Of a stretch of 64,000 nucleotides of DNA, positions 1 to 64,000 are shown piece by piece. The translations under genes were made by a program, and so were the position numbers. The notes below the pieces were generated by a model. The model had not been told where the DNA came from and ran no database searches. It saw only the letters and a list, made by a program, of their open reading frames with translations. The stretch is from a virus (Duplodnaviria > Heunggongvirae > Uroviricota > Caudoviricetes). The first letter of the stretch is position 1, and every line of letters starts with the position of its first letter. The stretch is taken from IMG/VR virus record IMGVR_UViG_2740892230_000016; one strand, written 5' to 3'.

Positions 1-459
1 AAAGTTAAAACCGCAAAGCTGGTTCTTAACGACGGACAAATTCTTGCCATACAGGTAAACGATACTGGCGATATATCGTCTGTGAAACTGAATGGAAAAG
101 CTATTCCTAACGCTCAGTCGCCGGATATCAAGACGCTTGGTACCGTCATGGGACAGGCGGCCCGCAAAAACTCCGCAAAATTCCAGAAATCACTGATCGC
201 CAAAGCGAAGCGTGTTGCCAATCCGGTAGACAAGAAACCGGCAGTTAAATCCAACTTTCAGCGCCTGCAAGAGGCAAAACAGCGGAATGCTCAGGTGGTT
301 GCCGCTTATAAATCAGCTCAGAACTCGGTGTCTTTCAATCAACAGCAGATCACTGATTTGCGGGCGAAGCTGGATAAGGAGACAGGCCGACTCAATAACG
401 AAAAGGCCCGAAATGGCGAACTCAAACGCCGTCTTAAGCAACTGAAAGCAGGAAATTAA
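1..459 (+). CDS. hdf: Hdf-like protein (homolog of DarA fragment), 5' end probably outside window
   Basis: Reading frame is open from position 1; shares KNSAKFQ motif with the downstream DarA; position immediately upstream of darA. Confidence 0.55.
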   Translation, partial: KVKTAKLVLNDGQILAIQVNDTGDISSVKLNGKAIPNAQSPDIKTLGTVMGQAARKNSAKFQKSLIAKAKRVANPVDKKPAVKSNFQRLQEAKQRNAQVVAAYKSAQNSVSFNQQQITDLRAKLDKETGRLNNEKARNGELKRRLKQLKAGN

Positions 460-460
460 C

Positions 461-2380
461 ATGGAACAGTTCAATATCAATAAAGGGGTGACGATCAAGC
501 CTGGGCTGGACGTGCTTCCCCCGCCAGTGACTGATGATGAATATCGCGCATTAATGGCCGGTGAGGACCGCTATCTGATGACGGAATCCAACACCCTGGA
601 GGAAATCGAGGCTACGTTCTTCTATGACACGCCGATCCACTGGTGTGCTACGGATTTACTGGAGGCGATTAGTTCTACTCGTTTGCAGTTACACCGGACC
701 ATGCAGGCATTTGTCCGGGCATTGAACCAGAAGCTGAATGGTACCGGAATCTCTGCGGGAAGTGATAAAACGGGGGATGTGGCCCAGAGCGGCGCGCGCG
801 CGATCGGCGGCGCTGAAATTGGCCGGGCACGTAACGTTAACGGGCTGCCGGTCCTGCCAGCCATTATTCCGCTCAGTGATGGTCAGACTATCAGCATTCT
901 GTTTCATAGCCCGACAGCGGAAAACCGGATCACCAATAGCGATACGCTGGTTGCTTTCCAGTTCTTACTGAATAAAAAAGACGTTACTCACACCGTTGCT
1001 CCGATGAGTGGACGTGATATGACGCTGGCGCAGGTCACCATGAAACTTGCCAACCTTGCAGAGAAAAACTCGGCAAAATTCCAGCGTGCACAGAAGAAGA
1101 AAAAAGCCCTGGTTGATGAACTAACCCAACTACAGGCTGACAGTGATCAGAAAGAGGATGCCATGAGCGACCTCGCGGATCAGGTGGCAGCGGTAGAAGG
1201 GCAGAAGGCAGATCTGGAGCAGAAAATTAACGCTGTTGCATCGGAAGCGGATTCTCTTTATGAAGAGAATGAGCGTTTGCAGGGGGAGATTGATCGGCTC
1301 AATCGCACTGGTGGGCGCGATACCATTGCCCCTGCGGGGATGACTGGTGGGCACTCTCGCGCGCTGACGGATCGCCTTGCCAGTATCAAAAATCGTATGC
1401 ATATGGACGGGGAAGCGATGCTCAGTAATGGTGCATCAATGAAGCAATTCATTGGGGATGGCGAAGGGTATATCCAGTTAACCGATCCGGATGGCAGCGT
1501 ATACATGATCAAGGCTAAATCCATACAGGGTGTGGACATGGCAGATGCGATCGGCAAGCTGTTTAAAGCCTATAAAGCGGGTAATGTATCGGAATATCTG
1601 GTCCAACCAGAAGAACATAAACCGGAAAACGTCGAACCTGAACCAGCGGAGGATACCGGTAGCTCTTCGCCTGAACCAGAAGTCTCTGTAGGTGCATATC
1701 GATATGCCCTGCAAATGCGTCCGGCGGCCCCTGGCGCAATACCTGAAGGTAACAAAGCAATTCTGCCGCGCCCTGATGAAGGTGACCCGTATTATGAATA
1801 TGCACGCTACGGCATTGCTACTTACGATACCCCGCTTTCTGATCAGCAAATGAGTGAGTACGACCTGAAGTTATTGCCTCGCGAGGATTCTTTCGACTTC
1901 CTGGCGAAGACACTTACTAATGGTCCGTTTGGCAAATATGCACAAAAAGCTCTGGAGCTGGCCACCAGCTCACCAGACGAGTTCCGCGTAATGCTGAAAA
2001 CTCAGTTTCAAAAAACTTTCCCCAATATTGCGTTTCCTGGGGGCGCTGGCACCGAGAAAATGGTGCAGAGCATGATCAATGCATTGCAGGCCGAAGTCGG
2101 TGAGATTACTCAGCCAGAACCGGCCCCGGCACAGCCTGATGAAACGGTTAGCGAAGCAGATGCAGAGGCTAATAAAGCCATTGAATATCTCAATAACGTG
2201 ATGGATATGCAAAGCACTGACATGGCGGAGATCCGTAACGCCCGGGGCAATGTCCGGGAAGCGATTGCAGCCCTTCAGGCTGCCGGACGTTTTGAGGAAA
2301 ACGAAGAGCTGGTTAATGGCGCTGCTCGCCACCTGGCTGATCTGCTGGTAGCAATCCAGAAAGCGGGGGTAGCGGCATGA
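461..2380 (+). CDS. darA: DarA-like antirestriction capsid protein (639 aa)
   Basis: 639-aa product, size and operon position as I recall for P1 darA; internal repeat of the Hdf motif EKNSAKFQRAQ. Confidence 0.7.
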   Translation: MEQFNINKGVTIKPGLDVLPPPVTDDEYRALMAGEDRYLMTESNTLEEIEATFFYDTPIHWCATDLLEAISSTRLQLHRTMQAFVRALNQKLNGTGISAGSDKTGDVAQSGARAIGGAEIGRARNVNGLPVLPAIIPLSDGQTISILFHSPTAENRITNSDTLVAFQFLLNKKDVTHTVAPMSGRDMTLAQVTMKLANLAEKNSAKFQRAQKKKKALVDELTQLQADSDQKEDAMSDLADQVAAVEGQKADLEQKINAVASEADSLYEENERLQGEIDRLNRTGGRDTIAPAGMTGGHSRALTDRLASIKNRMHMDGEAMLSNGASMKQFIGDGEGYIQLTDPDGSVYMIKAKSIQGVDMADAIGKLFKAYKAGNVSEYLVQPEEHKPENVEPEPAEDTGSSSPEPEVSVGAYRYALQMRPAAPGAIPEGNKAILPRPDEGDPYYEYARYGIATYDTPLSDQQMSEYDLKLLPREDSFDFLAKTLTNGPFGKYAQKALELATSSPDEFRVMLKTQFQKTFPNIAFPGGAGTEKMVQSMINALQAEVGEITQPEPAPAQPDETVSEADAEANKAIEYLNNVMDMQSTDMAEIRNARGNVREAIAALQAAGRFEENEELVNGAARHLADLLVAIQKAGVAA

Positions 2381-2742
2381 CACTATCAGCTATTGAGTTA
2401 ATGGATCTCAGCGATAAGTTGGATGCTCTGATGTCCAAAGCGGCTACCGCGAGTGGCATGGAGTTGCTGGATATCAGCGATGAAATTGACCAGATCATGC
2501 AACAGATGGGGTACGGCGCGTCCGGCGGCAGTAGTGGCGAGGAAAAACAACCTTCGGAACATGATGGTGTGCCAAAACTGGTAGCTGATTTCCTGGCTGA
2601 TAAATTCGTCGATCAGAGCACAGATGCATTTATCGGTACCTTGCAGGACTTGAGTCAATATGTTGGCACATACATCGATCTGGACCAGGTTAAACAACAC
2701 ACGGCGGCATGGATAGCCGCCAATATTAAAGAGGCAGCATAA
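2377..2742 (+). CDS. ddrA: DdrA-like protein (121 aa)
   Basis: Start overlaps darA stop (translational coupling); position in dar operon. Confidence 0.55.
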   Translation: MTLSAIELMDLSDKLDALMSKAATASGMELLDISDEIDQIMQQMGYGASGGSSGEEKQPSEHDGVPKLVADFLADKFVDQSTDAFIGTLQDLSQYVGTYIDLDQVKQHTAAWIAANIKEAA

Positions 2743-2754
2743 GGCGTAACAGGG

Positions 2755-5742
2755 ATGAGCTTAAGCGATCAGGTGGTGATGGCCACCAGCATAGAAACGC
2801 TGATCGAGCTGCTAAAAAACCTGCCCGATTACGGGCGGGTTTCGTATGTGGTGACAGCGAAGGGAGACGAGGTAAAAACAGCGTTTGATATCGTCGATGC
2901 CTCAACTCTTTTGGTATCCAATACTCTGGACGGGAAAATTAATCCGGACTATCCCCAGGAACTTCAGCCGCGCGACCGGACCCGCGCATCCAGCCTTCTT
3001 CAGGTTAACCAGATATCCAAGGATTTGCGGCCTGCTCAGCTTACCGATTCCGGTCTATCCAGCCATGGCGCGCCGATAATTGGTGAGGACAATGCCGTTG
3101 AGTCAGGTAATGGACGGACCATGGGGATCATTAAAGCCTATCAGGACGGCAATGCGGATCGGTATCGGGAGTACCTGATTGAACATGCGACCGAATTCGG
3201 CATACGACCTGAAAAGGTTGAATCAATGACGGCTCCGGTACTGGTGCGCCGCCGGTTAACGAAGGTTGACCGCGTTCAGTTTGCCAAGGACTCAAATATT
3301 TCTGATCTTCAGGAAATGGCAGCCAGTGAAAAGGCTTTTGTTGATGCCGACAACATAACTCCGGCGATGATGGCGCTGTTTAACCCGTCAGAAAGCGGAG
3401 ATCTGCTTAGCCGCAGTAATGACGCGTTTATTCGCGGATTCATGACGCAAGTTGGTGCCACACAGGCGGCTGGCCTTGTAACTGAAGATGGGCGACCAAC
3501 ACGGCAACTTGTTGACCGTATACAAAACGCGATCTTTGCCAAGGCATATAAGGATGCGCGCCTGGTAAGGATGGTTGCAGAAGAACCTGATCCGGATATG
3601 CGTAATGTTCTGACGGCGCTTAATGCGGCAGCCAATGATTTTGTCCAGATGCAGGCTTTATCAGGAGAAGCGCACAAGCAGGCTGTGACAACTATTGTTG
3701 ATGGCATTGAGACAGCGGATAGCCTCGATAAAAAGGCGCTGGCGGCATTGAAAGATGCGGTAGACCTGGTAAGGCAATCGAAGGAGTCAGGCCAGCATAT
3801 TACCGATGTTATTGCTCAGGGGGATATGTTCAGCGAAACGGCCCCGGAAGTGAAAGCACTCGCGTTGTTCATCGTCGCGAATAACCGTAGCGCGAAGCGT
3901 ATGGCCACCGCCTTTAAGTTGATGGCGCAACGTATCAATGATGAGTTACAGCACCAGGGCCAGGCGCTCGGGGATATGTTTGGCGGCGGCGATGTGTCGT
4001 TACAGGATATCCTTCGCCAGGTGTCTCAGGAACTGGAATACGAAGGCATGCAAGGGATATCCGGCGGTCTTTTCGAGTCCGTTTCCGGCGGTAGTTACAA
4101 CGGTGTTGCTCCGTATACCAGTTTGCTATTACATCGGGCATCCGGCATCAAAGACATTATTCATCTGATCAGGCTGCTTTCCCGCACAGATCCCCAGGAT
4201 GAACAGCTTGTACAAGTGCTTGCGCATTTTGTTCGAATGCCTGTTGCCGACGTGAAAAAATGGTGCCGATTATTCGGTATCAGCAATTCGTTACTTCGCG
4301 GCTTGTTAAATCACGCATCCTCCCTTGGGCGCGATGGCTTTGACGAGATAGCGCAGGCGATAAAAAACGGAGATATGCCACCAGCTATTGACTGGTTTTC
4401 CATTCGCCCAACCAGGGTGAAAGCATTCCTTAGCGCGGCGCATTCGGCATCACCATTGGCAGAAATGGTTCAGAGGTTGTCGCTCATATTCACAGACCAT
4501 ACCGCGTTGGGTGATCTGACTCTGGACGAGATGAAAGAAGCCTCCATTCAGTGGGCCGATCAACAAAATGAGGTTAACTCAGACTTCTTGCCAGCATTCA
4601 GGAAGGCCGTTGGTAAAGCGGATGATGCCCGTGGAATTCTGAAGGCATTTAAGGCATTGCAAAGTCGGGTTAATAAACATGTCGGTGATATCGATGGGGT
4701 AACGGCGGAAGGCAGGGATATCCTTAAAGAGCACGGCATAACGCCAGAGTTTATTGATGAGATCAGGACGGATATGCAGCGTGAGGTCGTATCGTCCCTG
4801 CAAATTGTAGCCAGAGCGTTGGCGGATGCTAATCCGAAGAGTGCGGCCATTGTTAACCGGGTTATTGGTGATATTGAAGCATCGGAGGGCATGGGGGCGC
4901 TGAAACTCTTCCTTTCGCGAGCGTTTAATCCTAACGGCAATATTCTCCCTGGCATTATTGGTGAGGCTAAAAAGTATGTCAGTGAAGAAGAACTTGAGCA
5001 GCTTGACCAACTACTTAAGCGATTCTCATACAACCCGCAGACACGCTGGCAAATGAATCAGCGAAGTATGGGTTCGGTCCACGAGAAAGTGTTATCTGCC
5101 ATGAACAGTGCGATCGCAAACTCATCCGTATCTGAAGAAAAAGCTCTTGAGTGGGCCGACTCTTTTATCACGGAAGAAGTGGAAGAAGCCCGCGCTGGAC
5201 AGAATGGTGGGATAGACCTGCGCAAGGAACTTGCTGATATTTATCGCCTGACCGGCGGTAAAATTTCGACCTTATCAAAGGTGGTTCACCACAAGGGAAG
5301 GGCATATGCAAATCTTAATGGTGTTGTTGCTGTCAATTTGAACGATGAAAATGCAAGTGCACTGTGGCACGAGCTGGGTCATCATCTTGAGTACAGTAAC
5401 CCTGGTTTGTTAGAGAAAGCCCGGTCATTCCTGAAGGCCAATGTTGAAGGGGATAAGCCATCTTTCGTTAATATCGGTGGGCGTGGCAAGCCTGAATGGT
5501 GCTTCAGATCTCGATTGAGTAATATTTATATGGCGAAGGTATACCCGCCAGTCTCAGTGAGTAACTCCGGGAAAATTCGGCAGAAATCACCGACCATTTC
5601 CAAAACGTCAGCAACGGAAGTATTCTCTATGGCTCTTCAGTTGTATCATGACAAAGAGGCCGCTGCCGCATCACTGATGAATGGTGACGGATTGCTGGAA
5701 CTGTTATTAGGTGTGGCAAAGGAGCTAAATAATGCAGATTAA
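2755..5742 (+). CDS. ddrB: DdrB-like large protein (995 aa)
   Basis: 995-aa ORF following ddrA in dar operon; ATG at 2755. Confidence 0.6.
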   Translation: MSLSDQVVMATSIETLIELLKNLPDYGRVSYVVTAKGDEVKTAFDIVDASTLLVSNTLDGKINPDYPQELQPRDRTRASSLLQVNQISKDLRPAQLTDSGLSSHGAPIIGEDNAVESGNGRTMGIIKAYQDGNADRYREYLIEHATEFGIRPEKVESMTAPVLVRRRLTKVDRVQFAKDSNISDLQEMAASEKAFVDADNITPAMMALFNPSESGDLLSRSNDAFIRGFMTQVGATQAAGLVTEDGRPTRQLVDRIQNAIFAKAYKDARLVRMVAEEPDPDMRNVLTALNAAANDFVQMQALSGEAHKQAVTTIVDGIETADSLDKKALAALKDAVDLVRQSKESGQHITDVIAQGDMFSETAPEVKALALFIVANNRSAKRMATAFKLMAQRINDELQHQGQALGDMFGGGDVSLQDILRQVSQELEYEGMQGISGGLFESVSGGSYNGVAPYTSLLLHRASGIKDIIHLIRLLSRTDPQDEQLVQVLAHFVRMPVADVKKWCRLFGISNSLLRGLLNHASSLGRDGFDEIAQAIKNGDMPPAIDWFSIRPTRVKAFLSAAHSASPLAEMVQRLSLIFTDHTALGDLTLDEMKEASIQWADQQNEVNSDFLPAFRKAVGKADDARGILKAFKALQSRVNKHVGDIDGVTAEGRDILKEHGITPEFIDEIRTDMQREVVSSLQIVARALADANPKSAAIVNRVIGDIEASEGMGALKLFLSRAFNPNGNILPGIIGEAKKYVSEEELEQLDQLLKRFSYNPQTRWQMNQRSMGSVHEKVLSAMNSAIANSSVSEEKALEWADSFITEEVEEARAGQNGGIDLRKELADIYRLTGGKISTLSKVVHHKGRAYANLNGVVAVNLNDENASALWHELGHHLEYSNPGLLEKARSFLKANVEGDKPSFVNIGGRGKPEWCFRSRLSNIYMAKVYPPVSVSNSGKIRQKSPTISKTSATEVFSMALQLYHDKEAAAASLMNGDGLLELLLGVAKELNNAD

Positions 5743-6040
5743 AATCGCAGCGCCATTAGGCGGAGATGCCATTATCGAATTTGATGATAATGAAGAAGTT
5801 TCCGGGCGTTTAAGCATTATCTCCGGTGACATTACCGAGGACATGATCGCTGAAGCCATAGCTGGAGCAAATCCCAATAGCTATATGGGATTCGTTAACA
5901 CCCTTGATGCTCCCGCAAGTGATGTTCTCCGAACGCTGTATCTTTACGCTGGCTGGTTTGTTGATTGGCCAGCAGTAGATGGTGGCGATGAGGACGACGA
6001 CGATGATTTTGGTGATCATATAGACCAGATCATATATTAA
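5732..6040 (+). CDS. hypothetical acidic protein (102 aa), distal gene of dar operon
   Basis: ORF overlapping ddrB end; C-terminal run DGGDEDDDDDFGD; no HTH so not an Xre-like hxr. Confidence 0.4.
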   Translation: MQIKIAAPLGGDAIIEFDDNEEVSGRLSIISGDITEDMIAEAIAGANPNSYMGFVNTLDAPASDVLRTLYLYAGWFVDWPAVDGGDEDDDDDFGDHIDQIIY

Positions 6041-6042
6041 AG

Positions 6043-6069
6043 AAATCCCGCCAATCGGCGGGATTTTTA
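6043..6069. terminator. bidirectional intrinsic terminator between convergent genes
   Basis: Inverted repeat AAATCCCGCC-aatc-GGCGGGATTT followed by T run, between stop at 6040 (+) and stop at 6072 (-). Confidence 0.6.
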
Positions 6070-6071
6070 CC

Positions 6072-7166
6072 TCACGAGAAGCTCTTTTCTGATGTCAGCC
6101 AACAGTGCTCGTGCAAATCTCTCGGAGGTTTTTCGACAAATGCCTCTTCAGCCACATCCTGCCAGGGGATTTGTTTAGCCCATTCAGCTATAGCGTTATG
6201 GTTTGCCGAGAATAACGGTATTGTATAGGCCTTCAGCCAGTCTAATGTGCTGGAGTTGTGTTTTTGAGCGTGATGTTTCGCATGGTGTTTGGCGATCACG
6301 ATCGTAGGCACTACCCATTTACTACCGTCAGTCATTGTGAAGTGCATATTACGGGGAACAGATGACTTTTCCATCAACTCCCGAATCCCGGGAAATTTCC
6401 CCAAGATCAATCGGCGATATTCATCGCTATTGCGCCCACCAAACTCTTTGGCTTTGAATTCAAGATATGCTTCAGAAACGAGAGGCGAATCCTCTGTGTT
6501 TAGAGTTATCGCCGTGAAAAAACCAGCAGGATTGTTTTTACTATGGGCCAACCGGTGATGCGAATCATAAAAGTACCCTTTCTCGCGTTCCGATGGTTTC
6601 GACAGCAACAGCAGGCGCGAGTCATAATTGGTTAAATTGCCAGTTATCACTGCATGAGCGCGATCGCTGATTTCCGCCGAGTTAATAACGATGAAAAGAT
6701 CGTGCGGTCCAGTAAAACCAGCCAGAGACACTTCGTTATTCAGACAATAGGTTATATAGACGCATCCCCATGTTTCACTGATATGCACCAACCCTTTGTC
6801 AGGGTGCATTCTGAAATGATTGCCAAGAAAAGGGTGTTTTTGGGTAACTCGCTCCCAATAACGGAACATATAGTCAATTATTGTTTTTCGACTATCGTTA
6901 ATAGCAGGAGAAACAACCACTGTACGGGAACACGAATACAGTATTGTTTGCAGGATGCTAATCACTGCCACAATAGAGGTTTCCCCAATACCATGTGGTG
7001 TGGTGGCAGTGACTTTGGCTCCGGTGTTCTTTATCGCGTTAATAATTTTTGCTTGATGAGGTGTTAACTCAATATCAAGCAACTCTTTCGCTGCCAGTTC
7101 CCAATTGTCTTTATACTGTTCTATCAGTGCTAACCAGGCAGATTCATTCTGTATACGATTAATCAC
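6072..7166 (-). CDS. terminase large subunit (PacB) paralog with degenerate Walker A/B motifs
   Basis: Clear similarity to PacB in this window (e.g. LLLSKPSEREKGYFYDSHHRLA vs [34 protein letters not shown] vs [13 protein letters not shown]) but Walker A GHGTGKS is PHGIGET and Walker B IIDEAS is VINSAE. Confidence 0.6.
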   Translation of the reverse strand: MINRIQNESAWLALIEQYKDNWELAAKELLDIELTPHQAKIINAIKNTGAKVTATTPHGIGETSIVAVISILQTILYSCSRTVVVSPAINDSRKTIIDYMFRYWERVTQKHPFLGNHFRMHPDKGLVHISETWGCVYITYCLNNEVSLAGFTGPHDLFIVINSAEISDRAHAVITGNLTNYDSRLLLLSKPSEREKGYFYDSHHRLAHSKNNPAGFFTAITLNTEDSPLVSEAYLEFKAKEFGGRNSDEYRRLILGKFPGIRELMEKSSVPRNMHFTMTDGSKWVVPTIVIAKHHAKHHAQKHNSSTLDWLKAYTIPLFSANHNAIAEWAKQIPWQDVAEEAFVEKPPRDLHEHCWLTSEKSFS

Positions 7167-7953
7167 TTTCCACCTCTTCCGTGGTGTTTTCTCGCAGTTC
7201 TGTTAATGCAGCACGACACAGGTTCCGGGCTTTGGCTATAGCCACACTTTTTACCTCATCCGTCATTGTGCAGGTAATGTACTGATCGAGTTCTTCAGCT
7301 CGGATGATGCTTTTCCCTATCATAAACTCTATTTGCCAGAGCAGATCGGCATCCATCGCCAGTATTTCAGCCTGGCCTTCTGGGCCTGCGGGGAAGCAAA
7401 CATAAGACTGTTTGCCCAGGCCGATAACTCGACAACTTGCTTCAAGAATTGCACGCTTGAGGTCTGACTTTGTAACTGAAACAGGTTGATTTTCACCTGT
7501 GATTACGCCGTTGACATGGACGTGGAAGGGCATGTAGCTTGAAATTCGCTCTACTTTCCATACGCCAGCAAGCGATCCTTCATGCAGCACGATGGGGGTA
7601 ACCGCGAGTTTCATCTCACCATATAACTGCTGGCAGATAACTGGATTACTGAATACATCCAGAGGTTCACACTCAAACAGCGGCGCAATCTGCATGAGGT
7701 CCATCATGGTCATACCAGGGGTACGAGCAGTAATGAATCTGCGCATTCCAGTATCCATTGTGCGCCAGATAGCTACACCATGCTTTTTGCTCACTTCTTC
7801 AGTAAAGCCAAGGTGGCACATGATGGTTTTTTCGATAGCCAGATCAGAGATAGAAACCTTTTCGCCTGGCACTCCATCGTTATTGATGGTCACTTCGACA
7901 CTCTGGCCATTACGTAGGCGGTATTGAATGGTTTTAGTATTTTGTGCTGTCAT
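7159..7953 (-). CDS. hypothetical protein (about 264 aa), upstream partner of the terminase-like gene
   Basis: ORF track gives 7159..8121 from an alternative start; first in-frame ATG (MTAQNTK) at 7953; stop overlaps next gene start. Confidence 0.4.
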   Translation of the reverse strand: MTAQNTKTIQYRLRNGQSVEVTINNDGVPGEKVSISDLAIEKTIMCHLGFTEEVSKKHGVAIWRTMDTGMRRFITARTPGMTMMDLMQIAPLFECEPLDVFSNPVICQQLYGEMKLAVTPIVLHEGSLAGVWKVERISSYMPFHVHVNGVITGENQPVSVTKSDLKRAILEASCRVIGLGKQSYVCFPAGPEGQAEILAMDADLLWQIEFMIGKSIIRAEELDQYITCTMTDEVKSVAIAKARNLCRAALTELRENTTEEVESD

Positions 7954-8150
7954 AGTCTTTTCTCTGCTTAAAAACTGATGTATTGCGCCTTCAGGTTGGT
8001 TAGGAATGTTTTCCCACCAGCGAAAGCAATATCTCGGGGTGTTCTTTTCGTGAAAAGCGCGCGCCATTGCCAACTTTGGCGTTTGTTTGCGAGTTCGTGC
8101 TTTTGTCGGCGTCTGGACCACCGCTTTTCTTTCAGTCGTTTTTTACACAT

Positions 8151-8639
8151 TCAAAACGGAATATCGTCGTCAAAGTCCATTGGAGGTTCGTTATTGGCGT
8201 TGCTCTGAGGTTTACCGCCACCACTGTATTGCTGGTGGTTTTGAGGTTGGTTTGATTGCCCCCAGCCATTTGAGGACTGTGAATCGTCACGGCGAGCGCC
8301 GATCATTTGCATGGTGCCGCCCTGGCTGACGATAATTTCCGTCGTGTAACGTTCTACACCGGCGTCATCTGCCCACTTACGGGTTTTAAGTTTCCCTTCG
8401 ATGTAGACCTGAGAACCTTTTCGTAAATACTCACTCGCAATTTCAGCAAGTTTTCCGAACAAAACGACTTTATGCCATTCTGTTTGCTCTTTCTGTTGGC
8501 CCGTTTGCTTGTCGCGCCATGATTCATTCGTTGCGATGCTGAGTCTTCCGACCGCGCCGCCATTTGGTATATACCTGATCTCCGGGTCTTGCCCCAGGGT
8601 GCCAATCAGGATGACTTTGTTTACACCGCGTTGTGCCAC
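8151..8639 (-). CDS. ssb: single-stranded DNA-binding protein
   Basis: [23 protein letters not shown]... with C-terminal DFDDDIPF tail typical of SSB; GTG start. Confidence 0.95.
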
Positions 8640-8658
8640 TTATCTTACCTAATAAAAT

Positions 8659-8675
8659 AAATTAATTAGAGCAAT
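8659..8675. promoter_or_regulatory. C1 repressor operator-like site between ssb and lyz
   Basis: AAATTAATTAGAGCAAT, 16/17 match to reverse complement of P1 C1 operator consensus ATTGCTCTAATAAATTT. Confidence 0.6.
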
Positions 8676-8808
8676 AATGTATATCTTTGAAACGTAGCTA
8701 ACAAGTGATTTGCATTATCCTGTGCCTTCTAAAGGGATCGAGTCAGTCGGTATTGGCTGTGAATGGGTGTTTGTCCTGGAGCGTAAAAAATTCGCTTATG
8801 AGGTCTTT

Positions 8809-9366
8809 ATGAAGGGAAAAACAGCCGCAGGAGGCGGTGCAATTTGCGCTATCGCGGTGATGATTACCATCGTGATGGGTAATGGCAATGTGCGAACCAA
8901 CCAGGCGGGGCTTGAGCTGATTGGTAACGCTGAAGGTTGCCGACGTGATCCATACATGTGCCCGGCGGGGGTATGGACTGACGGGATTGGTAATACACAC
9001 GGGGTAACGCCGGGTGTGCGAAAAACCGACCAGCAAATCGCCGCTGATTGGGAAAAGAATATCCTGATCGCTGAACGCTGTATTAATCAGCACTTCCGGG
9101 GCAAAGACATGCCCGATAATGCCTTCAGTGCAATGACAAGCGCGGCATTCAATATGGGATGCAATAGCTTACGGACCTACTACAGCAAAGCGCGAGGCAT
9201 GCGAGTAGAAACGTCCATCCACAAGTGGGCGCAGAAAGGGGAGTGGGTGAATATGTGTAACCATCTCCCTGATTTCGTGAACAGTAACGGCGTGCCCCTG
9301 CGAGGTTTAAAGATTCGCCGTGAAAAAGAACGCCAGCTTTGCCTGACGGGGCTGGTCAATGAATAA
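8809..9366 (+). CDS. lyz: SAR endolysin (lysozyme, 185 aa)
   Basis: MKGKTAAGGGAICAIAVMITIV N-terminal signal-anchor followed by lysozyme-like region; GAGG RBS 5 nt upstream of ATG at 8809. Confidence 0.85.
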   Translation: MKGKTAAGGGAICAIAVMITIVMGNGNVRTNQAGLELIGNAEGCRRDPYMCPAGVWTDGIGNTHGVTPGVRKTDQQIAADWEKNILIAERCINQHFRGKDMPDNAFSAMTSAAFNMGCNSLRTYYSKARGMRVETSIHKWAQKGEWVNMCNHLPDFVNSNGVPLRGLKIRREKERQLCLTGLVNE

Positions 9367-9613
9367 ACTCCGGCAGCTCCGCCGACTTTCGACAATGAAG
9401 TTATCGCTGGCGGCGATAGTTTTCGACTCGATTTTCATGGCGGTATATGTGCTCAATGAGACGTGGCCACTGGAACCGCTATTGTATGCTGGGCTTCGGC
9501 TGTGCCTGACATTTTTGAGCATGGCTGCAAGATTGATGCAGCAGAAAGAAACCGCTTCAGATTGTCCACGCCGCGCGGTGCGCAAATATATGGCACGCAG
9601 GCGAAGGCGATAA
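9359..9613 (+). CDS. hypothetical small membrane protein overlapping lyz stop
   Basis: 84-aa ORF with two hydrophobic helices and a basic C-terminus; 8-nt overlap with lyz; followed by terminator. Confidence 0.3.
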   Translation: MNKLRQLRRLSTMKLSLAAIVFDSIFMAVYVLNETWPLEPLLYAGLRLCLTFLSMAARLMQQKETASDCPRRAVRKYMARRRRR

Positions 9614-9624
9614 TAGTTAACGAG

Positions 9625-9652
9625 AACCCCGGCATCCGCCGGGGTTATTTTT
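9625..9652. terminator. bidirectional intrinsic terminator
   Basis: AACCCCGGC-atcc-GCCGGGGTT hairpin followed by ATTTTT; lies between + strand ORF end and pro stop at 9658. Confidence 0.65.
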
Positions 9653-9657
9653 GGTGG

Positions 9658-12388
<2,731 letters not shown>

Positions 12389-12454
12389 TTAATTAGAATA
12401 ATTCACATCGTGTTTGAACGGAATTTAACACTAGTCACTTGTTAAGGATTACCA

Positions 12455-15400
12455 ATGAACAAGCTATCTATGGGGGTGTTTCGCTGTTCAAGTGTCAGCG
12501 AAATATTGAAATACATTAGGGCAATAACATCTCACCGAGCGCCGATTAAATATGGCGTGGAAAAGGTGGAAGGCAAAAGCTATGACCGACTGCGCCGGGA
12601 GGCGAATCAGAAGGCGATAGATTTGCTTAATTCGCTGGTGGACGGCGCGACACTGACAGATGAACAGCGCCAGATCCTGGCTGGGTACACCGGTGAAGGC
12701 GGCATTGGCGGGTCCGTCTCCGAATATTACACACCAAAGCCGATCGCTGAAGGTGTCTGGGAGATCATGAAGCTCTACGGCGCGGACGTAGGTAACACTC
12801 TGGAACCATCGGCGGGAACCGGCGTTTTTAATGAGACAAAACCGGTTGGTACGGTGATGACCGCGACTGAGATCAGCAGTGTTTCCGGTCGTATAAACCA
12901 GTTGTTACACCCGGAAGACAGCGTACAGATTTCCCCGTTCGAACAGCTGGCTGTAAGCACGCCTAACGATTCATTCGACCATGTTGTGGGTAACGTTCCG
13001 TTCGGCGGTCGTGATAACACACGCAACATCGATAAGCCTTACGCAGAAGAAACGGACATGGGTTCTTACTTCATGCTCCGCATGCTGGACAAAATAAAGC
13101 CAGGCGGATTCATGTGTGTGATTGTGCCGCCGTCCATTGTTTCAGGTTCAAACATGAAGCGGTTACGCCTGCGCCTATCCCGTAAAGCTGAATTTCTTGG
13201 CGCTCACCGCTTGCCTACCGGTACTTTTGACGCAAACGGGACCAGTACAGTCGTTGATGTGGTGCTGATGCGCAAACATCCGGCGGAGATGGCTGAGAAA
13301 ATCCCCCTGGTGGATGAAAGCACTCTTGAATCGGCAAATGTGCTTTGGCCAACGTTTATTTCTGGCAAGTGGTTTGAAAAGGACGGTCGCCGGTTTGTTC
13401 ATGGTACCCAGGAAAAGGGCTTCCAGGGGCGTATTGAGGTTCGTGCCGACGGGCAGATTGATAACCAGGCTCTTAAAGCGAAGCTGATTCATCGTTTCGA
13501 AAGTCGTATCGACTGGTCTTTGCTCGATATGGCTGAACCGTCACCGACCGCAGATGTTGTTGATGAAGGGGAAATGCGCCTGATTAATGGCGTATGGCAA
13601 AAATATGCTGGTGGTCGCTGGATTGAAGCTGATGCCGGGAAGGAACTTAAGATCGATGCTGCCAGTTATGGCGCGGATAGCTGGGAGGCTCTTCAGCGTA
13701 ACCTGACTACAACAGAAGGCCGTCTCGGCATGACATTTACCCAGATGGCAAATGTCCGCGATAAGTACACCACATCAATCAGCGACGATATGGTGCAGCT
13801 GGTGGACTGGATTAACAGCCAGCCTGAAAAATACCGTGAACGCTTGTATCGCGGGGCGATGATTGGCCGGATGTTAATTGAATATCAGGACATGAAGGCC
13901 GCCGGGCATAGTGCTGAACAAATCGAACAGCAGCGCCTTTCTCTGGTATCCCGTTTGCAGGCAGAGATTGACCGTTTTGGTAACCCCGGTCGCGGCCCGA
14001 TAGCGAAATTATCGGGGAGCGGTGCGCGCGCCTGGTTTGCTTTCCGTGGTGCAATTAAGCTGGATGGCACTATTTCTGACGAGCTGGCAGGAAAGCTGGT
14101 TACGCATGATTCCAGCGCAAGTTATGACTCCACCAGCTATCAGGACACCCTGCGTTATCTCTACAGTGATCTCACTCGCGATCCAATCCAGCTCGATGAT
14201 TTCCGCCTTGCGTTTACCGGCGAACTGCCAGCCAGTGATGAAGAGTTGCTTAATTTATTGGCCAGCACCCCTGGTATTGCGGTTTCACCGTATGGCGGGA
14301 TTGTTCCGTTCGCCCGCGCCACCAGCGGCGACATTAACGAGATAGTGGCTCCAAAACAGGAATTCCTCGCCACGCTCCCCGACGGTCCAGTAAAGAACAA
14401 CGTCCTTAATCAGCTGGCAGCGATCGAAGAGAAGCGCATCAAGACGCCAGCAGAGAATATCCGGTTTAAGCTCAATAGCCGTTGGTTCGACCGTTCCGTC
14501 ATTCTGGAATTTTTGCAGGAAAACGGCTATCCGGATCTGCGCTATGTGCAGTCAGTGCAGCTTGAAGGCGACGAAATGGTTTCTGACACCTATCACGGTG
14601 GTGATGGTCTGTTCGTCGGGCACCGATACGGTGTCGTCCAGCGCAAGGATAAAGAAACAGGCGAGATCCGCTACGAGTGGGACCGTAAATCAGGTGAAAA
14701 CGCGACCGGGTTCCCGGCACAGCTGGAAAAGTATCTCAATGGTGCGCGTATCGGTGGCAAAGATAGCGCGACGGCTAACGGCTACCGCGAGCAGATGGCA
14801 CTGCTTGAGGACCAGTTCAATAAGTGGATCAAGACGCACGATCGCTACGATGAGCTGGTTGCCAAATACAACGATGTGTTCAATAGCAATATCCCGTATG
14901 AACACTCTGGCGATCCGCTTGGGTTGAAGGGATTAAGCGGTAAGCGCCAGCCATTTGATTACCAGAATAGCGAGGTGCGCCGACTGTCCGAAGATGGGCG
15001 CGGCATCCTGGGCTTCGGCACCGGGCTGGGTAAAACCACGACCGCGCTGGCGCTTGAGGCGTTCAACTATGAGAACGGTCGTTCCACCCGTACTGCGTAT
15101 GTAGTGCCTAAATCAGTGCTGGAAAACTGGTATTACGAAGCAAAAGAGTTTCTGAGTGAAGAGGCATTCAGTAACTACCTGTTCGTCGGTCTTGATGTGC
15201 TGATGGATGGCGATCAGATTCGCCAGGTGCCGGTGCTCGATGAGAACGGTAAACCTGTTCTTGGTACTGATGGCACTCCAGTTATGCGCGATGCTCTTAA
15301 GCTGGCAGATGAAGCCACTATCACGGCGCGGATGAACGCGATCCCGCACTCAAATTACCGTGCAGTCGTGTTTACCAAAGAACAATACGCCCGCATTCCG

Positions 15401-18400
15401 CTACGTGATGACACCGTAGATGAGCATGCACAGGATATGCTTTATGACTTCGTTGCCGCCGGACGCGTAGCCAGCGCAATGGACTCCGACTCCCACCGCA
15501 AAGAGGCCGCGCGTCGCCGGGTATTGTCGGAGTATTCAGATACCGGCACCGAAAAAGCAGAGAAGTATCCGTACTTTGAGGATATGGGCTTCGATAGTGT
15601 GATCGCTGACGAAGGTCACAACTACCGCAATAGCTATAAAAATGGTCGCGAAGCGTCACAACTGGCCTATCTGCCCACCAGCGCGGTGGCGCAATCGGCG
15701 CGAGATATGGCAATTAAAAACGCGTACCTGATGAAAAAGAATGGCGGGCGCGGGCCGGTTCTCCTGACTGCAACGCCAGTCGTTAACACCCCGATCGATG
15801 CATACAACATGCTTTCTCATGTTCTGCCGAAGGAATACTGGCAGAACATGGGGATCTACGGTCCTGATGACTTCGTTAAATTCTTCGGCAAGACCAGGCT
15901 GGAAACGGTACAGAAAATCAGCGGTGAAGTTGAAGAAAAAATGGCGCTGGTGGGCTTTGAAAACCTTGATGCGCTGCGCGGTATATTCCATCGCTGGGTA
16001 ACGCTTAAAACGGCGGAAGACGTTAAGGATACCGTGGAGATCCCGGAGCTGGACGAACACCAGCAGGATGCACCACTTACTGAAGAACAACTGGCGGCGT
16101 ATGAAGAATTGCGTCAGCAGGCGGAAGCGGCGGCCAAAGCCAACAATGGCGTAACGACCTCGGTCAATGAAGACGGCGTGATTGAGCACGAGAAAGCCCG
16201 TCCGATCTTCTCAATAATCAGGGATATGGACCGCGTATGTACTGACATGGACCTGTACTATCGCCGGATCACCTATCGTTTCCTGCCGGAGTACGCCGAT
16301 GCGGTGCAGCAGCTGGCGGACAGTTTGCCTAAACAAGCCACCAGCGAATACGACGACAGTGATGATTCAATCACGCAGCAATCGCAATACTCCCTGATAG
16401 ATAAGGGCGAGTTTATTCAGTTGCAGGTTCCGGAAGCGTTCGAGCAGGAAGTGAATAAGCGCCTGGCCAGGTTTGGCATTGACGAACAGACCGTAACTCA
16501 CCCCGTTACGCCCAAATACGCGAAGCTGATCGCCACGCTGAAGGAGTTTTTCCCGGAAGGTAAGCAAATCATCTTCACCGATGAAAAAACGCAGCACCAG
16601 AAGCTCAAGCGCATTATCTGCAATGCTCTAAACCTTGAACCTTCAAAGGTGGGGATCCTGAATGCTCAGACGGTTGCCGAGGCAGGTAAAACCGGTAAGA
16701 AACTGAAAGCGGTTAAACCGCCGAAAGAGCTACCGGATGAACCAACAGATGCACAGATAGCGAAATACAACGAGCAAATGGCTCTGCATGACGCCTATAT
16801 CGCGCAGCAAAATGAAATGTCGTTGGGCGGTCTGGAAAAGATTGCAGCCGACTTCCAGGAGGGCCGGACTCCGATCATCATCTGCAACAAAAAGGCAGAG
16901 GTGGGTATCAACCTGCATCGAGGAACGACGGATATCCACCACCTGACGTTGCCGTGGACACCAGCCAGTATCGCACAACGTAACGGTCGCGGTGCACGAG
17001 TTGGCTCCAACCGTGCAAGCGTTCGCGTTCACTACTACTGCGGCAAGGGGTCTTTCGATGAATACCGACTGAAGACGCTGAAGCGTAAAGCAGGCTGGAT
17101 CTCCGATATCCTCCGTTCAGATAAGTCAGAAATGGAGAACGCCGACGCCAATGACATGATCGAAATGCAGATGTATACCGCGAAGGATGACGGCGAACGT
17201 CTGGCAATGATGCAGGTTCAAATGGATAAGGCGAAAGCTGCGAAACGCGCTCGCCAGAAAGAACAGGCTACTATCGACCTTCAGAACTACATCAAGGCGC
17301 AGCACGCAGCTGGCGAGGATGTGGAGGTACTTACCGCTGAATTAGAGCGAAGCAAAGCGGAACTTGAAAAGACCACCGCCGAGGTAGCTAAATTCAAACA
17401 GGCGGCAATGGCCAAGGCAGCGGATAACGCAGACTGGAAGGCCCGCTGGGGGAGTGTCCATCACACAGACCGTATGTTGTTAGCACAGTATCGCGCGTCG
17501 TTGAAAAGCGCCATTCAGCGCAAGGCTAATATCTCTCAGGCCATCTCACGCTATGAGAAATTATTGAACCGTACTCAGAAGGCCGCGACGGATATCAAAC
17601 GCCTGCGCCCGCTGGTGGAGGATGCAATAAATAAAGGCATTCTGGATATTGATCCTGACCTGGTTAACCATGCGAGTGAGTTCCTTGTTATCGGCGATCG
17701 CTCATGGCGTGTAGGCCAATACTACGATTGTGCCGGTGATATCGTTCGCATTAAGTCGCTGGACTTCGACAGCCAGCGCGCAGACGTGGAGATCATCTTT
17801 ACCTTCAAAGGCACCAAATCGGGTAACTGGGATGTGAAGACGCTGGATAAACAGGTTGATGTAACTCCCGATGAAGATGCTGTTATGCAGAAAATCAGTG
17901 GTGGCGTCTCCATCGCCGGGATTAACGACATCATTTCCTGTGACGATTTCTACCGTTTCCAGCAGCGCGGCATGATCAAAATCACTGACTCATACGGCGT
18001 TCAGACTACAGAGTCAGGCTATAGCATTGATTTTGTTGGCACCTATACGGACCCACTGAAGCATGCGGTTTACCCGGATCGCCGTGACGGCGCGCTGAAG
18101 TCGTCAATTGCAAAATGGGTGCTTGGTATGATGTCGGAAGGGAATAACCGCCAGATCCGTTCGGCAGAAACATTCCTGGTTGAATTGTTTGGCTTCAATT
18201 ATGGCGATGTAATCGCGTCATACGGAGATACGCTATCCCCTGAAGCAATTCAGGAGAAAATAGCGGATGCGATCACCAGAATGCCGGAAAAAACAAGCCA
18301 GGGGTCTACTCGTAACGGGGATTCTGAACTTGAAGTCACCAATGCCATTTTCGGTACCAATGAGTTCCGGGCGTCAGATTATGAGATCACCACAGCACAG

Positions 18401-19222
18401 TTTGGCACCATTGGCATTTACAGCAATAAAGACGAGATCAAGCAGGCAATGGACGCAGCAAGCGCGCGCATCGCAGCAGAACGGGAAGCCAATCTGAATC
18501 ATGCAGTCGCCGCGCTGACTCAATCGTGGGTAACAGCAATCAGGGAGGCCGCCACCACAGGGAAAATCACACCTGCAATTGCGGATGTCGTAAACGACGG
18601 CTCTAAATTTATGGATGCCTATAAAATGGATTCGGTGCAGTTGCCATCAGCCTATGGCCAACTCAGCTATCGCATGACCTACAACCTGGTATCAATGTTT
18701 TCCGACCTTGCCATCCTTGGGCTGGTGGATCTTAACGAGGTTACGCCGGAATTGCTCAGCATGCGCAAGAATCATGTGGAGATATTGCAGAGAATTAACA
18801 CGGTTCTTGCCGGGCGCACCGATGAAGAGAAACAGGCCGACGCTGATCGGATAAACCTGGCCCTTGGCAACATCACGGAGGAAGAGATTGCCGCCAGAAA
18901 CGAGAAACAAGAAGAGTTATCATCAATACAGGGTGATGCCACCAGCATAGCTCAGTCTCTTGGTCTGAATTATCGCGTATCCACCGCCGACCTGAAGATG
19001 ATGTACGCACCAAAATTCGCCGCTGGCGAGGTATTTGGGCTTCAGGAAGCCTCAGGCATGAAAGGCGTTCTTTTCCGTGCGAAAGACGCAATCAAGGCGA
19101 AATTCGGCGCTCGCTGGCTGCCAGCGAAGGCGAAGAACAGCGATTTCCCGGGTAACTGGTGGATTATCGAGACAAAACACAACGTGGCGGACGTTCTGGC
19201 CGTCATCCAACAATACGCATAA
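12455..19222 (+). CDS. darB: DarB antirestriction protein: N6-adenine methyltransferase fused to SF2 DEAH helicase (2255 aa)
   Basis: 2255-aa product; methyltransferase motif GNVPFGG; helicase Walker A GFGTGLGKTT and DEGH box; AAGGA RBS upstream of ATG. Confidence 0.85.
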   Translation: MNKLSMGVFRCSSVSEILKYIRAITSHRAPIKYGVEKVEGKSYDRLRREANQKAIDLLNSLVDGATLTDEQRQILAGYTGEGGIGGSVSEYYTPKPIAEGVWEIMKLYGADVGNTLEPSAGTGVFNETKPVGTVMTATEISSVSGRINQLLHPEDSVQISPFEQLAVSTPNDSFDHVVGNVPFGGRDNTRNIDKPYAEETDMGSYFMLRMLDKIKPGGFMCVIVPPSIVSGSNMKRLRLRLSRKAEFLGAHRLPTGTFDANGTSTVVDVVLMRKHPAEMAEKIPLVDESTLESANVLWPTFISGKWFEKDGRRFVHGTQEKGFQGRIEVRADGQIDNQALKAKLIHRFESRIDWSLLDMAEPSPTADVVDEGEMRLINGVWQKYAGGRWIEADAGKELKIDAASYGADSWEALQRNLTTTEGRLGMTFTQMANVRDKYTTSISDDMVQLVDWINSQPEKYRERLYRGAMIGRMLIEYQDMKAAGHSAEQIEQQRLSLVSRLQAEIDRFGNPGRGPIAKLSGSGARAWFAFRGAIKLDGTISDELAGKLVTHDSSASYDSTSYQDTLRYLYSDLTRDPIQLDDFRLAFTGELPASDEELLNLLASTPGIAVSPYGGIVPFARATSGDINEIVAPKQEFLATLPDGPVKNNVLNQLAAIEEKRIKTPAENIRFKLNSRWFDRSVILEFLQENGYPDLRYVQSVQLEGDEMVSDTYHGGDGLFVGHRYGVVQRKDKETGEIRYEWDRKSGENATGFPAQLEKYLNGARIGGKDSATANGYREQMALLEDQFNKWIKTHDRYDELVAKYNDVFNSNIPYEHSGDPLGLKGLSGKRQPFDYQNSEVRRLSEDGRGILGFGTGLGKTTTALALEAFNYENGRSTRTAYVVPKSVLENWYYEAKEFLSEEAFSNYLFVGLDVLMDGDQIRQVPVLDENGKPVLGTDGTPVMRDALKLADEATITARMNAIPHSNYRAVVFTKEQYARIPLRDDTVDEHAQDMLYDFVAAGRVASAMDSDSHRKEAARRRVLSEYSDTGTEKAEKYPYFEDMGFDSVIADEGHNYRNSYKNGREASQLAYLPTSAVAQSARDMAIKNAYLMKKNGGRGPVLLTATPVVNTPIDAYNMLSHVLPKEYWQNMGIYGPDDFVKFFGKTRLETVQKISGEVEEKMALVGFENLDALRGIFHRWVTLKTAEDVKDTVEIPELDEHQQDAPLTEEQLAAYEELRQQAEAAAKANNGVTTSVNEDGVIEHEKARPIFSIIRDMDRVCTDMDLYYRRITYRFLPEYADAVQQLADSLPKQATSEYDDSDDSITQQSQYSLIDKGEFIQLQVPEAFEQEVNKRLARFGIDEQTVTHPVTPKYAKLIATLKEFFPEGKQIIFTDEKTQHQKLKRIICNALNLEPSKVGILNAQTVAEAGKTGKKLKAVKPPKELPDEPTDAQIAKYNEQMALHDAYIAQQNEMSLGGLEKIAADFQEGRTPIIICNKKAEVGINLHRGTTDIHHLTLPWTPASIAQRNGRGARVGSNRASVRVHYYCGKGSFDEYRLKTLKRKAGWISDILRSDKSEMENADANDMIEMQMYTAKDDGERLAMMQVQMDKAKAAKRARQKEQATIDLQNYIKAQHAAGEDVEVLTAELERSKAELEKTTAEVAKFKQAAMAKAADNADWKARWGSVHHTDRMLLAQYRASLKSAIQRKANISQAISRYEKLLNRTQKAATDIKRLRPLVEDAINKGILDIDPDLVNHASEFLVIGDRSWRVGQYYDCAGDIVRIKSLDFDSQRADVEIIFTFKGTKSGNWDVKTLDKQVDVTPDEDAVMQKISGGVSIAGINDIISCDDFYRFQQRGMIKITDSYGVQTTESGYSIDFVGTYTDPLKHAVYPDRRDGALKSSIAKWVLGMMSEGNNRQIRSAETFLVELFGFNYGDVIASYGDTLSPEAIQEKIADAITRMPEKTSQGSTRNGDSELEVTNAIFGTNEFRASDYEITTAQFGTIGIYSNKDEIKQAMDAASARIAAEREANLNHAVAALTQSWVTAIREAATTGKITPAIADVVNDGSKFMDAYKMDSVQLPSAYGQLSYRMTYNLVSMFSDLAILGLVDLNEVTPELLSMRKNHVEILQRINTVLAGRTDEEKQADADRINLALGNITEEEIAARNEKQEELSSIQGDATSIAQSLGLNYRVSTADLKMMYAPKFAAGEVFGLQEASGMKGVLFRAKDAIKAKFGARWLPAKAKNSDFPGNWWIIETKHNVADVLAVIQQYA

Positions 19223-19255
19223 CAGGAGCGCCCGGTTCGCCGGGCGTCGCATAAT

Positions 19256-19696
19256 ATGGCCACACTATCTGATACAATAAAACCGAATAAAACATATCTT
19301 GAGGCGGTACTGCGTACGGCGTTGTTAGGAAAGACAGAAGACGAATACGTTGATTTCTTCCTGTCAGGGCTACGCGGGCGATTACTGAAAAATCCCCGCC
19401 TGTACCGCAGCTATGGTCCATACTGGCCGGAAATTAAAAAATTATTACTGGAGCGCGGTTATGGTAATTTCGGTCGTCTCGTTGACCGTGACGTTCGCAA
19501 AATTTACCGTTATGACCGCCCGGCGCTGACGCTCATAGCTGCGACGCTCTACAGCCAGGAGCGTTTTGATAATGGTCAGATATACTCAGCCTGGCATTTA
19601 CTGCCAGTGCCTGAAGAGGTTGACGACCAGGACTATGAGTTTGAGTCTTACGATTTGGAAGTTGAAGCCTTAGCACAGGCTGGAGAGAAAACTTGA
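19256..19696 (+). CDS. ulx: Ulx-like protein (146 aa)
   Basis: ORF immediately downstream of darB and upstream of lxc, matching recalled P1 order darB-ulx-lxc. Confidence 0.45.
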   Translation: MATLSDTIKPNKTYLEAVLRTALLGKTEDEYVDFFLSGLRGRLLKNPRLYRSYGPYWPEIKKLLLERGYGNFGRLVDRDVRKIYRYDRPALTLIAATLYSQERFDNGQIYSAWHLLPVPEEVDDQDYEFESYDLEVEALAQAGEKT

Positions 19697-19941
19697 AAAA
19701 GCGATACTACACAGTAAAGCATGGGACGCTACGAGCATTACAAGAGTTTGCTGATAAGCATAACGTTGAGGTGCGCAGGGAAGGGGGAAGTAAAGCTCTG
19801 CGCATGTACCGTCCGGACGGAAAATGGCGGACGGTCGTCGATTTCAAAACTAACAGCGTTCCCCAGGGCGTCCGCGACCGGGCATTCGAAGAATGGGAGC
19901 AAATCATCATAGATAATGCATTGCTCCTGAATGCGGATTGA
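19693..19941 (+). CDS. lxc: Lxc/Bof-like C1 co-repressor (82 aa)
   Basis: 82-aa ORF overlapping ulx stop; size and position match recalled P1 lxc (bof). Confidence 0.55.
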   Translation: MKKRYYTVKHGTLRALQEFADKHNVEVRREGGSKALRMYRPDGKWRTVVDFKTNSVPQGVRDRAFEEWEQIIIDNALLLNAD

Positions 19942-19950
19942 TTTATATAT

Positions 19951-19970
19951 CGGGCAGTTGTAGCTGCCCG
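19951..19970. terminator. hairpin between convergent lxc and SIR2-like gene
   Basis: CGGGCAG-ttgtag-CTGCCCG inverted repeat flanked by AT-rich sequence on both sides. Confidence 0.5.
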
Positions 19971-19992
19971 TTAAATGTTTGCAGCGTTTCAA

Positions 19993-21300
19993 TTACACTA
20001 TATTTTTCACTATAGAATTGGCGTCATCCAGTACGCCAAGTTCCTCGATGTGTTTTTTTATAATTAATCGATTTGAAGCAATGATTGTAGACCATCGCGT
20101 TTCCCAAGCTCTATAAGCATGCCACGAATAACCTAACCGTCTTTCTTTGCTCATATTGGACATTGAGTATTCGACTGCTTCTAAATATGCCTTTTCATAT
20201 TTAGTGCCAGCAATTTCTATGATACTTCCAAAATATATAAGCCATTTTGCAAGTTGTTCATATTGCTCCCAAGCGCCGCTCTCTCTTGTTAAATTTCTTT
20301 TTTGTTCTATTATCCTCTTAAAAAATTCAACAACTCTGCTGTCACTCCAATCCAAACCTTCAGATATAATTGAAGAAATTATCTGATAAAATGAGTCTTC
20401 TAATCTAATATATTCATTCTTATATGTATGAGAACCTACAATAACTTTTCTAATGTTTTCACGAGCTCTCTCCATTATATCTTCTATGAGCAGTATCTTA
20501 CTGCTCAGTCGATGAAAGAAATCATCTATTTCCGTATTATCAATTACCCTTATTCCAAAACAATAAAAGTAATAGTCCTTCATGTCTTGACTTACTTCGC
20601 CATGAGATATGAAGAATATATTAGAGCACAGTGCATTATCTTTAGAAAATGTCTTATAACTATTTATAATTGCCTTAAGGTTTGTATCACTTAAAGAATA
20701 TCCTAATATCACAACTGTATTTTCATGTAGTATCGTACTAAGTTTTTGTGAAAAATAGGTGTCAGAGTTTATAAACCTGAAGTAGTCTTCTGAAGTAACA
20801 ACCATGTTTTTTGGTGAATCAATAGAACCATGGACATGATATATTTTAACTTTAGATGAGTATTTAGGAATAGGTAAGCCCGGGGTAATAGACTGTACTT
20901 CCTCATCTCCAGTTAAGCATTCAGCTAACTTGTCATAATTTGTTGTAATGACACGGAATGAATTTTTTTGAAAAAAATCTTTTATATTTGATATATCTTC
21001 TCCAAGTTGAATTGGAGATATGATCTCAACAATTTCATCATAAATCGACTTACCCTCAATATTGAGCTTCAAAGATAGTATTTGTGCGGCTTCTTCAAGG
21101 CTCAATGCTGGTGGTTTATCATCAGGGAATAACGTGTCTTCCAACTGTTTGGCGTTGTGAACTTTGCTGCAAACTTTTTTTAATAGTTCTTTCCACGTTG
21201 GAGCTTCGCCGTTCGAGACTGCCTTTGAAAAGCCAGTCCCGGTAAATAGACAAAGCCTGCTTGTAGCGGCAGCGTATGCTAACTCAACATATTCGCTCAT
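19993..21300 (-). CDS. SIR2-like (SIR2_2 family) protein, 435 aa, candidate NAD-depleting antiphage effector
   Basis: Motifs FTGTGFS (aa 19-25), TTNYD with N121, YHVHG with H157, VVILGYSLSD; strongly AT-rich relative to flanks; occupies the slot where P1 carries res/mod. Confidence 0.7.
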   Translation of the reverse strand: MSEYVELAYAAATSRLCLFTGTGFSKAVSNGEAPTWKELLKKVCSKVHNAKQLEDTLFPDDKPPALSLEEAAQILSLKLNIEGKSIYDEIVEIISPIQLGEDISNIKDFFQKNSFRVITTNYDKLAECLTGDEEVQSITPGLPIPKYSSKVKIYHVHGSIDSPKNMVVTSEDYFRFINSDTYFSQKLSTILHENTVVILGYSLSDTNLKAIINSYKTFSKDNALCSNIFFISHGEVSQDMKDYYFYCFGIRVIDNTEIDDFFHRLSSKILLIEDIMERARENIRKVIVGSHTYKNEYIRLEDSFYQIISSIISEGLDWSDSRVVEFFKRIIEQKRNLTRESGAWEQYEQLAKWLIYFGSIIEIAGTKYEKAYLEAVEYSMSNMSKERRLGYSWHAYRAWETRWSTIIASNRLIIKKHIEELGVLDDANSIVKNIV

Positions 21301-21356
21301 TACTTACTCCATTTACTTATAGTTCTATGGAGAAGTATACCCTAATGCATTGACGT

Positions 21357-21998
21357 TTATAGATAATTTCCTTTTCCTGTTAATTCCCCTTTCGGCACCC
21401 GTTTTTGTGCCAGCGTTTGGGTTCCGCGAATTATGTTAATCAGAGGGCTTAGTAACGATGGTTCTTGGCGTGCCTCAACTTCTCCAGCCATTGCCCTGAT
21501 GTAGTCTGCGCTGGCAACGTTGTTGTATTCCGTCGCAAAGCAACATAGTAACGTCAGAACATGCTCTGTCGTTATTTCGCTCCAGTTGATGTTGAAAAAT
21601 TCATCGCCTTTTTTATCGTGTTCGGAATCAAAGATGCTTTGGTGGAGGATGTATTTGCCGGATTCTTTGCGCGGTAACTTGATCGCTTTCTGGCGTTCCA
21701 GCTCCTTGTAAATCTGCATTGCTTCAATTAGTACCGGCCTGCTGTTCATGAAGGGATCGCGCAACCTTACACGCTGGCCAACTCTACCGGTAATAAAGCT
21801 GTTTTCCTCTTCCACCAGCACGATAAAACCTTTTTCCTCTTTCTCACGCAATTCGCGCAGCAACTGGAGTTCCATATCGCGGCGGCGTTCAGGGTAGCTG
21901 GTCCGCTCAGCCATTATCAGCTCGTTGTTGATCCATGCAGCAGTCATTGACGCCGGTTTGCCGACGCTCATCGAAACAACGCATATTTTCTTATCCAT
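21357..21998 (-). CDS. mat: Mat-like protein
   Basis: ORF between ref and the res/mod slot as in P1; first ATG (MDKKICV) at 21998, ORF track start at 22025 is GTG. Confidence 0.45.
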   Translation of the reverse strand: MDKKICVVSMSVGKPASMTAAWINNELIMAERTSYPERRRDMELQLLRELREKEEKGFIVLVEEENSFITGRVGQRVRLRDPFMNSRPVLIEAMQIYKELERQKAIKLPRKESGKYILHQSIFDSEHDKKGDEFFNINWSEITTEHVLTLLCCFATEYNNVASADYIRAMAGEVEARQEPSLLSPLINIIRGTQTLAQKRVPKGELTGKGNYL

Positions 21999-22186
21999 AG
22001 CGCCCCTACAAAAAAGAAAAGCCACCAGCGGCGGCTTAGCAATACAACTGAAGGTAGCGCCCGGTACTCAGACTGTGCCGTCCATGGAATATTTGAAAAG
22101 GGATCCATCCGTACCGGGCATGTGATGATTCTGACTGAAGTCACTTGTCAGTTGTCAATTATTTCAGATTAAAAATAATATATTTA

Positions 22187-22747
22187 TTAGTGCATGATGT
22201 TTGCCATCTCATAGGCGTCAGCCAGCAACTCCATCTCTGACTTGTTCAGCAAGGTGAATTCTTTCTTGCCTCCAACCACACCATCGGCATGAACAGGGAC
22301 CAGCCAGGGGTATTTTTCTCTTACTTCAGCCGGTGCTGCATGCTGGTGGTGCCATCTACAAAGGGGCAATTGCTTTTTGTGACAACCCGGCGCGGTACGA
22401 CCGGAGATATGGTGCAGAGATACCTCTTCAGATATTACTCCATGCATGTAGCAGGCAATGCAAGGGAGAGCGCCAAGAGCATTGGCGATGCTCTGTTCCT
22501 CCGCTGTCGGTGTTCGCCCCTTCAAGCCACGAGATTTTATCTTTACCGCACTTTTCCGCGTTTTGCTGGCTGGTGGGCGCTCTTTCTGTTTAGCGATACG
22601 GCGGTCGATAGAATCCCGCATTTTCTGATATTGCGATTCTCGCCAGGCGGGGTCAGCCAACTTTTCCCGTTGCCGAGCGATCGCTCGTTCTCTGGCTGCC
22701 TTCTGCCACTCGCGGCGCTGTTCAAGTTTTTGTTCGATTGTTTTCAT
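22187..22747 (-). CDS. ref: Ref recombination enhancement function, HNH-type nuclease (186 aa)
   Basis: 186-aa product with Cys/His cluster (CIACYMHG...HHISG...CRWHHQH); position between cra and mat. Confidence 0.8.
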   Translation of the reverse strand: MKTIEQKLEQRREWQKAARERAIARQREKLADPAWRESQYQKMRDSIDRRIAKQKERPPASKTRKSAVKIKSRGLKGRTPTAEEQSIANALGALPCIACYMHGVISEEVSLHHISGRTAPGCHKKQLPLCRWHHQHAAPAEVREKYPWLVPVHADGVVGGKKEFTLLNKSEMELLADAYEMANIMH

Positions 22748-22752
22748 ATGGC

Positions 22753-22779
22753 AAAAAAAAAGGCGGCCTAATGGCCGCC
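22753..22779 (-). terminator. intrinsic terminator 5 nt upstream of ref start codon
   Basis: On minus strand GGCGGCC-auua-GGCCGCC followed by nine U, then GCCAT-ATG of ref. Confidence 0.7.
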
Positions 22780-22846
22780 AATGATGTCAAGGAGTTAAGT
22801 AATGGCAACGTCTTCGTAGTTGACAAAAACTGCGGCTTAATTATAG

Positions 22847-33360: not shown

Positions 33361-34134
33361 TCAGATATCGGCCTTATTCGGAATTTTATCAGCCACCAGC
33401 TGCAATAAAGCCTTCGCCATTTCATGAACCAACATGGCATCAATGACGCCTAGCGTATGGCCCGGCTTAATCTTTAATGCGGCCTCAAGATAGCCTCTTT
33501 CCAGAGTGGTTTTTACGCTTTTCTTGGGCGATTGTTGGGAACTATCCGGAAAATCCGGATGGTTGCCAGCCACATAAGCTACCCGCAACCAGTGCATGAA
33601 TGTTTCCGCAGACACACAACCGCAGTCCACATCGATTTTCCCGCGTTGCTGTTCCAGCCATTGCTCAAAATCTAACTTGTAAGCCTTACTTTCAGGTTCA
33701 TCACCATTGAACTCGACTTTCTGCGACGCTATGAGAGCAGCTTCGTATTGTTCGCGAGTGACAACTGACTGGTATTCATCGCTATCAAGGTCACCGATTG
33801 GAAGCTCAATCTCACAACAAAAATTGCGCCCAAAGAAAGTGTCTTTTTTGTGGTCCGAGCCAAAAGCAAAAGTCGCGCATGGCGCCATTAAATTGGCACT
33901 GAGCAGGCGACAATCGATCATACCATCAGGCCACCCGCCGCACTTGGGCAGCTCCTTCACTAACAAGTCGATAAGCTTCATTTTTTTATCATCTTTGCAA
34001 GCCGCCAAAGCCATTTGGGCAAGTGCCAATACTTCATCTGCCGTATATCCAGCACCGTGACCATACATTTCGATACGGGCGATAATCTCTGATATGCGTT
34101 CTTTAGTGATTCTTGTCATTTCTTTTTGCGCCAT
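33361..34134 (-). CDS. hypothetical protein (257 aa)
   Basis: ORF only; no recognisable motif. Confidence 0.4.
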   Translation of the reverse strand: MAQKEMTRITKERISEIIARIEMYGHGAGYTADEVLALAQMALAACKDDKKMKLIDLLVKELPKCGGWPDGMIDCRLLSANLMAPCATFAFGSDHKKDTFFGRNFCCEIELPIGDLDSDEYQSVVTREQYEAALIASQKVEFNGDEPESKAYKLDFEQWLEQQRGKIDVDCGCVSAETFMHWLRVAYVAGNHPDFPDSSQQSPKKSVKTTLERGYLEAALKIKPGHTLGVIDAMLVHEMAKALLQLVADKIPNKADI

Positions 34135-34490
34135 TTCTTTTCACATTCCTTAGTCCATTTTTCAATGTTCATTTTGGCAATATCAGTCATTCCATCACCT
34201 AAGAAATACTTTTTCCGGTATGCCTTGCACTTAAACCACACTACAACAGCCACCAGCCAGAAAATAAAAGGCCATACAGCAATACCAACGACAGCCGCGA
34301 TAAAGCCCAATAGCCATAAATGAAGCTCTCCAACTTCTGTTTCCGGCAATATTCTTAAAGAATTAAACAGCAGGCTGAACGAATGGTCGTATGCATTGGC
34401 AGTATAAGACATGCAATCCATATAATTAAAGTCATAGCCTGCGGCTGCCGCCCATAATGGGCGGTCAAGAAAATGTTTTAGTGTCATCAT
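34116..34490 (-). CDS. hypothetical membrane protein (124 aa)
   Basis: Hydrophobic stretch WLLGFIAAVVGIAVWPFIFWLVAVVVW; AT-rich codon usage. Confidence 0.4.
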   Translation of the reverse strand: MMTLKHFLDRPLWAAAAGYDFNYMDCMSYTANAYDHSFSLLFNSLRILPETEVGELHLWLLGFIAAVVGIAVWPFIFWLVAVVVWFKCKAYRKKYFLGDGMTDIAKMNIEKWTKECEKKWRKKK

Positions 34491-34496
34491 ATAAAT

Positions 34497-34877
34497 TTAA
34501 GGTTCAGACCAGTTATCTTCAATAGCAATGCTTAATCTTTGTAGCCATTCTGCTAATTTCAGCATTGCTTCTCTTTCGCTTAAACCACGAGGAAAATCAT
34601 CAAGTGAAATTGTTGGCTTGAATCCCCCGTAATTATCCATTTCAACTGTCAGATTTTGTTCCAGCACGGTATTTCTTACGCGACTATTGTGCCGGAGCAA
34701 ATATACTGAGCGTGATTTATTGGTTTTGTGGTCTAGCTTATATTCGGTAAGTATCATCTGGCTTTTGCCATGACTATTACCTCTCCACATACTTACCTCA
34801 CTTAATAAAACAACTCCATACGTAGTTGATGATTTTTTCCCACGTAATATAAATATGCACTCCAGCAGAAAAACCAA
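34497..34877 (-). CDS. hypothetical protein (up to 126 aa; likely shorter)
   Basis: ORF in AT-rich segment; N-terminus of ORF-track model looks non-coding, internal ATG plausible. Confidence 0.3.
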   Translation of the reverse strand: MVFLLECIFILRGKKSSTTYGVVLLSEVSMWRGNSHGKSQMILTEYKLDHKTNKSRSVYLLRHNSRVRNTVLEQNLTVEMDNYGGFKPTISLDDFPRGLSEREAMLKLAEWLQRLSIAIEDNWSEP

Positions 34878-34968
34878 AACCTACAATTACTGAAAAAATC
34901 AAAACATTTACTTTTGACATTATAAAATTTCTCTCGTTGCCGTAGGTGATAGCACCATAATTGCTAAT

Positions 34969-35220
34969 TTAGTGAGTTAGCAGTTCCATTTTTTGGATGA
35001 TTTCCGCATGAGCATCATCGTTGTCAACACTTAACTCGTTTAATGCCTCTCGCACTACATCAACTTCTTCTGGTTGGAAGAAGTCATCTCGGTAGTCACC
35101 AAATAGAACCGAAACAAGCCTGCCACCAGCAACATCAAGATTGGCGCTAACAGGTGGCTCTTTACCATCCTCAAATTCGACTACAAAAGTTAATTTCCCC
35201 ATCGTTACCACCAGCGACAA
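34969..35220 (-). CDS. hypothetical protein (83 aa)
   Basis: ORF only. Confidence 0.3.
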   Translation of the reverse strand: MSLVVTMGKLTFVVEFEDGKEPPVSANLDVAGGRLVSVLFGDYRDDFFQPEEVDVVREALNELSVDNDDAHAEIIQKMELLTH

Positions 35221-35284
35221 ATTGAATACAAACCCAGTGCTGCCGCCATCACAATTCCTACCGTTGCGAATGCTTCAGGCCAGC

Positions 35285-36475
35285 TCATTGACCTGCCTCC
35301 TGGGGAGGTTCTGGTAGCAGCATCCAGAACAAGGCGTTCCCTAACCACGATAAAGTGCCGTCGCTCAACTCCACGTATTCCCCTTGCACCTGTCCTGCCA
35401 TATACTCACCGTGCTTTGAATAAATTAAAATCCAATCATCTTGAGCGGGCATTCGCTCACTACAGCTTATCCAACCATCCGGAGTTACCGGAGAATTGCC
35501 ATTTACCAAGTCAGCTCGAACATATAGCGTGTCATCATGGTGCTGATTGTGGCTGCACCACGTTAATTCGCTTAACTCGCCATCTTCTGGCCATACTCCA
35601 GCTGTTTGCAGCCAGATATGGGCTGGCGCATCCTGGCAAGGTGTATTAACTGGAAACTTGTAAGTTTGGCTTACAGGTTGGCTACCCTGAAGCATGGCAG
35701 CGTGGCAGGCATACTCAACGCCCTTAACTGCATCTGCGCAGTAGTTATAGCGATTGCATTCCACTAATTTCCGTTTGAGTTTTTCAATTGCCTGCGCGAC
35801 ATCAGCCTGTATTACAGGAACTGGCGGAACGGCTGTTTGCTCTCGAACGTCATTAGTCGCTATCGGTTCTGCTGCCAACTGACTGGCATATTTGTTAATG
35901 GTAACGATAAGCTCTTGCTCAGCCTCATCCAGACAATCACCGATACCTCGCCTGTCACCGTCAAAATCATCGAAATCGGCACGAATCTTGGCAACCTTCA
36001 GGATTGCGGACAACACCTCACTAGGAATTACCGGATAGTTGGTTGACGTTTCCGCGATTTCCCGAAAATTATTGGTTGACGAATTCTTGTTTTCCCGAAA
36101 GTTTCCGGACTGAAGCATGGCGGCGCGGCAGGCGTTCCAGCCATCTGCGTAACAATCTCTGTGTGTCTTGAAATATGTCACCGCCCTTGGTACATCGTTT
36201 ACGTCTATTTCATCCGGCACAACCGGCGCAGGTGAGTCAGCATAAACAGGAATAACGTCCGGTTGCTCTTTATTGCTTTCATCCGTTAAAGCCCAGAATA
36301 ATTTCCCGGCCGGATGTTTGAAAATATAAGCAACTGGTTCTGCTTCCAGTGATGCCAGCGCAATTTTGTATACTTCCAGATCCATTTGTGCAGTTACTAA
36401 ATCAGGATAACGATCCATAACCGTTATATTGCGCTTAATTATCTCTATTAATTGTTCTTTAGTAAAAGTGGTCAT
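35285..36475 (-). CDS. DUF551-like prophage early-region protein (396 aa)
   Basis: C-terminal W-rich segment ending WMLLPEPP resembles DUF551 proteins of lambdoid prophages (from memory). Confidence 0.45.
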   Translation of the reverse strand: MTTFTKEQLIEIIKRNITVMDRYPDLVTAQMDLEVYKIALASLEAEPVAYIFKHPAGKLFWALTDESNKEQPDVIPVYADSPAPVVPDEIDVNDVPRAVTYFKTHRDCYADGWNACRAAMLQSGNFRENKNSSTNNFREIAETSTNYPVIPSEVLSAILKVAKIRADFDDFDGDRRGIGDCLDEAEQELIVTINKYASQLAAEPIATNDVREQTAVPPVPVIQADVAQAIEKLKRKLVECNRYNYCADAVKGVEYACHAAMLQGSQPVSQTYKFPVNTPCQDAPAHIWLQTAGVWPEDGELSELTWCSHNQHHDDTLYVRADLVNGNSPVTPDGWISCSERMPAQDDWILIYSKHGEYMAGQVQGEYVELSDGTLSWLGNALFWMLLPEPPQEAGQ

Positions 36476-36485
36476 TCGTTATGCC

Positions 36486-36683
36486 TCAATACACAAAATC
36501 TGTTTTAAATTCATGGTTACATTCTGGGCAGCATGTTTCGTAACCTTTTATTTCTTCACATGCCTGTTTTGCTCCAGAAAATTCCCAGAAATCAGCATCG
36601 CAAAGCAGATCGAAATTGTGGCCGCATTTGGGACATTCGGTATCAAGTGAAAGACTCCAGTAAGCAGTGGTGTTTTTATCCAT
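36486..36683 (-). CDS. small zinc-ribbon protein
   Basis: CPKCGH...CCPECNH paired cysteine motifs. Confidence 0.4.
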   Translation of the reverse strand: MDKNTTAYWSLSLDTECPKCGHNFDLLCDADFWEFSGAKQACEEIKGYETCCPECNHEFKTDFVY

Positions 36684-36684
36684 A

Positions 36685-36906
36685 TCACTCTCCTTTACCC
36701 GCTGCTTTCGCCTGCTCTTTAGCAAGTCGCTCCGCTTCTCTGAAATCCCAATCCACTCGATGTGCTATATCAATTGCAGAACGCACGGTCCGTTCAATTA
36801 GCGTGTCCAGATTATCAATTGTCATTGCCATATCTGGATTGCGAGATAAAATCTCCGCCCTCTGAATCTGCCAGTTGTTGCAGGTTTCAAGTAATGAGTT
36901 AGCCAT
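36685..36906 (-). CDS. hypothetical protein
   Basis: ORF, internal ATG start assumed to avoid overlap. Confidence 0.3.
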   Translation of the reverse strand: MANSLLETCNNWQIQRAEILSRNPDMAMTIDNLDTLIERTVRSAIDIAHRVDWDFREAERLAKEQAKAAGKGE

Positions 36907-36907
36907 A

Positions 36908-37639
36908 TCACTCTCCTTTGATGCGAATGCCAGCGGCGCGGGGCACATTAACTTCCACGATGCGCACAGTTGGTTTGTACATCTCAATCGCAGTCAGCCA
37001 GTCAGCGCCAGTCATGCGCTTTTCTGCATCGCCATTAGTCCACTTAACCGGTACACCAATAGCCTTCATCGCGATTTCTATTTCCCCGGCAATGGCGCTT
37101 TTTCCGCAACCAGTAAAACCAGAAACAACGACAAGAACTTCACCTTTGGCTGGTTTTATTTCCCGTGCTTCCAGTTCTGCTATGCGCTTACTTCCATCCG
37201 AGATAACACCTTCGTAATACTCACGCTGCTCGTTGAGTTTTGATTTTGCTTCCTCAAGCTCAACTCTCAGCTTCCCTACCGTTAGCGCAATATCCTCGTT
37301 CTCCTGGTCACGGCGTTTGATGTATTGCTGGTTTCTTTCCAGCTCATCCAGCAGCGCCAAGACGGTAGCCGGATTGGCTGCGGCGATGAATTCAGCATTG
37401 GCCTGCTGTTCCATTTGGAAATCTTCATCGAAACCGCTTTCAGGATGCGCTCCTTCAATTCTGCAAATGGGAATATATCCAGCAGCCTCGCGATGAATTA
37501 GTGCATCATCACCATCAAATCGGCTCTCTCCATATTCGAGAGACCACTCACCACACGTTGCTTTTTCTGCCTTTTCACGCAGTACCTGATAGTCAATCTT
37601 GCTCACTGGTTTCCTCCTTTGCGAATCTGTTCCGCCCAT
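36908..37639 (-). CDS. Ea22-like protein with C-terminal mini P-loop (243 aa)
   Basis: N-terminus IDYQVLREKAEK shared with the next gene; Walker A-like GFTGCGKS near C-terminus. Confidence 0.4.
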   Translation of the reverse strand: MGGTDSQRRKPVSKIDYQVLREKAEKATCGEWSLEYGESRFDGDDALIHREAAGYIPICRIEGAHPESGFDEDFQMEQQANAEFIAAANPATVLALLDELERNQQYIKRRDQENEDIALTVGKLRVELEEAKSKLNEQREYYEGVISDGSKRIAELEAREIKPAKGEVLVVVSGFTGCGKSAIAGEIEIAMKAIGVPVKWTNGDAEKRMTGADWLTAIEMYKPTVRIVEVNVPRAAGIRIKGE

Positions 37640-38310
37640 TCTTCAAGGGATTTCTCCGCATATTCACCAGACAGGCCATCAATCGGATGCGCTTCATTAG
37701 CCAACTCTTCTTTCGCTGACAAAATCATGCGTGTAACGTCGAAAACTTCACGCAAAGACTTATTGATAAATCCGTGATTGAAAGCAGCAGCAAGACGGCT
37801 TGCGGTATAGTNNNNNNNNNNACCCTCGTTGCGAGCCGCCGCACGAATTTCAGCCAGGAAAGCGTCGGTGGCTGGGGTTTCCGTGAAGTTGTCCTCCCAA
37901 CCGTAGTACTCCTGACGACAGAAGTTATTAAATTCCTTCTCCGACTGTTTAAGCTCCGCATTCTCTGCCGCCAGCACCGAAAACTTCTCGTGTGCCAACT
38001 TAACAGCCGCATCAGCCTGCTTAATTGACTCAATCGCTTTCTGTTGGTCTTCGGCCAGCTTCGCTAAATTAGCCTCCAGTTCGGCTATGCGTTCGTTTAA
38101 TGCATCTCGTTCATCCAGTAGTGACAGCACGGTTTCTGGCCCGGCCATAATTTTAAAGGCGTGAATCGCATCAATATCAATACCAAGCTCCTTGAGCTTC
38201 TTTTCGCTTAATAAATCATCATCACCTGGTAATATTGACAGATGTGTCATCGCTGTAATTGCGCGTTCCGACACGTCACGCAATACCTGATAGTCAATTT
38301 CGGTTGTCAT
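37603..38310 (-). CDS. Ea22-like coiled-coil protein (235 aa, contains N10 gap)
   Basis: Paralogous N-terminus IDYQVLRDVSERA; heptad-like helical middle; N run at 37812-37821 inside ORF. Confidence 0.4.
   Translation of the reverse strand: MTTEIDYQVLRDVSERAITAMTHLSILPGDDDLLSEKKLKELGIDIDAIHAFKIMAGPETVLSLLDERDALNERIAELEANLAKLAEDQQKAIESIKQADAAVKLAHEKFSVLAAENAELKQSEKEFNNFCRQEYYGWEDNFTETPATDAFLAEIRAAARNEGXXXXYTASRLAAAFNHGFINKSLREVFDVTRMILSAKEELANEAHPIDGLSGEYAEKSLEEWAEQIRKGGNQ
37812..37821. other. N10 scaffold gap
   Basis: Run of ten N inside an Ea22-like ORF. Confidence 0.95.
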
Positions 38311-38460
38311 ATTTTCGTCTCGTTATGGGAGGGGAATTGGTTGTAAGCTGGAATTGCCGGATGTTTACCCGTGTCCGGCGCACGACCTCACGTTGCAGCG
38401 TACGAGAATAGACTATTGCTCAGTATCGTTTGATGTCGGCTGAGGACATTCGCCTTGCTC

Positions 38461-38856
38461 TCACAACAGAGCAAGAAGCATGGACACCCCCTCACGATGT
38501 GATGATTGGTGAGTGTCGATCCCTGAATGATTGATGTTGTTAAACTCAAACATCTTGCTCCTGGCAATAGCCTCAACGGTATTCCAGAATACTAATAGTT
38601 CTGTTTTCTGCTCTGTTTTATCAGCAACAGGAAGTTTGATATGTTGTTGACATTTATTAATGCAACCATTTTGAATATGTTCCTCGTGCTTTTCATTGTC
38701 ATAAGCATACAGCCCGACAAAAACATCTCGCACGTTACGGGAAATATTTTCCAGATTCGTCTTTGGTTCCTTTATTAAATTAAGCACCGATAAATGGGCT
38801 TTAAGCGTATCCGCAGCTATTTTCTGAATATCCGCTGGTAAATCTTTAAATTGCAT
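38461..38856 (-). CDS. hypothetical protein (131 aa)
   Basis: ORF, AT-rich. Confidence 0.3.
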   Translation of the reverse strand: MQFKDLPADIQKIAADTLKAHLSVLNLIKEPKTNLENISRNVRDVFVGLYAYDNEKHEEHIQNGCINKCQQHIKLPVADKTEQKTELLVFWNTVEAIARSKMFEFNNINHSGIDTHQSSHREGVSMLLALL

Positions 38857-38932
38857 AGTATACCCTCCAAGAACTGTGTATTTTCTCGTGAAATATGAGC
38901 GATATGTCGTGACGTCCCTGTCACAGATTTCA

Positions 38933-39754
38933 TCACACTGAGAACGTGCCGATGAAGGTTAAGATATCTTCTTCTTCGAAACGCTCTTTCAGCAGGTCAC
39001 GGAACTCTTTGGCAATTTCTTCTTCCGCAGCTTCAACACGCACGATACGTAGCACCAGAACAGGCTGTTCGCTTGTCAGAATGCTTAATCGCAGCGTGAA
39101 TTCCCTGTTGCCCAGGCCCTCGTATGGGATGCATTCAAAGCGGAAAGTGGCAGGCATGATTTCTTTGCTTTTAGCCTCCACGGACTCCATGACTGAGCGG
39201 CTACCGCTGAAGTTTTGCTCTTCATATTCAGCACTGCGTTTTGCATCGATGGTAAGACGACGGACAGCAGAGATAGCCTGTTTGATATCCAGCACATTAC
39301 CGTCGCTGTCATAGGCTGTGAGGAAGTCGGCCCAGTCTTCCAGCCATTCAGCGAGAGATTTCTGGAGTTGTTTTTTGCCGTCAACGTCACGCAATGCGCG
39401 ATATGGTGATGTGGCTTTCAGTTCCAGCAGTGCCTTGTTGTCAGCGTGTCCAGGTTGCTCCAGAGTGCCGATATTGAACACAGTGACTGCTTTCATCGTT
39501 TCCGCGTTAATGAAGCAGCGGGAGTGCTCATCGGCATACCCTTTGCTGTATTCAACAAAGTCATCAATACTGGTTGTGGTCATGACTCCACGGAAACGAA
39601 AACGTTCTGTCATGAATCGTTCCAGACTTTCGATATTTACATTGTCCGGCAATAACGCAACAGGGCATTCCGTAAGCGGCAAATTTTCACCAGAAAAAGC
39701 AGTAGTGGTGAGTTTTACAATTTCTTTAATGGCATTGCTATCTAACTGAGACAT
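38933..39754 (-). CDS. YfdQ-like (DUF2303-like) prophage protein (273 aa)
   Basis: Size and context resemble yfdQ-family genes of E. coli lambdoid prophages; assignment from memory only. Confidence 0.35.
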   Translation of the reverse strand: MSQLDSNAIKEIVKLTTTAFSGENLPLTECPVALLPDNVNIESLERFMTERFRFRGVMTTTSIDDFVEYSKGYADEHSRCFINAETMKAVTVFNIGTLEQPGHADNKALLELKATSPYRALRDVDGKKQLQKSLAEWLEDWADFLTAYDSDGNVLDIKQAISAVRRLTIDAKRSAEYEEQNFSGSRSVMESVEAKSKEIMPATFRFECIPYEGLGNREFTLRLSILTSEQPVLVLRIVRVEAAEEEIAKEFRDLLKERFEEEDILTFIGTFSV

Positions 39755-39817
39755 GTATATTTACCTTTAATTTATGTATTTAGGGATAATGCGCGAGCGT
39801 TTTAAGGCGGGGAATAT

Positions 39818-40165
39818 TCAGCGTAAAACAGCGTCATGTTGGCCCTGTTTATCAAAAAGCTGTCCCTGGTCTTTCTGGAACAAAGTAAGCTCACCACCTT
39901 TATTTACAAACATCGGGGTGTTAGTTGTGTCTTCTTCTGATTTACTACCACGCATTGTCGGGCGTGTGAATTTTAGTTTATGGGAAACTGATACGCGATT
40001 TTCATCAAGTGAAGATAATTCGAATTCAACACATACCTTTCCTTTTTTGTTTGTGCTGTTTACGCCAAAGGCAACTTCACTTAATACCGCGCCAAGTTTG
40101 TTAACAAATACCCCGCCGTCGAGGTCGTTAATGAAAACATTAACATCAGTTTGATGCTGGTTCAT
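39818..40165 (-). CDS. hypothetical protein (115 aa)
   Basis: ORF only. Confidence 0.3.
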   Translation of the reverse strand: MNQHQTDVNVFINDLDGGVFVNKLGAVLSEVAFGVNSTNKKGKVCVEFELSSLDENRVSVSHKLKFTRPTMRGSKSEEDTTNTPMFVNKGGELTLFQKDQGQLFDKQGQHDAVLR

Positions 40166-40239
40166 ATTAATATCTCCGTGTAGAGGTGTGTTAAGGCTTC
40201 AGTTGTTCACTGCATTTAAAGCCTGGTTTTGTTTGTGAA

Positions 40240-40827
40240 TTAAAAACTATCGCTGCCGTACTGCCAGTAACCTGGGTCGTCCGTGTGATTCGGGTTTACG
40301 TTTTTGCTGCGATTGTCTTTGTCTTTGAGAGTGGAAACCATATTTGCTACCGTTTCTGGTTTCTTTCCTTCAGCTTTTTCTTTCAGTGTCTGCCCTGTTT
40401 CTGCAATGAATGGAATGCGGATTTCCATCTGGTAACCGTCTGCGCCAGTCTTTCTGTTTGTGGTTAATACTTTCTGGAGGACGAGTCCGATTTTCTTTCC
40501 GTGAAACTCAGGTGCAACATATTTACTGACGGAAACCATATGTTGCGTTAACTGCCCAATTCCTGTGCATCCCATCATGGCGTGAATAATGCTCGCCCCA
40601 AATTTATTTTCAGTACCGTCATTCTTCTGAACACAAACACTGAGATATTGGATTTTCCGTCCGTCGTCGGATTCTCCAGAAAACTCAATGAATCGGGCAC
40701 CTTTTTCTGATTGCTTGAGTTCTGCTTCGGTGATGTTAATGATATGCGCACCCGTTTCGGTAATAAAACTACCTTGTCCGGCGGTCAGTGCTGATTCTTC
40801 GTTATAAGTAAAAATCACTTCATCCAT
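40240..40827 (-). CDS. hypothetical protein (195 aa), possible ssDNA-binding accessory of the recombination module
   Basis: Immediately downstream of and overlapping the exonuclease gene; acidic aromatic C-terminus DDPGYWQYGSDSF. Confidence 0.3.
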   Translation of the reverse strand: MDEVIFTYNEESALTAGQGSFITETGAHIINITEAELKQSEKGARFIEFSGESDDGRKIQYLSVCVQKNDGTENKFGASIIHAMMGCTGIGQLTQHMVSVSKYVAPEFHGKKIGLVLQKVLTTNRKTGADGYQMEIRIPFIAETGQTLKEKAEGKKPETVANMVSTLKDKDNRSKNVNPNHTDDPGYWQYGSDSF

Positions 40828-41516
40828 TAGTTATTAACCCCCCATTGTTCTCCAAATACAAAACCAATTTCCGCCAGTGCTTCGTCCATTTTGTCGATGA
40901 ACTCCGGCACCATCTCATCAAAACTCGCCATGTACTTTTCATCCCGCTCGACCACGACATAATGCAGGCCTTCACGCTTCATGCGTGGGTCGTAGTTGGC
41001 GAAGTACCAGGCGTCCTTGTCTGTAACCCACATGCTGAATTGCACCTGGGCCATGTAAGCAGGCTTGATAGCGTCAAAGCCGCCAAGCCGGAATTTCATG
41101 AAGTCGCGGGAAGTAAAAGGGCATTTAAGCTCAAGACCGTTACCGTCGCTGCATAAACCGTCGGGAGAGCAGGCGGTGCGCATGCTTTCGTCACGAAAAA
41201 TTATTGGCGTTTCCGAGACGGTAACATCCGCGATAAATTCGAAGAGGGCACGGGCATCATCTTCGTATTGCTTTCCCCATGCGAGCGACTTAGCGTTAAC
41301 TTCCGGTGCCACGCCAGTACAAACTTCAGCCAGCAGGGTGTGGAAGTATGACATTTTTGTATCAGGCCATTTGCTGCCGGAACGTGGCTTTGCTATCACA
41401 TTGTGAACTTCTGAAGCAGTGATAACACCGAGTCTCAGCTTGTGCCATCCATCATCGCCCTGGTCGAGGCTGGTAATATCCACGCCAGTTCGCTGGAGAA
41501 TAATTTCTGGTGTCAT
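40827..41516 (-). CDS. YqaJ-like recombination exonuclease
   Basis: 229-aa product, lambda-exonuclease/YqaJ-like; start overlaps recT stop. Confidence 0.7.
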
Positions 41517-42463
41517 GACACGGCCTCGCTGTTATTTTCCGTGGTGGCGTGAATTTTCGCTTCCGCCGTGGCCTTGTTTCTGGCAGCTTTCTTTTTGACA
41601 AAATCAAGCGTTTTGACAGCTTCTTCCTGACTGAGATATTCATGTGATGCAATCGTGCGACGGAATGTTTTGGAACATAAGGGAAGCAGGTCATCCCATG
41701 TCTTGTTAATTTCGGTGATTGCCTGAGTGATCTCATTGATAATCTCATCTGATGCGGGAGTGACGTCACGCTCAGGGATGTGATCAGCATTCAGGATGAT
41801 ACCTTCACCGCCCTGAGTGTTCAGGTAGTCGATAGCTGTATCCAGGCGATCGCGACGGGGCCAGTATTTGCTGGCGCGCTTAACAATGGCTTTTCTGGCC
41901 ATTTCATCGGGGAAACTATCCCACGGGCTACTTCCTCCGTTATTTCCGGCTTTGCTGCACGCCCTGATGACCTCGATTTCCCTGTTGCTCATCTCTTCGG
42001 TCAGATAGTCGCCTTCGGATGTTTTTACGACACAATAACCGCCAATGCGTGCGCCCCTGTCTACGAAGGGGTTGTATTTGTGCGTGGGGGCGCAGTCAAT
42101 ACCGTTGGACTCGTAAATGTCCTTCTCGTAAACAAGTTTGCATTGCCCCCACTGAATGGCTCCTGTGACCTGTGCCAGATGCAGAAGCCCCATATAACTG
42201 ATATCCAGGCATACAGCCTTTTTTCGTGGGACCAGATACGCCAGCTTGCTGGCCGGGTTCAGGGTTATGCCGATGGCGGCAACATTGATGATAGCGTTCT
42301 GTGCGCTGGGCAGATTTGCCCTTGCTGTGTCAGCCAGAAAGGCATTTTTCTGGAATTGCTGAATTGCAAACTGACTTTCCTTCGCCCATGTCAGCGTCGG
42401 TTCAGTTAATGCCTCGCAGAAAAAGCGCTCCTGCTGCTTAACAAATTCAACGATATCGAACAT
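41513..42463 (-). CDS. recT: RecT-family single-strand annealing protein
   Basis: RecT-like product paired with YqaJ-like exonuclease; probable ATG start at 42463 (ORF track 42532 alternative start). Confidence 0.75.
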
Positions 42464-42479
42464 TTTTTGGTCCTGAAAA

Positions 42480-42761
42480 TCAGAAAGGACAGGGGGAGAA
42501 TTTTCTCTCCCATTCTTCTTCCGCCCGAGCATAGGCGATCGCTGAGATATAATCGTTGTACGCCTCTTCAGCTTTTTCGCCAGTGAGTGCTAGTTGGGCT
42601 TCTTTGGGTAAAAAAAGGCTGCTCATAAGCAATGGTTTATCGGGGAACATGCTGATAAGCTCCTGCGCCCGATCATCAATCCATTTATCCTTTTCATCCT
42701 GAATTTGCTGATTAATCCAGCGACGCTCCTCTATGCGGTCGCAGGTGAGGTATGCGTTCAT
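42480..42761 (-). CDS. hypothetical protein (93 aa)
   Basis: ORF only. Confidence 0.3.
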   Translation of the reverse strand: MNAYLTCDRIEERRWINQQIQDEKDKWIDDRAQELISMFPDKPLLMSSLFLPKEAQLALTGEKAEEAYNDYISAIAYARAEEEWERKFSPCPF

Positions 42762-42781
42762 GGCGGAACTCCTGATTCCGG

Positions 42782-43063
42782 TTAATGCATTAAATTAATT
42801 TGTCGGGAAAGCTGACATACAGGGCAGTTACATTCTTCCTCCTGCTCCTTAGCGAAGAAATATGCAGCGGCCTGTAATGCGATATCTTCTGGATGTTCCG
42901 CGATAAACATAACATTGCCTTCCGTATCAATAACAGAAATAGCCTCATCAGACAGGACGACAAAATAGGCGATGATTTTATCATCCATAAAAACTTCTCC
43001 CATTATCGTTCCTGCTGGAGTTACGACGCTTTTTACATTGATATTTATTTTTTGATTGAGCAT
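42782..43063 (-). CDS. hypothetical protein (93 aa) with CxxC motif
   Basis: ORF; C-terminal CNCPVCQ. Confidence 0.3.
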   Translation of the reverse strand: MLNQKININVKSVVTPAGTIMGEVFMDDKIIAYFVVLSDEAISVIDTEGNVMFIAEHPEDIALQAAAYFFAKEQEEECNCPVCQLSRQINLMH

Positions 43064-43074
43064 GATATTTCCCT

Positions 43075-43287
43075 TCAGGCTGGTGAGATTAACGGTTGGC
43101 CTTTATTGTTCAGGTAAACTTCTATTGCATCTGAGATAATGCGAATTTTTTCAATCAGTGAATGTGCGTAAAGTGCATTATTAACGTTCGCTGACGCCAT
43201 GTAATAACGCCCGTTGTAAAGAATTGCTGTGCCGGGTTTAACGTCCTCGCGAGAAACTAATGCGGTTCCGTAGTGAGGTTTGAGCAT
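43075..43287 (-). CDS. hypothetical protein (70 aa)
   Basis: ORF only. Confidence 0.3.
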   Translation of the reverse strand: MLKPHYGTALVSREDVKPGTAILYNGRYYMASANVNNALYAHSLIEKIRIISDAIEVYLNNKGQPLISPA

Positions 43288-43458
43288 GACAAATCCTCCG
43301 GTTAATTAATCCAGATATTTAATTTAATCCCCGATATGTGGTCGGGGATGGGGTTAATTAAAGATTTACGTTGAAACCAAAGCGGGAAGACTTTTCTGAT
43401 GTACGGGAAATATCCAGCAATTTACGGCGCATTTCTTCCGTCAGATGCTTGAAGGCGT

Positions 43459-43468
43459 NNNNNNNNNN
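43459..43468. other. N10 scaffold gap flanked by duplicated rha 3' end
   Basis: 40 bp upstream of gap repeats sequence at about 44090-44127. Confidence 0.9.
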
Positions 43469-43773
43469 CGATCGGTTTCGAGCATTTTTGCGTGACGGGC
43501 TGCGCCGCGTTCTGTCCAGAGGATGAGGGAGCGAACGTTACGGGCGATTTTCACAGAAGGTCTTAAAGACATGCTGTGCTTAAATTCCCGCAACTCCTCA
43601 TTCTCAAGTAAAAAGTAGTGCTTACCGATAACAAATCGTCCAGAATTCCGATTGAAATTTTTTCGGATGTAATCTGGTTCTGTGCCATATAAGCTGGCAA
43701 GAAGCTCTGTAGTCACCACAGGTATATTACTAAATGAAATTATGGAGAGGGACTCCACGGAGATGGTTTTCAT
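43469..43773 (-). CDS. antirepressor N-terminal (KilA-N/ORF6N-like) fragment, 3' end truncated by scaffold gap
   Basis: MKTISVESLSIISFSNIPVVTTELLASLYG...; ORF runs into N10 at 43459-43468; sequence before the gap duplicates the 3' end of the rha gene. Confidence 0.45.
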
Positions 43774-44028
43774 GCTTTGCGTCCTACTTGATATTTTGAT
43801 TTACCCCTTTTGAGAGGGTGACCGGGCGCTCAAAACCGCAAGTAGTCGGCGGGCATATTCCCATTGCTGGTATTGTATTAGCCGCACGCCCGGTCATAAA
43901 CCAAGAAGACTGGACACAAAAAAACCGCATGTCTGTCGGGCGCGGTAACCGCTACTTGCTAAGGTGTTTTGAGCACCATGAGGCAGAATATATCCCCGTT
44001 AATGCAGCATTGTCAAACGATCTGTTCT

Positions 44029-44802
44029 TTAAAGACTTAACGAGAAGCCTTTTCGGGAATTTCGATCTGACAATCTTGAAATATCCTGTAGCGTGCGGCG
44101 CATTTCTTCCGTCAGATGCTTGAAGGCGTTAAATTCGGCGACAGCGGCGTCAACGTTATAGCCTTTGCTGTGTAGCTCATTGAGGATGCGCATAGTTGGG
44201 CTTGGCATATCGAAGAGCACGGAAGCATCAAGGCTGATAACCTTGCGATCAACATAGTTCATCGTGGCGTAGGGATGGTTATCTGAGAACCACGAGAGAG
44301 GGTAGTTGATAGATAGCGTTGATTCTGGAAGCTGAAGTTGTTCTGGGATTTTTTGACTGAAATAGCAGTCTTCCAGTTTTTCGAACACTTNNNNNNNNNN
44401 GTGATGCTCTGAAAACCACGACAAAGGGAAATTGATATTCATCGCAGGAGAAGACAGGGCCAGTTGTTTCTGTTCCCATAGTTGTTTTTCCATGCGATCG
44501 AATTCAGCAATGTAGGCTTCCTTGAATGCAGCTGCTTTTTTGCCGGTGAAGCCCATCACCAGAAAAACGAAGCCGTTTTTGGTGATTTGGTACATTGGGC
44601 GTTGTTCGCCTTTGGCGTCGGTGTAGGTAACGTCCTCAAAATTGAGGGCGTTAAATTTCTCTGAGCATTCAATATTTGCAATGGCGCGCAATACGTTATC
44701 GTGTCGCTTGCAAAAATATTCGGCAACGGCAAAGGACGTAGTAACAGCGCGACCATTGGAAATGGTGATTTCAGGTTGAGAAAGGACTGGGATAGTAGCC
44801 AT
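44029..44802 (-). CDS. Rha-family phage regulatory protein (contains N10 gap)
   Basis: MATIPVLSQPEITISNGRAVTTSFAVAEYFCKRHDNVLRAI Rha-like N-terminus; strong AAGGAGG RBS 8 nt upstream of ATG at 44802; N run at 44391-44400. Confidence 0.65.
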   Translation of the reverse strand: MATIPVLSQPEITISNGRAVTTSFAVAEYFCKRHDNVLRAIANIECSEKFNALNFEDVTYTDAKGEQRPMYQITKNGFVFLVMGFTGKKAAAFKEAYIAEFDRMEKQLWEQKQLALSSPAMNINFPLSWFSEHHXXXXVFEKLEDCYFSQKIPEQLQLPESTLSINYPLSWFSDNHPYATMNYVDRKVISLDASVLFDMPSPTMRILNELHSKGYNVDAAVAEFNAFKHLTEEMRRTLQDISRLSDRNSRKGFSLSL

Positions 44803-44967
44803 AATGGCAGCCTCCTTGATTGGTGATTGATAACCACCGCTGGAGGTAGCAAGCTCGCTGGCGGTGGACTGTACAGGGTTGCTACAACTGGCAATCAAGG
44901 GAACCAGCCCGACCGAAGTCGGCCCCATACAGCCCACCATTGATAAGATGTGCGTGTATGTCGATAC

Positions 44968-45044
44968 AAAAAAAGACGCTGGCGCGTCTGTATCGCCTCG
45001 ATTGTCAGCGGGGTAGCAATCCCGACACCCGTTTTATGAGGTGT
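44968..45044 (-). ncRNA. candidate small RNA (about 77 nt) with own promoter and terminator
   Basis: Minus-strand TTGACT-17 bp-TATATT promoter at 45051-45079, no ORF, ending at terminator AGACGC-gcca-GCGTCT plus U run at 44968-44989. Confidence 0.4.
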
Positions 45045-45050
45045 TCGCCA

Positions 45051-45079
45051 AATATAGCCCCGACATCACACGCAGTCAA
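45051..45079 (-). promoter_or_regulatory. sigma70-like promoter of candidate sRNA
   Basis: -35 TTGACT and -10 TATATT with 17-bp spacer. Confidence 0.5.
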
Positions 45080-45290
45080 TACCGTTCTTTCTCAGAAACG
45101 CTTTGGCGGTGCCGCCTGCACCCCAAAACATTCCCTGTATTGGTCAGCGCCAACTTCCTGCCAGTGTTGCCCGTTCTCACGCCGTTCTCGCTCTCGCGCG
45201 GGGATACTCTCTCATCGACCGGATCGCACCCGATGATACAGCACGTTTACGTGTAGGGGTCTAAACAGGTCATTGACGCTGTAAAGCTCC

Positions 45291-45354
45291 AGATTGTTAA
45301 AGAGCATTTTGCGGCGGGTTAAGTCGCGCCGTACGACTGATTTATGTAGCCCTG
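45291..45354 (-). promoter_or_regulatory. nut-like antitermination element (boxB-like hairpin followed by rrn-type boxA)
   Basis: Minus-strand GCCCT-uacac-AGGGC (stem identical to lambda boxB) and 30 nt downstream TGCTCTTTAACAA (rrn boxA consensus). Confidence 0.4.
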
Positions 45355-45385
45355 TGTAAGGGCGCGATGTTTCTGGCTTGAAATA

Positions 45386-45430
45386 AATATAACTTGCGGT
45401 GATTTTCATGTAAATACCGTTGGTGCTTTT
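45386..45430 (-). promoter_or_regulatory. PL-like promoter with OL-like operators
   Basis: Minus-strand -35 TTTACA, 17-bp spacer, -10 TATATT; overlapping AATCACCGCAAGTTATA closely resembling lambda OR3 TATCACCGCAAGGGATA. Confidence 0.55.
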
Positions 45431-45556
45431 TAAGGGCGAGAAATTATTACTTAACTGATTTTTAAAGTGATTTATTTTTTAAGGGGGCAGATAACAGGAG
45501 GGGATATGCAAAGAAAAACCCGGCGCATGGGCCGGGCTATTTATCTGGTCCTGTTC

Positions 45557-46510
45557 TCATTCAGTAGAGTAGGGGCCAAGAAATCGCACTCCGTTGAAGT
45601 GAATAAGATGAGAAGGTGCATCAGCCACCCATACCTCTGTTTCCCATGCGATTTCACCAAGATATCGCCCCATGATGGAGCGATTTGGAAAAGCGGTCAC
45701 ATAGACAAGTCCGGCTGTTGATCCGGCAAACAGCCTGGCAAGCTCAGCATGCCGCTTCCCATCAACCGGTCCATGACTGGTGACAGACTCAACCAGTAGC
45801 AGCCAGTTTTTCGCAGTAAAATGTAGCACCACATCTGGCATTTTACCGTGTGAATCCACATCAACACCTAGCCCGGCCAGCAGTGGAGCGTCGAAGTAGC
45901 CCCACTTTTCGCCAGTGTCGCCAGCATAGACCAGCACGCTACCCGGAGCAAAACGTGGGGCGAAGTCCTCTATTATGGCACGGATAAGTTCGCTGTGCTC
46001 GCCGGGACTGAGGGTTATTTGCTGGCCCGCAGCAATTTCAACAGGGATACGATTCTGTTCGCGCTCCTTAGCATAGCGGGTAACCAGCGTTTCACGCTCG
46101 GCTAAATAGGTTGCAAGGCTATCGTGCCATGCCGGGCTGCCGAAAGTGCGTAGCATGGACAGAGCAGCAGGTTCGATCTGATAAACAGCCTTCGGGCTGT
46201 TCACTGGGCGATCGGGCTTGTCCGGATTGTAGAGGGCTACTCCAGCAGCGCAGAACTGATGCATAGACTGGCGGCGGAATGTCTCACGAGTATTGGGTGC
46301 GTAGACCTTGCCGTAGTGCTCCCGAACCCAATTCATGATTGGTGTAATGCCCACAAGCGGATTTTCCGCGTCGGCCCATGCTTTTCCCGGTGTGAGGTTC
46401 AGGAGTGCCAGCAAACACAAAGCAGAACGCTCATTCTGCTGCGCTCTGGGCAGGCCTAAGGATGCTATAATTTGCTGAGCGGCCTCAATATAATCATTTT
46501 GGTTGTTCAT
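45557..46510 (-). CDS. putative type II restriction endonuclease (317 aa), possibly BsuBI/PstI-like
   Basis: Start overlaps stop of adjacent N6-adenine methyltransferase (ATGA); size as for PstI/BsuBI endonucleases; family assignment from memory, not verified. Confidence 0.5.
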   Translation of the reverse strand: MNNQNDYIEAAQQIIASLGLPRAQQNERSALCLLALLNLTPGKAWADAENPLVGITPIMNWVREHYGKVYAPNTRETFRRQSMHQFCAAGVALYNPDKPDRPVNSPKAVYQIEPAALSMLRTFGSPAWHDSLATYLAERETLVTRYAKEREQNRIPVEIAAGQQITLSPGEHSELIRAIIEDFAPRFAPGSVLVYAGDTGEKWGYFDAPLLAGLGVDVDSHGKMPDVVLHFTAKNWLLLVESVTSHGPVDGKRHAELARLFAGSTAGLVYVTAFPNRSIMGRYLGEIAWETEVWVADAPSHLIHFNGVRFLGPYSTE

Positions 46511-47976
46511 GCAGTCAGAGCTCCTAGCTTAGCGTCAATATGTTCTTGCGTGAGAGTTTCTTGTTGCATAGCCCACTTGCCAAGCTCTATCAGAGTGTCA
46601 CGGCTTGGGTACTTAATCATCTTGAGGTCGGTTGCATTGACCTGTGTATGCCCGTTGAAGCGACGGAAATACTTATCCACTGCGGTAGTGTTCAGGAACA
46701 CGGCCAAGCCACGGGCCAGCGCCTCGGGTAACCCATGTTTGTTCTCATGAAACACGTTCATGTGATTTTCAAATCCCAACACTGAATACTCACTGAAGGT
46801 AGCAGGATCAACGACGCTTGCTACCACTCGGCGCTTTTCCTCCTTCGACGAGAAACGACGCACCACACAATAAAAACCGTTCGGGTAAAGCCACTTTTCT
46901 GTCTCGTCGTTGCGCATGATTGCGTTGGGTTTCTTCAAACCTTCCACAGGCCAGACAGTGCTACTCATACTCAAATGGCTCGGGTAGATCAGGGGAACAG
47001 TTCCTTCTTCTGGCATGCTGCGCAAATGAGCTTTCAGTCGGAAATCAACTATCGGTCCGGTCGATACCTTCACGCCAATATCAGCCAGCGAACATTGTAC
47101 GGCAGATGATAACTCAATGGTGCTTTTCTCGAGCGTGGTCGGCACATGAATAAACCGCTCCGAATCGTCCGGGTACACAATCTGGTCAAATGGGTGTTCG
47201 TAGGTGACTAGGTCAAAAAAGCTATCATCGGTCGAAGTTGTGACTGTAACAGCCTCCTGACGGCCTCCACGCTCCAGGCGGATGATAATATTTTCCTGCA
47301 ACACATCGTCATCCCTGAAAGCTTTGCTACGTGATTCGAACAAATGAATATGGCGGATTGCTGCCCGCTCAAGTATGAAATTACGGAACGGACGGTAATA
47401 CGGTCCGTTGCAGAAACTACGTGGGATTATGGCCACTATCTGCCCGCCAGGTGCAACCTCACCTACAGCCAGTGCAACAAAGGCGGAATACAGATTTACC
47501 GTCTCGATACCGACAGTGCGAAGAGCCTGCCGGTGGGCTGACTGGCTATTGATCTTCTTGTAAGGCGGATTAAGTATTGCATGGGTATAACCTCGATCCT
47601 GTAGACCTTCGGCGGTTGCCAGCTCAATATAATCCCCTTCGATGATGCGGGGCGTCACTCTCCTGTACCCGGTTAAGTGCTTCGCAAGGTGACCACACAG
47701 CTTTTTGTCGATTTCGTAGGCTGTTGCCTCGACAGACTCAAAGCCAAACTCGCCAACCAGCCAACGGTCGAGGAAGGCGCAAGACAGTGCGCCTAAACCA
47801 GCGCCTGCGTCCAGTAGACGGCAAGTTTTCATTGTGCTCGGTGGAAACAAGGAGGCCATAAAACGGGCCACGCCAGAAGGCGTCATGAACTGGCCGAACT
47901 CTGCTTTGTGTTTACGCGCGGTACGGGGAGACAGCTCGCGACGCACGCTGTCTGCGACGTCTAGCTTTTGAAGCAT
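46507..47976 (-). CDS. N6-adenine DNA methyltransferase (gamma-class), 489 aa
   Basis: SAM-binding motif LLDAGAGLGAL followed by catalytic NPPY; located directly downstream of cI in the rexAB position. Confidence 0.8.
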   Translation of the reverse strand: MLQKLDVADSVRRELSPRTARKHKAEFGQFMTPSGVARFMASLFPPSTMKTCRLLDAGAGLGALSCAFLDRWLVGEFGFESVEATAYEIDKKLCGHLAKHLTGYRRVTPRIIEGDYIELATAEGLQDRGYTHAILNPPYKKINSQSAHRQALRTVGIETVNLYSAFVALAVGEVAPGGQIVAIIPRSFCNGPYYRPFRNFILERAAIRHIHLFESRSKAFRDDDVLQENIIIRLERGGRQEAVTVTTSTDDSFFDLVTYEHPFDQIVYPDDSERFIHVPTTLEKSTIELSSAVQCSLADIGVKVSTGPIVDFRLKAHLRSMPEEGTVPLIYPSHLSMSSTVWPVEGLKKPNAIMRNDETEKWLYPNGFYCVVRRFSSKEEKRRVVASVVDPATFSEYSVLGFENHMNVFHENKHGLPEALARGLAVFLNTTAVDKYFRRFNGHTQVNATDLKMIKYPSRDTLIELGKWAMQQETLTQEHIDAKLGALTA

Positions 47977-48070
47977 AACTAATCCTCTTTACGTGGCATG
48001 ATGATGCCAACGTGCTTTTGACATCCTCCACATTCTTCAGGCGTGAAGGATGTCAAATCACTCTGTGAGC

Positions 48071-48784
48071 TCAATCAAAAGTCTCATCATTCCACTGCGA
48101 TTTGATGACCTTTCCGACAAACTGGCAGTTTTCGTTACACTCAATCATGTCGAATCGTGGGTTGAGCGGCTCCAGGTACGCTTTACCGCTCTCACGAATG
48201 AATCGTTTGAAGGTAAATTCATCGCCGTTCATTCGGGCCACGCAAAAATCGCCATCCTCGATTTCCCGTTCAGGGTCAACGAGTATCAGCATACCTTCAG
48301 GGAAGCTGGGTTTACCACCCTGCGGTGCGGTCATTGAATGCCCCTTGACCTCCAGCCAGAACGACCTGTCACTGGCTTTTGTGGTGGTGGAGATCCATTT
48401 AATCGCATCTTTTGCGGTGTACGAAATATCATCCATTGAGAATGCGCCAGCTTGTACGCAGGAGAGTAACGGATATTCGTAAGCGGGGACACGAGTTAAT
48501 GGCTCTTCAATTGCGAGCGCCATTTCTGCAATAGATTTTGCCAGGCTGGGACTGAAATCTCCGACCTTTACATTCAGTATCTTAGCAAGCTGTGCTGCGT
48601 GGCTGGCATTTATGGCGTTGATGCCAGCCATTAGCTGATTAACAGCGCTTTGGGTAACACCTAATTCATAGGCTAATGATTCCTGCGACAGGCCTAACTC
48701 TTTCTTTTTAGCGTTAAAAATACTTTTCAGACGCTTGGCGTCTTCCAGTTGCTCAGGGGTTAACGGTTTCTTTTTCATGTTCAT
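48071..48784 (-). CDS. cI: lambda-like CI repressor (237 aa)
   Basis: Collinear similarity to lambda CI over full length ([17 protein letters not shown]..., [40 protein letters not shown]); 237 aa as lambda CI. Confidence 0.9.
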
Positions 48785-48879
48785 ACCATATCACCTTTGG
48801 TTATATGTAATGAAATATCTGCGGTGTTGACATTTTAATAACTGTGCGTAATGATATGGGCATTTTGAAGGAGTCAGTT
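48785..48879. promoter_or_regulatory. OR operator/PRM/PR region
   Basis: TATCACCTTTGGTTATA (OR3-like), ATATCTGCGGTGTTGACA containing a TTGACA -35 for rightward transcription toward cro. Confidence 0.6.
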
Positions 48880-49083
48880 ATGGCGATGAAAAAAGAGACC
48901 CTGGCTGATTACGTATACAGGTTCGGCCAAAAGAAAGCCGCTAAGGACTTTGGCGTGGCGCAGAGTGCAATCAGTAAAGCGCTTCTCGTCGGACGAGAAA
49001 TATACGTCAAAACCTTTGATGACGGCACAGTTGAGGCGGAAGAGGTTCGTCCGTTCCCTGCGTTCGTAAGAGGCGATGATTAA
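48880..49083 (+). CDS. cro: Cro-like repressor (67 aa)
   Basis: [17 protein letters not shown] similar to lambda Cro KDLGVYQSAINKAI; GAAGGAG RBS 7 nt upstream of ATG at 48880. Confidence 0.8.
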
Positions 49084-49113
49084 TCCTGGACACACAGCCC
49101 ATCGGAGGTGTGA

Positions 49114-49407
49114 GTGAACAGGCAAATCAAAACGGTTATGCCCGAGCAGTACTGTGATGCTGATCGGGACTGGATACAGGAGCAATTGTTACAGCTAGAC
49201 CCGACCACCCGGGTAAAAATTGCAGCAGAGTACGCGAGAGTGTACCAGGAAGAGTGGGACAAGGAGCCTGTATCGTTCAGGAAGGGCAACAGGGCAAGAC
49301 GGAGCGCCAACACCCGGTTACGGGTGTATGTCCAGAAGTACGCGAGAGCCAGCCGTGGCTGGATGCTTTCGCCAGTAGCGGTACGGAAGTTTCCCCCGAC
49401 ACCATGA
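49114..49407 (+). CDS. hypothetical protein in cII position (97 aa)
   Basis: GTG start preceded by GGAGG; same length as lambda CII but no recognisable sequence similarity. Confidence 0.35.
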   Translation: MNRQIKTVMPEQYCDADRDWIQEQLLQLDPTTRVKIAAEYARVYQEEWDKEPVSFRKGNRARRSANTRLRVYVQKYARASRGWMLSPVAVRKFPPTP

Positions 49408-49614
49408 TGGCGGTTAGTTGCGCTAGAGATAATTTCAAGTGCAACTAATTTCCTGAAAGGAAGCGAGGAGGGGGTAAGGGGGTGGAGTCGTTGGTAAGGC
49501 CTGTATCCCTTGGCCTAGGCCAGAAGGCAGGTACATAGGTTAGGTAGATCACTGTATAAGCGCGCGATAGTTTCTGGTGAAATGATTATCGAGCTAACTA
49601 TTGAGTGATAAACT

Positions 49615-49992
49615 ATGTCGGCAGCAACCAAATCGGCACTGATCCGTACACTGAGCACTGTACCACTGAGAACAGAGGAGCGTTACAGCTTTCTGGCTGA
49701 TGTTGTAACGATCCTTGAGTCACAGGGGATGCATGTGGCAAGCAATGTCACAGTAAGAATCGATGGCAGAAATTTCCGTGTTGATATTCTCGCAACAGCA
49801 AAAACTGGTGGGAGTGTGGCTATCGAGATCGATCGTAGCTCTCCGCGACCCCGCTCAGTCATGAAATTGCGTGAATTGGCACGTCGTGGCACTGAAGGCT
49901 TTGTGTTGCTTCGAATGCCAAAGAAACTGACCAGTTATAGCGATGCTGGGATCGATATCATCCCGGCGAATGGCAAGGGGGCGTCATGCTGA
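49615..49992 (+). CDS. hypothetical protein (125 aa) preceding helicase
   Basis: ORF overlapping helicase start. Confidence 0.35.
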   Translation: MSAATKSALIRTLSTVPLRTEERYSFLADVVTILESQGMHVASNVTVRIDGRNFRVDILATAKTGGSVAIEIDRSSPRPRSVMKLRELARRGTEGFVLLRMPKKLTSYSDAGIDIIPANGKGASC

Positions 49993-51506
49993 AAATCACC
50001 CCAAACTTTGCTCAGGAGCGCGGTTTAAACCAGCTGCGGCACCAGTGGAAACAGCATCGCACGTACCTGATGTATGCACCCACTGGCTCTGGCAAAACTG
50101 GTCTTGCAGCATTCGTCACTGCCGGAATGGTTGAACGTGGTATGCGGGTGATGTTTGTCTGTCCGTACACCATCCTGCTGAACCAGACAGCGGAACGTTT
50201 CACCGAATACGGTTTGCCGTGGGAAGAAATCAGTTTTGTATGGCGTGATCACCCTAACTATGACCCGTCACGACTGATTCAGATTGCCAGTGCCGACACG
50301 CTGATCCGTCGTGAGTTTCCTGACAACATCGATCTGCTGATCATCGATGAAGCACACATGAAGCGTCGTGCGTTACTTGAGGTTATCCGGGACAAAGATA
50401 TCAGGGTTCTTGGGCTTTCCGGCACCCCGTTCGCAGCCTGGATGGGGAAGTACTACGAATGCCTGATCAAGCCTACAACGATTCGTGAACTTATTCAGCG
50501 TGGTGATCTGAGCGATTATGAGTTTTTTGCCCCCTCAATGCCTGATCTGGCTGGCGTAAAAACCAGTAACACCGTATTTGGACGGGATTACAACGAGGAA
50601 CAGCTCGCATCCATCATGGGGAGTTCGGATCTGGTTGGCGATATCGTCAGCAACTGGCTTGAGAATGGCGAGGATTTACCGACGATCTGCTTCTGCGTGA
50701 ATGTGGCTCATGCGAACTTTGTTACCCGTGAGTTTTTACAGTCTGGCATTGGCGCAGAGGTGATGACGGCAGATACCCCCCATGATGAACGACAGGACAT
50801 CATTCGCCGTTTTGAAGAGGGTGCGACCAAAATAATTGTCAACGTTGGCGTACTGGTTGCGGGATTTGACAGCGATGTTCGCTGCCTGATCTACGCCCGT
50901 CCGACCAAATCAGAAATCCGCTGGTTGCAGTGCATCGGGAGAGCGTTACGTACTGCGTCTGGTAAAAAACGCGCATTGATTTTCGACCATTCCGGCACGG
51001 TTCATCGGCTGGGCTTCCCCGAGGATATCGAGTATGACGAACTTCCGGGAAAAAATGACGGAATGAAAGCGTCTGCTGGCGGGAGTGAGGTTAAGGCTGA
51101 GAAACTTCCCAGGGAATGCCCCAAATGCCACTTCATGAAGCCTGCTGGCGTGCATATGTGTCCCAAATGTGGATTTCGTCCTCTTGGTGGTGATGACGTG
51201 GCGACAGATCGCGATCGTAAGCTTTCACGCGTCAACAAAGGGAAACGCGAATACACCCGTGAGGAAAAACAGCGTTGGTGGAGCGAGATCAAGGGGTATC
51301 AGAATTACCGCAACGCGACAGGTAAGCCACTGAGTGACGGATGGTGTGCTCATACCTACAAGGAGAAGTTCGGGGTTTGGCCTAAAGGCTTCAGTAATGC
51401 GCCGCTGCAAACCTCAGTTGAAGTGTACAACTTCATCAAGTCAAAGACCATTGCCTATGCCAAAGGGCGCAAGAAAGCCATGACAGGAGGCCAGCATGCG
51501 AACTAG
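49986..51506 (+). CDS. SF2 DEAD/DEAH-box replicative helicase with C-terminal zinc ribbon
   Basis: Walker A APTGSGKT, DEAH-like LIIDEAH; C-terminal CPKCHF...CPKCGF. Confidence 0.75.
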   Translation: MLKITPNFAQERGLNQLRHQWKQHRTYLMYAPTGSGKTGLAAFVTAGMVERGMRVMFVCPYTILLNQTAERFTEYGLPWEEISFVWRDHPNYDPSRLIQIASADTLIRREFPDNIDLLIIDEAHMKRRALLEVIRDKDIRVLGLSGTPFAAWMGKYYECLIKPTTIRELIQRGDLSDYEFFAPSMPDLAGVKTSNTVFGRDYNEEQLASIMGSSDLVGDIVSNWLENGEDLPTICFCVNVAHANFVTREFLQSGIGAEVMTADTPHDERQDIIRRFEEGATKIIVNVGVLVAGFDSDVRCLIYARPTKSEIRWLQCIGRALRTASGKKRALIFDHSGTVHRLGFPEDIEYDELPGKNDGMKASAGGSEVKAEKLPRECPKCHFMKPAGVHMCPKCGFRPLGGDDVATDRDRKLSRVNKGKREYTREEKQRWWSEIKGYQNYRNATGKPLSDGWCAHTYKEKFGVWPKGFSNAPLQTSVEVYNFIKSKTIAYAKGRKKAMTGGQHAN

Positions 51507-52467
51507 AGATGCAGCCGTGGGGCACTGGAGCCGGATTTTTGAATATTACGGCATGCCTCCTGTTACTGGTGTGAAACATTACAACGGACCCTGCCCGATA
51601 TGTGGTGCCAGAGGTAAATTTCGCTGTGATGATAAGGATGGTTCCGGTTCATGGATTTGCGTCTGTGGTCACGGGGACGGGATGAATCTGTTGCAACTTG
51701 CCACGGGTAAGCCCTGGGTGACGTTGTGTGATGAAATCGATCGGCTGATCGGAAATACCTGGAAGAGGGAGAAAGTCAGCCAGCCTGTAACAGAGATAAG
51801 CAGAAAGCGGGAGCTGGTCATAGATAAGTTTGCCGGACTCCCGTGTCTGCGGGGTACAACAGGTGAGGCGTACCTGCAGGGGAGGGGAATACTCCAGTTA
51901 CCGACCGAATCCGTGCGTTTTTGTGACCGTCAGATCGCCAGCGGGCGCGAATATCAGGCAATTTACGCCATTGCAACAGATGACAAAGGTTCTCTTTGCT
52001 ATCTGCATCGTACGTTGCTGGATGGTGATCGCAAGGCGAATGTAGAGGCGGCTAAAAAAATGACCGCGCTACAGGAGTTGCCTGGTTTGCAGCATGCCAA
52101 ATCGGTGGCAATACGCCTGTATCCGGTGTCGTCCACTCTGGGGATAGCCGAGGGTATCGAAACTGCGCTTTCATGCCGTCAAATCTTCCGCTGCAATGTG
52201 TGGTCAACAATGAACTCCGGTTTTATGGAGAAGTTCATTGCGCCACCTGGCGTTAATCACCTGATTATCTTTGCTGACAATGATGCGCACGGCGCAGGTC
52301 TGGCGGCTGCCTTTAAATGTGGGCATAAGAATCTCATGAGTTGCAATGACGTTGAGAAAGTCAGCATTCGCTGGCCTGACTTGCCGGATTTTAACGACAT
52401 GCTCATTCAGGGGTGTGAAGCCCGTGAACATGTGTTGACGCGCAAATTCAAAGCGGAGGCTGCCTGA
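51496..52467 (+). CDS. primase-like protein with N-terminal zinc-binding domain
   Basis: CPICGARGKFRCDD...CVCGHGDG zinc motif typical of phage primases; follows helicase with overlapping start. Confidence 0.55.
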   Translation: MRTRDAAVGHWSRIFEYYGMPPVTGVKHYNGPCPICGARGKFRCDDKDGSGSWICVCGHGDGMNLLQLATGKPWVTLCDEIDRLIGNTWKREKVSQPVTEISRKRELVIDKFAGLPCLRGTTGEAYLQGRGILQLPTESVRFCDRQIASGREYQAIYAIATDDKGSLCYLHRTLLDGDRKANVEAAKKMTALQELPGLQHAKSVAIRLYPVSSTLGIAEGIETALSCRQIFRCNVWSTMNSGFMEKFIAPPGVNHLIIFADNDAHGAGLAAAFKCGHKNLMSCNDVEKVSIRWPDLPDFNDMLIQGCEAREHVLTRKFKAEAA

Positions 52468-52916
52468 TGGAAATAGAGATGATCAAGGCGGCTAATGGCG
52501 TATTTGTACCGGCGTATGAGCGCGATTTACCCCGACTGGCAAAATTTAAAAACGGTGAGCTGTATACACTGGAAGCAAAACTTACCCGTAACCCATCTTT
52601 TCACCGGAAGATGTTCGCTTTTCTTAATTTCTGCTTTCAGTACTGGTGCGCTGAACATGCTGGATACGAATTCTCTGATGAAGCGACGCAGTTTGATGAG
52701 TTTCGTAAAAATCTGACAATTCTTGCCGGGTTCTATGATGTGGTCACAACCATAAGAGGCGAGGTGAGATATCGGGCAAAAAGCCTGAGTTACGCGAATA
52801 TGGATCAGGATGAGTTTGAACGTTGCTACAACGCAATGATTAATGCCGCGTTAAAACATGTGTTCGGGCGCTCAAACAATCCTGAACTGAATAACCGCCT
52901 GCTGTCGTTTTTCTGA
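52467..52916 (+). CDS. DUF1367-like phage protein (149 aa)
   Basis: ORF in nin-region context; family from memory. Confidence 0.35.
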
Positions 52917-52917
52917 G

Positions 52918-53592
52918 GTGATGATGAAGCAACGTAAACCAAAAAAATGCAAAGTGTGCGGCTCCTCGTTTGTGCCGTTCCGCTCATATCAGAAAGTTTG
53001 CTGTGGTCAGTGCGCACTGGAACTGGTCAGAAAAGAAAAGGCGATAGCTTCAGCAAAAGAGCAGGCAGACAAGCTGAAAGCGCGCAGGAGGGACTTACAG
53101 CCCCGCAGTTACTGGATTAAGCAGGCACAACAGGCTGTGAATGCTTATATCAGGGAGCGGGACCGTCATTTGCCGTGTGTTTCATGCGGGACGTTCGATT
53201 CAGCCCAGTGGGATGCAGGCCATTACCGTACAACAGCTGCGGCACCTCAGCTCAGATTTGATGAACGCAATATCCATAAGCAATGCGTGGTGTGTAACCA
53301 GTACAAAAGCGGAAATCTCGTTCCGTATCGTGTCGAACTGATTAACCGCATCGGGCAGGAAGCAGTAGACGAAATCGAATCAAACCATAGTCGCCACCGC
53401 TGGACTGTCGAAGAGTGCAAGGCGATCAAGGCAGAGTATCAACAGAAACTTAAAGACCTGCGAAACAGCAGAAGTGNNNNNNNNNNGAACCATAACCGCC
53501 ATCGCTGGACTGTCGAAGAATGCAGGGCGATCAAGGCGAAGTATCAGCAGAAACTTAAAGACCTGCGAAACAGCAGAAGTGAGGCCGCATGA
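52918..53592 (+). CDS. ninG: NinG-like recombination protein (contains N10 gap and duplicated C-terminal segment)
   Basis: [13 protein letters not shown] and [16 protein letters not shown] cysteine clusters typical of Nin[13 protein letters not shown] segment duplicated across N run 53477-53486. Confidence 0.7.

Positions 53593-64000: not shown

What the first reader, a model, noticed from the sequence alone, without database searches (positions are those of the whole stretch)
6072..7953. Degenerate terminase large-subunit paralog in the dar-ssb interval
The 364-aa product aligns clearly with the ATPase region of PacB from the same window, but the Walker A lysine and Walker B acidic residues are replaced (GHGTGKS to PHGIGET; IIDEAS to VINSAE), which predicts an ATPase-dead terminase-like protein. 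It is translationally coupled to an upstream 264-aa unknown protein. I do not recognise a terminase paralog at this position in P1, where I expect isaA/IS1/isaB/hxr, and no IS1 or HTH gene is present. It could be a packaging-interference or accessory module.
Basis: partly seen in the sequence, partly recalled or inferred. Interest (0 to 1): 0.5.

Follow-up and report, generated by a model that had tools for sequence, protein, structure and literature searches.

The report
Catalytically dead terminase paralog gene
This P1-like phage-plasmid carries a well-conserved extra gene for a copy of its DNA-packaging motor protein that has lost every residue needed to burn ATP and also lacks the DNA-cutting half, so it probably works by binding something rather than by packaging DNA; what it binds is not yet known.

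Summary
ORF 6072-7166 (-) encodes a 364-aa protein. Residues 11-272 align with residues 11-274 of this window's PacB at 35% identity (E 7e-53). It models confidently as a terminase (TerL) ATPase fold. The Walker A lysine, the Walker B Asp/Glu and the SQPT coupling motif are all replaced. The PacB nuclease domain is missing; in its place is an unrelated ~100-aa domain that elsewhere occurs as a widespread stand-alone phage protein.

The gene overlaps the stop codon of isaA (GTGATTAA) and is the last gene of the C1-repressed ssb-isaA operon. Canonical P1 lacks it and has the unrelated isaB plus IS1 at the same slot; SJ46 has an empty slot.

It is not a decaying duplicate. dN/dS is about 0.2. It occurs in 120 PLSDB plasmids and in 100 of 5,426 complete E. 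coli genomes. It belongs to a mostly monophyletic clade of ATPase-dead, nuclease-less PacB relatives found in diverse P1-like elements; the four long contigs examined all also encode an intact PacA/PacB.

Function is inferred only. I read it as a non-catalytic TerL mimic, most likely counter-defence, with packaging modulation as the close rival. I found no published characterisation.

The parts
6072..7166 (-). ORF364: catalytically dead, nuclease-less paralogue of PacB (TerL), 364 aa, GTG start
   Evidence: ORF list. 35% identity to PacB, E 7e-53. AF2 model pLDDT 84.8. Foldseek top hits are TerL ATPase domains. PHROG 5902 full length, E 5e-184. dN/dS 0.17-0.22.
6381..7166 (-). N-terminal TerL-type ATPase-fold domain (aa 1-262)
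   Evidence: pLDDT is mostly above 90. It aligns to PacB aa 11-274 and to the P74-26, Sf6, T4 and HK97 TerL ATPase domains.
6978..7001 (-). Degenerate Walker A: T56-P-H-G-I-G-E62-T63, against PacB S-G-H-G-T-G-K-S
   Evidence: Lys is present in 15 of 15 live PacB-like proteins and in 0 of 11 dead-clade proteins.
6675..6698 (-). Degenerate Walker B: L157-F-I-V-I161-N162-S-A, against PacB L-Y-I-I-D-E-A-S
   Evidence: The Asp is kept in 2 of 11 dead-clade members and the catalytic Glu in 0 of 11.
6075..6380 (-). C-terminal ~100-aa domain (aa 263-364), unrelated to the PacB nuclease domain; a homologue of a widespread stand-alone phage protein
   Evidence: No alignment to PacB aa 275-494. A profile search finds 355 mostly 97-105-aa proteins. 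PHROG 17928 match. dN/dS 0.03. Model pLDDT about 55-77.
7159..7953 (-). isaA (264 aa from ATG 7953; the mechanical GTG ORF extends to 8121), upstream partner gene
   Evidence: The surrounding window segment 7143-8700 is 97.8% identical to the P1 segment containing isaA and ssb. Homologue starts and the PHROG 2326 profile support ATG 7953. Also paired with a dead-TerL gene in the divergent loci L014 and L096.
7159..7176 (-). Coupling junction: SD GAGGTGG (7176-7170), GTG start (7166-7164) overlapping the isaA stop TAA (7161-7159)
   Evidence: Read directly from the sequence. An overlapping start/stop is also seen in L014 and L087.
6043..6066 (-). Intrinsic terminator hairpin that ends the ssb-isaA-ORF364 transcript, shared with convergent hxr
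   Evidence: Terminator scan. In SJ46 the same hairpin directly follows the isaA stop.
8151..8639 (-). ssb, first gene of the operon
8659..8675 (-). C1 operator (Ossb/Op21), ATTGCTCTAATTAATTT, upstream of ssb
   Evidence: One mismatch to the consensus I used. It corresponds to the annotated operator in P1.
   Evidence: 97.7% identical to P1 hxr. PHROG 2292. No Pfam HTH hit.
26418..27902 (-). pacB: the intact terminase large subunit of the same element (reference paralogue), with pacA at 27902-29095
   Evidence: ORF list. Intact SGHGTGKS and IIDEAS motifs.

Best explanation
What it is (shown, about 0.95). It is a genuine accessory gene under purifying selection. It encodes a pseudo-enzyme with two parts: a PacB-type terminase ATPase-fold domain in which the ATP-binding, hydrolysis and coupling motifs have been selectively erased, and a ~100-aa domain borrowed from a family of small phage early-region proteins. 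There is no nuclease domain. It sits as a precise cassette between the isaA stop codon and the operon terminator, and its start is translationally coupled to isaA.

When it is made (inferred). It is the last gene of the C1-repressed ssb operon. It should therefore be produced early after induction or infection, before the late-expressed PacA/PacB.

How it most likely works (inferred, about 0.3). It acts stoichiometrically as a molecular mimic of the PacB ATPase domain in an arms-race role. My preferred reading is counter-defence. Either it occupies host sensors that recognise the terminase fold (Avs1-3-type receptors) without activating them, or it pairs with nascent PacB monomers and hides them from such sensors. 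IsaA and/or the C-terminal domain would be the accessory part.
For: Identity:
- 35% identity to PacB, E 7e-53.
- AF2 model with pLDDT 84.8; best PDB and BFVD matches are TerL ATPase domains.

Selective loss of catalysis:
- Of 70 positions that are at least 80% conserved in 15 live PacB-like TerLs, 32 are kept in at least 8 of 11 dead-clade proteins.
- Most positions kept in 0-2 of 11 lie in Walker A (S56, G57, T60, K62, S63), AGEH, Walker B (D162, E163, S165, G166) and SQPT.

A real gene under selection:
- dN/dS 0.17-0.22.
- 120 PLSDB plasmids and 100 of 5,426 E. coli genomes carry it.
- A mostly monophyletic clade of dead relatives, with 11 of 12 grouping together.

Accessory cassette:
- Absent from P1, which has isaB plus IS1; empty in SJ46; other cargo in Ro157 and RCS47.

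Early operon:
- C1 operator, no internal terminator or promoter on the minus strand, and a terminator after the stop codon.

Counter-defence context:
- The locus is convergent with the dar antirestriction operon (ddrB/hxr).
- Relatives carry a Tad2-like/DUF2829 gene immediately upstream of isaA in the same gene string.
- A PNKP gene lies near the L087 homologue.

Other:
- The IsaA-dead-TerL pair is conserved at 45-52% identity in a different genomic neighbourhood.
- Avs1-3 sense the TerL fold by direct binding, and Avs sensing more generally appears to target monomers (PMC13581612).
Against: - No experiment and no predicted complex supports any binding partner.
- PADLOC, Pfam and NCBIfam give nothing.
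- A faithful TerL mimic could be expected to trigger Avs rather than block it.
- Avs3 reads the ATPase and nuclease active sites (text quoted), which this protein lacks, so Avs3 at least is an unlikely target.
- Guilt by association with Tad2-like and dar genes is weak evidence.
- Partners of other dead-clade members vary (Ref-like nuclease, radical SAM), which hints at roles in DNA metabolism.
- IsaA also occurs widely without this gene (336 against 120 plasmids).
Confidence: 0.35

Rival explanations
1. Packaging modulator or poison. The dead ATPase domain joins or caps PacB rings, or titrates PacA or the portal. It would either tune the element's own pac cleavage and headful packaging, or act as a dominant-negative subunit against competing phages or satellites that use PacAB-type terminases.
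For: - The only recognisable homology is to the TerL ATPase domain, which in other phages mediates ring assembly and TerS or portal contacts (established knowledge of T4 gp17 and P74-26 TerL; fold matches).
- Many non-catalytic PacB-conserved positions are retained.
- In the four long contigs examined (L014, L087, L094, L096), the dead-clade gene lies in a P1-like element that also encodes an intact PacA/PacB.
- ATPase-dead subunits acting as stators or regulators of ring ATPases are a known theme (my own knowledge, for example clamp-loader delta-prime).
Against: - P1 itself, SJ46 and most isaA-bearing plasmids package without it.
- It is expressed from an early, C1-repressed operon, not with the late pac genes and not from the prophage, as an exclusion factor would be.
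- It is only 35% identical to its own PacB, and the dead clade is old and separate, so there is no sign of co-evolution with the cognate terminase.
- Known packaging-interference proteins come from satellites, not from the phage itself (my own knowledge).
Confidence: 0.25
2. Adaptor in phage DNA replication or recombination. The dead ATPase fold serves as a DNA- or protein-binding scaffold that works with variable partner enzymes and with the replisome.
For: - It is in an operon with ssb.
- The L087 homologue overlaps a Ref-like RecA-dependent nuclease gene.
- The L086 homologue follows a radical SAM gene.
- In all three enterobacterial loci examined, the stand-alone relative of the C-terminal domain lies just downstream of a DnaB-type helicase gene: immediately after it in a P1-like plasmid, and two genes further on in two lambdoid prophages.
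- Q38 of the adenine-binding Q motif and the two P-loop glycines stay invariant.
Against: - There is no detectable DNA-binding motif or similarity to replication proteins.
- The partners are heterogeneous.
- The patchy accessory distribution fits arms-race genes better than replication factors.
Confidence: 0.15
3. Decaying duplicate of pacB with no function (a pseudogene that still has an open frame).
For: All catalytic motifs are lost and the nuclease domain is missing.
Against: - dN/dS 0.17-0.22, and 0.03 in the C-terminal domain.
- The full frame is intact in at least 119 plasmids.
- Orthologues at 46-52% identity keep the same length and the same coupling to isaA.
- The whole clade of dead relatives conserves 32 of 70 PacB-conserved positions.
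Confidence: 0.03
4. A second, functional terminase large subunit, as the GenBank label on MH422554 and MH445380 implies.
For: Automatic annotation as 'terminase large subunit'. PHROG 2 hit at E 1e-7.
Against: - No Walker A Lys, no Walker B Asp/Glu, no SQPT motif and no RNase H-like nuclease domain.
- Not adjacent to a small-subunit gene.
- An intact pacA-pacB pair exists elsewhere in the window.
Confidence: 0.01

Closest known systems
PacB, the terminase large subunit of phage P1 (window 26418-27902) and PacB-like TerLs
   Same: Homologous over the whole N-terminal ATPase domain (35% identity, E 7e-53). Same predicted fold. Shared non-catalytic motifs: the N-terminal W..L...Y..W..AA helices, Q38, LAG, GYFYDSHH, EDSPLV and YGGR..Y...G.FP.
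   Different: Walker A Lys, Walker B Asp/Glu, AGEH and SQPT are all replaced. There is no C-terminal RNase H-like nuclease domain. It carries an unrelated ~100-aa C-terminal domain. It is not next to pacA, it is early rather than late, and it is accessory rather than essential.
PHROG 5902 (unannotated phage protein family) and the metagenomic dead-TerL clade (P0002, P0004, P0006, P0007, P0009, P0010, P0013, P0014, P0042, P0057)
   Same: Full-length match to PHROG 5902 (E 5e-184). All clade members lack the catalytic Lys and Glu and the nuclease domain. Those with long contigs lie in P1-like phage-plasmids.
   Different: Most members are 250-270 aa, that is, the ATPase domain only. Only the ORF364, P0002 and P0004 branch has the C-terminal domain. 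P0010 has a different C-terminal extension, and P0023 has the small domain at the N-terminus. No member has a described function.
P1 IsaB / IS1 locus (canonical P1 NC_005856)
   Same: Occupies the same slot between the isaA stop and the hxr end, on the same strand.
   Different: IsaB (201 aa, PHROG 30162) has no detectable similarity to ORF364 or PacB. IS1 is a separate simple insertion with an intact 9-bp target duplication.
Satellite-encoded packaging-interference or redirection proteins (SaPI Ppi, PICI Rpp, PICI/SaPI TerS homologues); named from my own knowledge
   Same: Small accessory proteins that act stoichiometrically on terminase components without catalysis. This is the closest known precedent for how a terminase-binding pseudo-subunit could work.
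   Different: They bind or replace the small subunit and are not TerL homologues. They are encoded by satellites that parasitise a helper, not by the phage itself. No sequence comparison was run here.
Viral pseudo-substrate or decoy immune antagonists (for example poxvirus K3L, the eIF2-alpha mimic of PKR) and phage anti-defence proteins clustered in early accessory loci (for example Tad2/DUF2829); named from my own knowledge
   Same: A catalytically inert mimic of a sensed protein, made early and encoded among counter-defence genes. A Tad2-like gene sits in the same gene string in relatives.
   Different: No TerL-mimicking anti-Avs protein has been described in the papers I could search. Binding to any sensor is untested.

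Membership tests
Functional terminase large subunit (TerL/PacB) | TerL-type ASCE ATPase fold in the N-terminal domain | tested here: met
   AF2 pLDDT above 90 over aa 10-250. Foldseek E 6e-9 to 1e-7 against Sf6 gp2, P74-26 TerL, HK97 TerL and T4 gp17. BFVD top hits are large terminases.
Functional terminase large subunit (TerL/PacB) | Walker A with the phosphate-binding Lys (G-K-S/T) | tested here: not met
   PHGIGET: Glu62 replaces Lys and Thr63 replaces Ser. Lys is present in 15 of 15 live relatives and 0 of 11 dead-clade proteins.
Functional terminase large subunit (TerL/PacB) | Walker B Asp plus the adjacent catalytic Glu (hhhhDE) | tested here: not met
   FIVIN: Ile161 and Asn162 at the Asp and Glu positions.
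Functional terminase large subunit (TerL/PacB) | Coupling (C) motif, SQPT in PacB-like TerLs | tested here: not met
   SKPS. The Gln and Thr are kept in 0 of 11 dead-clade proteins.
Functional terminase large subunit (TerL/PacB) | C-terminal RNase H-like nuclease domain | tested here: not met
   The protein ends at aa 364. Residues 272-364 do not align to PacB 275-494 and belong to a separate ~100-aa protein family.
Functional terminase large subunit (TerL/PacB) | Gene adjacent to a small-subunit (TerS/PacA) gene in the late packaging operon | tested here: not met
   It lies downstream of ssb-isaA in a C1-controlled early operon. pacA-pacB are at 26418-29095.
PHROG 5902 / dead PacB-like clade | Full-length profile match and shared loss of catalytic residues | tested here: met
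   E 5e-184 over aa 1-364 against profile positions 1-359 of 359. It clusters with 10 other dead proteins in an NJ tree.
P1 IsaB | Sequence similarity to IsaB (YP_006489) | tested here: not met
   Best BLASTP E value is 1.3.
Known anti-phage defence system components (PADLOC-DB) | Match to any PADLOC model | tested here: not met
   No hit at E up to 1 for ORF364, IsaA or Hxr.
Anti-defence protein (decoy or shield against TerL-sensing Avs) | Binds an Avs sensor or PacB and suppresses Avs activation | not testable with these tools
   Only contextual evidence is available. Testing needs AF-multimer or experiments.

The most novel reading that the evidence does not exclude
P1-like phage-plasmids have evolved, and kept for a long time, a clade of catalytically dead terminase-ATPase mimics that are made early in the lytic cycle. 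These would neutralise host pattern-recognition immunity aimed at the terminase fold (Avs1-3-type sensors), either as non-activating pseudo-ligands or by shielding PacB monomers. IsaA and/or the borrowed C-terminal domain would act as the blocking element. That would be the first phage 'self-mimic' anti-Avs strategy.
Probability: 0.2. Interest if true: 0.85.

Novelty: new variant of a known kind. Interest (0 to 1): 0.55.

Why it matters
Terminase large subunits are treated as single-copy, essential hallmark enzymes of tailed phages, and they are major targets of bacterial innate immunity. A conserved and widespread clade of ATPase-dead, nuclease-less terminase paralogues, about 1 in 3 isaA-bearing P1-like plasmids in PLSDB, shows that the fold has been recruited for a non-enzymatic job.

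- If that job is immune evasion or manipulation of packaging, it opens a new class of phage counter-measure or regulator. It may also matter for P1-based transduction and for the spread of the resistance genes these plasmids carry.
- Practically, the automatic label 'terminase large subunit' on these genes is misleading and can confuse terminase-based phage classification.
- P1 is genetically tractable and naturally lacks the gene, so add-back and deletion experiments are straightforward.

Tried and rejected
- Pfam, NCBIfam and PADLOC scans of ORF364, IsaA and Hxr gave no significant hit. Pfam scans of neighbours and relatives also gave nothing useful.
- PDB sequence searches with ORF364 and with profiles of the dead clade, IsaA and the C-terminal domain gave nothing below E 0.2.
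- The AlphaFold model of IsaA from a shallow alignment failed (pLDDT 43), so I ran no fold search on it.
- The idea that P1's IS1 had interrupted this gene, with isaB as its 3' remnant, is rejected. IsaB is unrelated. IS1 has an intact 9-bp duplication in intergenic DNA, and removing IS1 does not extend the isaB frame.
- The idea that ORF364 is a recent duplicate of the resident pacB is rejected. Identity is only 35%, and the dead proteins form their own old clade.
- The genome-contig scan with the family alignment failed for lack of a conserved stretch.
- Most viral-contig hits were ordinary PacB genes and were set aside after a motif check.
- The first word-indexed protein search found only 3 relatives. 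The exhaustive search was needed.
- Literature searches for isaA/hxr, terminase decoys, inactive terminase paralogues and P1-like hotspots found no description of this gene.
- A tRNA-looking stretch upstream of the L094 homologue is not called by ARAGORN.
Full report
1. WHAT IS IN THE SEQUENCE

The window is a P1-like phage-plasmid (Punavirus). Around the finding the genes are:
- ddrB at 2755-5742 (+)
- hxr at 5732-6040 (+)
- a 364-aa ORF at 6072-7166 (-), called ORF364 below
- isaA at 7159-7953 (-), or to 8121 if the mechanical GTG ORF is taken
- ssb at 8151-8639 (-)
- lyz at 8710-9366 (+)
.

The intact packaging genes lie far away: pacB at 26418-27902 (-) and pacA at 27902-29095 (-).

BLASTP of ORF364 against the window's own PacB aligns residues 11-272 with PacB 11-274 at 35% identity and 58% positives, E 7e-53.

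The P-loop SGHGTGKS of PacB is TPHGIGET here (Lys to Glu62, Ser to Thr63). The Walker B segment YIIDEAS is FIVINSA (Asp to Ile161, Glu to Asn162).

Past residue ~272 there is no similarity to the PacB nuclease domain.

The GTG start at 7166-7164 overlaps the isaA stop at 7161-7159 (GTGATTAA). A GAGGTGG Shine-Dalgarno lies at 7176-7170. Translational coupling is therefore supported by the sequence.

2. THE FOLD, AND WHICH RESIDUES WERE LOST

An AlphaFold2 model built on a 16-sequence alignment has mean pLDDT 84.8. The N-terminal domain is mostly above 90, and the last ~100 residues are about 55-77.

Foldseek against the PDB returns the large terminases of Sf6, P74-26, HK97, D6E and T4 as the best matches, with E from 6e-9 to 3e-7. 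The Avs3-bound PhiV-1 terminase also appears in the list. BFVD gives large terminases as well.

I compared 15 intact PacB-like terminases with 11 dead relatives. Seventy positions are at least 80% conserved in the intact set. Thirty-two of these are kept in at least 8 of the 11 dead proteins. These include:
- the N-terminal helices and the invariant Q38
- both P-loop glycines
- LAG, GYFYDSHH, EDSPLV and YGGR..Y...G.FP

The positions kept in 0-2 of the 11 dead proteins fall mainly in four nucleotide-handling motifs:
- Walker A (S56, G57, T60, K62, S63)
- the AGEH motif
- Walker B and its flank (D162, E163, S165, G166)
- the SQPT coupling motif (Q191, T193)

A few scattered positions outside these motifs are also lost (A86, Q91, K98, S224, I252, K253).

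This is largely a selective erasure of catalysis with retention of the fold. It is the signature of a pseudo-enzyme, not of random decay.

3. IT IS A REAL, SELECTED GENE

Nei-Gojobori dN/dS between the window allele and three other alleles is 0.17-0.22. In the most divergent pair, the C-terminal domain gives 0.03, though on few substitutions.

The 1.1-kb cassette is found nearly full length in:
- 119 of 120 matching PLSDB plasmids, from Escherichia, Salmonella, Klebsiella and Shigella, mostly ~90-100 kb and non-mobilisable
- 100 of 5,426 complete E. coli genomes, with 99 of the 101 places on plasmids

For comparison, isaA is in 336 PLSDB plasmids, and the complete P1-type isaB segment is in only 25.

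4. RELATION TO CANONICAL P1

Window 5700-6040 (hxr) and 7143-8700 (isaA, ssb) are about 98% identical to P1 NC_005856. Window 6041-7142 has no counterpart there. P1 instead carries 1.7 kb holding isaB and IS1.

IsaB is unrelated to ORF364 and to PacB. IS1 in P1 is flanked by an intact 9-bp duplication (CAGAGGGCA) in intergenic DNA, and removing it does not extend the isaB frame. IS1 therefore did not destroy this gene. The two phages carry alternative cargo at one slot.

Other relatives show that the slot is a hotspot:
- SJ46 is empty. The isaA TAA is followed directly by the same terminator hairpin that follows the ORF364 stop in the window.
- Ro157c2YLVW has a 95-aa ORF.
- RCS47 has a transposase.
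- P7 lacks isaA and carries nmpC.

A second slot lies between ssb and isaA, at about window 7943-7950. In SJ46 and Ro157c2YLVW it holds a DUF2829 gene.

Three phage records match the window across the whole 3-kb query: MH422554 and MH445380 at 99.6% identity, and vB_EcoM-813R1 at 96.7%. The first two label the gene 'terminase large subunit'. Most plasmid records call it 'hypothetical protein'. PHROGs has it as family 5902, 'unknown function'.

Pfam does not in fact detect an HTH in it.

5. EXPRESSION

The following is inferred from sequence and from the P1 annotation.
- The P1 record annotates the C1-controlled ssb promoters and the operator Ossb/Op21.
- The window keeps the operator at 8675-8659, ATTGCTCTAATTAATTT.
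- On the minus strand there is no promoter-like or terminator-like site between ssb and the ORF364 stop.
- A 10-bp-stem terminator follows the stop immediately, at 6066-6043.

The simplest reading is an ssb-isaA-ORF364 operon that is repressed in the lysogen and transcribed early after induction or infection. That would put it ahead of the late pacA-pacB genes. The late timing of pacAB is from my own knowledge of P1.

6. A WIDER FAMILY

The word-indexed protein search found only three relatives. An exhaustive phmmer search of 1.8 billion cluster representatives found 644 hits. Most are ~450-570-aa terminases with intact SGHGTGKS and hhhDE motifs.

Among the best 141 hits of 200 aa or more, 13 rows lack all catalytic residues. 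These are ORF364 itself, its near-identical cluster representative P0001, and 11 distinct relatives: P0002, P0004, P0006, P0007, P0009, P0010, P0013, P0014, P0040, P0042 and P0057. They also lack the nuclease domain.

Most of them are 244-268 aa and end just after the G.FP motif, so they are the ATPase domain only.

In a neighbour-joining tree of the ATPase domain, 11 of the 12 dead sequences, ORF364 included, form one clade outside the live PacB-like clade. P0040 arose separately. This is a rough tree, and long-branch attraction is not excluded.

Where long contigs were available, the carriers are P1-like elements with their own PacA, PacB, C1 repressor and Cre-type recombinase. This holds for L014, L087, L094 and L096.

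Two divergent lineages keep the pairing with IsaA:
- In L014 an IsaA homologue (48% identical) overlaps a 364-aa dead TerL (52% identical). The overlap has an ATG start 11 nt before the stop. The pair lies next to the cre/c1/pacAB region rather than next to ssb.
- In L096 the gene string is dUTPase, Tad2-like (PF11195), IsaA-like (45% identical), then a 266-aa dead TerL with no C-terminal domain.

The Tad2-like proteins of L096, L014 and SJ46 are homologous to one another.

Other dead-clade genes have different upstream partners:
- a Ref-like RecA-dependent nuclease with an overlapping start (L087), with a PNKP gene nearby
- a radical SAM protein (L086)
.

7. THE C-TERMINAL DOMAIN

Residues ~270-364 match PHROG 17928. 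A 4-sequence profile retrieves 355 proteins. Almost all are stand-alone 'hypothetical' proteins of 97-105 aa with no Pfam domain.

In the three enterobacterial contexts I examined:
- In two lambdoid prophages they lie in the early replication/nin region: DnaB-type helicase, two small ORFs, this gene, DUF551, NinB/NinG.
- In a P1-like plasmid the gene comes directly after the DnaB-type helicase gene.

A fourth context, in Syntrophotalea carbinolica, is surrounded by IS elements and is uninformative. In P0023 the same domain precedes a dead ATPase domain. There is no second copy in this window.

ORF364 is therefore a fusion of a dead TerL ATPase domain with a small phage early-region protein of unknown function.

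8. HOW IT MOST LIKELY WORKS

Shown:
- It cannot be a working terminase. It has no P-loop Lys, no catalytic Glu, no coupling motif, no nuclease domain and no adjacent small-subunit gene.
- It is dispensable for a P1-type life cycle, because P1 and SJ46 lack it.
- Its neighbours isaA, isaB, hxr and ssb are non-essential in P1 by CRISPRi (PMC10695390).
- It is nevertheless under purifying selection.

Inferred: a protein that keeps the PacB ATPase fold and about half of its conserved positions for a long time, after losing catalysis, is being selected to keep looking like PacB. That means it binds something that binds PacB. Candidate binders fall into two groups.

(a) Host sensors of the terminase fold.
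- Avs1-3 recognise TerL by direct binding, and Avs sensors appear to target monomers (PMC13581612).
- Several observations favour a counter-defence role: the patchy accessory distribution; the early C1-controlled expression; the position convergent with the dar antirestriction operon; and the Tad2-like and PNKP neighbours in relatives.
- The protein could act as a non-activating pseudo-ligand. It could also pair with PacB monomers and shield them.
- I give this about 0.3-0.35.
- The main caveat is that a good mimic might activate Avs. Also, Avs3 reads the active sites that this protein lacks (text quoted).

(b) Packaging partners (PacB rings, PacA, portal).
I give it about 0.25.
- It follows most directly from the homology.
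- It fits less well with early expression, with dispensability, and with the lack of co-evolution with the resident PacB.

A third option, about 0.15, is an adaptor role in replication or recombination. It is suggested by the ssb operon, the Ref-like partner, and the DnaB-adjacent relatives of the C-terminal domain.

A pseudogene (about 0.03) and an active second terminase (about 0.01) are effectively excluded. The remainder is 'something else'.

9. COMPARISON WITH WHAT IS KNOWN, AND NOVELTY

It works like, and descends from, the TerL ATPase domain. It fails five of the six defining features of a functional TerL, so it should not be filed as one.

It is a member of the unannotated PHROG 5902. 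I found no paper describing it, the dead-TerL clade, or any terminase-mimicking anti-defence or regulatory protein. The library does not cover most subscription journals.

The closest functional precedents are satellite proteins that bind terminase small subunits (Ppi, Rpp) and viral pseudo-substrate decoys. Both are named from my own knowledge, and neither is homologous.

I rate it a new variant of a known kind: a pseudo-enzyme offshoot of the terminase family, already sitting unnoticed in databases.

Interest is moderate to high (0.55). The anatomy is solid and somewhat surprising for a hallmark single-copy phage enzyme. The function is unknown but directly testable, because P1 naturally lacks the gene.

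10. LIMITS

- No partner or activity has been demonstrated.
- The IsaA model failed.
- The tree is a quick NJ tree.
- Contexts were inspected for only some clade members.
- The operon structure is inferred from sequence and from the P1 annotation.

Noticed in passing
window ~7943-8150 (between ssb stop 8151 and isaA ATG 7953); L003 2163-3008; L006 2880-3557; L096 6590-7234: There is a second variable slot between ssb and isaA. SJ46 and Ro157c2YLVW carry a DUF2829 gene there. It is homologous (66% identity) to the L096 gene that Pfam labels Tad2-like (PF11195), which suggests an anti-Thoeris sponge. This window has only ~200 nt of spacer at that position, and the mechanical 320-aa GTG ORF of isaA runs across it.
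   Followed up: partly
L001 2692-3459 (P1 NC_005856 22626-23393): P1's IS1 is flanked by an intact 9-bp direct duplication, CAGAGGGCA. It lies in intergenic DNA between isaA and isaB, so isaA and isaB are two complete, unrelated genes and not halves of one interrupted gene.
   Followed up: yes
window 5732-6040 (+): The hxr orthologue overlaps the end of ddrB by 11 nt. It gives no Pfam HTH hit at E up to 1. The 'homolog of Xre' label in P1 rests on 28% identity over about 60 residues.
   Followed up: partly
L087 9336-10792; L089; L088: In another P1-like lineage a 263-aa dead-TerL gene (P0013) starts inside the stop of a Ref-like RecA-dependent nuclease gene (ATGATGA overlap). A HAD/PNKP gene and a HigB/HTH toxin-antitoxin pair lie nearby.
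   Followed up: partly
P0023 (246 aa, metagenomic): The domain order is swapped: the ~100-aa small domain sits at the N-terminus, followed by a dead TerL ATPase domain (GSGTGTTT P-loop). The protein ends within the ATPase domain, apparently truncated. This looks like an independent fusion of the same two modules.
   Followed up: no
P0032, P0039, P0053, P0137 (PacB-like terminases from the exhaustive search): Several intact PacB-like large terminases carry an intein-like insertion inside the Walker A P-loop, between GHG and TGKS.
   Followed up: no
L014 9692-11077; P0002 (438 aa): The public 438-aa 'MAG TPA: Terminase large subunit' model is over-extended at its N-terminus. Homology and the overlap with the upstream isaA-like stop place the true start at the ATG at L014 9983, giving 364 aa.
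   Followed up: yes
L097 and L098 6001-6315; L099 6001-6297: Stand-alone relatives of the C-terminal domain lie just downstream of DnaB-type helicase genes. This is seen in two lambdoid prophages (nin-like region, two genes after the helicase) and in a P1-like plasmid (immediately after it, where I would expect P1's 'dbn', downstream of ban; I did not check identity to P1 Dbn).
   Followed up: partly
L094 7119-8001: An 880-nt stretch with no called gene lies upstream of the P0014 dead-TerL gene. It contains a tRNA-like 3' end (GGTTCGATTCC...ACCA) and several hairpins. ARAGORN calls no tRNA or tmRNA there.
   Followed up: partly

What the first reader, a model, noticed from the sequence alone, without database searches (positions are those of the whole stretch)
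19942..21356. Single SIR2-like gene replaces the res/mod restriction operon in the P1 defence slot
Between lxc and mat, where P1 carries the EcoP1I mod/res operon, this window has one 435-aa ORF on the opposite strand. Its N-terminal half carries SIR2_2 hallmarks (FTGTGFS, TTNYD with N121, YHVHG with H157, ILGYSLSD) and its C-terminal ~180 aa are helical and W-rich with no motif I recognise (not an obvious SLOG domain). No TIR, HerA, Argonaute or other known SIR2 partner gene is adjacent. The gene is strongly AT-rich compared with the flanks and is bracketed by a hairpin terminator on the lxc side. A stand-alone short SIR2 effector in a phage-plasmid would be a candidate NAD-depleting antiphage or exclusion system carried by a phage.
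Basis: partly seen in the sequence, partly recalled or inferred. Interest (0 to 1): 0.8.

Follow-up and report, generated by a model that had tools for sequence, protein, structure and literature searches.

The report
Lone SIR2 gene in P1 defence slot
A P1-like phage-plasmid carries, where phage P1 has its restriction enzyme genes, a single uncharacterised gene with an NAD-cleaving SIR2 domain fused to a helical domain found in no other protein family; it is probably a one-protein anti-phage system, but this has not been tested.

Summary
A 435-aa ORF (19993-21300, minus strand) fills an AT-rich ~1.4-kb cassette (19951-21356) between lxc and mat. Canonical P1 has res/mod there.

Residues 1-257 are a SIR2_2 domain (Pfam E 1e-23). 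It keeps the catalytic Asn/His equivalent to DSR2 N133/H171 and is structurally closest to DSR2.

Residues 258-435 form a short HEAT/ARM-like alpha-solenoid. A profile search of 1.84 billion representative proteins found it only in this fixed architecture.

The gene needs no partner: in 65 species no neighbouring gene family recurs in more than 7 loci. Neighbours often include unrelated defence genes. An E. coli homologue lies next to the integrase of a lambdoid prophage.

The slot is the known hotspot RD-1. It also hosts EcoP1I and the validated CapRel of phage SJ46. About 18% of P1-like plasmids in PLSDB carry this SIR2 family, as four mosaic allele classes under purifying selection.

It fails the membership tests for ThsA, DSR1/2, SIR2-HerA, SPARSA, Avs5, Lamassu and PADLOC PDC-S25. 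I found no paper that describes it.

Best reading (about 0.6): a stand-alone abortive-infection NADase whose solenoid senses a phage protein. NADase activity, defence, trigger and expression are all untested.

Separately, the far half of the window is an Stx2 lambdoid segment.

The parts
19951..21356 (.). AT-rich cargo cassette in the P1 lxc-mat slot (hotspot RD-1). It replaces the res/mod operon of canonical P1.
   Evidence: Homology to P1-like elements with other cargo stops at about 19950 and resumes at about 21357-21363. Local blastn against P1 leaves 19951-21488 unmatched. GC is about 0.30-0.35 against about 0.50 in the flanks.
19993..21300 (-). SIR2-family ORF, 435 aa, stop codon included
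   Evidence: ORF list. Pfam SIR2_2 E 9.8e-24. 689 homologues, conserved over the full length of about 434 aa. dN/dS 0.07-0.22 between slot alleles.
20530..21300 (-). N-terminal SIR2 (Rossmann) domain, residues 1-257, with catalytic N121, D123 and H157. It has no zinc-ribbon CxxC motif.
   Evidence: N121 aligns with DSR2 N133 and H157 with DSR2 H171. Foldseek best hits are DSR2, with TM 0.72-0.74 to the isolated DSR2 SIR2 chain, then ThsA and KomC. The motifs are invariant in alignment A1. No CxxC motif.
19996..20529 (-). C-terminal Trp-rich alpha-solenoid domain, residues 258-435. Proposed sensor or regulatory module.
19951..19970 (.). Hairpin CGGGCAG-TTGTAG-CTGCCCG between the convergent lxc and SIR2 genes, inside the cassette
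   Evidence: Sequence. RNA fold dG -13.4 (minus strand) and -17.7 (plus-strand context), z -3.2 and -2.7. Not called a terminator by the consensus scan.
21307..21310 (-). Shine-Dalgarno GGAG, with its last base 6 nt before the ATG (first G 9 nt before)
   Evidence: Sequence. The 56-nt mat-SIR2 spacer is about 100% identical in all four allele classes.
21357..22025 (-). mat (maturation control), the upstream flank. It has the same orientation as SIR2 and ends 56 nt before the SIR2 start, with no terminator detected in between.
   Evidence: ORF list. RefSeq annotation of the identical plasmid region. Terminator scan.
22128..22196 (-). The Omat operator (C1-controlled) and the Pmat/LPmat promoters upstream of mat, conserved from P1. 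Possible source of read-through transcription into SIR2.
   Evidence: 97% identical to AF234172 2620-2830. The annotated Omat sequence CATGCACTAATAAATATA is identical.
19693..19941 (+). lxc (modulator of C1), the downstream flank, convergent with SIR2
   Evidence: ORF list. P1 annotation. Plasmid annotations.

Best explanation
The gene encodes a self-contained, one-protein anti-phage (or inter-element exclusion) system carried as cargo in the P1 RD-1 hotspot.

Proposed mechanism:
- The N-terminal SIR2 domain is a latent NAD+ glycohydrolase.
- The family-specific C-terminal alpha-solenoid holds it inactive and acts as the sensor.
- When a superinfecting phage makes a particular protein, or perturbs the cell in a particular way, the solenoid binds the trigger and the enzyme is released, probably with a change in oligomeric state.
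- NAD+ is hydrolysed and the infected cell stops supporting phage growth (abortive infection). This protects sister lysogens and the resident phage-plasmid.

This is the logic of DSR2 (a SIR2 domain plus a HEAT-like sensor that binds the phage tail tube) in a protein less than half its size.

Shown here: domain identities, catalytic residues, single-gene status, location in a hotspot, purifying selection, mosaic alleles.

Inferred: NADase activity, defence phenotype, the sensor role of the solenoid, the trigger, and expression in the lysogen.
For: Catalytic domain:
- SIR2_2 domain with invariant N121, D123 and H157, which align to DSR2 N133 and H171.
- The closest structures are the defence NADases DSR2, ThsA and KomC.
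- There is no CxxC zinc module of classical deacetylating sirtuins.

Single-gene status:
- 65 species loci share no neighbouring gene family in more than 7 loci. Neighbours lie on either strand.

Defence context:
- The same slot carries EcoP1I res/mod in P1.
- It carries the RelA/SpoT gene of phage SJ46. That gene is the experimentally validated CapRel(SJ46) (PMC9712102).
- Other cargo in the slot matches PADLOC candidate families PDC-S31, S33 and S34.
- A 60%-identical homologue sits directly after the integrase at the edge of a lambdoid prophage in many E. coli.
- Among the 123 nearest neighbours in other species there are strong hits to many different defence families, each in only 1-2 loci: dGTPase, MADS, type I restriction enzyme, AbiU, AbiD, PD-T7-1, PD-T7-5, GajB, DRT.

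Evolution:
- Both domains are under purifying selection (dN/dS 0.07-0.22). The C-terminal domain diverges faster.
- Four allele classes (100, 88, 87 and 60% aa identity) are shuffled by intragenic recombination inside about 97%-identical flanks.
- The solenoid occurs only fused to this SIR2 domain.
Against: - There is no experimental evidence for any family member. I found none in the literature searches.
- No strong sigma-70 promoter is predicted upstream.
- The gene lies 56 nt downstream of mat, which in P1 is driven by a C1-repressed promoter and a late promoter. It may therefore be poorly expressed in the lysogen, when a defence gene would be needed.
- Many chromosomal copies sit next to ordinary housekeeping genes.
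- The structural matches for the solenoid are generic, so they say nothing specific about what it binds.
- PADLOC and NCBIfam match only the SIR2 core.
- A DefenseFinder survey of P1/D6 elements does not list any SIR2 system (bioRxiv 10.1101/2025.09.12.675607).
Confidence: 0.6

Rival explanations
1. The protein serves the phage's own lytic programme or inter-element warfare rather than defence of the lysogen. Transcribed with mat from the C1-controlled and late promoters, it would act during P1 development. It might remodel NAD+ metabolism, destroy NAD-derived immune signals, or shut down the host.
For: - Same orientation as mat, 56 nt downstream, with no terminator detected between them and no strong promoter of its own.
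- Omat, Pmat and LPmat are conserved.
- The spacer and the first codons are fixed in all alleles.
- The adjacent operon on the other side (darB, ulx) is anti-restriction.
Against: - The family is mostly chromosomal and not phage-borne in other species.
- None of 50,697 deposited phage genomes carries it.
- Cargo in this slot can lie on either strand.
- CapRel, in the same orientation after mat, is a bona fide defence gene that works from its native promoter (PMC9712102).
- No SIR2_2 protein is known to me as a counter-defence factor. That rests on my own knowledge.
Confidence: 0.15
2. It is a SIR2-fold enzyme with a function unrelated to phages, such as a protein deacylase or ADP-ribosyltransferase, or a regulator of metabolism or stress. 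It merely hitch-hikes in a permissive, AT-rich insertion site.
For: - RefSeq labels it 'SIR2 family NAD-dependent protein deacylase'.
- Many chromosomal copies have housekeeping neighbours (Dus, EPSP synthase, aconitase, ABC transporters).
- The slot also holds non-defence-looking cargo (GNAT, EAL).
Against: - The RefSeq name is generic.
- It belongs to the SIR2_2 clade, and its nearest structural relatives are all defence NADases.
- It lacks the zinc module of deacylating sirtuins.
- It recurs in two unrelated temperate-phage cargo positions.
- Defence genes are frequent among its neighbours.
- The allele mosaicism is typical of immunity genes.
Confidence: 0.15
3. It is the effector half of a multi-component system whose partner is unlinked. 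The partner could be a host factor, a gene elsewhere on the P1 backbone, or a signal-producing TIR as in Thoeris.
For: - Most characterised short SIR2 effectors (ThsA, KomC, SIR2-HerA, SPARSA, Lamassu LmuA) need partners. That rests on my own knowledge.
- One of the 123 neighbours scanned is a ThsB-like TIR protein.
Against: - No neighbouring gene family recurs in more than 7 of 65 species loci.
- The C-terminal domain is not a SLOG or other known ligand-binding fold.
- The family occurs in P1, in lambdoid prophages and on chromosomes of many orders with no common backbone.
- No TIR, HerA or Argonaute gene was found among the window ORFs I scanned.
Confidence: 0.07
4. It is a decaying or inactive remnant.
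For: None specific. The very low GC could suggest a foreign, unadapted gene.
Against: - Full-length, intact ORFs occur in over 120 plasmids.
- dN/dS is 0.07-0.22.
- The catalytic residues are invariant across Proteobacteria.
Confidence: 0.02

Closest known systems
DSR2 (defence-associated sirtuin 2, Bacillus subtilis; PDB 8wkt, 8k98 and others)
   Same: - A single-polypeptide system with an N-terminal SIR2 NADase domain.
- Best sequence match (E 3e-11) and best fold match (TM 0.72-0.74 to the isolated SIR2 chain).
- Same catalytic Asn/His.
- The region C-terminal to SIR2 is an alpha-helical, HEAT-like repeat. In DSR2 that region binds the phage tail tube protein (PMC11263360, PMC11087589).
   Different: - 435 aa against about 1005 aa. 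The solenoid here is about 180 aa (about 4 helical hairpins) against about 700 aa.
- No detectable sequence similarity outside the SIR2 domain.
- NCBIfam Dsr2 scores 25.8 bits against a cutoff of 1400.
- Trigger and oligomeric state are unknown here.
Thoeris ThsA (SIR2-SLOG) with ThsB (TIR)
   Same: - The SIR2_2 NADase core. The PADLOC ThsA models match the SIR2 part at E 1e-17.
- Similar overall length (about 475 aa).
   Different: - The C-terminal domain is all-alpha, not the alpha/beta SLOG/STALD domain that binds gcADPR.
- No conserved ThsB: one TIR-like neighbour among the 123 scanned.
PADLOC candidate PDC-S25 (untested single-gene SIR2 candidate)
   Same: - Best PADLOC hit (E 2.3e-28).
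- Also a predicted single-gene SIR2 system.
   Different: Only profile positions 126-287 of 517 align, that is the SIR2 core. The rest of the profile, including its C-terminal part, is not matched. This is a different family.
CapRel(SJ46) and EcoP1I, the other occupants of the same P1 slot
   Same: - Same genomic position between lxc and mat in P1-like elements.
- CapRel is also a single gene in the same orientation after mat. It fuses an effector to a C-terminal sensor that binds a phage protein directly (PMC9712102).
   Different: - Unrelated proteins and chemistry. CapRel pyrophosphorylates tRNA, according to PMC9712102 and my own knowledge. EcoP1I is a type III restriction-modification enzyme.
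SIR2-HerA (Nezha), SPARSA (SIR2-APAZ plus short pAgo), Kongming KomC, Avs5 (SIR2-STAND), Lamassu LmuA-SIR2
   Same: A SIR2 NADase effector domain. KomC and LmuA give sequence or fold matches over the SIR2 core only.
   Different: - Each needs a partner (HerA, pAgo, KomA/B, LmuB/C) or a fused NTPase.
- None of these is adjacent or fused here.

Membership tests
SIR2_2 superfamily (Pfam PF13289) | Match to the SIR2_2 profile above the gathering score | tested here: met
   84.5 bits against a cutoff of 24.5, E 9.8e-24, profile positions 3-138 of 141.
SIR2_2 superfamily (Pfam PF13289) | Catalytic Asn and His of defence SIR2 NADases (DSR2 N133 and H171) | tested here: met
   N121 and H157 align to them and are invariant in 38 family members.
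SIR2_2 superfamily (Pfam PF13289) | NAD+ glycohydrolase activity | not testable with these tools
   Needs an enzyme assay.
DSR2 | Equivalog-level match over the whole ~1000-aa protein (NCBIfam NF041819, cutoff 1400 bits) | tested here: not met
   25.8 bits, SIR2 core only. The protein is 435 aa.
DSR2 | Long HEAT-like MID/CTD region that binds the phage tail tube protein | tested here: inconclusive
   A short alpha-solenoid is present, but it shares no sequence similarity with DSR2 and binding cannot be tested here.
DSR1 | Equivalog-level match (NCBIfam NF041818, cutoff 1400 bits) | tested here: not met
   27.8 bits.
Thoeris ThsA | C-terminal SLOG/STALD ligand-binding domain | tested here: not met
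Thoeris ThsA | Adjacent ThsB (TIR) gene | tested here: not met
   None beside the gene in the window or in the P1-like plasmids. One ThsB-like hit among 123 neighbours in 63 species.
SIR2-HerA | Adjacent HerA-type ATPase/helicase gene | tested here: not met
   No recurrent neighbour family: the most common occurs in 7 of 65 loci and is an ABC ATPase at a median distance of 4 kb.
SPARSA (short pAgo with SIR2-APAZ) | APAZ domain fused to SIR2, plus an adjacent short Argonaute | tested here: not met
   No Pfam domain other than SIR2_2. No conserved neighbour.
Avs5 (SIR2-STAND) | Central STAND NTPase domain | tested here: not met
   The protein is 435 aa with no NTPase domain. The model shows only a Rossmann SIR2 fold plus a helical domain.
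PADLOC PDC-S25 | Full-length match to the ~517-aa profile | tested here: not met
   Only profile positions 126-287 are matched, by query residues 99-257.
Lamassu LmuA (SIR2 type) | Full-length LmuA match and an adjacent LmuB SMC-like ATPase | tested here: not met
   Profile positions 14-223 of 433 only. No conserved SMC neighbour: SMC_N in 2 of 123 neighbours.
P1 RD-1 (res/mod) cargo hotspot | Located between conserved lxc and mat of a P1-type backbone, in place of res/mod | tested here: met
   The hotspot is described in PMC6906374.
Anti-phage defence system (generic) | Reduces phage plaquing when expressed | not testable with these tools
   Only contextual evidence is available.

The most novel reading that the evidence does not exclude
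This would be the founding member of a new one-protein immune family, a 'mini-DSR'. A minimal SIR2 NADase is gated by a private ~180-residue alpha-solenoid that directly recognises a phage protein. Temperate phages (P1-like phage-plasmids and lambdoid prophages) spread it as an exclusion weapon. Its recombining allele series would reflect an arms race over trigger specificity. At 435 aa it would be among the smallest complete sensor-effector NADase systems, and a tractable model for how a SIR2 domain is switched on.
Probability: 0.5. Interest if true: 0.6.

Novelty: new variant of a known kind. Interest (0 to 1): 0.52.

Why it matters
SIR2 NADases are a major class of bacterial immune effectors. 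The characterised ones are either large (DSR1/2, Avs5) or need partners (Thoeris, SIR2-HerA, SPARSA, Kongming).

A 435-aa protein that carries both sensor and effector would be a minimal system for studying how these enzymes are activated.

It also matters for phage-plasmid biology. About one in six P1-like elements in E. coli and Salmonella collections carries this gene at the site where P1 keeps EcoP1I and SJ46 keeps CapRel. Current defence-annotation surveys of these clinically relevant elements do not report it. If it works as proposed, it would affect which phages can infect these lysogens, including therapeutic phages.

The mosaic allele series offers natural variants for mapping specificity.

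Tried and rejected
- ThsA with a SLOG domain: rejected. The C-terminal domain is all-alpha and the ThsA profile matches only the SIR2 core.
- A partner gene next door or conserved elsewhere: rejected by clustering neighbours in 65 species loci.
- The C-terminal domain as a shuffled sensor module shared with other effectors: rejected at HMMER sensitivity. All 94 hits among 1.84 billion representatives are this same architecture or fragments of it.
- AFDB50 fold search: the library was unavailable.
- Viral structure library BFVD: no match at E <= 0.001.
- Deposited phage genomes: no copy of the gene.
- Own promoter: the consensus scan found no convincing sigma-70 promoter in the 56-nt spacer. 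By eye there is only a reasonable -10 (TATACT) with a poor -35.
- Literature: searches for PDC-S25, the RefSeq accessions, stand-alone SIR2, and P1-like plus SIR2 found no paper on this family.
- Pseudogene: rejected by dN/dS.
Full report
1. WHAT IS THERE

The window's first ~38 kb is a P1-type phage-plasmid backbone. Its genes are:
- darB (12455-19222, +)
- ulx (19256-19696, +)
- lxc (19693-19941, +)
- mat (21357-22025, -)
- ref (22187-22747, -; Pfam RecA_dep_nuc)
- cre (23357-24388, -)

Between lxc and mat lies one ORF, 19993-21300 on the minus strand, 435 aa. It is 34% GC (GC3 29%). The neighbouring genes are 48-52% GC.

In canonical P1 (AF234172) the same interval holds res and mod of EcoP1I, on the same strand as lxc.

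Homology to P1-like elements with other cargo breaks at about 19950 and resumes at about 21357-21363. Local blastn against a P1 genome leaves 19951-21488 unmatched. The cassette is therefore about 19951-21356.

It contains three features:
- the ORF;
- a Shine-Dalgarno GGAG whose last base lies 6 nt before the ATG;
- a hairpin at 19951-19970 between the convergent lxc and SIR2 genes (dG -13.4 kcal/mol, z -3.2).

The hairpin lacks a proper U-run and was not called a terminator by the scan.

2. THE PROTEIN

SIR2 domain.
- Pfam SIR2_2 matches residues 117-250 at E 9.8e-24.
- In the HMMER alignment to DSR2, N121 pairs with N133 and H157 with H171. H171 is the residue mutated in the 'DSR2 H171A' structures.
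- There is no CxxC zinc module, so this is not a classical deacetylating sirtuin.

Structure.
- An AlphaFold2 model (pLDDT 85, pTM 0.70) shows a Rossmann-type SIR2 domain (residues 1-257) followed by an all-helical domain (258-435).
- Foldseek against the PDB ranks DSR2 first (E about 1e-12; TM 0.72-0.74 to the isolated DSR2 SIR2 chain). ThsA and KomC follow.

C-terminal domain.
- Modelled alone (pLDDT 88.6), it is a short alpha-solenoid.
- Pfam and PDB sequence searches find nothing.
- A profile of this domain, searched against 1.84 billion representative proteins, gives 94 hits. Every full-length hit is 406-480 aa with the domain at about residues 256-435. Every one I tested has an N-terminal SIR2_2 domain.
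- The solenoid is therefore private to this family and the architecture is fixed.

3. STAND-ALONE STATUS AND CONTEXT

The family is large: 689 hits, 53-61% identical over the full length, in Enterobacterales, Vibrionales, Pseudomonadales, Burkholderiales, Rhizobiales and others.

No fixed partner. I called ORFs in 65 species loci with 8-kb flanks and clustered all neighbours. The most frequent neighbour family occurs in 7 loci, at a median distance of 4 kb. The adjacent genes are unrelated and lie on either strand.

Defence-rich neighbourhood. A batch scan of the 123 nearest neighbours found strong matches to many different defence families, each in only one or two loci. These were dGTPase, MADS, PDC-S31/DUF2971, type I restriction enzyme, AbiU, AbiD, PD-T7-1, PD-T7-5, GajB, DRT and one ThsB. 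Housekeeping genes were also present. This is the pattern of a gene that often lands in defence islands but has no partner. My statement that this frequency is above the genomic background rests on general knowledge, not on a control computed here.

Prophage copy. In E. coli chromosomes a 60%-identical homologue sits directly downstream of the integrase, at the boundary of a lambdoid prophage. That is a classic position for prophage accessory genes ('morons').

4. THE SLOT

The lxc-mat interval is hypervariable. 703 PLSDB plasmids match the flanks. The cargo includes:
- this SIR2 gene
- a RelA/SpoT gene
- YaaC plus a hypothetical gene
- a PIN-domain gene
- a DUF2971 gene
- an EAL gene plus an HTH gene
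- a GNAT gene
- res/mod

Cargo lies on either strand.

The locus was described as hotspot RD-1 by Venturini et al. (PMC6906374), without mention of SIR2.

The RelA/SpoT occupant in Salmonella phage SJ46 is the experimentally validated CapRel(SJ46) (PMC9712102). It lies in the same orientation after mat. Its PADLOC match is PDC-S33. The DUF2971 and PIN cargoes match PDC-S31 and PDC-S34.

Prevalence of the SIR2 family:
- tblastn finds it in 127 PLSDB plasmids, nearly all E. coli replicons of 90-120 kb. That is about 18% of plasmids with this slot.
- It is in 141 of 5426 complete E. coli genomes: 136 places on plasmids and 10 on chromosomes.
- None of 50,697 deposited phage genomes has it.
- A DefenseFinder-based survey of 1592 P1/D6 elements lists type III R-M, dGTPase, PrrC and CapRel, but no SIR2 system.

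5. EVOLUTION

Four allele classes occupy the slot, at 100, 88, 87 and 60% aa identity.
- Between alleles, dN/dS is 0.07-0.09 in the SIR2 domain and 0.13-0.22 in the solenoid.
- dS is 0.4-1.2, although the flanks are about 97% identical.
- The 56-nt mat-SIR2 spacer and the first codons are about 100% identical in all classes.
- Identity along the gene is mosaic.

The alleles are old, functional, and exchanged by recombination both in the flanks and inside the gene.

6. REGULATION (INFERRED)

- No terminator is detected between mat and SIR2, and no convincing sigma-70 promoter lies in the spacer.
- The Omat operator and the Pmat/LPmat promoters upstream of mat are 97% identical to those of P1.
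- The gene may therefore be read through from a C1-repressed/late promoter, have a weak promoter of its own, or both.
- This is the main uncertainty for a lysogen-protective role, and it motivates the first rival explanation.

7. INTERPRETATION

Most likely (about 0.6): a one-protein abortive-infection NADase in which the private solenoid is the autoinhibitory sensor. This is analogous to DSR2 but less than half its size.

Rivals:
- a role in P1's own lytic programme or counter-defence (0.15);
- a SIR2 enzyme unrelated to phages (0.15);
- an effector with an unlinked partner (0.07);
- a remnant (0.02; contradicted by selection).

8. COMPARISON AND NOVELTY

It works like DSR2 and is a member of the SIR2_2 superfamily. 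It fails the defining features of DSR1/2, ThsA, SIR2-HerA, SPARSA, Avs5, Lamassu LmuA and PADLOC PDC-S25.

I found no publication on it.

The gene is already in databases under a generic name, and the hotspot is known. What is new is a distinct, widespread single-gene SIR2 family with a private sensor-like domain. I rate it a new variant of a known kind, of moderate interest and readily testable.

9. SIDE OBSERVATION

From about 38 kb to the end, the window is not P1. It is a lambdoid, Stx-phage-like segment with:
- RecT;
- a Rha/Ash regulatory protein;
- a PstI-type R-M pair;
- a helicase and a primase;
- an intact stx2A/stx2B pair;
- a NanS-like esterase.

No PLSDB plasmid covers more than about 25% of the stretch I searched across this region (window 31000-55000), and no complete E. 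coli genome spans the junction.

The joint runs through an ead/Ea22-DUF551 module that P1-like plasmids and lambdoid prophages share. It could be a natural recombinant or an assembly chimera.

Noticed in passing
window 38000-64000 (junction zone about 31800-38900): The second half of the window is not P1. It is a lambdoid, Stx-phage-like segment contiguous with the P1-type backbone. It carries DUF2303/YfdQ, RecT, Rha/Ash, a helicase, a primase and a NanS-like esterase. The joint lies in an ead/Ea22-DUF551 module shared by P1-like plasmids and lambdoid prophages. In PLSDB the best record covers only 25% of window 31000-55000. No complete E. coli genome covers 80% or more of window 36000-40000. 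It is either a natural P1::Stx-phage hybrid or an assembly chimera.
   Followed up: partly
window 55105-56537 (+): An intact Shiga toxin 2 operon. Stx2A begins at an internal Met ([10 protein letters not shown]...) of ORF 55105-56256. Stx2B is the 89-aa ORF at 56268-56537.
   Followed up: partly
window 45557-47976 (-): A type II restriction-modification pair in the lambdoid segment: a BsuBI/PstI-family endonuclease (45557-46510) and an Eco57I-like methylase (46507-47976). This is a second defence cargo in the window.
   Followed up: no
window 6041-7157: A 1.1-kb stretch with no P1 match, where P1 carries its IS1/isaA-isaB region. This corresponds to hotspot RD-2 of PMC6906374. I did not examine its content.
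   Followed up: no
window 21357-21488 (-): The last ~44 codons of mat do not match canonical P1, but they do match most P1-like plasmids. The RD-1 boundary in P1 itself therefore lies inside the 3' end of mat.
   Followed up: no
window 22019-22037 (-): A terminator-like hairpin with a T-run (AAGCCGCCGCTGGTGGCTT TTCTTTTTTG). It lies between Pmat/LPmat and the shorter annotated mat start, and is conserved in P1. It could attenuate transcription into mat and the cargo gene.
   Followed up: no
L085-L090 (the same slot in other P1-like plasmids): Other cargo in the slot matches consecutive PADLOC single-gene candidates: RelA/SpoT (CapRel type) matches PDC-S33, DUF2971 matches PDC-S31, and the PIN-domain gene matches PDC-S34. 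YaaC plus a hypothetical gene, and EAL plus HTH, have no PADLOC match and are untested candidates.
   Followed up: partly
L091-L094, 8001-9311: A 60%-identical SIR2 homologue lies directly after the integrase at the end of a lambdoid prophage inserted near the ccm operon in many E. coli. A 38-aa ORF precedes it in some copies.
   Followed up: partly
window 19993-21300 compared with L002, L003 and L085: The SIR2 alleles in the slot are mosaics. The 5' UTR and first ~115 codons are about 95-100% shared among three classes. The middle and the 3' end are swapped independently. The most variable stretch is residues ~257-297, the first long helix of the solenoid.
   Followed up: partly
one of loci L004-L074 (not identified): One nearest neighbour of a family member is a strong ThsB/TIR match (E 6e-52). 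I did not check whether it belongs to a separate adjacent Thoeris system.
   Followed up: no

What the first reader, a model, noticed from the sequence alone, without database searches (positions are those of the whole stretch)
34116..34925. AT-rich small-gene cassette in the lambdoid early-left region
A compositionally distinct block encodes a 124-aa membrane protein, a soluble protein of up to 126 aa and possibly a 40-aa hydrophobic peptide (ATG at about 34920, below the ORF-track size cutoff). Such small membrane/soluble pairs in moron positions are often superinfection-exclusion, abortive-infection or toxin-antitoxin modules.
Basis: inference. Interest (0 to 1): 0.4.

Follow-up and report, generated by a model that had tools for sequence, protein, structure and literature searches.

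The report
Small accessory genes, P1-like phage-plasmid
The AT-rich block is real and holds three genuine small genes (two membrane proteins and one soluble protein). They are separately shuffled accessory genes of unknown function in a repressor-controlled early operon of a P1-like phage-plasmid, not a recognisable toxin-antitoxin or defence pair.

Summary
Window 34116-34925 is AT-rich (GC 0.378 against 0.486, lowest 1.4% of 810-bp windows). It carries three minus-strand genes under purifying selection:
- a 40-aa transmembrane peptide (34798-34920);
- a soluble protein (34497-34790) that is 97 aa, not 126;
- a 124-aa membrane protein (34116-34490).

The context needs correcting. The 34 kb to the left is a P1-like phage-plasmid (darB, c1, pacAB, lpa, phd-doc, humD, hot). 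The cassette lies in P1 "variable region 8". In E. coli complete genomes, 313 of 317 copies are on plasmids.

In relatives, the operon starts at the C1 operator Op88/PpmgT. Here the lambdoid early-left genes begin only beyond a 10-N gap inside a shared Ea22-like gene.

The three genes do not form a module:
- Each occurs without the others in N15, P22-like, lambdoid and Uetakevirus early regions.
- P1-like plasmids carry all three, 124+97, or 97 alone.
- A frameshifted 97-aa gene coexists with an intact 124-aa gene in many assemblies.

Pfam, NCBIfam, PADLOC, Rfam, PDB and fold searches gave no informative match. Function remains unknown. My best guess is independent early-lytic accessory factors, with the membrane proteins acting at the inner membrane. 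Interest is low.

The parts
34798..34920 (-). 40-aa single-transmembrane peptide gene (MSKVNVLIFSVIVGFGFSAGVHIYITWEKIINYVWSCFIK), GC 0.293
   Evidence: ORF. It matches phrog_5525 over its whole length, E 2e-22. Homologues about 50% identical, also 40 aa, are annotated beside Ea22/Eaa genes in phages EC.W1-9 and phiv142-3. pN/pS is 0.43. RefSeq annotation of the plasmids examined omits it.
34497..34790 (-). 97-aa soluble protein gene. The true start is the ATG at 34790 with a GAGG Shine-Dalgarno, not the TTG at 34877.
   Evidence: Sequence. It matches phrog_1258 over residues 1-97 of 97, E 2e-49. There are 130 homologue clusters, most of those listed 97 aa long. pN/pS is 0.19. The model has pLDDT 81 and shows four antiparallel strands followed by a C-terminal helix.
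34116..34490 (-). 124-aa inner-membrane protein gene. It has a conserved N-terminal domain (TxKHFxDxPxxAxxAGY...DC), a hydrophobic run of about 31 residues with a central proline, and a basic C-tail.
   Evidence: ORF. It matches phrog_2638, E 5e-63. The family has only 36 clusters among 1.84 billion representatives; alignment A4 is. The charge pattern (N-tail -4, C-flank +5) fits C-in. pN/pS is 0.28.
34969..35202 (-). 77-aa strongly acidic protein gene directly upstream, within the same AT-rich block (GC 0.427).
   Evidence: It matches phrog_3876, E 8e-53. It is present with the cassette in L001, L014, L015 and L017. pN/pS is 0.09.
35205..35288 (-). Candidate 27-aa transmembrane peptide ORF (MSWPEAFATVGIVMAAALGLYSICRWW). 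Its start overlaps the stop of the 396-aa gene (ATGA), and a GGAGG lies upstream.
   Evidence: Read from the sequence. It is conserved in L001, L014, L015 and L017 with pN/pS 0.17. It is not annotated in any record seen.
35285..36475 (-). 396-aa DUF551 protein, the upstream gene of the same operon and itself a mosaic
   Evidence: Pfam DUF551, E 5e-9. It shows patchwork identity to different P1-like plasmids.
33361..34134 (-). 257-aa downstream gene (252 aa if it starts at the ATG at 34119, which overlaps the 124-aa stop as ATGA). It has an Ea22-type N-terminal module and a PmgU-like C-terminus.
   Evidence: Sequence. The C-terminus is 35% identical to P1 PmgU. Repeat D1 links its 5' end to that of the 396-aa gene.
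33321..33350 (-). Terminator-like hairpin (11-pair stem) that ends the gene string just after the 257-aa gene
   Evidence: the inverted repeat I6 is the same structure.

Best explanation
The block is not one system. It is a run of separately exchangeable small accessory genes, of the kind that fill lambdoid 'ea' and 'nin' regions. They sit in the variable slot between pap and hot of a P1-like phage-plasmid.

The genes are packed head to tail, with 6-7 nt spacers or ATGA overlaps. They lie in one leftward gene string that runs from Ea22/DUF551 genes, through the 27-aa, 77-aa, 40-aa, 97-aa and 124-aa genes, to a PmgU-like gene and a terminator-like hairpin.

In complete relatives this string begins at the C1-repressed promoter PpmgT with operator Op88. 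If the junction in this window is real, it would instead be fed from the lambdoid early-left promoter. Either way the genes are expected to be silent or low in the lysogen and switched on when the repressor is lifted.

Inferred mechanism:
- The 124-aa protein inserts in the inner membrane with its basic C-tail in the cytoplasm. Its conserved acidic N-domain probably faces the periplasm.
- The 40-aa peptide is a single-span membrane peptide.
- The 97-aa protein is a stand-alone soluble beta-sheet-plus-helix protein.
- Each acts alone as a dispensable early-lytic helper.

My best guess for the two membrane proteins is an action at the cell envelope during lytic growth. That could be exclusion of secondary infection, as with T4 Imm, or modulation of host envelope or division functions. 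For the 97-aa protein my best guess is binding of a host or competitor protein or nucleic acid.

Shown: the anatomy, coding status, independence of the three genes, slot, and operator in relatives. Inferred: expression timing, topology and function.
For: Replicon and slot:
- P1 genes occupy 1 to about 33 kb, with best DNA matches to SJ46, vB_EcoM-813R1 and RCS47.
- 309 PLSDB plasmids hold the region.
- 308 of 5426 E. coli complete genomes hold it, with 313 of 317 places on plasmids.
- PMC9603915 names pmgT-humD as highly variable region 8.

Operon:
- All genes are co-oriented. No notable sigma-70 match lies on the minus strand within or beside the cassette. There is one terminator-like hairpin at 33350-33321.
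- Junctions were read.
- A C1 operator, ATTGCTCTAATAAATAT, lies just after pap in L017, L001 and L002. It corresponds to the OpmgT/Op88 and PpmgT features annotated in P1.
- The downstream gene is PmgU-like.

Independence of the three genes:
- 124-aa homologues occur in N15-like and lambdoid nin-type loci with no 97-aa or 40-aa homologue within 2.5-4 kb.
- 97-aa homologues occur in N15 (gp44), P22-like phages and the Klebsiella, Citrobacter, Erwinia and Symbiopectobacterium prophage loci examined, with no 124-aa homologue and no constant neighbour.
- 40-aa homologues lie beside Ea22/Eaa genes in Uetakevirus-type phages.
- Within P1-like plasmids, about 71% of sampled rows hold all three, about 11% hold 124+97 and about 18% hold 97 alone.
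- Where the 124-aa gene is absent, other small membrane or secreted proteins fill the slot.
- In L016 an extra gene sits between the 124-aa and 97-aa genes.

All contexts seen are repressor-controlled early regions.

Dispensability:
- Frameshifted alleles of either gene persist.
- The P1 genes that occupy this slot (pap to humD) scored non-essential wherever tested; upfM was not tested (PMC10695390).

The genes are nevertheless real: pN/pS is 0.19-0.43.
Against: - No experiment or annotated homologue gives any function. The timing of expression is inferred from relatives, because the promoter-proximal part of the operon lies beyond the 10-N gap in this window.
- The promoter scan is a crude consensus match. 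An AT-rich block could hide a weak constitutive promoter.
- All three genes do travel together in about 70% of P1-like plasmids, and both the 124-aa and 97-aa families occur (6 kb apart) in one lineage of Proteus phages. A loose functional link is therefore not excluded.
- The 124-aa model is of low confidence (pLDDT 66). Its hydrophobic run of about 31 residues with a central proline could be a hairpin rather than a single span.
Confidence: 0.6

Rival explanations
1. Superinfection exclusion or abortive infection expressed from the prophage or plasmid. One or both membrane proteins, possibly helped by the 97-aa protein, would protect the lysogen against other phages.
For: - Two small inner-membrane proteins sit in AT-rich, variably present cargo.
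- In plasmids without the 124-aa gene, the same slot holds other small envelope proteins. That is the kind of turnover seen in phage-phage conflict genes.
- The likely periplasm-facing conserved N-domain would suit a block on DNA entry.
- The element carries other defence cargo, a SIR2-like gene at 19993-21300.
Against: - No PADLOC, Pfam, NCBIfam or function-annotated PHROG match.
- No promoter of its own was found. In relatives the operon starts at a C1-repressed promoter.
- Every homologue context is an early lytic operon rather than a lysogen-expressed position.
- Frameshifted copies are common.
Confidence: 0.2
2. Toxin-antitoxin or addiction module. Either the 97-aa protein is an antitoxin for a 124-aa membrane toxin (type II gene order), or the 40-aa peptide is a type I toxin controlled by an antisense RNA.
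For: - The gene order is soluble protein then membrane protein, 6 nt apart.
- There is a sub-threshold Pfam match of the 124-aa protein to the membrane toxin CptA (E 0.093, 13.3 bits against a cut-off of 27.3).
- The 40-aa peptide has the size and hydrophobicity of type I toxins.
Against: - The partners do not co-occur outside P1-like plasmids, and they separate within them.
- A 1-nt deletion truncates the 97-aa protein to 69 aa, removing its most conserved C-terminal helix. This allele sits next to an intact 124-aa gene in the assemblies examined, in several allelic backgrounds; the truncated alleles are on at least 18 contigs.
- If the operon is C1-repressed, it cannot act as an addiction module.
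- No Rfam hit and no convincing antisense promoter or terminator.
- The CptA match is confined to the hydrophobic segment.
- The element already has phd-doc 3 kb away.
Confidence: 0.04
3. Counter-defence or host-takeover genes. The 97-aa protein (and the neighbouring acidic 77-aa protein) would inhibit a host defence or DNA-metabolism protein early in lytic growth. The membrane proteins would adjust envelope, division or lysis timing.
For: - All homologue contexts are early operons. They often lie beside recombination or nuclease genes such as RusA, HNH, exonuclease and NinB.
- The 97-aa family is widespread among the enterobacterial temperate phages and prophages examined and is under strong purifying selection.
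- The 77-aa neighbour has a net charge of about -12, typical of DNA mimics.
- The 97-aa model has four strands followed by a helix, the same order as a PUR/Whirly repeat.
Against: - No constant neighbour hints at a target.
- This overlaps with, rather than contradicts, the best explanation.
Confidence: 0.16

Closest known systems
P1 pmgT-pmgU-pmgV / upfM-N-O slot ('variable region 8', between pap and hot), under C1 operator Op88 (OpmgT)
   Same: - Same position between pap and hot.
- Same orientation.
- The same operator and promoter sequence in complete relatives.
- The downstream gene keeps a PmgU-like C-terminus.
- In P1 the genes of this slot scored non-essential wherever tested (PMC10695390).
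- The literature describes the slot as highly variable and low in GC (PMC9603915).
   Different: None of the three genes has a counterpart in reference P1. Here the slot is filled with lambdoid-type Ea22/DUF551 genes plus these small genes.
Lambdoid 'ea' (early-left) and 'nin' accessory gene arrays, and the equivalent early accessory cluster of N15
   Same: - Homologues of all three genes lie in such arrays: N15 gp44, a P22-like nin region between ninF and rusA, and next to Ea22/Eaa.
- They show gene-by-gene mosaicism, tight packing, overlapping stops and starts, and unknown function.
   Different: Here the array is carried by a P1-type phage-plasmid. In relatives it is controlled by C1 rather than by CI and N antitermination.
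Small phage membrane proteins that exclude superinfection (T4 Imm, HK97 gp15, P22 SieA, P1 Sim)
   Same: Small inner-membrane or periplasm-facing proteins encoded by dispensable phage genes. T4 Imm is likewise an early lytic gene (from my own knowledge).
   Different: No sequence or profile similarity was detected. No functional data exist. The membership features could not be tested.
Type II toxin-antitoxin pairs such as phd-doc, present 3 kb away at 30978-31585
   Same: Two adjacent small genes, with the soluble one first.
   Different: - The partners are not co-inherited.
- No toxin or antitoxin domains were found.
- There is no promoter of its own.
- A truncated 'antitoxin' coexists with an intact 'toxin'.

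Membership tests
Moron (Hendrix-type: extra gene with its own promoter and terminator, atypical composition, expressed from the prophage) | Atypical base composition, and presence or absence between otherwise similar genomes | tested here: met
   GC is 0.378 against 0.486. The genes are present, partly present or absent among P1-like plasmids and absent from reference P1.
Moron (Hendrix-type) | Own promoter and own terminator flanking the insert | tested here: not met
   The consensus scan found no notable minus-strand promoter from 33.0 to 35.9 kb. The only terminator-like site is at 33350-33321, after the next gene. Junctions are 6-7 nt spacers or ATGA overlaps. The scan is crude, so a weak promoter cannot be excluded.
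Moron (Hendrix-type) | Expression in the lysogen | not testable with these tools
   Needs transcript data. The relatives' operon begins at a C1 operator, which argues against it.
Type II toxin-antitoxin system | The two partners are co-inherited as a unit | tested here: not met
   The 124-aa and 97-aa families occur apart in all non-P1 loci examined and separate within P1-like plasmids.
Type II toxin-antitoxin system | Loss of the antitoxin is not tolerated while the toxin is intact | tested here: not met
   The frameshifted 69-aa form of the 97-aa gene sits next to an intact 124-aa gene in L025, L028 and L029; related contigs carry the same truncated alleles.
Type II toxin-antitoxin system | Similarity to a known toxin or antitoxin family | tested here: not met
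   No hits in Pfam, NCBIfam or PADLOC. The CptA match (PF07254) scores 13.3 bits against a cut-off of 27.3.
Type I toxin-antitoxin (hok/sok-like), for the 40-aa peptide | Antisense or overlapping regulatory RNA with its own promoter and terminator | tested here: not met
   No Rfam match at E<=1. The only plus-strand promoter-like site (34765-34793) is a 9-of-12 match, no better than shuffled sequence gives, and no terminator follows it.
Known superinfection-exclusion, abortive-infection or other defence protein families | Profile match to a described family | tested here: not met
   PADLOC gave 0 families for all eight proteins tested. The PHROG matches are all 'unknown function'. Pfam gave none.
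Known superinfection-exclusion, abortive-infection or other defence protein families | Protection of the host against phage challenge | not testable with these tools
   Needs expression and plating assays.
Cargo of P1 variable region 8 (pap-hot slot, C1/Op88-controlled operon) | Location between pap and hot in a P1-type backbone, co-oriented with pmgT-U-V | tested here: met
   hot, humD, phd-doc, pdcB, lpa, pacAB and c1 lie to the left. The synteny in L001, L002, L014 and L017 is the same. The downstream gene is PmgU-like.
Cargo of P1 variable region 8 (pap-hot slot, C1/Op88-controlled operon) | Op88-type C1 operator at the head of the operon | tested here: inconclusive
   It is present in L017, L001 and L002. 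In this window the head of the operon lies beyond the 10-N gap and is replaced by lambdoid sequence.
Lambdoid early-left ('ea') region genes | Homologues located in lambdoid or P22-like early regions | tested here: met
   The 97-aa family occurs in an early-left array ending at xis-int (L019/L020) and in nin regions. The 40-aa family lies beside Ea22/Eaa genes. The 124-aa family follows O/P or ninB.

The most novel reading that the evidence does not exclude
At least one of the three is the founding member of an uncharacterised functional class. One candidate is the rare 124-aa family (36 clusters among 1.84 billion representatives). With its conserved, probably periplasmic N-domain, it could be a new early-expressed inner-membrane protein that blocks entry of competing phage DNA. 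The other candidate is the widespread 97-aa four-strand-plus-helix protein, which could be a new inhibitor of a host defence or DNA-repair factor used by many enterobacterial temperate phages.
Probability: 0.15. Interest if true: 0.5.

Novelty: new member of a known kind. Interest (0 to 1): 0.2.

Why it matters
As it stands this mainly clears up the finding. The block is ordinary mosaic cargo of a common P1-like phage-plasmid, held by about 6% of complete E. coli genomes, and not a recognisable defence or toxin-antitoxin module.

It still has some value:
- It pins three uncharacterised but selected protein families to repressor-controlled early operons across P1-like, N15-like, P22-like and lambdoid phages.
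- It corrects one gene start and points to two small genes that genome annotation usually misses.
- It shows that this slot turns over small envelope proteins, which makes it a reasonable place to look for phage-phage competition genes.

Tried and rejected
Database and fold searches that found nothing informative:
- Pfam, NCBIfam and PADLOC on all cassette and flanking proteins gave nothing above threshold. Pfam on 28 members of the 124-aa family gave nothing.
- PHROG matches are all of unknown function.
- PDB sequence-profile searches gave nothing meaningful for either family.
- AlphaFold2 models: the 97-aa model is usable (pLDDT 81), the 124-aa model is poor (pLDDT 66).
- Foldseek against BFVD gave only unnamed relatives. 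The AFDB50 library was unavailable.
- Rfam gave nothing.
- Literature searches by peptide motifs and by PHROG ids returned nothing. The P1 genome paper (PMC523184) is not held.

Ideas considered and dropped:
- That an approximately 80-aa winged-helix-like protein next to the 124-aa homologues in N15-like phages is a dedicated partner. It is simply N15 gp47, a backbone gene also present where the 124-aa gene is absent.
- That the 124-aa protein is CptA/YgfX-like. The match is sub-threshold and confined to the hydrophobic segment.
- That the 126-aa TTG ORF is the real gene. Homologue lengths and the Shine-Dalgarno sequence point to 97 aa.
- That the whole window is simply lambdoid. The left 34 kb is P1-like.
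- That the 10-N runs are arbitrary concatenation points. Homology and reading frame continue across the first one.
Full report
**1. The observation**

- 34116-34490, 124 aa;
- 34497-34877, a 126-aa ORF with a TTG start;
- 34798-34920, 40 aa, with its ATG at 34920.

The block is compositionally distinct. Its GC is 0.378 against 0.486 for the whole window. Only 1.4% of 810-bp windows are as low, and the only other such region is at 19.6-20.8 kb.

The soluble protein is really 97 aa. An ATG at 34790 has a GAGG 7 nt upstream. The PHROG profile is 97 positions long and is matched end to end. Most homologue clusters listed are 97 aa long.

The 124-aa protein has an uncharged hydrophobic run of 31 residues (56-86). 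The 40-aa peptide has one transmembrane segment.

All three are real genes:
- They match whole-length PHROG families phrog_2638, phrog_1258 and phrog_5525.
- They have protein-level homologues at 35-70% identity in unrelated phages.
- Pooled pN/pS among P1-like copies is 0.28, 0.19 and 0.43.

The AT-rich block continues rightward to about 35200. It includes a fourth gene, a 77-aa acidic protein at 34969-35202.

**2. Where it sits**

The window is not simply lambdoid. Coordinates 1 to about 33.3 kb carry P1 genes:
- darB, 12455-19222;
- c1, 25542-26393;
- pacB and pacA;
- lpa and pdcB;
- doc and phd, 30978-31585;
- humD, 31652-32041;
- hot, 32795-33046;
- a small lipoprotein gene.

The best DNA matches are the P1-like phage-plasmids SJ46, vB_EcoM-813R1 and RCS47.

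The cassette itself is 95-100% identical to 309 PLSDB plasmids, mostly non-mobilizable records of about 90-100 kb. It is found in 308 of 5426 complete E. coli genomes, and 313 of the 317 places are on plasmids.

The slot, between pap and hot, is the "highly variable region 8" (pmgT ... humD) described for P1-like phage-plasmids. That paper also notes the link between variable regions and low GC (PMC9603915). In P1 the genes of this slot scored non-essential wherever tested; upfM was not tested (PMC10695390). None of the three genes has a counterpart in reference P1. The next gene downstream keeps a PmgU-like C-terminus.

**3. The lambdoid part and the N-runs**

Eighteen runs of exactly ten Ns lie between 37812 and 62988. 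None lies to the left.

The first run sits inside an Ead/Ea22-like gene (37603-38310). Both the reading frame and the homology to vB_EcoM-813R1 continue across it in one alignment.

P1-like similarity ends at about 37.98 kb. From 38307 the sequence is 98.95% identical to the early-left region of a Stx-type phage.

The Ea22/DUF551 genes are shared between P1-like plasmids and lambdoid phages. The junction is therefore either a scaffold join through a shared repeat or a genuine cointegrate. Real cointegrates exist. The complete chromosome of E. coli APEC17 carries a P1-like element with this same cassette, fused through Ea22-like genes to a lambdoid prophage next to guaA. Integrated P1-like elements beside prophages are also reported in PMC10879196.

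**4. Operon anatomy and likely regulation**

All genes from the Ea22-like genes down to the 257-aa gene are co-oriented and tightly packed. In order:
- The stop of the 396-aa DUF551 gene overlaps (ATGA) an unannotated 27-aa hydrophobic ORF, which has a GGAGG upstream.
- The 77-aa gene follows.
- A 48-nt spacer separates it from the 40-aa gene.
- A 7-nt spacer with a Shine-Dalgarno sequence precedes the 97-aa gene.
- A 6-nt spacer precedes the 124-aa gene.
- The 124-aa stop overlaps (ATGA) an in-frame ATG of the PmgU-like gene.

The consensus scan found no notable minus-strand promoter in or next to the cassette. It found one terminator-like hairpin, at 33350-33321, right after the PmgU-like gene.

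In complete relatives (L017, L001, L002) the string begins just after pap at a C1 operator, ATTGCTCTAATAAATAT, with one mismatch to consensus. The P1 record annotates that element as OpmgT/Op88, overlapping promoters P1/P2pmgT.

I infer that expression is repressor-controlled, low in the lysogen and on after induction or infection. If the junction in this window is real, the feeding promoter would be the lambdoid early-left one. The timing conclusion would be the same.

**5. Is it a module?**

No.

*124-aa family outside P1-like elements.* Homologues lie in N15-like early clusters (after an exonuclease, before Dam), after lambda-type O/P genes, and after ninB. None has a 97-aa or 40-aa homologue within 2.5-4 kb.

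*97-aa family outside P1-like elements.* Homologues include:
- N15 gp44 (and a hit in phiKO2);
- a gene between ninF and an HNH/rusA pair in P22-like phages;
- a gene in a Citrobacter early-left array ending at xis-int;
- genes in Klebsiella, Erwinia and Symbiopectobacterium nin regions.

They have no constant neighbour and no 124-aa homologue.

*40-aa family outside P1-like elements.* Homologues are annotated 40-aa genes immediately after Ea22/Eaa genes in Uetakevirus-type phages.

*Within P1-like plasmids.* A rank-spread sample gives about 71% with all three, about 11% with 124+97 and about 18% with 97 alone. Where the 124-aa gene is missing, the slot holds other small envelope proteins, a 58-aa membrane peptide and a 69-aa secreted protein. 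One plasmid has an extra small gene between the 124-aa and 97-aa genes.

*The approximately 80-aa protein* next to some 124-aa homologues is just N15 gp47, a backbone gene.

**6. A natural test of the toxin-antitoxin idea**

A 1-nt deletion in a G5 run truncates the 97-aa protein to 69 aa. This removes the invariant C-terminal helix (FPxGLSEREAMLKLAxWL). The truncated alleles are on at least 18 contigs from different samples and in several allelic backgrounds. In the loci I examined (L025, L028, L029) the downstream 124-aa gene is intact. Conversely, frameshifted 124-aa genes occur with an intact 97-aa gene.

An essential antitoxin could not be lost in this way if the pair were expressed. If the pair is not expressed in the plasmid state, it cannot serve addiction.

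The other evidence points the same way:
- the families do not co-occur;
- there are no toxin or antitoxin domain hits;
- the CptA match is sub-threshold (13.3 bits against 27.3);
- there is no antisense RNA signal.

I put the toxin-antitoxin reading at about 4%.

**7. What the proteins look like**

*97-aa.* The model has pLDDT 81. It shows four antiparallel strands followed by a long C-terminal helix.
- BFVD gives one unnamed relative.
- A PDB profile search finds nothing.

*124-aa.* The family is rare: 36 clusters among 1.84 billion representatives, all 58-131 aa apart from two much longer, weakly matching proteins. It has:
- a conserved N-terminal motif, TxKHFxDxPxxAxxAGY...DC;
- an uncharged run of about 29 residues with a central proline;
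- a net-negative N-tail and a positive C-flank.

By the positive-inside rule the C-tail is cytoplasmic. If the protein spans the membrane once, the conserved N-domain is periplasmic. The structure model is poor (pLDDT 66).

There are no Pfam, NCBIfam or PADLOC matches for any of the three proteins.

**8. Most likely explanation**

The block is a string of separately mobile, dispensable, early-expressed accessory genes of the lambdoid ea/nin type, lodged in the variable pap-hot slot of a P1-like phage-plasmid. I give this 0.6.

Function is inferred only. The two membrane proteins probably act at the inner membrane during lytic growth. That could be exclusion of secondary infection, as with T4 Imm, or an effect on envelope, division or lysis timing. 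The 97-aa protein is probably a stand-alone binder of a host or competitor factor.

The rivals are:
- lysogen-expressed exclusion or abortive infection, 0.2;
- counter-defence or host takeover, 0.16, which overlaps with the best explanation;
- toxin-antitoxin, 0.04.

**9. Novelty and interest**

The sequences are already in hundreds of records as "hypothetical protein" and in PHROGs. The kind of feature, mosaic accessory cargo in a known variable slot, is well known. Nothing here is surprising to a phage genomicist, so interest is 0.2.

The residual interest is that three selected families with no known function or fold relative are now tied to early operons across several temperate phage groups, and that this slot turns over small envelope proteins.

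Noticed in passing
window 37603-38310 (N-run at 37812-37821) and 38307 onward: A P1-like segment is joined to a Stx/lambdoid early-left region inside an Ead/Ea22-like gene, at the first of 18 ten-N runs. Reading frame and homology continue across the Ns. This is either a scaffold join through a shared repeat or a real P1::lambdoid cointegrate. The complete E. coli APEC17 chromosome (L033) has a comparable fusion carrying the same cassette.
   Followed up: partly
window 35205-35288 (-): An unannotated 27-aa hydrophobic ORF (MSWPEAFATVGIVMAAALGLYSICRWW). Its ATG overlaps the stop of the 396-aa DUF551 gene (ATGA) and a GGAGG lies upstream. It is conserved in four P1-like plasmids with pN/pS 0.17.
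   Followed up: partly
window 34969-35202 (-): A 77-aa protein (phrog_3876) with a net charge of about -12 and the strongest purifying selection in the block (pN/pS 0.09). Its composition is reminiscent of DNA-mimic anti-restriction proteins. No structure or family match was obtained.
   Followed up: partly
window 19993-22025 (-): The most AT-rich part of the window (GC about 0.31). It encodes a 435-aa SIR2_2-domain protein (PADLOC PDC-S25, ThsA-like and LmuA-like matches) and a 222-aa protein with no match. They lie next to ref and cre, that is, in the P1 res-mod variable slot. It is probably a defence cargo.
   Followed up: partly
window 45557-47976 (-): A type II restriction endonuclease and methyltransferase pair next to the CI-like repressor (48071-48784) in the lambdoid part, as in phage Lys12581Vzw.
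   Followed up: partly
window 34628 region (nt 163 of the 97-aa gene); loci L025, L028, L029, L030: The same 1-nt deletion in a G5 run truncates the 97-aa protein to 69 aa. It is seen in at least 18 contigs from different samples and allelic backgrounds. It could be recurrent slippage or spread by recombination.
   Followed up: partly
window 33361-34134 and 35285-36475 (repeat 34082-34120 / 36438-36476): The 257-aa and 396-aa genes share a paralogous N-terminal module (MT.ITKE..IEII.R), also seen at the start of Ea22-type genes elsewhere (L018). Such repeated 5' ends may be the recombination points that shuffle genes in this slot.
   Followed up: no
L012 3036-3501 and 3807-4247; L013 3255-3464: In P1-like plasmids that lack the 124-aa gene, the slot holds other small envelope proteins: a 58-aa membrane peptide, a 69-aa secreted protein and a 146-aa secreted protein. 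This suggests turnover of envelope-acting cargo at this position.
   Followed up: partly
L017 11146-11341 (and P1 L011 4840-4985): The leader between the C1 operator Op88 and the first long gene of the operon encodes a small hydrophobic peptide (MNTAFKIIMAAIYFWLFSITFGGIVAHG). It is conserved between P1 and the SJ46-type plasmid and is not annotated in either record.
   Followed up: no

Follow-up and report, generated by a model that had tools for sequence, protein, structure and literature searches.

Organization of the locus

The window analyzed here, a stretch of 64,000 nucleotides of viral DNA, comes from a TL-2011c/P13374-type phage, an Stx2a phage of the N-less Eru1 type. Over positions 44790-45100 it is identical to TL-2011c and to P13374, both Stx2a phages, of which P13374 is the phage of the O104:H4 outbreak. 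The minus-strand order is cI, a BsuBI/PstI-type methyltransferase, a restriction endonuclease, a terminator (45538-45517), a gap of ~470 bp, IsrK, C4, and rha, followed by antirepressor-type genes and then by kil, gam, recT, and exo. The gene after rha carries an ORF6N domain, and the annotation of P13374 places "anti-repressor" genes just downstream. The rha gene itself contains a 10-nt N mask (44391-44400). The features of the locus are collected in Table 1.

Table 1. Positions of the RNA genes, pairing blocks, and control sites in the window
Feature	Position	Strand	Description
PisrK, predicted sigma-70-type promoter	45051-45079	-	TTGACT 45079-45074, 17-bp spacer, TATATT 45056-45051
IsrK sRNA	44967-45044	-	about 77-78 nt; Rfam RF01394 match
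IsrK intrinsic terminator	44967-44989	-	AGACGC-GCCA-GCGTCT (44989-44974) and T7 (44973-44967)
a1, GGGAUUGCUAC	45013-45023	-	IsrK nt 22-32; 5' arm and loop of hairpin 2; complementary to a'
b1, CAAUCGAGG	44996-45004	-	IsrK nt 41-49; single-stranded stretch before terminator; complementary to b' loop
C4 antisense RNA	44857-44944	-	Rfam RF01695, 77.4 bits against a GA of 45
b', CCUUGAUUG	44900-44892	-	loop of C4 hairpin 2
a', GUAGCAACCC	44885-44876	-	C4 junction
a2, UUGCUAC	44846-44852	-	rha leader; predicted target of C4 a'
b2, CAAUCAAGGAGG	44811-44822	-	rha Shine-Dalgarno region; predicted target of C4 b' loop
rha, Rha-family regulator	44029-44802	-	257 aa from ATG 44802; Phage_pRha (Pfam), E = 4e-32
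Probable PL	45386-45414	-	TTTACA-17-TATATT; operator-like AAATCACCGCAAGTTATAT (45405-45387) between hexamers
OR operator, ATATCACCTTTGGTTATAT	48788-48806		between cI and cro
Second OR-like site	45489-45507		in gap upstream of IsrK

Judged from its sequence, the element upstream of C4 is an IsrK small RNA (sRNA) gene, a type of element also known as seqA in P4 and as the a1/b1 region in P1/P7. The isrK covariance model (RF01394) matches over its full length (44969-45044, minus strand; model positions 1-77) and scores 61.8 bits, above its gathering score of 50 (E = 8e-11 across the 64-kb window). A preceding sequence-only reading of this DNA had proposed a separate small RNA gene between PL and rha, with a promoter and a terminator of its own; the -35 and -10 hexamers, the terminator stem, and the U7 run are found on the minus strand where it had placed them, the unit scores above the Rfam threshold and is homologous to the mapped 77-nt Gifsy-1 transcript (PMC2330248, PMC4825925), and the location between the operator-associated PL and the rha start codon also holds.

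The -10 hexamer of the predicted PisrK ends 6 nt before the presumed IsrK +1 (~A45044), which in the alignment corresponds to the mapped 5' end of IsrK in Gifsy-1. Downstream of TATATT, the minus strand reads ...ACACCTCATAAAACGGGTGTCGGGATTGCTACCCCGCTGACAATCGAGGCGATAC-AGACGC-GCCA-GCGTCT-TTTTTTT, with its last position at 44967, and the RNA is laid out from 5' to 3' as hairpin 1 (45044-45025), hairpin 2 with a1, single-stranded b1, and the terminator. This layout, in which a single-stranded, seed-like b1 is followed by the terminator hairpin and a U7 tail, is typical of Hfq sRNAs. In nascent IsrK, bases at the 3' end of b1 and in the 5' arm of the terminator can pair as a 4-bp helix (GGCG/CGCC) in most members of the phage panel described below; this helix is weak and invariant among the IsrK homologues and is therefore beyond the reach of a covariation test.

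The ORF list contains no ATG-initiated frame inside the promoter-terminator unit, in agreement with the sequence-only reading, and the sole mechanical ORF is a 24-codon TTG frame (45005-45079) that begins upstream of the predicted +1, on which grounds coding potential was rejected. Consensus scans alone lend the unit no significance, with 4 promoter-like sites in the surrounding 3 kb against 3.7 expected and 9 terminator-like sites in the same region against 2.5 expected, but the complete unit far exceeds chance, because a full-length isrK match coincides with conserved positions and compensatory helices. At PisrK, we found no cI-operator-like site, such sites occurring only at the upstream PL (45387-45405 and 45489-45507), and the PisrK region gave no pattern match to a LexA box; repressor control of PisrK was rejected on this basis.

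C4 starts 24 nt past the IsrK terminator, and its 3' end lies 55 nt before the rha start. Directly downstream of IsrK as it is, C4 does not appear in the sequence-only reading. The RNA (RF01695, Rfam clan CL00128) folds into a long closing stem and two hairpins, with a GCCA tail after the closing stem; the C4 RNAs of the panel carry RCCA or RCCC at this place, and the GCCA found here gives the tRNA-like combination of stem and NCCA. The same-sense blocks a1 and b1 of IsrK are repeated past C4 as a2 and b2. Within C4, a' and b' have a predicted unpaired probability of 0.7-1.0, and folding of the free RNAs predicts that each of the four RNA blocks has mostly unpaired bases at its core.

The Shine-Dalgarno sequence of rha, AAGGAGG, lies 8 nt before ATG 44802. 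In addition, an AUG in the 5' arm of C4 (44940), which is invariant, opens an upstream ORF (uORF) that runs in frame into rha here, in contrast to a stop at the start codon as in 9/13 panel loci. PGAP extends the rha coding sequence across the C4 RNA, and the isrK and C4 RNA genes are unannotated in the GenBank and RefSeq records of these Stx2a phages. A pattern scan of the window returned no other paired copies of the a and b blocks; the b1 pattern has one isolated match outside the module (CAATCAAGG, 19089-19097, plus strand), which has no a block beside it, and further IsrK or C4 targets within the window were accordingly rejected.

Covariation of the pairing blocks

Thermodynamic predictions of the intermolecular contacts were of limited use. 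RNAduplex, applied to IsrK, C4, and the leader, ignores intramolecular structure, and its result (IsrK-C4 at the 1% tail of shuffled sequences) was not used as evidence, whereas RNAcofold (MFE) cannot draw loop-loop contacts and gives no support either way for pairing. Because neither program was suitable, covariation was chosen as the evidence for pairing. The window was aligned with modules from 12 other phages to give 13 sequences, the others being two Stx phages (95% and 75% identical to the window), SfV, ASU11, Stx1_499, Stx2d_112808, P27, P88, APSE-7, two P1-like phages, and Gifsy-1. By Rfam, isrK adjoins C4 in 11 of these 12 loci, those of Gifsy-1, the P1-like phages, SfV, P27, P88, and APSE-7 among them, and in the twelfth isrK falls below threshold.

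Across the 13 phages, pairing in the helices of IsrK and C4 amounts to 97.7%, and 20 pairs show compensatory changes. For IsrK, hairpin 1 is 100% paired (4 of its 6 pairs compensatory), hairpin 2 is 98% paired, and the terminator helix is 89.5% paired with 2 compensatory pairs; for C4, pairing is complete (100%) in the closing stem and in hairpin 1 and reaches 95% in hairpin 2, and compensatory pairs are numerous. The intermolecular helices behave in the same way. Jointly, a1:a' and b1:b' are 97.1% paired, and 12 of their 19 pairs are compensatory (5/10 in a1:a' and 7/9 in b1:b'), as opposed to 36-49% pairing in slid controls with the partner shifted by 1-3 columns; for the helices a':a2 and b':b2, pairing stands at 94%, and 13/16 pairs are compensatory. 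All three copies of the blocks, in IsrK, in C4, and in the leader, thus co-vary. For example, Stx2_PV11-77, which is 95% identical to the window, has exchanged GCTAC for AGGAC in IsrK, GTAGC for GTCCT in C4, and GCTAC for AGGAC in the leader, in a concerted manner.

A pattern scan of viral contigs extended these observations to at least 120 further loci, from which 67 distinct modules were parsed. These contain 35 different (a', b') combinations and 23 different b' loops, and some contigs hold tandem arrays of differently keyed modules. Full complementarity of a1 to a' was found in 66/67 cognate combinations and in 0/1047 non-cognate ones, and the a2 site was present in 66/67 cognate combinations versus 25% of non-cognate ones. 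Likewise, the b' loop forms a run of at least 8 nt with IsrK in 94% of cognate and 6% of non-cognate combinations, and with the leader in 99% and 19%, respectively. The transcription signals are equally constant in place, with TTGnnn-17/18-TAnnnT at the same offset in 13/13 panel loci and 67/67 modules, in seven hexamer-pair variants, and a terminator hairpin (-7.5 to -10.6 kcal/mol) followed by T6-T7 in 67/67 modules. The position of the promoter is kept in related and unrelated phages, and no ORF is; the pattern that the sequence-only reading had named as counterevidence, unconserved hexamers beside a conserved ORF in related phages, is thus clearly not what is seen.

Genomic context

The module lies ~340 nt downstream of an operator-flanked promoter, at the head of the early-left operon. 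Because an operator-like site related to OR lies between its hexamers, the promoter at 45414-45386 is very probably PL. Eru1 phages reportedly lack any homologue of N, CII, or CIII, and their lysogens are described as unstable (PMC8044961). The PL leader is 93-94% identical, over 45119-45306, to unannotated phi80 DNA between OL/PL and N, and the same segment also matches HK225 downstream of a PL-like promoter, as well as a Klebsiella phage. An rrn-type boxA (TGCTCTTTAACAA, 45306-45294) stands at the start of the segment shared with phi80 and HK225. It is a reasonable idea that a promoter-specific antitermination element may carry PL transcripts through the IsrK terminator. Two other candidates were rejected. 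A put-like antitermination site in the PL leader was dropped, as blastn found no similarity to the HK022 immunity region and Rfam gave no hit, and a hidden N gene was dropped, as tblastn with phi80 N and the early-left small proteins of HK225 returned only Kil.

Discussion

Our analyses suggest that the IsrK-C4 cassette gates the translation of the downstream Rha-family regulator, which we consider likely, and that it probably also acts on the antirepressor-type genes behind it. C4 is the pairing partner of IsrK and would define its role. By analogy with the homologous systems, the cassette would work through read-through of the terminator, RNase P processing, a translational block with polarity, trans-activation by IsrK, and Hfq binding. 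PisrK, which has no recognizable repressor operator, would initiate at ~A45044, and the majority of transcripts would end at the intrinsic terminator to give the 77-78-nt IsrK. A fraction would read through, and the tRNA-like C4 would be excised from these. C4-type RNAs of P1 and P4 are excised by RNase P. The junction a' and the loop b' of C4 would then pair with a2 and b2 of the rha leader and, because b2 is the Shine-Dalgarno sequence, C4 would block rha translation there; the untranslated rha RNA would then likely be terminated by Rho, as in P1. Since IsrK carries same-sense copies of the blocks, a1 and b1, it would compete for C4, either as the free RNA or as part of the read-through transcript. 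C4 bound to nascent a1/b1 may also strengthen termination and so limit its own synthesis, in the manner of P4 t1. We found no report of IsrK RNA in phages of the TL-2011c/P13374 type in the literature.

The direction of the IsrK effect is not settled even in Gifsy-1. There, mutations in a1 raise expression in cis and abolish activation in trans, and overexpression of STnc1160 does not show the behavior of a simple repressor (PMC4825925). Moreover, if each C4 comes from a transcript that also bears a1/b1, titration alone would always leave C4 outnumbered, so that kinetics, stability, or structure must matter.

The best surviving alternative is that the unit is solely an attenuator of the P4 type, a1/b1 being the site on the nascent RNA at which C4 enhances termination, and the released IsrK having no role in trans. 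In P4, CI controls early termination by antisense pairing with the upstream copy, seqA (PMC10111431, PMC4825925), and C4 bound to b1 would here remove the nascent GGCG/CGCC helix of most panel members. Such an attenuator would autoregulate C4 and shut off the downstream genes, and it is compatible with gating of rha translation by the cassette. As the whole explanation we regard it as possible but somewhat unlikely, since the alternative helix is just 4 bp long and invariant, IsrK has been recorded as stable and Hfq-associated (Rfam family name; PMC2330248), and Gifsy-1 IsrK supplied in trans raises translation 140-fold and induces the prophage in a pairing-dependent manner. The P4 terminator t1, which lies between PLE and cI, is said to be an intrinsic terminator that needs CI and seqA and serves CI autoregulation (a finding attributed to Briani et al. 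2000).

It is also conceivable that IsrK acts mainly in trans as an Hfq-dependent sRNA on mRNAs of the host core genome and that its proximity to C4 and rha is incidental. The family bears the name "Hfq binding RNA," and a seed-like b1 followed by a terminator hairpin and U-tail is typical of Hfq-dependent sRNAs. The candidate seed, however, is the most variable part of IsrK and always co-varies with the adjacent C4 loop and Shine-Dalgarno sequence, and a variable, co-varying seed of this kind (23 b' loops) is incompatible with a conserved host target. With the a and b blocks lacking any other paired copy in the window, we find this explanation improbable.

The sequence-only reading had likened the transcript to oop and had considered that it might act as an antisense or regulatory RNA or as a decoy terminator for PL transcription. 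Like lambda oop, the predicted IsrK of the window is a short, constitutive phage transcript (~77 nt) that starts at a promoter of its own and stops at an intrinsic terminator; oop, however, is antisense to the 3' end of cII, whereas the partners of IsrK lie downstream on the same strand. Only mechanical, unconserved plus-strand ORFs cross 44967-45044, annotated relatives have no gene there, and with no opposite-strand gene to overlap, IsrK is not oop-like. The terminator does stand in the path of transcripts from PL, in a phage group without an N homologue (PMC8044961), but the same cassette of promoter, IsrK, terminator, and C4 is conserved far from any PL, including in tandem arrays, and homologous cassettes are found in nin regions, between cro/cII and the replication genes of PR operons, in P1 immI, and in the P2-like P88. 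Its design is therefore not tied to PL, and an effect on PL transcripts would at best be a side effect; both an oop-like and a decoy function appear highly improbable. Finally, we give almost no credence to a chance juxtaposition of promoter and terminator that yields no transcript, or to a short peptide gene, even with promoter-like hexamers at their expected frequency in the region and a 24-codon TTG ORF overlapping the unit, in view of the Rfam E value of 8e-11, promoter and terminator positions kept through seven hexamer-pair variants, substitutions that are compensatory for RNA structure, and a TTG frame that starts upstream of +1.

In Stx phages, the cassette is a plausible candidate input to toxin-phage induction, because the Gifsy-1 cassette triggers prophage induction that does not depend on SOS. 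A more far-reaching scheme can be drawn for the N-less Eru1 phages, in which the boxA leader would let transcripts initiated at PL, but not those initiated at PisrK, pass the IsrK terminator, the balance of IsrK to C4 would set the high spontaneous induction that has been reported for these phages, and with it their Stx2 output, and the many orthogonal a/b keys, tandem arrays of differently keyed modules within one genome included, would form an RNA-level immunity code among co-resident prophages. We consider this combination rather unlikely; if true, one stretch of DNA would serve as an sRNA gene in the lysogen and as an operon leader once the prophage is induced. A side question raised by the genomic context is whether the module plays a part in lysogen instability. 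The IsrK described here is of a known kind, being a member of a curated Rfam family with a previously published architecture; what still deserves attention is the role of the cassette in clinically important Stx2a phages, the combinatorial diversity of the specificity blocks, and the differently keyed tandem modules of some viral contigs.

Comparison with known systems

A close precedent is Gifsy-1 IsrK (RF01394; Padalon-Brauch 2008, Hershko-Shalev 2016), which shares with the window a full-length match to the model, three hairpins of which the last is the intrinsic terminator, and a nearly identical promoter (TTGACA-17-TATATT in Gifsy-1 and TTGACT-17-TATATT in the window). In both cases the general plan is the same, the C4-like STnc1160/"orf45" of Gifsy-1 lying ~25 nt downstream of IsrK and being followed by a regulator or antirepressor gene, and in both the central part of IsrK has complementarity to the 3' half of C4 (helix b-I in Hershko-Shalev 2016). 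Gifsy-1 IsrK has been experimentally mapped as a 77-nt transcript (PMC2330248); its promoter drives the downstream operon, its terminator is partly read through, and the read-through mRNA is translationally silent (PMC4825925). When provided in trans, IsrK pairs with "orf45," antirepressor translation goes up ~140-fold, and the prophage is induced (PMC4825925). The pairs validated in that work, G28-C162 and G31-C159 (mutants G28A and G31A; PMC4825925), map to a1:a' in our alignment. On the other hand, the two differ in the sequence of their specificity blocks and in the downstream gene (AnrP in Gifsy-1, Rha family in the window), and the Gifsy-1 module sits beside antQ in the late region, whereas that of the window heads the early-left (PL) operon. 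The Gifsy-1 uORF ends at the anrP start, whereas that of the window continues in frame into rha, and translational coupling is therefore not identical in the two.

The Gifsy-1 authors noted that IsrK resembles P4 seqA and that STnc1160 resembles CI (PMC4825925), and the identity of IsrK with seqA and of C4 with CI has been stated outright (Barquist et al. 2013, PMC3632133; Mageeney et al. 2023, PMC10111431). The P4 immunity region (PLE - seqA - t1 - CI RNA/seqB - seqC) has, like the window, upstream and downstream copies complementary to a processed antisense RNA and an intrinsic terminator between the upstream copy (seqA or IsrK) and the antisense RNA (CI or C4). E. coli P4-like elements ("ash family," "Icd-like") are 83-90% identical to IsrK and C4 of the window. 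The output differs, in that P4 keeps its replication genes off by premature transcription termination, whereas the downstream target in the window and in P1 covers the Shine-Dalgarno sequence, which points to translational repression first.

The P1/P7 immI region (a1 b1 - c4 - a2 b2 - icd - ant; Citron & Schuster 1990) follows the same plan of two blocks in three copies as the window, with b2 overlapping the ribosome-binding site of the first gene, a C4 fold that exposes a' and b', and a tRNA-like closing stem followed by NCCA. The controlled genes differ, being icd/ant in P1/P7 and rha in the window, and the P1 literature treats a1/b1 as target-like sites and not as a separate sRNA. Upstream of c4, the P1-like phages of our panel share the promoter, the IsrK-like hairpins, and the terminator with the window. 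The Rfam model c4-a1b1 (RF03163) scores only 17 bits on the window against a cut-off of 46.7, co-linear at 45005-45057, and passes only in Gifsy-1 and P27 among the 12 fetched loci; as the a1/b1 blocks are present and co-vary, the function is shared despite this score. Elsewhere, a layout of isrK, C4, BRO, and Rha has been annotated in APSE phages (APSE-7 GenBank record; PMC7313666), and an Rfam-based list for EDL933 already includes isrK (twice) and C4.

Distribution of the IsrK-C4 cassette

The small RNA IsrK and the C4 antisense RNA downstream of it, with the promoter PisrK and a small Rha-like gene, recur as complete units in tandem. Four viral contigs carry two to three such units, spaced by 656 bp in L029, L039, and L074 and by 869 bp in L077. 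In the L039 array, the only one examined, the units are 80-88% identical, and the short specificity segments that we term a and b blocks differ in each, the a blocks reading CGCAG, GGCGT, and GGAAC and the b blocks GATCAAGG, CAAYATAG, and GCATACGG, unit by unit; therefore, mutually orthogonal RNA specificities are present in one genome. The cassette also extends beyond lambdoid phages. Megablast with the window's IsrK+C4 segment finds matches in 246 of 5426 complete E. coli genomes, and about one-third of these matches are only 80-90% identical and lie within elements annotated "ash family" or "Icd-like," which are P4-like satellites. The IsrK-C4 cassette is thus common to these satellites and to lambdoid Stx phages of the same species, and this sharing could permit cross-talk at the RNA level.

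The start of rha and the cassette-gene junction

An invariant AUG in the 5' arm of C4 (44940, minus strand) opens a stop-free frame in frame with rha (44802-44940), giving a mechanical ORF of 303 amino acids through rha, and this frame runs stop-free into rha in 9 of the 13 phage loci of the panel. In RefSeq, E. coli genomes appear to be annotated with the long form of rha, because the Rha CDS covers the match to 44840-45100; if so, the annotated CDS would overlie the C4 RNA. The ATG at 44802, which is preceded by a Shine-Dalgarno sequence, is more likely to be the rha start than the AUG in C4. The junction around this ATG, GGAGGCTGCCATYATGGCTACT(R)TCCC (44795-44815), was compared with its counterparts in loci L002, L003, L005, L006, L010, L011, and L012 and is near-identical ahead of unrelated genes, namely rha, ant, and, in P1-like phages, icd. 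The opening codons of the downstream gene (MATIP/MATVP) apparently move together with the RNA cassette, and the junction could be a recombination boundary or a piece of the regulatory target. Ten-base N masks are scattered over the window (18 runs, e.g. 43459-43468 and 44391-44400) and cut short or break mechanical ORFs, among them rha and the ORF6N/antirepressor gene; none of the 18 runs falls within IsrK, C4, or the rha leader.

Features flanking the cassette

Features of the window around the IsrK-C4 cassette and of the L039 tandem array
Feature	Coordinates	Strand	Remarks
ORF6N-domain gene	43441-43773	minus	sRNA-Xcc1 RNA immediately upstream
sRNA-Xcc1 family RNA (RF02221)	43812-43895	minus	79.6 bits
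PL leader	45119-45306	minus	GC-rich, without convincing ORF
rrn-type boxA	45306-45294	minus	TGCTCTTTAACAA; start of PL leader
Probable PL	45386-45414	minus	TTTACA-17-TATATT; operator-like site between hexamers
Second operator-like site	45489-45507	minus	about 90 bp upstream of PL
Strong bidirectional terminator hairpin	45517-45538		end of restriction endonuclease/methyltransferase genes
BsuBI/PstI-type restriction endonuclease and its methyltransferase	45557-47976	minus	between cI and PL
OR operator	48788-48806		palindromic, ATATCACCTTTGGTTATAT; between cI and cro
STnc100	region 56612-56871 and 54954-55203 (with AsxR, tRNAs)	plus	207.7 bits (Rfam); abuts AsxR
AsxR	same region	minus	88.1 bits (Rfam); abuts STnc100
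Three tRNA genes	same region		Rfam; upstream of STnc100/AsxR
Tandem array, L039 (IMGVR_UViG_2671181028_000005)	9785-11196 of contig (matches)	minus	IsrK-C4 units

STnc100, AsxR, and the three tRNA genes form an arrangement typical of the surroundings of stx2 in Stx2 phages. Directly after rha, the pairing of sRNA-Xcc1 with ORF6N suggests a second conserved RNA-plus-regulator cassette, because some APSE phages show the same pairing (PMC7313666).

On the other side of the module, both operator-like sites, the one in the probable PL and the one upstream of it, resemble the OR operator. The PL leader is 93-94% identical to unannotated phi80 DNA between OL/PL and gene N, to the HK225 stretch that follows the PL-like promoter there, and to Klebsiella phage KO-TP1. 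Its fold z-score is -1.96. In this phage type, which reportedly lacks N, the leader may act as a nut-like or N-independent antitermination element. The restriction endonuclease and methyltransferase genes take the place that is occupied in lambda by rexAB.

Follow-up and report, generated by a model that had tools for sequence, protein, structure and literature searches.

Layout of the locus

The segment described here comprises the cI-controlled PL promoter, its OL operators and the long untranslated leader of the early-left operon of a Shiga-toxin prophage. It lies in a stretch of 64,000 nucleotides (the window), a scaffold with gaps of 10 N in which positions 44401-50000 form a single gap-free contig; the nearest gap is at 44391-44400. 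This contig is 100% identical to P13374, the phage of the 2011 O104:H4 outbreak, and 100% matches are also found to TL-2011c, phiON-2011 and many complete genomes. The prophage is of the Eru1/Oslovirus Stx2a type. The promoter region contains the following features, in the direction of transcription.

45517..45538, minus strand: intrinsic terminator of the transcript of cI, a methyltransferase and a BsuBI-PstI endonuclease (terminator scan), just upstream of OL/PL
45428..45412, minus strand: candidate operator OL2, AAGCACCAACGGTATTT, overlapping the -35 hexamer
45414..45386, minus strand: PL promoter, TTTACA-17-TATATT (promoter scan, 10 of 12 matches)
45409..45212, minus strand: 65-aa ORF, not a gene, beginning inside the promoter and upstream of the predicted transcript start
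45404..45388, minus strand: operator OL1, AATCACCGCAAGTTATA, overlapping the PL spacer and -10, with 14 of 17 matches to lambda OR3 (TATCACCGCAAGGGATA)
45379..45307, minus strand: 5' part of the leader with two hairpins (folds), GCCCUUACACAGGGC (45363..45349) and AGUCGUACGGCGCGACU (45338..45322)

A sequence-only reading of this DNA had proposed a PL-like promoter over a lambda-OR3-like operator, and both elements are confirmed. The PL transcript is predicted to start at about 45379, and the promoter is placed equivalently to the annotated pL of phi80. The OL1 17-mer is related to the prophage's own OR 17-mers at 48789, 48813 and 48837, which are spaced by 24 bp. The candidate OL2 lies at the same distance of 24 bp from OL1 and agrees with the OR 17-mer at 48789 in 10 of 17 positions, a comparison made partly by eye. 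Similarity to the tM region of 933W reaches 87.5% over a 32-nt part of the upstream terminator. An earlier study failed to find PL/OL in PST2-type phages (PMC4587872); they are located here. The 65-aa ORF does start within the promoter, as the earlier reading had it; it has no match in Pfam or PHROG scans, and its frame is not kept in other leader subfamilies.

A leader of the phi80 nutL family

Downstream of its 5' part, the leader is built of the following elements.

45306..45294, minus strand: boxA, UGCUCUUUAACAA, of exact rrn type and unique in the window (0 of 100 shuffles)
45306..45119, minus strand: homolog of the phi80 nutL leader, with 94% identity across 188 nt (blastn and alignment)
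45281..45272 and 45154..45145, minus strand: predicted 10-bp extension (minimum-energy folds, and pair-preserving single changes seen by eye)
45269..45157, minus strand: structured RNA core (RNAalifold), enclosed by helix P1 and a CCC/GGG pairing
45269..45264 (CCUGUU) and 45162..45157 (GGCAGG), minus strand: helix P1, closing the core
45258..45256 and 45172..45170, minus strand: CCC/GGG pairing, closing the core
45253..45242, minus strand: boxB-type hairpin CACG-UAAA-CGUG, CACGUAAACGUG, which is the annotated phi80 "nutL core"
45236..45212, minus strand: the family's most conserved hairpin, UCAUCGGGUGCGAUCCGGUCGAUGA, with 99.5% of cells paired

The leader belongs to the phi80 nutL leader family, and it fits the covariance model R1, built here, over its full length (175.7 bits, E = 2.9e-36). 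Its boxA aligns with the annotated phi80 "nutL boxA", is invariant among N-less variants and lies near the beginning of a long untranslated transcript, at about +74 counted from the predicted PL start. The stretch GCUCUUUAACA (within 45305..45295) fits the functional boxA consensus GYTCTTTAANA (PMC5725501). The form UGCUUUUUAACAA, which is carried by 78 of 120 members of the leader family, departs from this consensus at C4; in suhB, the boxA double mutant C4T/T6C loses its association with SuhB (PMC5725501). Among the loci of the family, the boxA variant shows no clean correlation with the presence of N.

The boxB-type hairpin follows boxA at about 40 nt, which is the canonical order. Its stem covaries (AU/GC at two pairs), its loop is A-rich in relatives, and it is embedded in a multi-helix RNA domain of about 115-135 nt that is supported by covariation. 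Pair counts for the core give 93.3% paired, against 27-48% when the structure is slid along the alignment, with double changes at 8 pairs; none of 500 shuffles equalled this. The hairpin at 45236..45212 shows compensatory U-A/C-G changes at two pairs and is kept from E. coli to Klebsiella and Edwardsiella phages. Folds of single sequences are no stabler than shuffled controls (z = -0.99 and +0.63); such z-scores are uninformative here, and covariation was therefore needed. An Rfam search over 44750-45560 at E <= 10 returned isrK and C4 only and left the leader domain unmatched. The RNA family defined here, which is supported by covariation, is absent from Rfam as well as from the genome annotation.

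A small coding ORF in the leader was considered and rejected: a 31-aa ORF here and a 26-aa ORF in phi80 share a frame, and other subfamilies have an 8-codon ORF or none. The sequence-only reading had listed only ORFs of 8 to 31 aa up to the next terminator. It was right that there is no long ORF, but it overlooked a GTG-initiated ORF of 34 aa (45180..45076, minus strand), the longest between the predicted start at about 45379 and that terminator.

The upstream hairpin GCCCUUACACAGGGC is the element that the earlier reading took for boxB, and this GCCCU..AGGGC hairpin and the exact rrn-type boxA are indeed both present. The hairpin forms in the minimum-energy fold, and the exact lambda boxB stem pattern is expected by chance 0.02 times per window. 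Among 18 distinct N-less variants, 3 of the 73 columns of the 5' part vary and the stem of this hairpin is invariant; its loop is UACAC, or GACAC in three variants, and is of a non-GNRA type. It has no counterpart in other leader subfamilies in the alignment, where phi80-type leaders are unrelated in sequence.

A module in place of N

Where the phi80 leader continues into N, the present phage has isrK, C4-orf45 and an antirepressor gene.

45108..45095, minus strand: junction CGCCAAAGCGTTTC, where phi80-type leader homology ends and the isrK module begins (comparison with phi346/PA2-type phages and phi80)
45079..45051, minus strand: isrK promoter, TTGACT-17-TATATT (promoter scan), directly preceding the Rfam isrK match
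45044..44967, minus strand: IsrK-type sRNA with intrinsic terminator (RF01394, 61.8 bits against a gathering score of 50; Rfam match 45044..44969)
44944..44857, minus strand: C4-type antisense RNA (RF01695, 77.4 bits against a gathering score of 45), overlapping an orf45-like upstream ORF
44804..44401, minus strand: 5' part of a Rha/antirepressor gene (ATG at 44804, Shine-Dalgarno AAGGAGG), running to the scaffold gap

A conserved junction, CGCCAAAGC(A/G)TTTC, lies about 40 nt before the start codon of phi80 N, and a PA2-type relative retains the entire phi80 leader as far as this junction. Compared with PA2-type phages, the window lacks 109 nt between 45119 and 45111. N has been precisely replaced at the conserved junction by an immI-like module, and the phage therefore has a nutL homolog with neither N nor nutR.

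The region up to and beyond the next terminator is thus not empty, as the earlier reading had left it, but holds the isrK promoter and sRNA, followed by the C4-type RNA and the antirepressor gene. In the scans, the isrK terminator (stem 44989..44974 plus T run) is the sole strong intrinsic terminator that PL transcripts face. There is no credible ORF between the PL start and the antirepressor ATG. The orf45-like ORF (MVGCM..., ATG 44940) has two in-frame AUGs, as does orf45 of Gifsy-1 (PMC4825925). Read from the sequence, the C4 loop CCUUGAUUG has its complement, CAAUCAAGG, at the ribosome-binding site of the antirepressor gene; when C4 or isrK was paired with the mRNA in RNAduplex, the duplexes obtained were long, non-specific and uninformative. 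The Rha/antirepressor product matches PHROG 995/518/1760 (E = 2.7e-111) and is named "Rha family phage regulatory protein" in RefSeq.

Absence of N and nutR

The absence of N from Eru1/Oslovirus Stx phages was already known (PMC8044961): Eru1 phages lack N, CII and CIII, and they still lysogenize and yield phage in C600 (PMC8044961). In the whole 64-kb window, tblastn with seven N types (lambda, 933W, phi80, Edno5 gp49 and HK225_041, together with P22 and phi21 sequences) gave E values of at least 0.01 for all, the best for the phi80 type being 0.27. None of the local ORFs has an N-like PHROG or Pfam match, and the annotation of P13374 is also without N, so that the failure of the sequence-only reading to recognise an N gene is upheld. 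Its suggestion that N had been lost to misassembly is refuted: because 44401-50000 is a single contig identical to P13374, misassembly is excluded. The stretch is gap-free, the same sequence is found in finished genomes and in more than 50 independent records, and the PA2-type relative shows the replacement junction itself.

Pattern search, blastn and the covariance model found no second boxA, boxB or leader copy in the window that could represent nutR. In 99 related loci the leader is single-copy, and it occurs only at PL, never in the right operon. The PR operon has no strong intrinsic terminator before tR', and a nutR is therefore not needed.

Supply of N in trans from another prophage is argued against by the distribution of phi80 N, which is found in 77 of 5426 complete E. 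coli genomes. Cores with 80-95% identity occur in 74 + 3 genomes, mostly phi80 lysogens, a total equal to the phi80 N count, and cores with at least 99% identity occur in 147 complete E. coli genomes. Judging by the equal totals, the gene appears to track the former cores and not the latter.

Conservation and distribution of the leader

Among the 18 distinct N-less variants, the leader varies in only 4 of 230 columns, compared with 39 of 136 in OL/PL, 17 of 69 in the tail, 9 of 76 in isrK and 10 of 54 at the 5' end of the antirepressor gene. It is the least variable stretch, with flanks that differ by 12-29% among these variants, whose operator regions are different. Conservation of boxA and boxB across related prophages, the lack of which the sequence-only reading had named as a refutation, is borne out: no stretch of the region is better conserved than the leader. 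A nut-type leader is thus retained and highly conserved in an N-less Stx phage.

Of 5426 complete E. coli genomes, 224 carry the RNA family, which also occurs in Klebsiella, Enterobacter, Kosakonia and Edwardsiella phages. A search of genome contigs with a 20-nt GC-rich pattern returned mostly chance matches in high-GC genomes, 7 of 120 loci being real. Downstream of the leader, 58 of 77 distinct contexts contain a strong intrinsic terminator on the sense strand (73 sense terminators, 24 antisense), at a median of 425 nt past the leader. A recognisable N is seldom present. The first downstream gene differs in 56 contexts and begins 50 to more than 250 nt away. In the literature on the antiterminator of P13374 and O104:H4 and on phi80 nutL, no account of the present leader was found.

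How the leader may work

N has been precisely replaced and yet the nut RNA is strongly conserved, so the leader may function without N. A role in antitermination is suggested by its anatomy and conservation, and host factors or an RNA element, as proposed in the earlier reading, remain the best class of explanation with N absent and a genuine boxA in the leader. In the model that we favor, to which we give about an even chance, the retained leader acts in cis to confer N-independent processivity on PL transcripts with the assistance of boxA and Nus factors; it would have been kept because it is still active in cis. The consensus boxA would recruit NusB-S10 together with NusA, NusG and SuhB to RNA polymerase started at PL, probably with the assistance of the adjacent RNA domain. 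PL transcripts would thereby become resistant to Rho across about 575 nt of untranslated RNA and would at least partly pass the isrK terminator, and inactivation of cI would lead to expression of the antirepressors, kil, gam, recT, exo and ssb. Transcripts from the isrK promoter, begun past the leader, would be unmodified and would mostly end at the isrK terminator to give a short sRNA.

Complexes of rrn-type boxA and Nus factors are efficient against Rho-dependent terminators and not against intrinsic ones. Read-through of the isrK terminator, or of the tL1-type terminators in relatives, would therefore take more than boxA. The C4 departure in the boxA of most family members and the unexceptional stability of single-sequence folds also weigh against the model. 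In a bolder version of it, the domain of about 135 nt and boxA might constitute an undescribed class of cis-acting antiterminator of lambdoid phages, which works alone or with host Nus factors only and resists intrinsic terminators. It would be a PL-only, boxA-bearing counterpart of put and the early device of many "N-less" phages, including the Stx2a phages of O104:H4 and O157 clade 8, and phi80 N would be an accessory passenger. We regard this extension as tentative and probably too far-reaching.

The near-invariance of the leader could also reflect recent spread or use as a recombination linker in place of selection for RNA function. It would then be a non-functional relic, left behind when N was replaced and persisting through recent common ancestry or as a crossover point between mosaic phages. 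Such a history would suit the absence of N and nutR, the 109 nt of distal leader already missing from the window type relative to the PA2 type, junctions that lie at short sequences common to many phages, and a phage that is viable without N (PMC8044961). We nevertheless think it unlikely, given that the leader is the least variable stretch between flanks that diverge on both sides, that the boxA of this lineage is a perfect consensus and that the same leader stands upstream of intrinsic terminators in most N-less relatives.

N proteins diverge fast, and an unrecognised partner protein is therefore possible. The leader would then be an ordinary nut site served by an N analog whose gene lies at another place in the phage or in a second resident prophage. 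Diversity among N families is great, and phi80 N itself is of "unknown function" in PHROGs. In Edno5 a P22-type N lies about 700 nt downstream of the leader, and an HK225_041-type basic protein tracks one boxB subtype. Within the phage, one candidate is an Arg-rich product of 97 aa encoded downstream of cro (49116-49409), which contains RKGNRARRSANTRLR; however, it belongs to phrog_852, of unknown function, has no Pfam match and is unlinked to the leader in phi80-type phages. Several further observations make an N analog improbable: the seven N types have no homolog in the 64-kb window, genomes with the present leader type appear to lack phi80 N, Eru1 phages grow in E. coli C600 (PMC8044961), and the right operon offers no second nut site. 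A phi80-type N follows the leader in only 7-9 of about 120 family loci, and the same boxB is found in about 56 loci, 7 of which have phi80 N; identical boxB sequences precede dozens of unrelated, mostly acidic first genes.

Somewhat less probable still is that the RNA domain, instead of being an antiterminator, serves in the processing, stability or translational control of the PL transcript. It might, for instance, be cut by RNase III, as is the lambda N-leader hairpin, with boxA taking part in looping that keeps the first gene from being translated, as in suhB or lambda N autoregulation. In lambda, nutL and the Nus factors repress translation of N, whose leader is highly structured (PMC5725501). 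The present leader is confined to PL, directly before the first gene, with no copy in the right operon, and a long closing helix is predicted for it. A dedicated translational target is difficult to reconcile with the variety and variable distance of the first genes, the nearest element here being an sRNA promoter, and the downstream sense terminators in most contexts would still need read-through.

A hairpin lies upstream of boxA in rrn leaders, too, and the sequence-only reading had accordingly placed boxB before boxA in an rrn-like order. The upstream hairpin is real and its stem is rarely met by chance and invariant, but we consider its identification as boxB very improbable, since its loop is not GNRA-like, phi80-type leaders have unrelated sequence at its position, the homologous, annotated and covarying boxB-type hairpin sits 3' of boxA, and the boxB hairpin is dispensable in rrn operons.

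If the leader does work without N, as in the model favored here, it would represent a second answer, beside HK022 put, to how N-less lambdoid phages pass early terminators. Eru1/Oslovirus Stx2a phages (O104:H4 in 2011, O103:H25 in 2006, O157 clade 8) have been associated with high rates of HUS and with unstable lysogeny. In this phage, early-left expression begins with antirepressors, which act back on induction and thereby on the amount of toxin made.

Comparison with known systems

The closest known system is nutL-N of phi80 (M11919, JX871397), which shares the 188-nt block from boxA through the "nutL core" hairpin and the structured domain. In both phages the leader directly follows PL and there is one site per genome, no nutR being annotated in phi80 either. 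In contrast, phi80 continues into N (98 aa) and tL1 terminators, where the present phage has isrK, C4-orf45 and the antirepressor gene. The present leader has lost its distal 109 nt, boxA is an exact consensus here and UGCUUUUUAACAA in phi80, and the present 5' 73 nt and operators are unrelated to those of phi80.

With the N/nut systems of lambda, P22 and 933W, the locus has in common a PL with closely lambda-like 17-bp OL operators and, in the promoter-proximal leader, a boxA that precedes a short hairpin whose loop is A-rich. However, the N protein and nutR are missing here, the spacing between boxA and boxB is about 40 nt instead of 8, and boxB lies inside a larger folded domain. The nut regions of lambda and 933W have no similarity to the present leader in sequence or by covariance model.

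E. coli rrn antitermination (boxA with NusB/E/A/G, SuhB and S4) and suhB offer another parallel, since an exact rrn boxA is carried here in long untranslated promoter-proximal RNA, with a hairpin upstream of it as in rrn leaders. As in rrn, there is no dedicated phage protein, and host factors alone would therefore suffice. Unlike in rrn, no boxC is recognised here, an additional conserved RNA domain lies 3' of boxA, and the path contains an intrinsic terminator, which rrn complexes handle poorly.

HK022 is, like the present phage, a lambdoid phage without N that has a folded RNA just past an early promoter, and the RNA here could likewise act in cis. An identity as a put-like RNA was rejected: blastn-short found only chance words of 8-11 nt in common with putL/putR, and the covariance model has no match in the PL and PR leaders of HK022. 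Whereas put occurs in both early operons, the window and every related locus have one site in the PL operon only, and the present leader is about twice the size of put and has a boxA, which put does not need.

The replacing module resembles isrK-orf45-anrP of Gifsy-1 (PMC4825925) and c4-ant of P1/P7 immI. It has isrK and C4 above the Rfam gathering thresholds, an orf45-like ORF and a Rha/antirepressor gene, and in a module of the Gifsy-1 type a leaky isrK terminator giving short and long isoforms is expected. In Gifsy-1 the module is located downstream of antQ, whereas here it lies directly behind PL and a nutL-type leader, under the control of cI, and orf45 and the antirepressor ORF form an in-frame fusion.

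Genomic Context and the PL Region

The locus lies in a lambdoid Stx2a prophage of the genus Oslovirus ("Eru1" type), and 44900-45560 is 100% identical to P13374 and phiON-2011 (O104:H4), TL-2011c (O103:H25) and dozens of complete STEC genomes. As is usual in Stx2a phages, three tRNA genes lie upstream of the stx region (54954-55203), and STnc100 (207.7 bits) lies downstream of it, back to back with the anti-sRNA AsxR (88.1 bits), at 56612-56871. The window itself is a draft assembly scaffolded with 10-N gaps (43459-43468, 44391-44400 and 16 further runs). The contig 43469-44390, flanked by two gaps, matches P13374 in two parts that overlap. This suggests a collapse or chimera of the two paralogous antirepressor genes in the draft, with an artificial 303-aa ORF as the result. 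This leaves 44401-50000 unaffected. That segment forms one contig with 100% identity to finished P13374, which disposes of the proposal, made in a sequence-only reading, that an N gene was lost to misassembly.

Features of the early-left region, in order of transcription:

48784..48071, minus, cI
47976..45557, minus, methyltransferase and BsuBI/PstI-family endonuclease
45538..45517, minus, terminator
45414..45386, minus, PL, TTTACA-17-TATATT (promoter scan)
45404..45388, minus, OL1 operator
45306..45294, minus, boxA
45253..45242, minus, boxB-type hairpin
45079..45051, minus, promoter of isrK
45044..44969, minus, isrK sRNA (Rfam, 61.8 bits; gathering score 50)
44989..44974, minus, isrK terminator, strong
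44944..44857, minus, C4-type antisense RNA (Rfam, 77.4 bits; gathering score 45)
start 44804, minus, Rha/antirepressor gene, first of two (PHROG E = 2.7e-111)
then, minus, kil, gam-like gene, recT, exo, ssb

Every feature listed by the sequence-only reading is found in the sequence. The PL-like promoter does overlap an OR3-like operator: the 17-mer AATCACCGCAAGTTATA covers the spacer and the -10, and shares 14 of its 17 bases with lambda OR3 (TATCACCGCAAGGGATA). Three related 17-mers stand in the OR region (48789, 48813, 48837) at a lambda-like 24-bp spacing, and a weaker OL2 candidate overlies the -35, 24 bp from OL1. An earlier study did not find the operators in PST2-type phages (PMC4587872). 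The 65-aa ORF does start within the promoter and has no family match in Pfam or PHROG. Between the predicted transcription start (~45379) and the next terminator there are only short ORFs, as described, with an upper limit of 34 aa in place of the reported range of 8-31 aa.

The genes between cI and PL form a type II restriction-modification pair (489-aa methyltransferase, 317-aa endonuclease), placed where lambda has rexAB. The pair probably shares a transcript with cI that ends at the following terminator, which resembles tM of 933W.

Homology to the phi80 nutL Region

In a sensitive DNA search, 45306..45119 shows 94% identity to the phi80 nutL region, the match beginning exactly at boxA. 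This boxA (UGCUCUUUAACAA), correctly recognized as an exact rrn-type site, is unique in the window, was obtained in 0 of 100 shuffles, aligns with the "nutL boxA" of the phi80 record and fits the functional consensus GYTCTTTAANA (PMC5725501). The phi80 "nutL core" CACGTAAACGTG is identical to the boxB-type sequence of the window, which places this hairpin 3' of boxA. The rrn-like boxB-before-boxA order suggested earlier is thus reversed by the phi80 alignment, and the order is the canonical one of lambda, where boxB is downstream of boxA. A hairpin with the lambda boxB stem is indeed present upstream (GCCCUUACACAGGGC, 45363..45349; 0.02 exact stems expected per window), but the homologous boxB-type hairpin is the downstream one.

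phi80 has a further 165 nt of leader before gene N (98 aa), whereas the window has no N. The distal leader of the phi346/PA2 type (L002 4212-4325) and of phi80 (L003 3190-3300) carries a second boxB-like hairpin, CGC-ACGUAAA-GCG, which resembles the boxB of Edno5 and falls in the segment deleted from the window type.

Replacement of N by an Antirepressor Module

The statement that no N gene is recognizable is borne out by tblastn over the whole window, in which neither phi80 N (best E = 0.27) nor the N proteins of lambda, 933W, P22, phi21 and Edno5 have a homolog. Published work already describes Eru1 phages as devoid of N, CII and CIII yet viable in C600 (PMC8044961). PA2-type O157 phages are likewise N-less. 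Their phi80-type leader is complete as far as CGCCAAAGCATTTC, a point ~40 nt short of the N start codon of phi80, where the isrK promoter follows; in the window type a further 109 nt of the distal leader is missing. The antirepressor module has therefore taken the precise place of N.

A small hairpin with a Shine-Dalgarno site, CCAAAGCATTTCTCCCGCATCAGCGGGTAACGACAGAGGGTAAGG (L003 3300-3352; many IMG/VR loci, e.g., L176, L207, L216, L238, L248), stands before many unrelated first genes, phi80 N among them, and the junction in the window corresponds to its first half. The element has the look of a portable linker where early-left genes are swapped.

The region up to the next terminator is not empty, and the sequence-only reading missed two known RNAs, isrK and the C4-type RNA, both above their Rfam gathering scores. 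With the antirepressor they form a counterpart of the Gifsy-1 isrK-orf45-anrP locus. The C4-type RNA loop CCUUGAUUG is perfectly complementary to CAAUCAAGG (44806-44814) in the antirepressor Shine-Dalgarno region, as in the P1 c4/ant paradigm. The upstream ORF (MVGCM..., 44940) has two in-frame AUGs, as described for Gifsy-1 orf45 (PMC4825925); it is fused in frame to the antirepressor ORF here, whereas in Gifsy-1 it ends in AUGA. Just after the first antirepressor gene is an Rfam "sRNA-Xcc1" match (43812-43895, minus; 79.6 bits, gathering score 53), which may be the positional counterpart of Gifsy-1 IsrJ. The best-matching promoter-like site in the region lies ahead of it (44016..43987, minus; TTGACA-18-TATATT, 11 of 12 matches).

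A Conserved RNA Family

HK225, the Klebsiella phages KO-TP1 and ST13-OXA48phi12.2, and the Edwardsiella phage Edno5 carry the same leader behind PL. Further copies lie in prophages of Enterobacter and Kosakonia and on 120 IMG/VR contigs, and the leaders give 66 distinct sequences. The conserved order is boxA, spacer, a small hairpin (variable stem, A-rich loop), a near-invariant hairpin (CAYCGGGYGCGAUCCGGUCGRUG), a variable hairpin and GAACGGGNAACACUGGC; RNAalifold predicts a closing helix (CCUGUU/GGCAGG and CCC/GGG) around the hairpins. In an alignment of 21 sequences, pairing in the four helices reaches 93.3% and falls to 27-48% with the partner slid, and eight pairs are changed on both sides, the observed value being reached in 0 of 500 shuffles; 57 distinct sequences gave a similar pairing result. 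Single-sequence folds are not unusually stable, and a small ORF overlapping the leader is not conserved between subfamilies. The leader has no Rfam match. Of the 224 complete E. coli genomes carrying it, the 30 whose records were listed have no RefSeq annotation at its position. The retained leader and its RNA family appear undescribed in the literature and databases searched.

In one large group of relatives (L048, L085, L128, L139, L237, L250; 0-250 nt past the leader) a strong Shine-Dalgarno site precedes a mini-ORF of 2-3 codons (e.g., AUG AAG CAC UAA) and a further conserved, apparently structured stretch of ~150 nt.

Variable columns per segment among 18 distinct N-less variants, several with different operator regions:

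OL/PL, 39/136
5' leader, 3/73
boxA, 0/13
spacer, 0/23
core (structured part 3' of boxA), 1/121
distal tail, 17/69
isrK, 9/76
C4, 4/88
start of antirepressor gene, 10/54

No other stretch of the region is as well conserved as the leader, boxA and boxB similarity included. Recombination, instead of RNA function, could have produced this conservation. The core occurs at ≥99% identity in 147 complete E. coli genomes and at 80-95% in 77; the phi80 N gene is in exactly 77, for the most part laboratory phi80 lysogens. These matching genome counts, which are not a genome-by-genome comparison, indicate that N is not supplied to Stx phages in trans.

Antitermination and Candidate Partners

On the right operon no strong intrinsic terminator is predicted from PR onward (48855-54521, plus) before tR' (54502-54521), which follows a PR'-like promoter, as would suit a phage that lacks N and nutR. 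In the left operon, 170 nt separate the leader from the isrK terminator. At least one strong sense-strand terminator occurs within 3 kb in 58 of 77 distinct downstream contexts (73 sense and 24 antisense terminators in all; median 425 nt past the leader).

That a divergent N analog serves the leader is a less likely alternative. Recognizable partners are confined to subsets: phi80 N accompanies the leader in 7-9 loci and a basic protein of the HK225_041 type in 8, and Edno5 has a P22-type N. The boxB is identical to that of phi80 in ~56 loci, only 7 of which have phi80 N. The first genes after the leader fall into 56 contexts with no relation to one another, and most encode small acidic proteins of unknown PHROGs.

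After leaders of one boxB subtype (L005, L143, L190, L196, L212, L213, L215, L227, L246) the first gene encodes a protein of 70-74 aa that is basic at its N-terminus, LPKKRQKPRKQAIKEA (phrog_5305, unknown function), a candidate unrecognized N analog for that subfamily. A 97-aa ORF just 3' of cro, in the cII position (49116-49409, plus), includes an arginine-rich stretch, RKGNRARRSANTRLR; it is a member of phrog_852 (unknown function), has no Pfam match and is called "CII" in one phage record.

The anatomy, the homology, the lack of N, the conservation and the RNA structure stand as results; we infer that the leader still acts in cis on polymerases started at PL. Its consensus boxA would recruit NusB-S10 and other Nus factors, by analogy with rrn operons, and so protect ~575 nt of untranslated RNA from Rho, and the folded domain beside it may also make the polymerase more resistant to intrinsic terminators. 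RNAs initiated at the isrK promoter, 3' of the leader, would lack this modification, and most would terminate as short IsrK. Against the role of boxA and Nus factors, rrn-type complexes cope poorly with intrinsic terminators, and most family members carry a C4-to-U variant of boxA. A host-factor or RNA-element mechanism, as first suggested, is plausible; the lack of N on which it drew stands, but not the box order or the misassembly, and the region is not empty.

Applied to the window, phi80 and 99 related loci, a covariance model built from the leader alignment detects a single copy in each, and it detects none in the HK022 putL/putR, lambda nutL and 933W nutL/nutR regions. Neither boxA nor boxB recurs in the window and no nutR is annotated in phi80, and the element is therefore specific to PL. 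Whereas nut and put sites come as left/right pairs, this leader element belongs to PL only.

Follow-up and report, generated by a model that had tools for sequence, protein, structure and literature searches.

The two genes occupying positions 45557 to 47976 of the window (the whole 64,000-nt stretch of DNA analysed here) are almost certainly EcoGIII, a type IIP restriction-modification (R-M) system and isoschizomer of PstI, carried as cargo in the immunity region of an Stx2a lambdoid phage. The 2,701 bases from 45400 to 48100, which span both genes, are 100% identical to the Stx2a-converting phages P13374 and phiON-2011 and to 9 further records among the 25 listed, with the locus present in 98 phage records in all in a nucleotide search of phage records. 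These bases likewise match the chromosomes of E. coli O104:H4 C227-11 and 2011C-3493 at 100% identity, and a match is present in 147 of 5,426 complete E. coli genomes, whilst the exact methyltransferase (M) and endonuclease (R) proteins both occur on no fewer than 1,000 public contigs. In C227-11 the pair carries the name EcoGIII, and the rare codons read in the window (AUA15, CCC21, and AGA22 of R, and CUA5 and CCC17 of M) fall at the positions given in the REBASE-derived EcoGIII row tabulated in PMC6456624. EcoGIII is an already known system: it bears a name, its genes have been cloned and assayed, and about 100 phage records include it in their annotation, under the labels “modification methylase BsuBI/PstI” and “type II restriction enzyme BsuBI”. 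The present case adds no new biology, and confirms that such a pair could be recognised from the sequence alone. It is nonetheless a textbook example of a lysogen-expressed defence housed beside the repressor of a temperate phage, here that of the O104:H4 strain of the 2011 outbreak.

The endonuclease gene, ecoGIIIR (45557..46510, minus strand), encodes a 317-residue type IIP restriction endonuclease of the BsuBI/PstI family, as judged by Pfam, PADLOC, and a match to SdaI. Both domains of this family, PF17728 (E = 1.2e-54) and PF06616 (E = 4.6e-61), are covered over the whole of their models, with Pfam scores of 205.2 and 184.4 bits against a curated cut-off of 27 each, and the PstI/BsuBI family assignment of the preliminary description is therefore correct. 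PADLOC returns the protein as REase_II over its full length (E = 1.6e-168). The architecture consists of an N-terminal HTH domain and a C-terminal PD-(D/E)XK-type domain, the latter containing P225-D226 and the stretch E241-S-V-T-S-H, with residues 8–315 aligning with the structure of SdaI (PDB 2ixs, E = 1.2e-77), the sole solved relative found. P225-D226 and E241 align to the catalytic core of SdaI, and an alignment of 79 family members reveals that D226 and E241 are invariant, with P225-D226 conserved.

The position of the SdaI lysine, at the end of the E-x-x-K motif (E-A-V-K), is occupied in ecoGIIIR by a threonine, T244 (E-S-V-T), a substitution that could be taken to suggest that the methyltransferase is an orphan and that the 317-residue ORF is a non-nuclease or an inactive enzyme. 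However, threonine is found at this position in 78 of the 79 sequences and, judging from the alignment, is the norm of the PstI-like subgroup and no lesion of this copy. With both endonuclease domains present at full length and with very high scores, D226 and E241 invariant, and an identical R gene reported to be biochemically active (PMC3893438) and plasmids restricted in vivo, an orphan methyltransferase is extremely improbable. The preliminary description had named an orphan methyltransferase with a non-nuclease partner as the scenario that would overturn its proposal; the cited activity results refute this scenario, and the identification of the ORF as the cognate endonuclease is borne out by the two BsuBI/PstI domains, the SdaI match, and the reported activity of the identical gene.

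The partner gene, ecoGIIIM (46507..47976, minus strand), encodes a gamma-class N6-adenine DNA methyltransferase of 489 residues, as supported by the ORF list, Pfam, PADLOC, and its motifs. The SAM-binding motif I and the catalytic motif IV, (N/D)PP(Y/F), expected of a type II methyltransferase are both present, with the DAGAGLG and NPPY sequences noted in the preliminary description located at residues 56 and 136 respectively. Motif I is thus followed by motif IV, the order typical of gamma-class N6-adenine methyltransferases, and both lie within conserved stretches of an alignment of 71 homologues. Pfam detects an Eco57I methyltransferase domain (E = 3e-9), and PADLOC matches the protein end to end as MTase_II (E = 5e-248). 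Since the PADLOC matches extend over the full length of both proteins, at E-values of 5e-248 and 1.6e-168, the M and R ORFs are, on this comparison, not chance reading frames.

The two genes are separate and adjacent, as expected of a type II R-M system, with an overlap of 4 bp at the M-R junction (46507..46525, minus strand). The TGA stop codon of M overlaps the ATG start codon of R as ATGA (46507-46510), in agreement with the overlap previously described for the 317-residue ORF, and an AGGAG Shine-Dalgarno sequence lies within the end of M at 46521-46525, 10 nt upstream of the R start. From this internal ribosome-binding site and the ATGA overlap, we infer that translation of M and R may be coupled.

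As the locus is EcoGIII, statements as to its function rest on papers citing Fang et al. 2012 and on two independent experimental papers. EcoGIII is reported to methylate and cleave CTGCAG (PMC6602927 and PMC3893438, both citing Fang et al. 2012), and to protect against lambda-like phages, and not T4 (PMC6602927, citing the same study). In two O111 lysogens, with an enzyme 99.7% similar in amino acids to EcoGIII, 100% of 2,390 and 2,434 CTGCAG sites are methylated (PMC6602927), with 98.8% of 2,902 CTGCAG sites methylated in O145 RM13514 and 0% in a strain without the phage genes (PMC3893438). Furthermore, cloned EcoGIII cuts pESBL transfer ~10^4-fold (PMC4288162), and the system restricts plasmid entry, with no cleavage once the A is methylated (PMC7736820). 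According to the literature on the identical sequence, M.EcoGIII methylates the A of CTGCAG in both strands and R.EcoGIII cuts the site when unmethylated, and a lysogen in this way guards its own DNA whilst destroying incoming unmethylated phage or plasmid DNA. The ORF list contains no separate ORF for a C-protein gene, either in the cI-M spacer or at the M-R junction, and because no C-protein is present we propose that the M-before-R gene order and the overlapping stop and start codons would let methylation lead restriction.

CTGCAG occurs 3 times in the 64,000-nt window compared with an expected 17.8 ± 4.6, with 3 or more occurrences in all 100 shuffles, and is among the most depleted of all 64 hexamer palindromes in the window. 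Depletion is stronger for CACGTG, GGGCCC, GCTAGC, TCTAGA, GCCGGC, GGCGCC, and CGGCCG. The depletion that the preliminary description had suggested looking for is therefore real but unspecific, since these seven other hexamer palindromes are depleted as much or more, and it was rejected as specific evidence for EcoGIII.

Directly upstream of M, on the same strand, lies a cI-type repressor gene (48071..48784, minus strand) with HTH_3 and Peptidase_S24 domains, identified from the ORF list and Pfam and forming the first gene of the inferred cI-M-R operon. By analogy with lambda PRM, cI may start at its second ATG (48778), as a leaderless mRNA. A cro gene (PF09048, E = 5e-34) lies beyond cI and is divergent from it, and by its gene content the neighbourhood is that of a lambda-type cI/cro switch, as the placement of the methyltransferase directly downstream of a lambda-like cI in the preliminary description had implied. 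The annotated gene order of P13374 is identical, with cro, cI, methylase, and endonuclease followed by the leftward early genes.

Naive palindrome and shared-k-mer searches for CI operators yielded little, and the pL/oL side was located by comparison with the heteroimmune phage Lyz12581Vzw. This phage shares 45538-48482 of the window at 95.4% identity, a block comprising the terminator, R, M, and the C-terminal half of cI, and diverges at 48483-49098, which covers the cI N-terminus, oR, and cro, and at 45393-45537, with homology stopping at 45392/45393 and restarting at 45538. A pL-like promoter found by promoter scan, TTTACA-17-TATATT (45386..45414, minus strand), lies at the edge of the left divergent patch, and at the corresponding position Lyz12581Vzw carries another, different strong promoter. 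The spacer of the pL-like promoter contains an operator-like 17-mer (45388-45404) resembling the near-palindrome TATCACCTTTGGTTATA, which is itself found beside the cI start (48789-48805). The latter lies in the oR region (48789..48855), delimited by scan and comparison, together with a pR-like promoter, TTGACA-17-AATGAT (48827-48855, plus strand), facing cro. We read the 17-mer beside the cI start as OR3, and the pL-like site with its 17-mer as pL/oL. Because immunity-specific patches flank the R-M block, with promoter- or operator-like sites at both edges, the R-M genes are placed by this comparison between oL and cI on the cI strand, the place of rexA-rexB in lambda. The rexAB position assigned in the preliminary description is thus upheld by the divergent patches that bracket the shared block of R-M and cI C-terminus.

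The association of the pair with cI is also seen across the phage records. A query of cI plus oR retrieves 98 phage records, the same number as the R-M query, with 75 of these matching over the whole length and those listed among the remaining 23 matching only the 3′ half of cI, at 94% identity. Each of the 98 phage records with either R-M or the 3′ half of cI carries both, linked to each other.

The spacer between cI and M (47977..48070, 94 nt, minus strand) contains the ribosome-binding site of M and two hairpins: one of 16 bp at 48017-48057, without a U tract and predicted to be very stable (−41.8 kcal/mol, z = −4.05), and a second, small hairpin at 47991-48013. A scan of these 94 nt found no canonical terminator and no sigma-70 match on the minus strand. 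An intrinsic terminator identified by scan and fold lies just after R (45509..45538, minus strand), with the stem AGCCCGGC/GCCGGGTT of 8 pairs (6 G-C) followed by TTTCTTT (−26.2 kcal/mol, z = −3.97). As cI, M, and R share a strand, with no canonical terminator in the spacer and a strong terminator after R, co-transcription from PRM is plausible, and we consider it the most economical reading and probably the correct one. The cI-M-R message would then arise from the repressor promoters, from PRM in lysogens and presumably from a PRE-type promoter at establishment, and would end at the terminator after R. Terminator-like matches within M, at 47353-47368, and near the beginning of R, at 46421-46440, or the spacer hairpin, could attenuate or process this message. 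A search of the literature on transcript mapping or on the immunity regions of P13374 and TL-2011c found nothing useful.

Alternatively, a promoter of their own, lying in the spacer ahead of M or within the 3′ end of cI, may drive M and R independently of PRM, with the adjacency to cI representing a mere landing place. The nucleotide match to the Serratia nevei cassette and to that of a Herbaspirillum MAG reaches 35–41 nt upstream of the M start, and a little upstream sequence has therefore travelled with the cassette; the 16-bp hairpin sits between cI and M, and related cassettes function in genomes without an adjacent cI. However, the upstream sequence brought in with the cassette is not long enough for a complete promoter, the spacer offers no sigma-70-like site on the relevant strand, and within the phage collection the linkage to cI is absolute over two immunity types, leaving a separate promoter rather unlikely and transcription from PRM the preferred reading.

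Beyond the phage records, a scan of one genome per species reveals at least 598 loci encoding relatives of the M-R pair. In the best 80 of these, R is 69–94% identical, and the lineages represented include Chloroflexota, Cyanobacteria, Acidobacteriota, Verrucomicrobiota, Nitrospirota, Spirochaetes, Actinomycetota, Paenibacillus, and many Proteobacteria. In all 78 related loci with upstream DNA, M immediately precedes R and is encoded on the same strand, the genes mostly abutting or overlapping, and no cI homologue was found near the cassette in any of these 78. Conservation is higher for R than for M in 69 of 69 loci (means of 80.6% and 65.3% respectively), a comparison that is biased by the ranking of the loci on R similarity. 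Given that nucleotide homology of the related cassettes to the window is limited to 45557-48017, and that the relatives lack a nearby cI, the pair is a compact, mobile unit of two genes that the phage has captured into its immunity region.

The spread of the M-R cassette over many phyla as a mobile unit would also fit selfish mobility, and a genuine R-M system of this kind may have been selected mainly for its own stabilisation, through post-segregational killing of cells that have lost the prophage and epigenetic reprogramming of the host, with phage defence a secondary role. Addiction by type II R-M systems is a known phenomenon, reportedly established by Kobayashi and colleagues, and no curing or stability experiment is known. 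Effects of the methyltransferase on the host are on record, with M.EcoGIII reported to alter the expression of 1,951 genes and to influence growth (PMC6602927, citing Fang et al. 2012; bioRxiv 10.1101/2024.04.17.589803). Defence has, however, been shown directly, against plasmid entry and, as reported, against lambda-like phages, and selfish and defence roles can coexist. We therefore regard stabilisation as the main role as possible but somewhat doubtful, and retain defence by the lysogen as the preferred interpretation.

The wider context of the pair in the window differs from that in the phages named above. From position 1 to ~35447 the window consists of P1-like phage-plasmid DNA, with 94–99% identity to P1, SJ46, RCS47, and many E. 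coli plasmids, and from ~35448 on it consists of an Stx2a phage; the two regions of homology have an ead/Ea22-DUF551 segment in common (~35448-37367). Left of ~43407, the window resembles other Stx2a phages more closely than P13374. The join between the P1-like and Stx sequences is absent from complete E. coli genomes and from PLSDB. Seven chromosomal contexts of a neighbouring gene likewise lack it, and none of them contains P1-like genes. In five of these seven contexts the integrase adjoins wrbA (FMN_red). A search of viral contigs with a 46-mer near the join returned four contigs with only ~1 kb in common, and is uninformative on the join. A genuine recombinant or cointegrate of a P1-like phage-plasmid with an Stx2a prophage, with a crossover in the ead/Ea22-DUF551 segment, is quite unlikely to be represented here, and the join may have originated as an assembly chimera, with which the same evidence is compatible. 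Were the recombinant real, the stx2a early region, the cI immunity module, and EcoGIII would be physically linked to a plasmid prophage, and EcoGIII would travel with, and protect, a different replicon.

Compared with known systems, the pair described here is inseparable from EcoGIII of C227-11, as carried by P13374 and phiON-2011, with the same DNA over the cI 3′ end, M, R, and the terminator, and the same gene order. No difference exists within the M-R coordinates, only the wider context being different.

PstI of Providencia stuartii and BsuBI of Bacillus subtilis share with EcoGIII the Pfam endonuclease family and a gamma-class N6-adenine methyltransferase partner. Transcription of the PstI genes is divergent; in EcoGIII and in 78 of 78 related loci, by contrast, M comes first and R second on a single strand. 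Both PstI and BsuBI are chromosomal and not located in a phage immunity region. According to the EcoGIII literature, the CTGCAG recognition sequence is likewise common to all three. SdaI (PDB 2ixs), which acts at the site CCTGCAGG, has the same two-domain architecture and the conserved P-D ... E core, and differs in the lysine of E-A-V-K, for which EcoGIII R and 77 other family members carry threonine. Additionally, the recognition site of SdaI has 8 bp and not 6.

In lambda, rexA-rexB are found downstream of cI, between cI and pL/oL. EcoGIII resembles these genes in lying downstream of cI, on the cI strand and between cI and pL/oL, with a terminator at its end, and in constituting a lysogen-expressed defence, as reflected in the full methylation of lysogens and the reported protection against lambda-like phages. 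In contrast to Rex, which acts by abortive infection, EcoGIII restricts unmethylated DNA, and Pfam and PADLOC returned only R-M families for M and R, with no homology to RexA or RexB. The suggestion of the preliminary description that the pair replaces Rex thus does not extend to mechanism or homology, and stands for its position and for defence expressed in the lysogen.

The R endonuclease is unusually highly conserved among the best relatives of its gene in the one-genome-per-species scan (loci L006-L085), with 69-94% identity maintained over very distant bacterial phyla. Mean identity is 80.6% for R compared with 65.3% for M, with R the more conserved in 69 of 69 loci, however these loci were ranked by their similarity to R, and the comparison between the two proteins is therefore biased.

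Upstream of M, the spacer separating it from cI carries a 16-bp hairpin without a U tract (48017-48057, minus strand), located at the border of the imported restriction-modification cassette. The 126-nt region surrounding this spacer (47960-48085) has a predicted folding energy of -41.8 kcal/mol (z -4.05), and the hairpin could serve in RNA processing, in RNA stability or as an attenuator. At the other end of the cassette, the heteroimmune relative phage Lyz12581Vzw (L086 2455-3305) possesses two extra hypothetical ORFs between the R terminator and pL, which come with their own look-alike terminator; the slot therefore gathers more cargo. In the window itself, the pL-like promoter (45414-45386) has the ATG of a 65-aa ORF (45212-45409, minus strand) within its -35 hexamer. 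As a transcript from this promoter would begin downstream of that ATG, expression of the ORF from there is unlikely.

In its left 35 kb (1-35447), the window consists of P1-like phage-plasmid DNA, with the remainder being Stx2a phage, and the P1-like part contains no CTGCAG sites where 8-10 are expected. The P1-like and Stx2a homologies overlap in a segment of ~1.9 kb encoding ead/Ea22-DUF551 (35448-37367). The join between them had no matches in complete E. coli genomes, was absent from the plasmids of PLSDB, and was found in none of the seven chromosomal contexts retrieved. It is either a rare recombinant or cointegrate, or an assembly chimera. Further to the right, three tRNA genes (54954-55203), STnc100 (56612-56817), and the anti-stx2 sRNA AsxR (56819-56871) are markers of the late/stx region, as expected in an Stx2 phage.

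Eighteen runs of exactly 10 N, such as those at 43459-43468 and 44391-44400, are spread over positions 37812-62988. Two of the 18 interrupt ORFs just left of the restriction-modification pair, namely an ORF6N-like gene and a Rha/Ash gene, and the ORF calls there are consequently artificially broken.

Directly upstream of this Rha/Ash-domain gene (44029-44940), Rfam identifies two RNAs in tandem on the minus strand within 44857-45079, one an isrK-like sRNA (44969-45044; 61.8 bits) and the other a C4 antisense-like RNA (44857-44944; 77.4 bits). A strong promoter on the same strand, TTGACT-17-TATATT (45079-45051), precedes the pair, and a terminator is found at 44974-44989 within the same minus-strand region. 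This arrangement looks like an antirepressor control module of the early left operon, with the layout at 44857-45079 resembling those of P1 immI and the isrK-type system of Gifsy-1.
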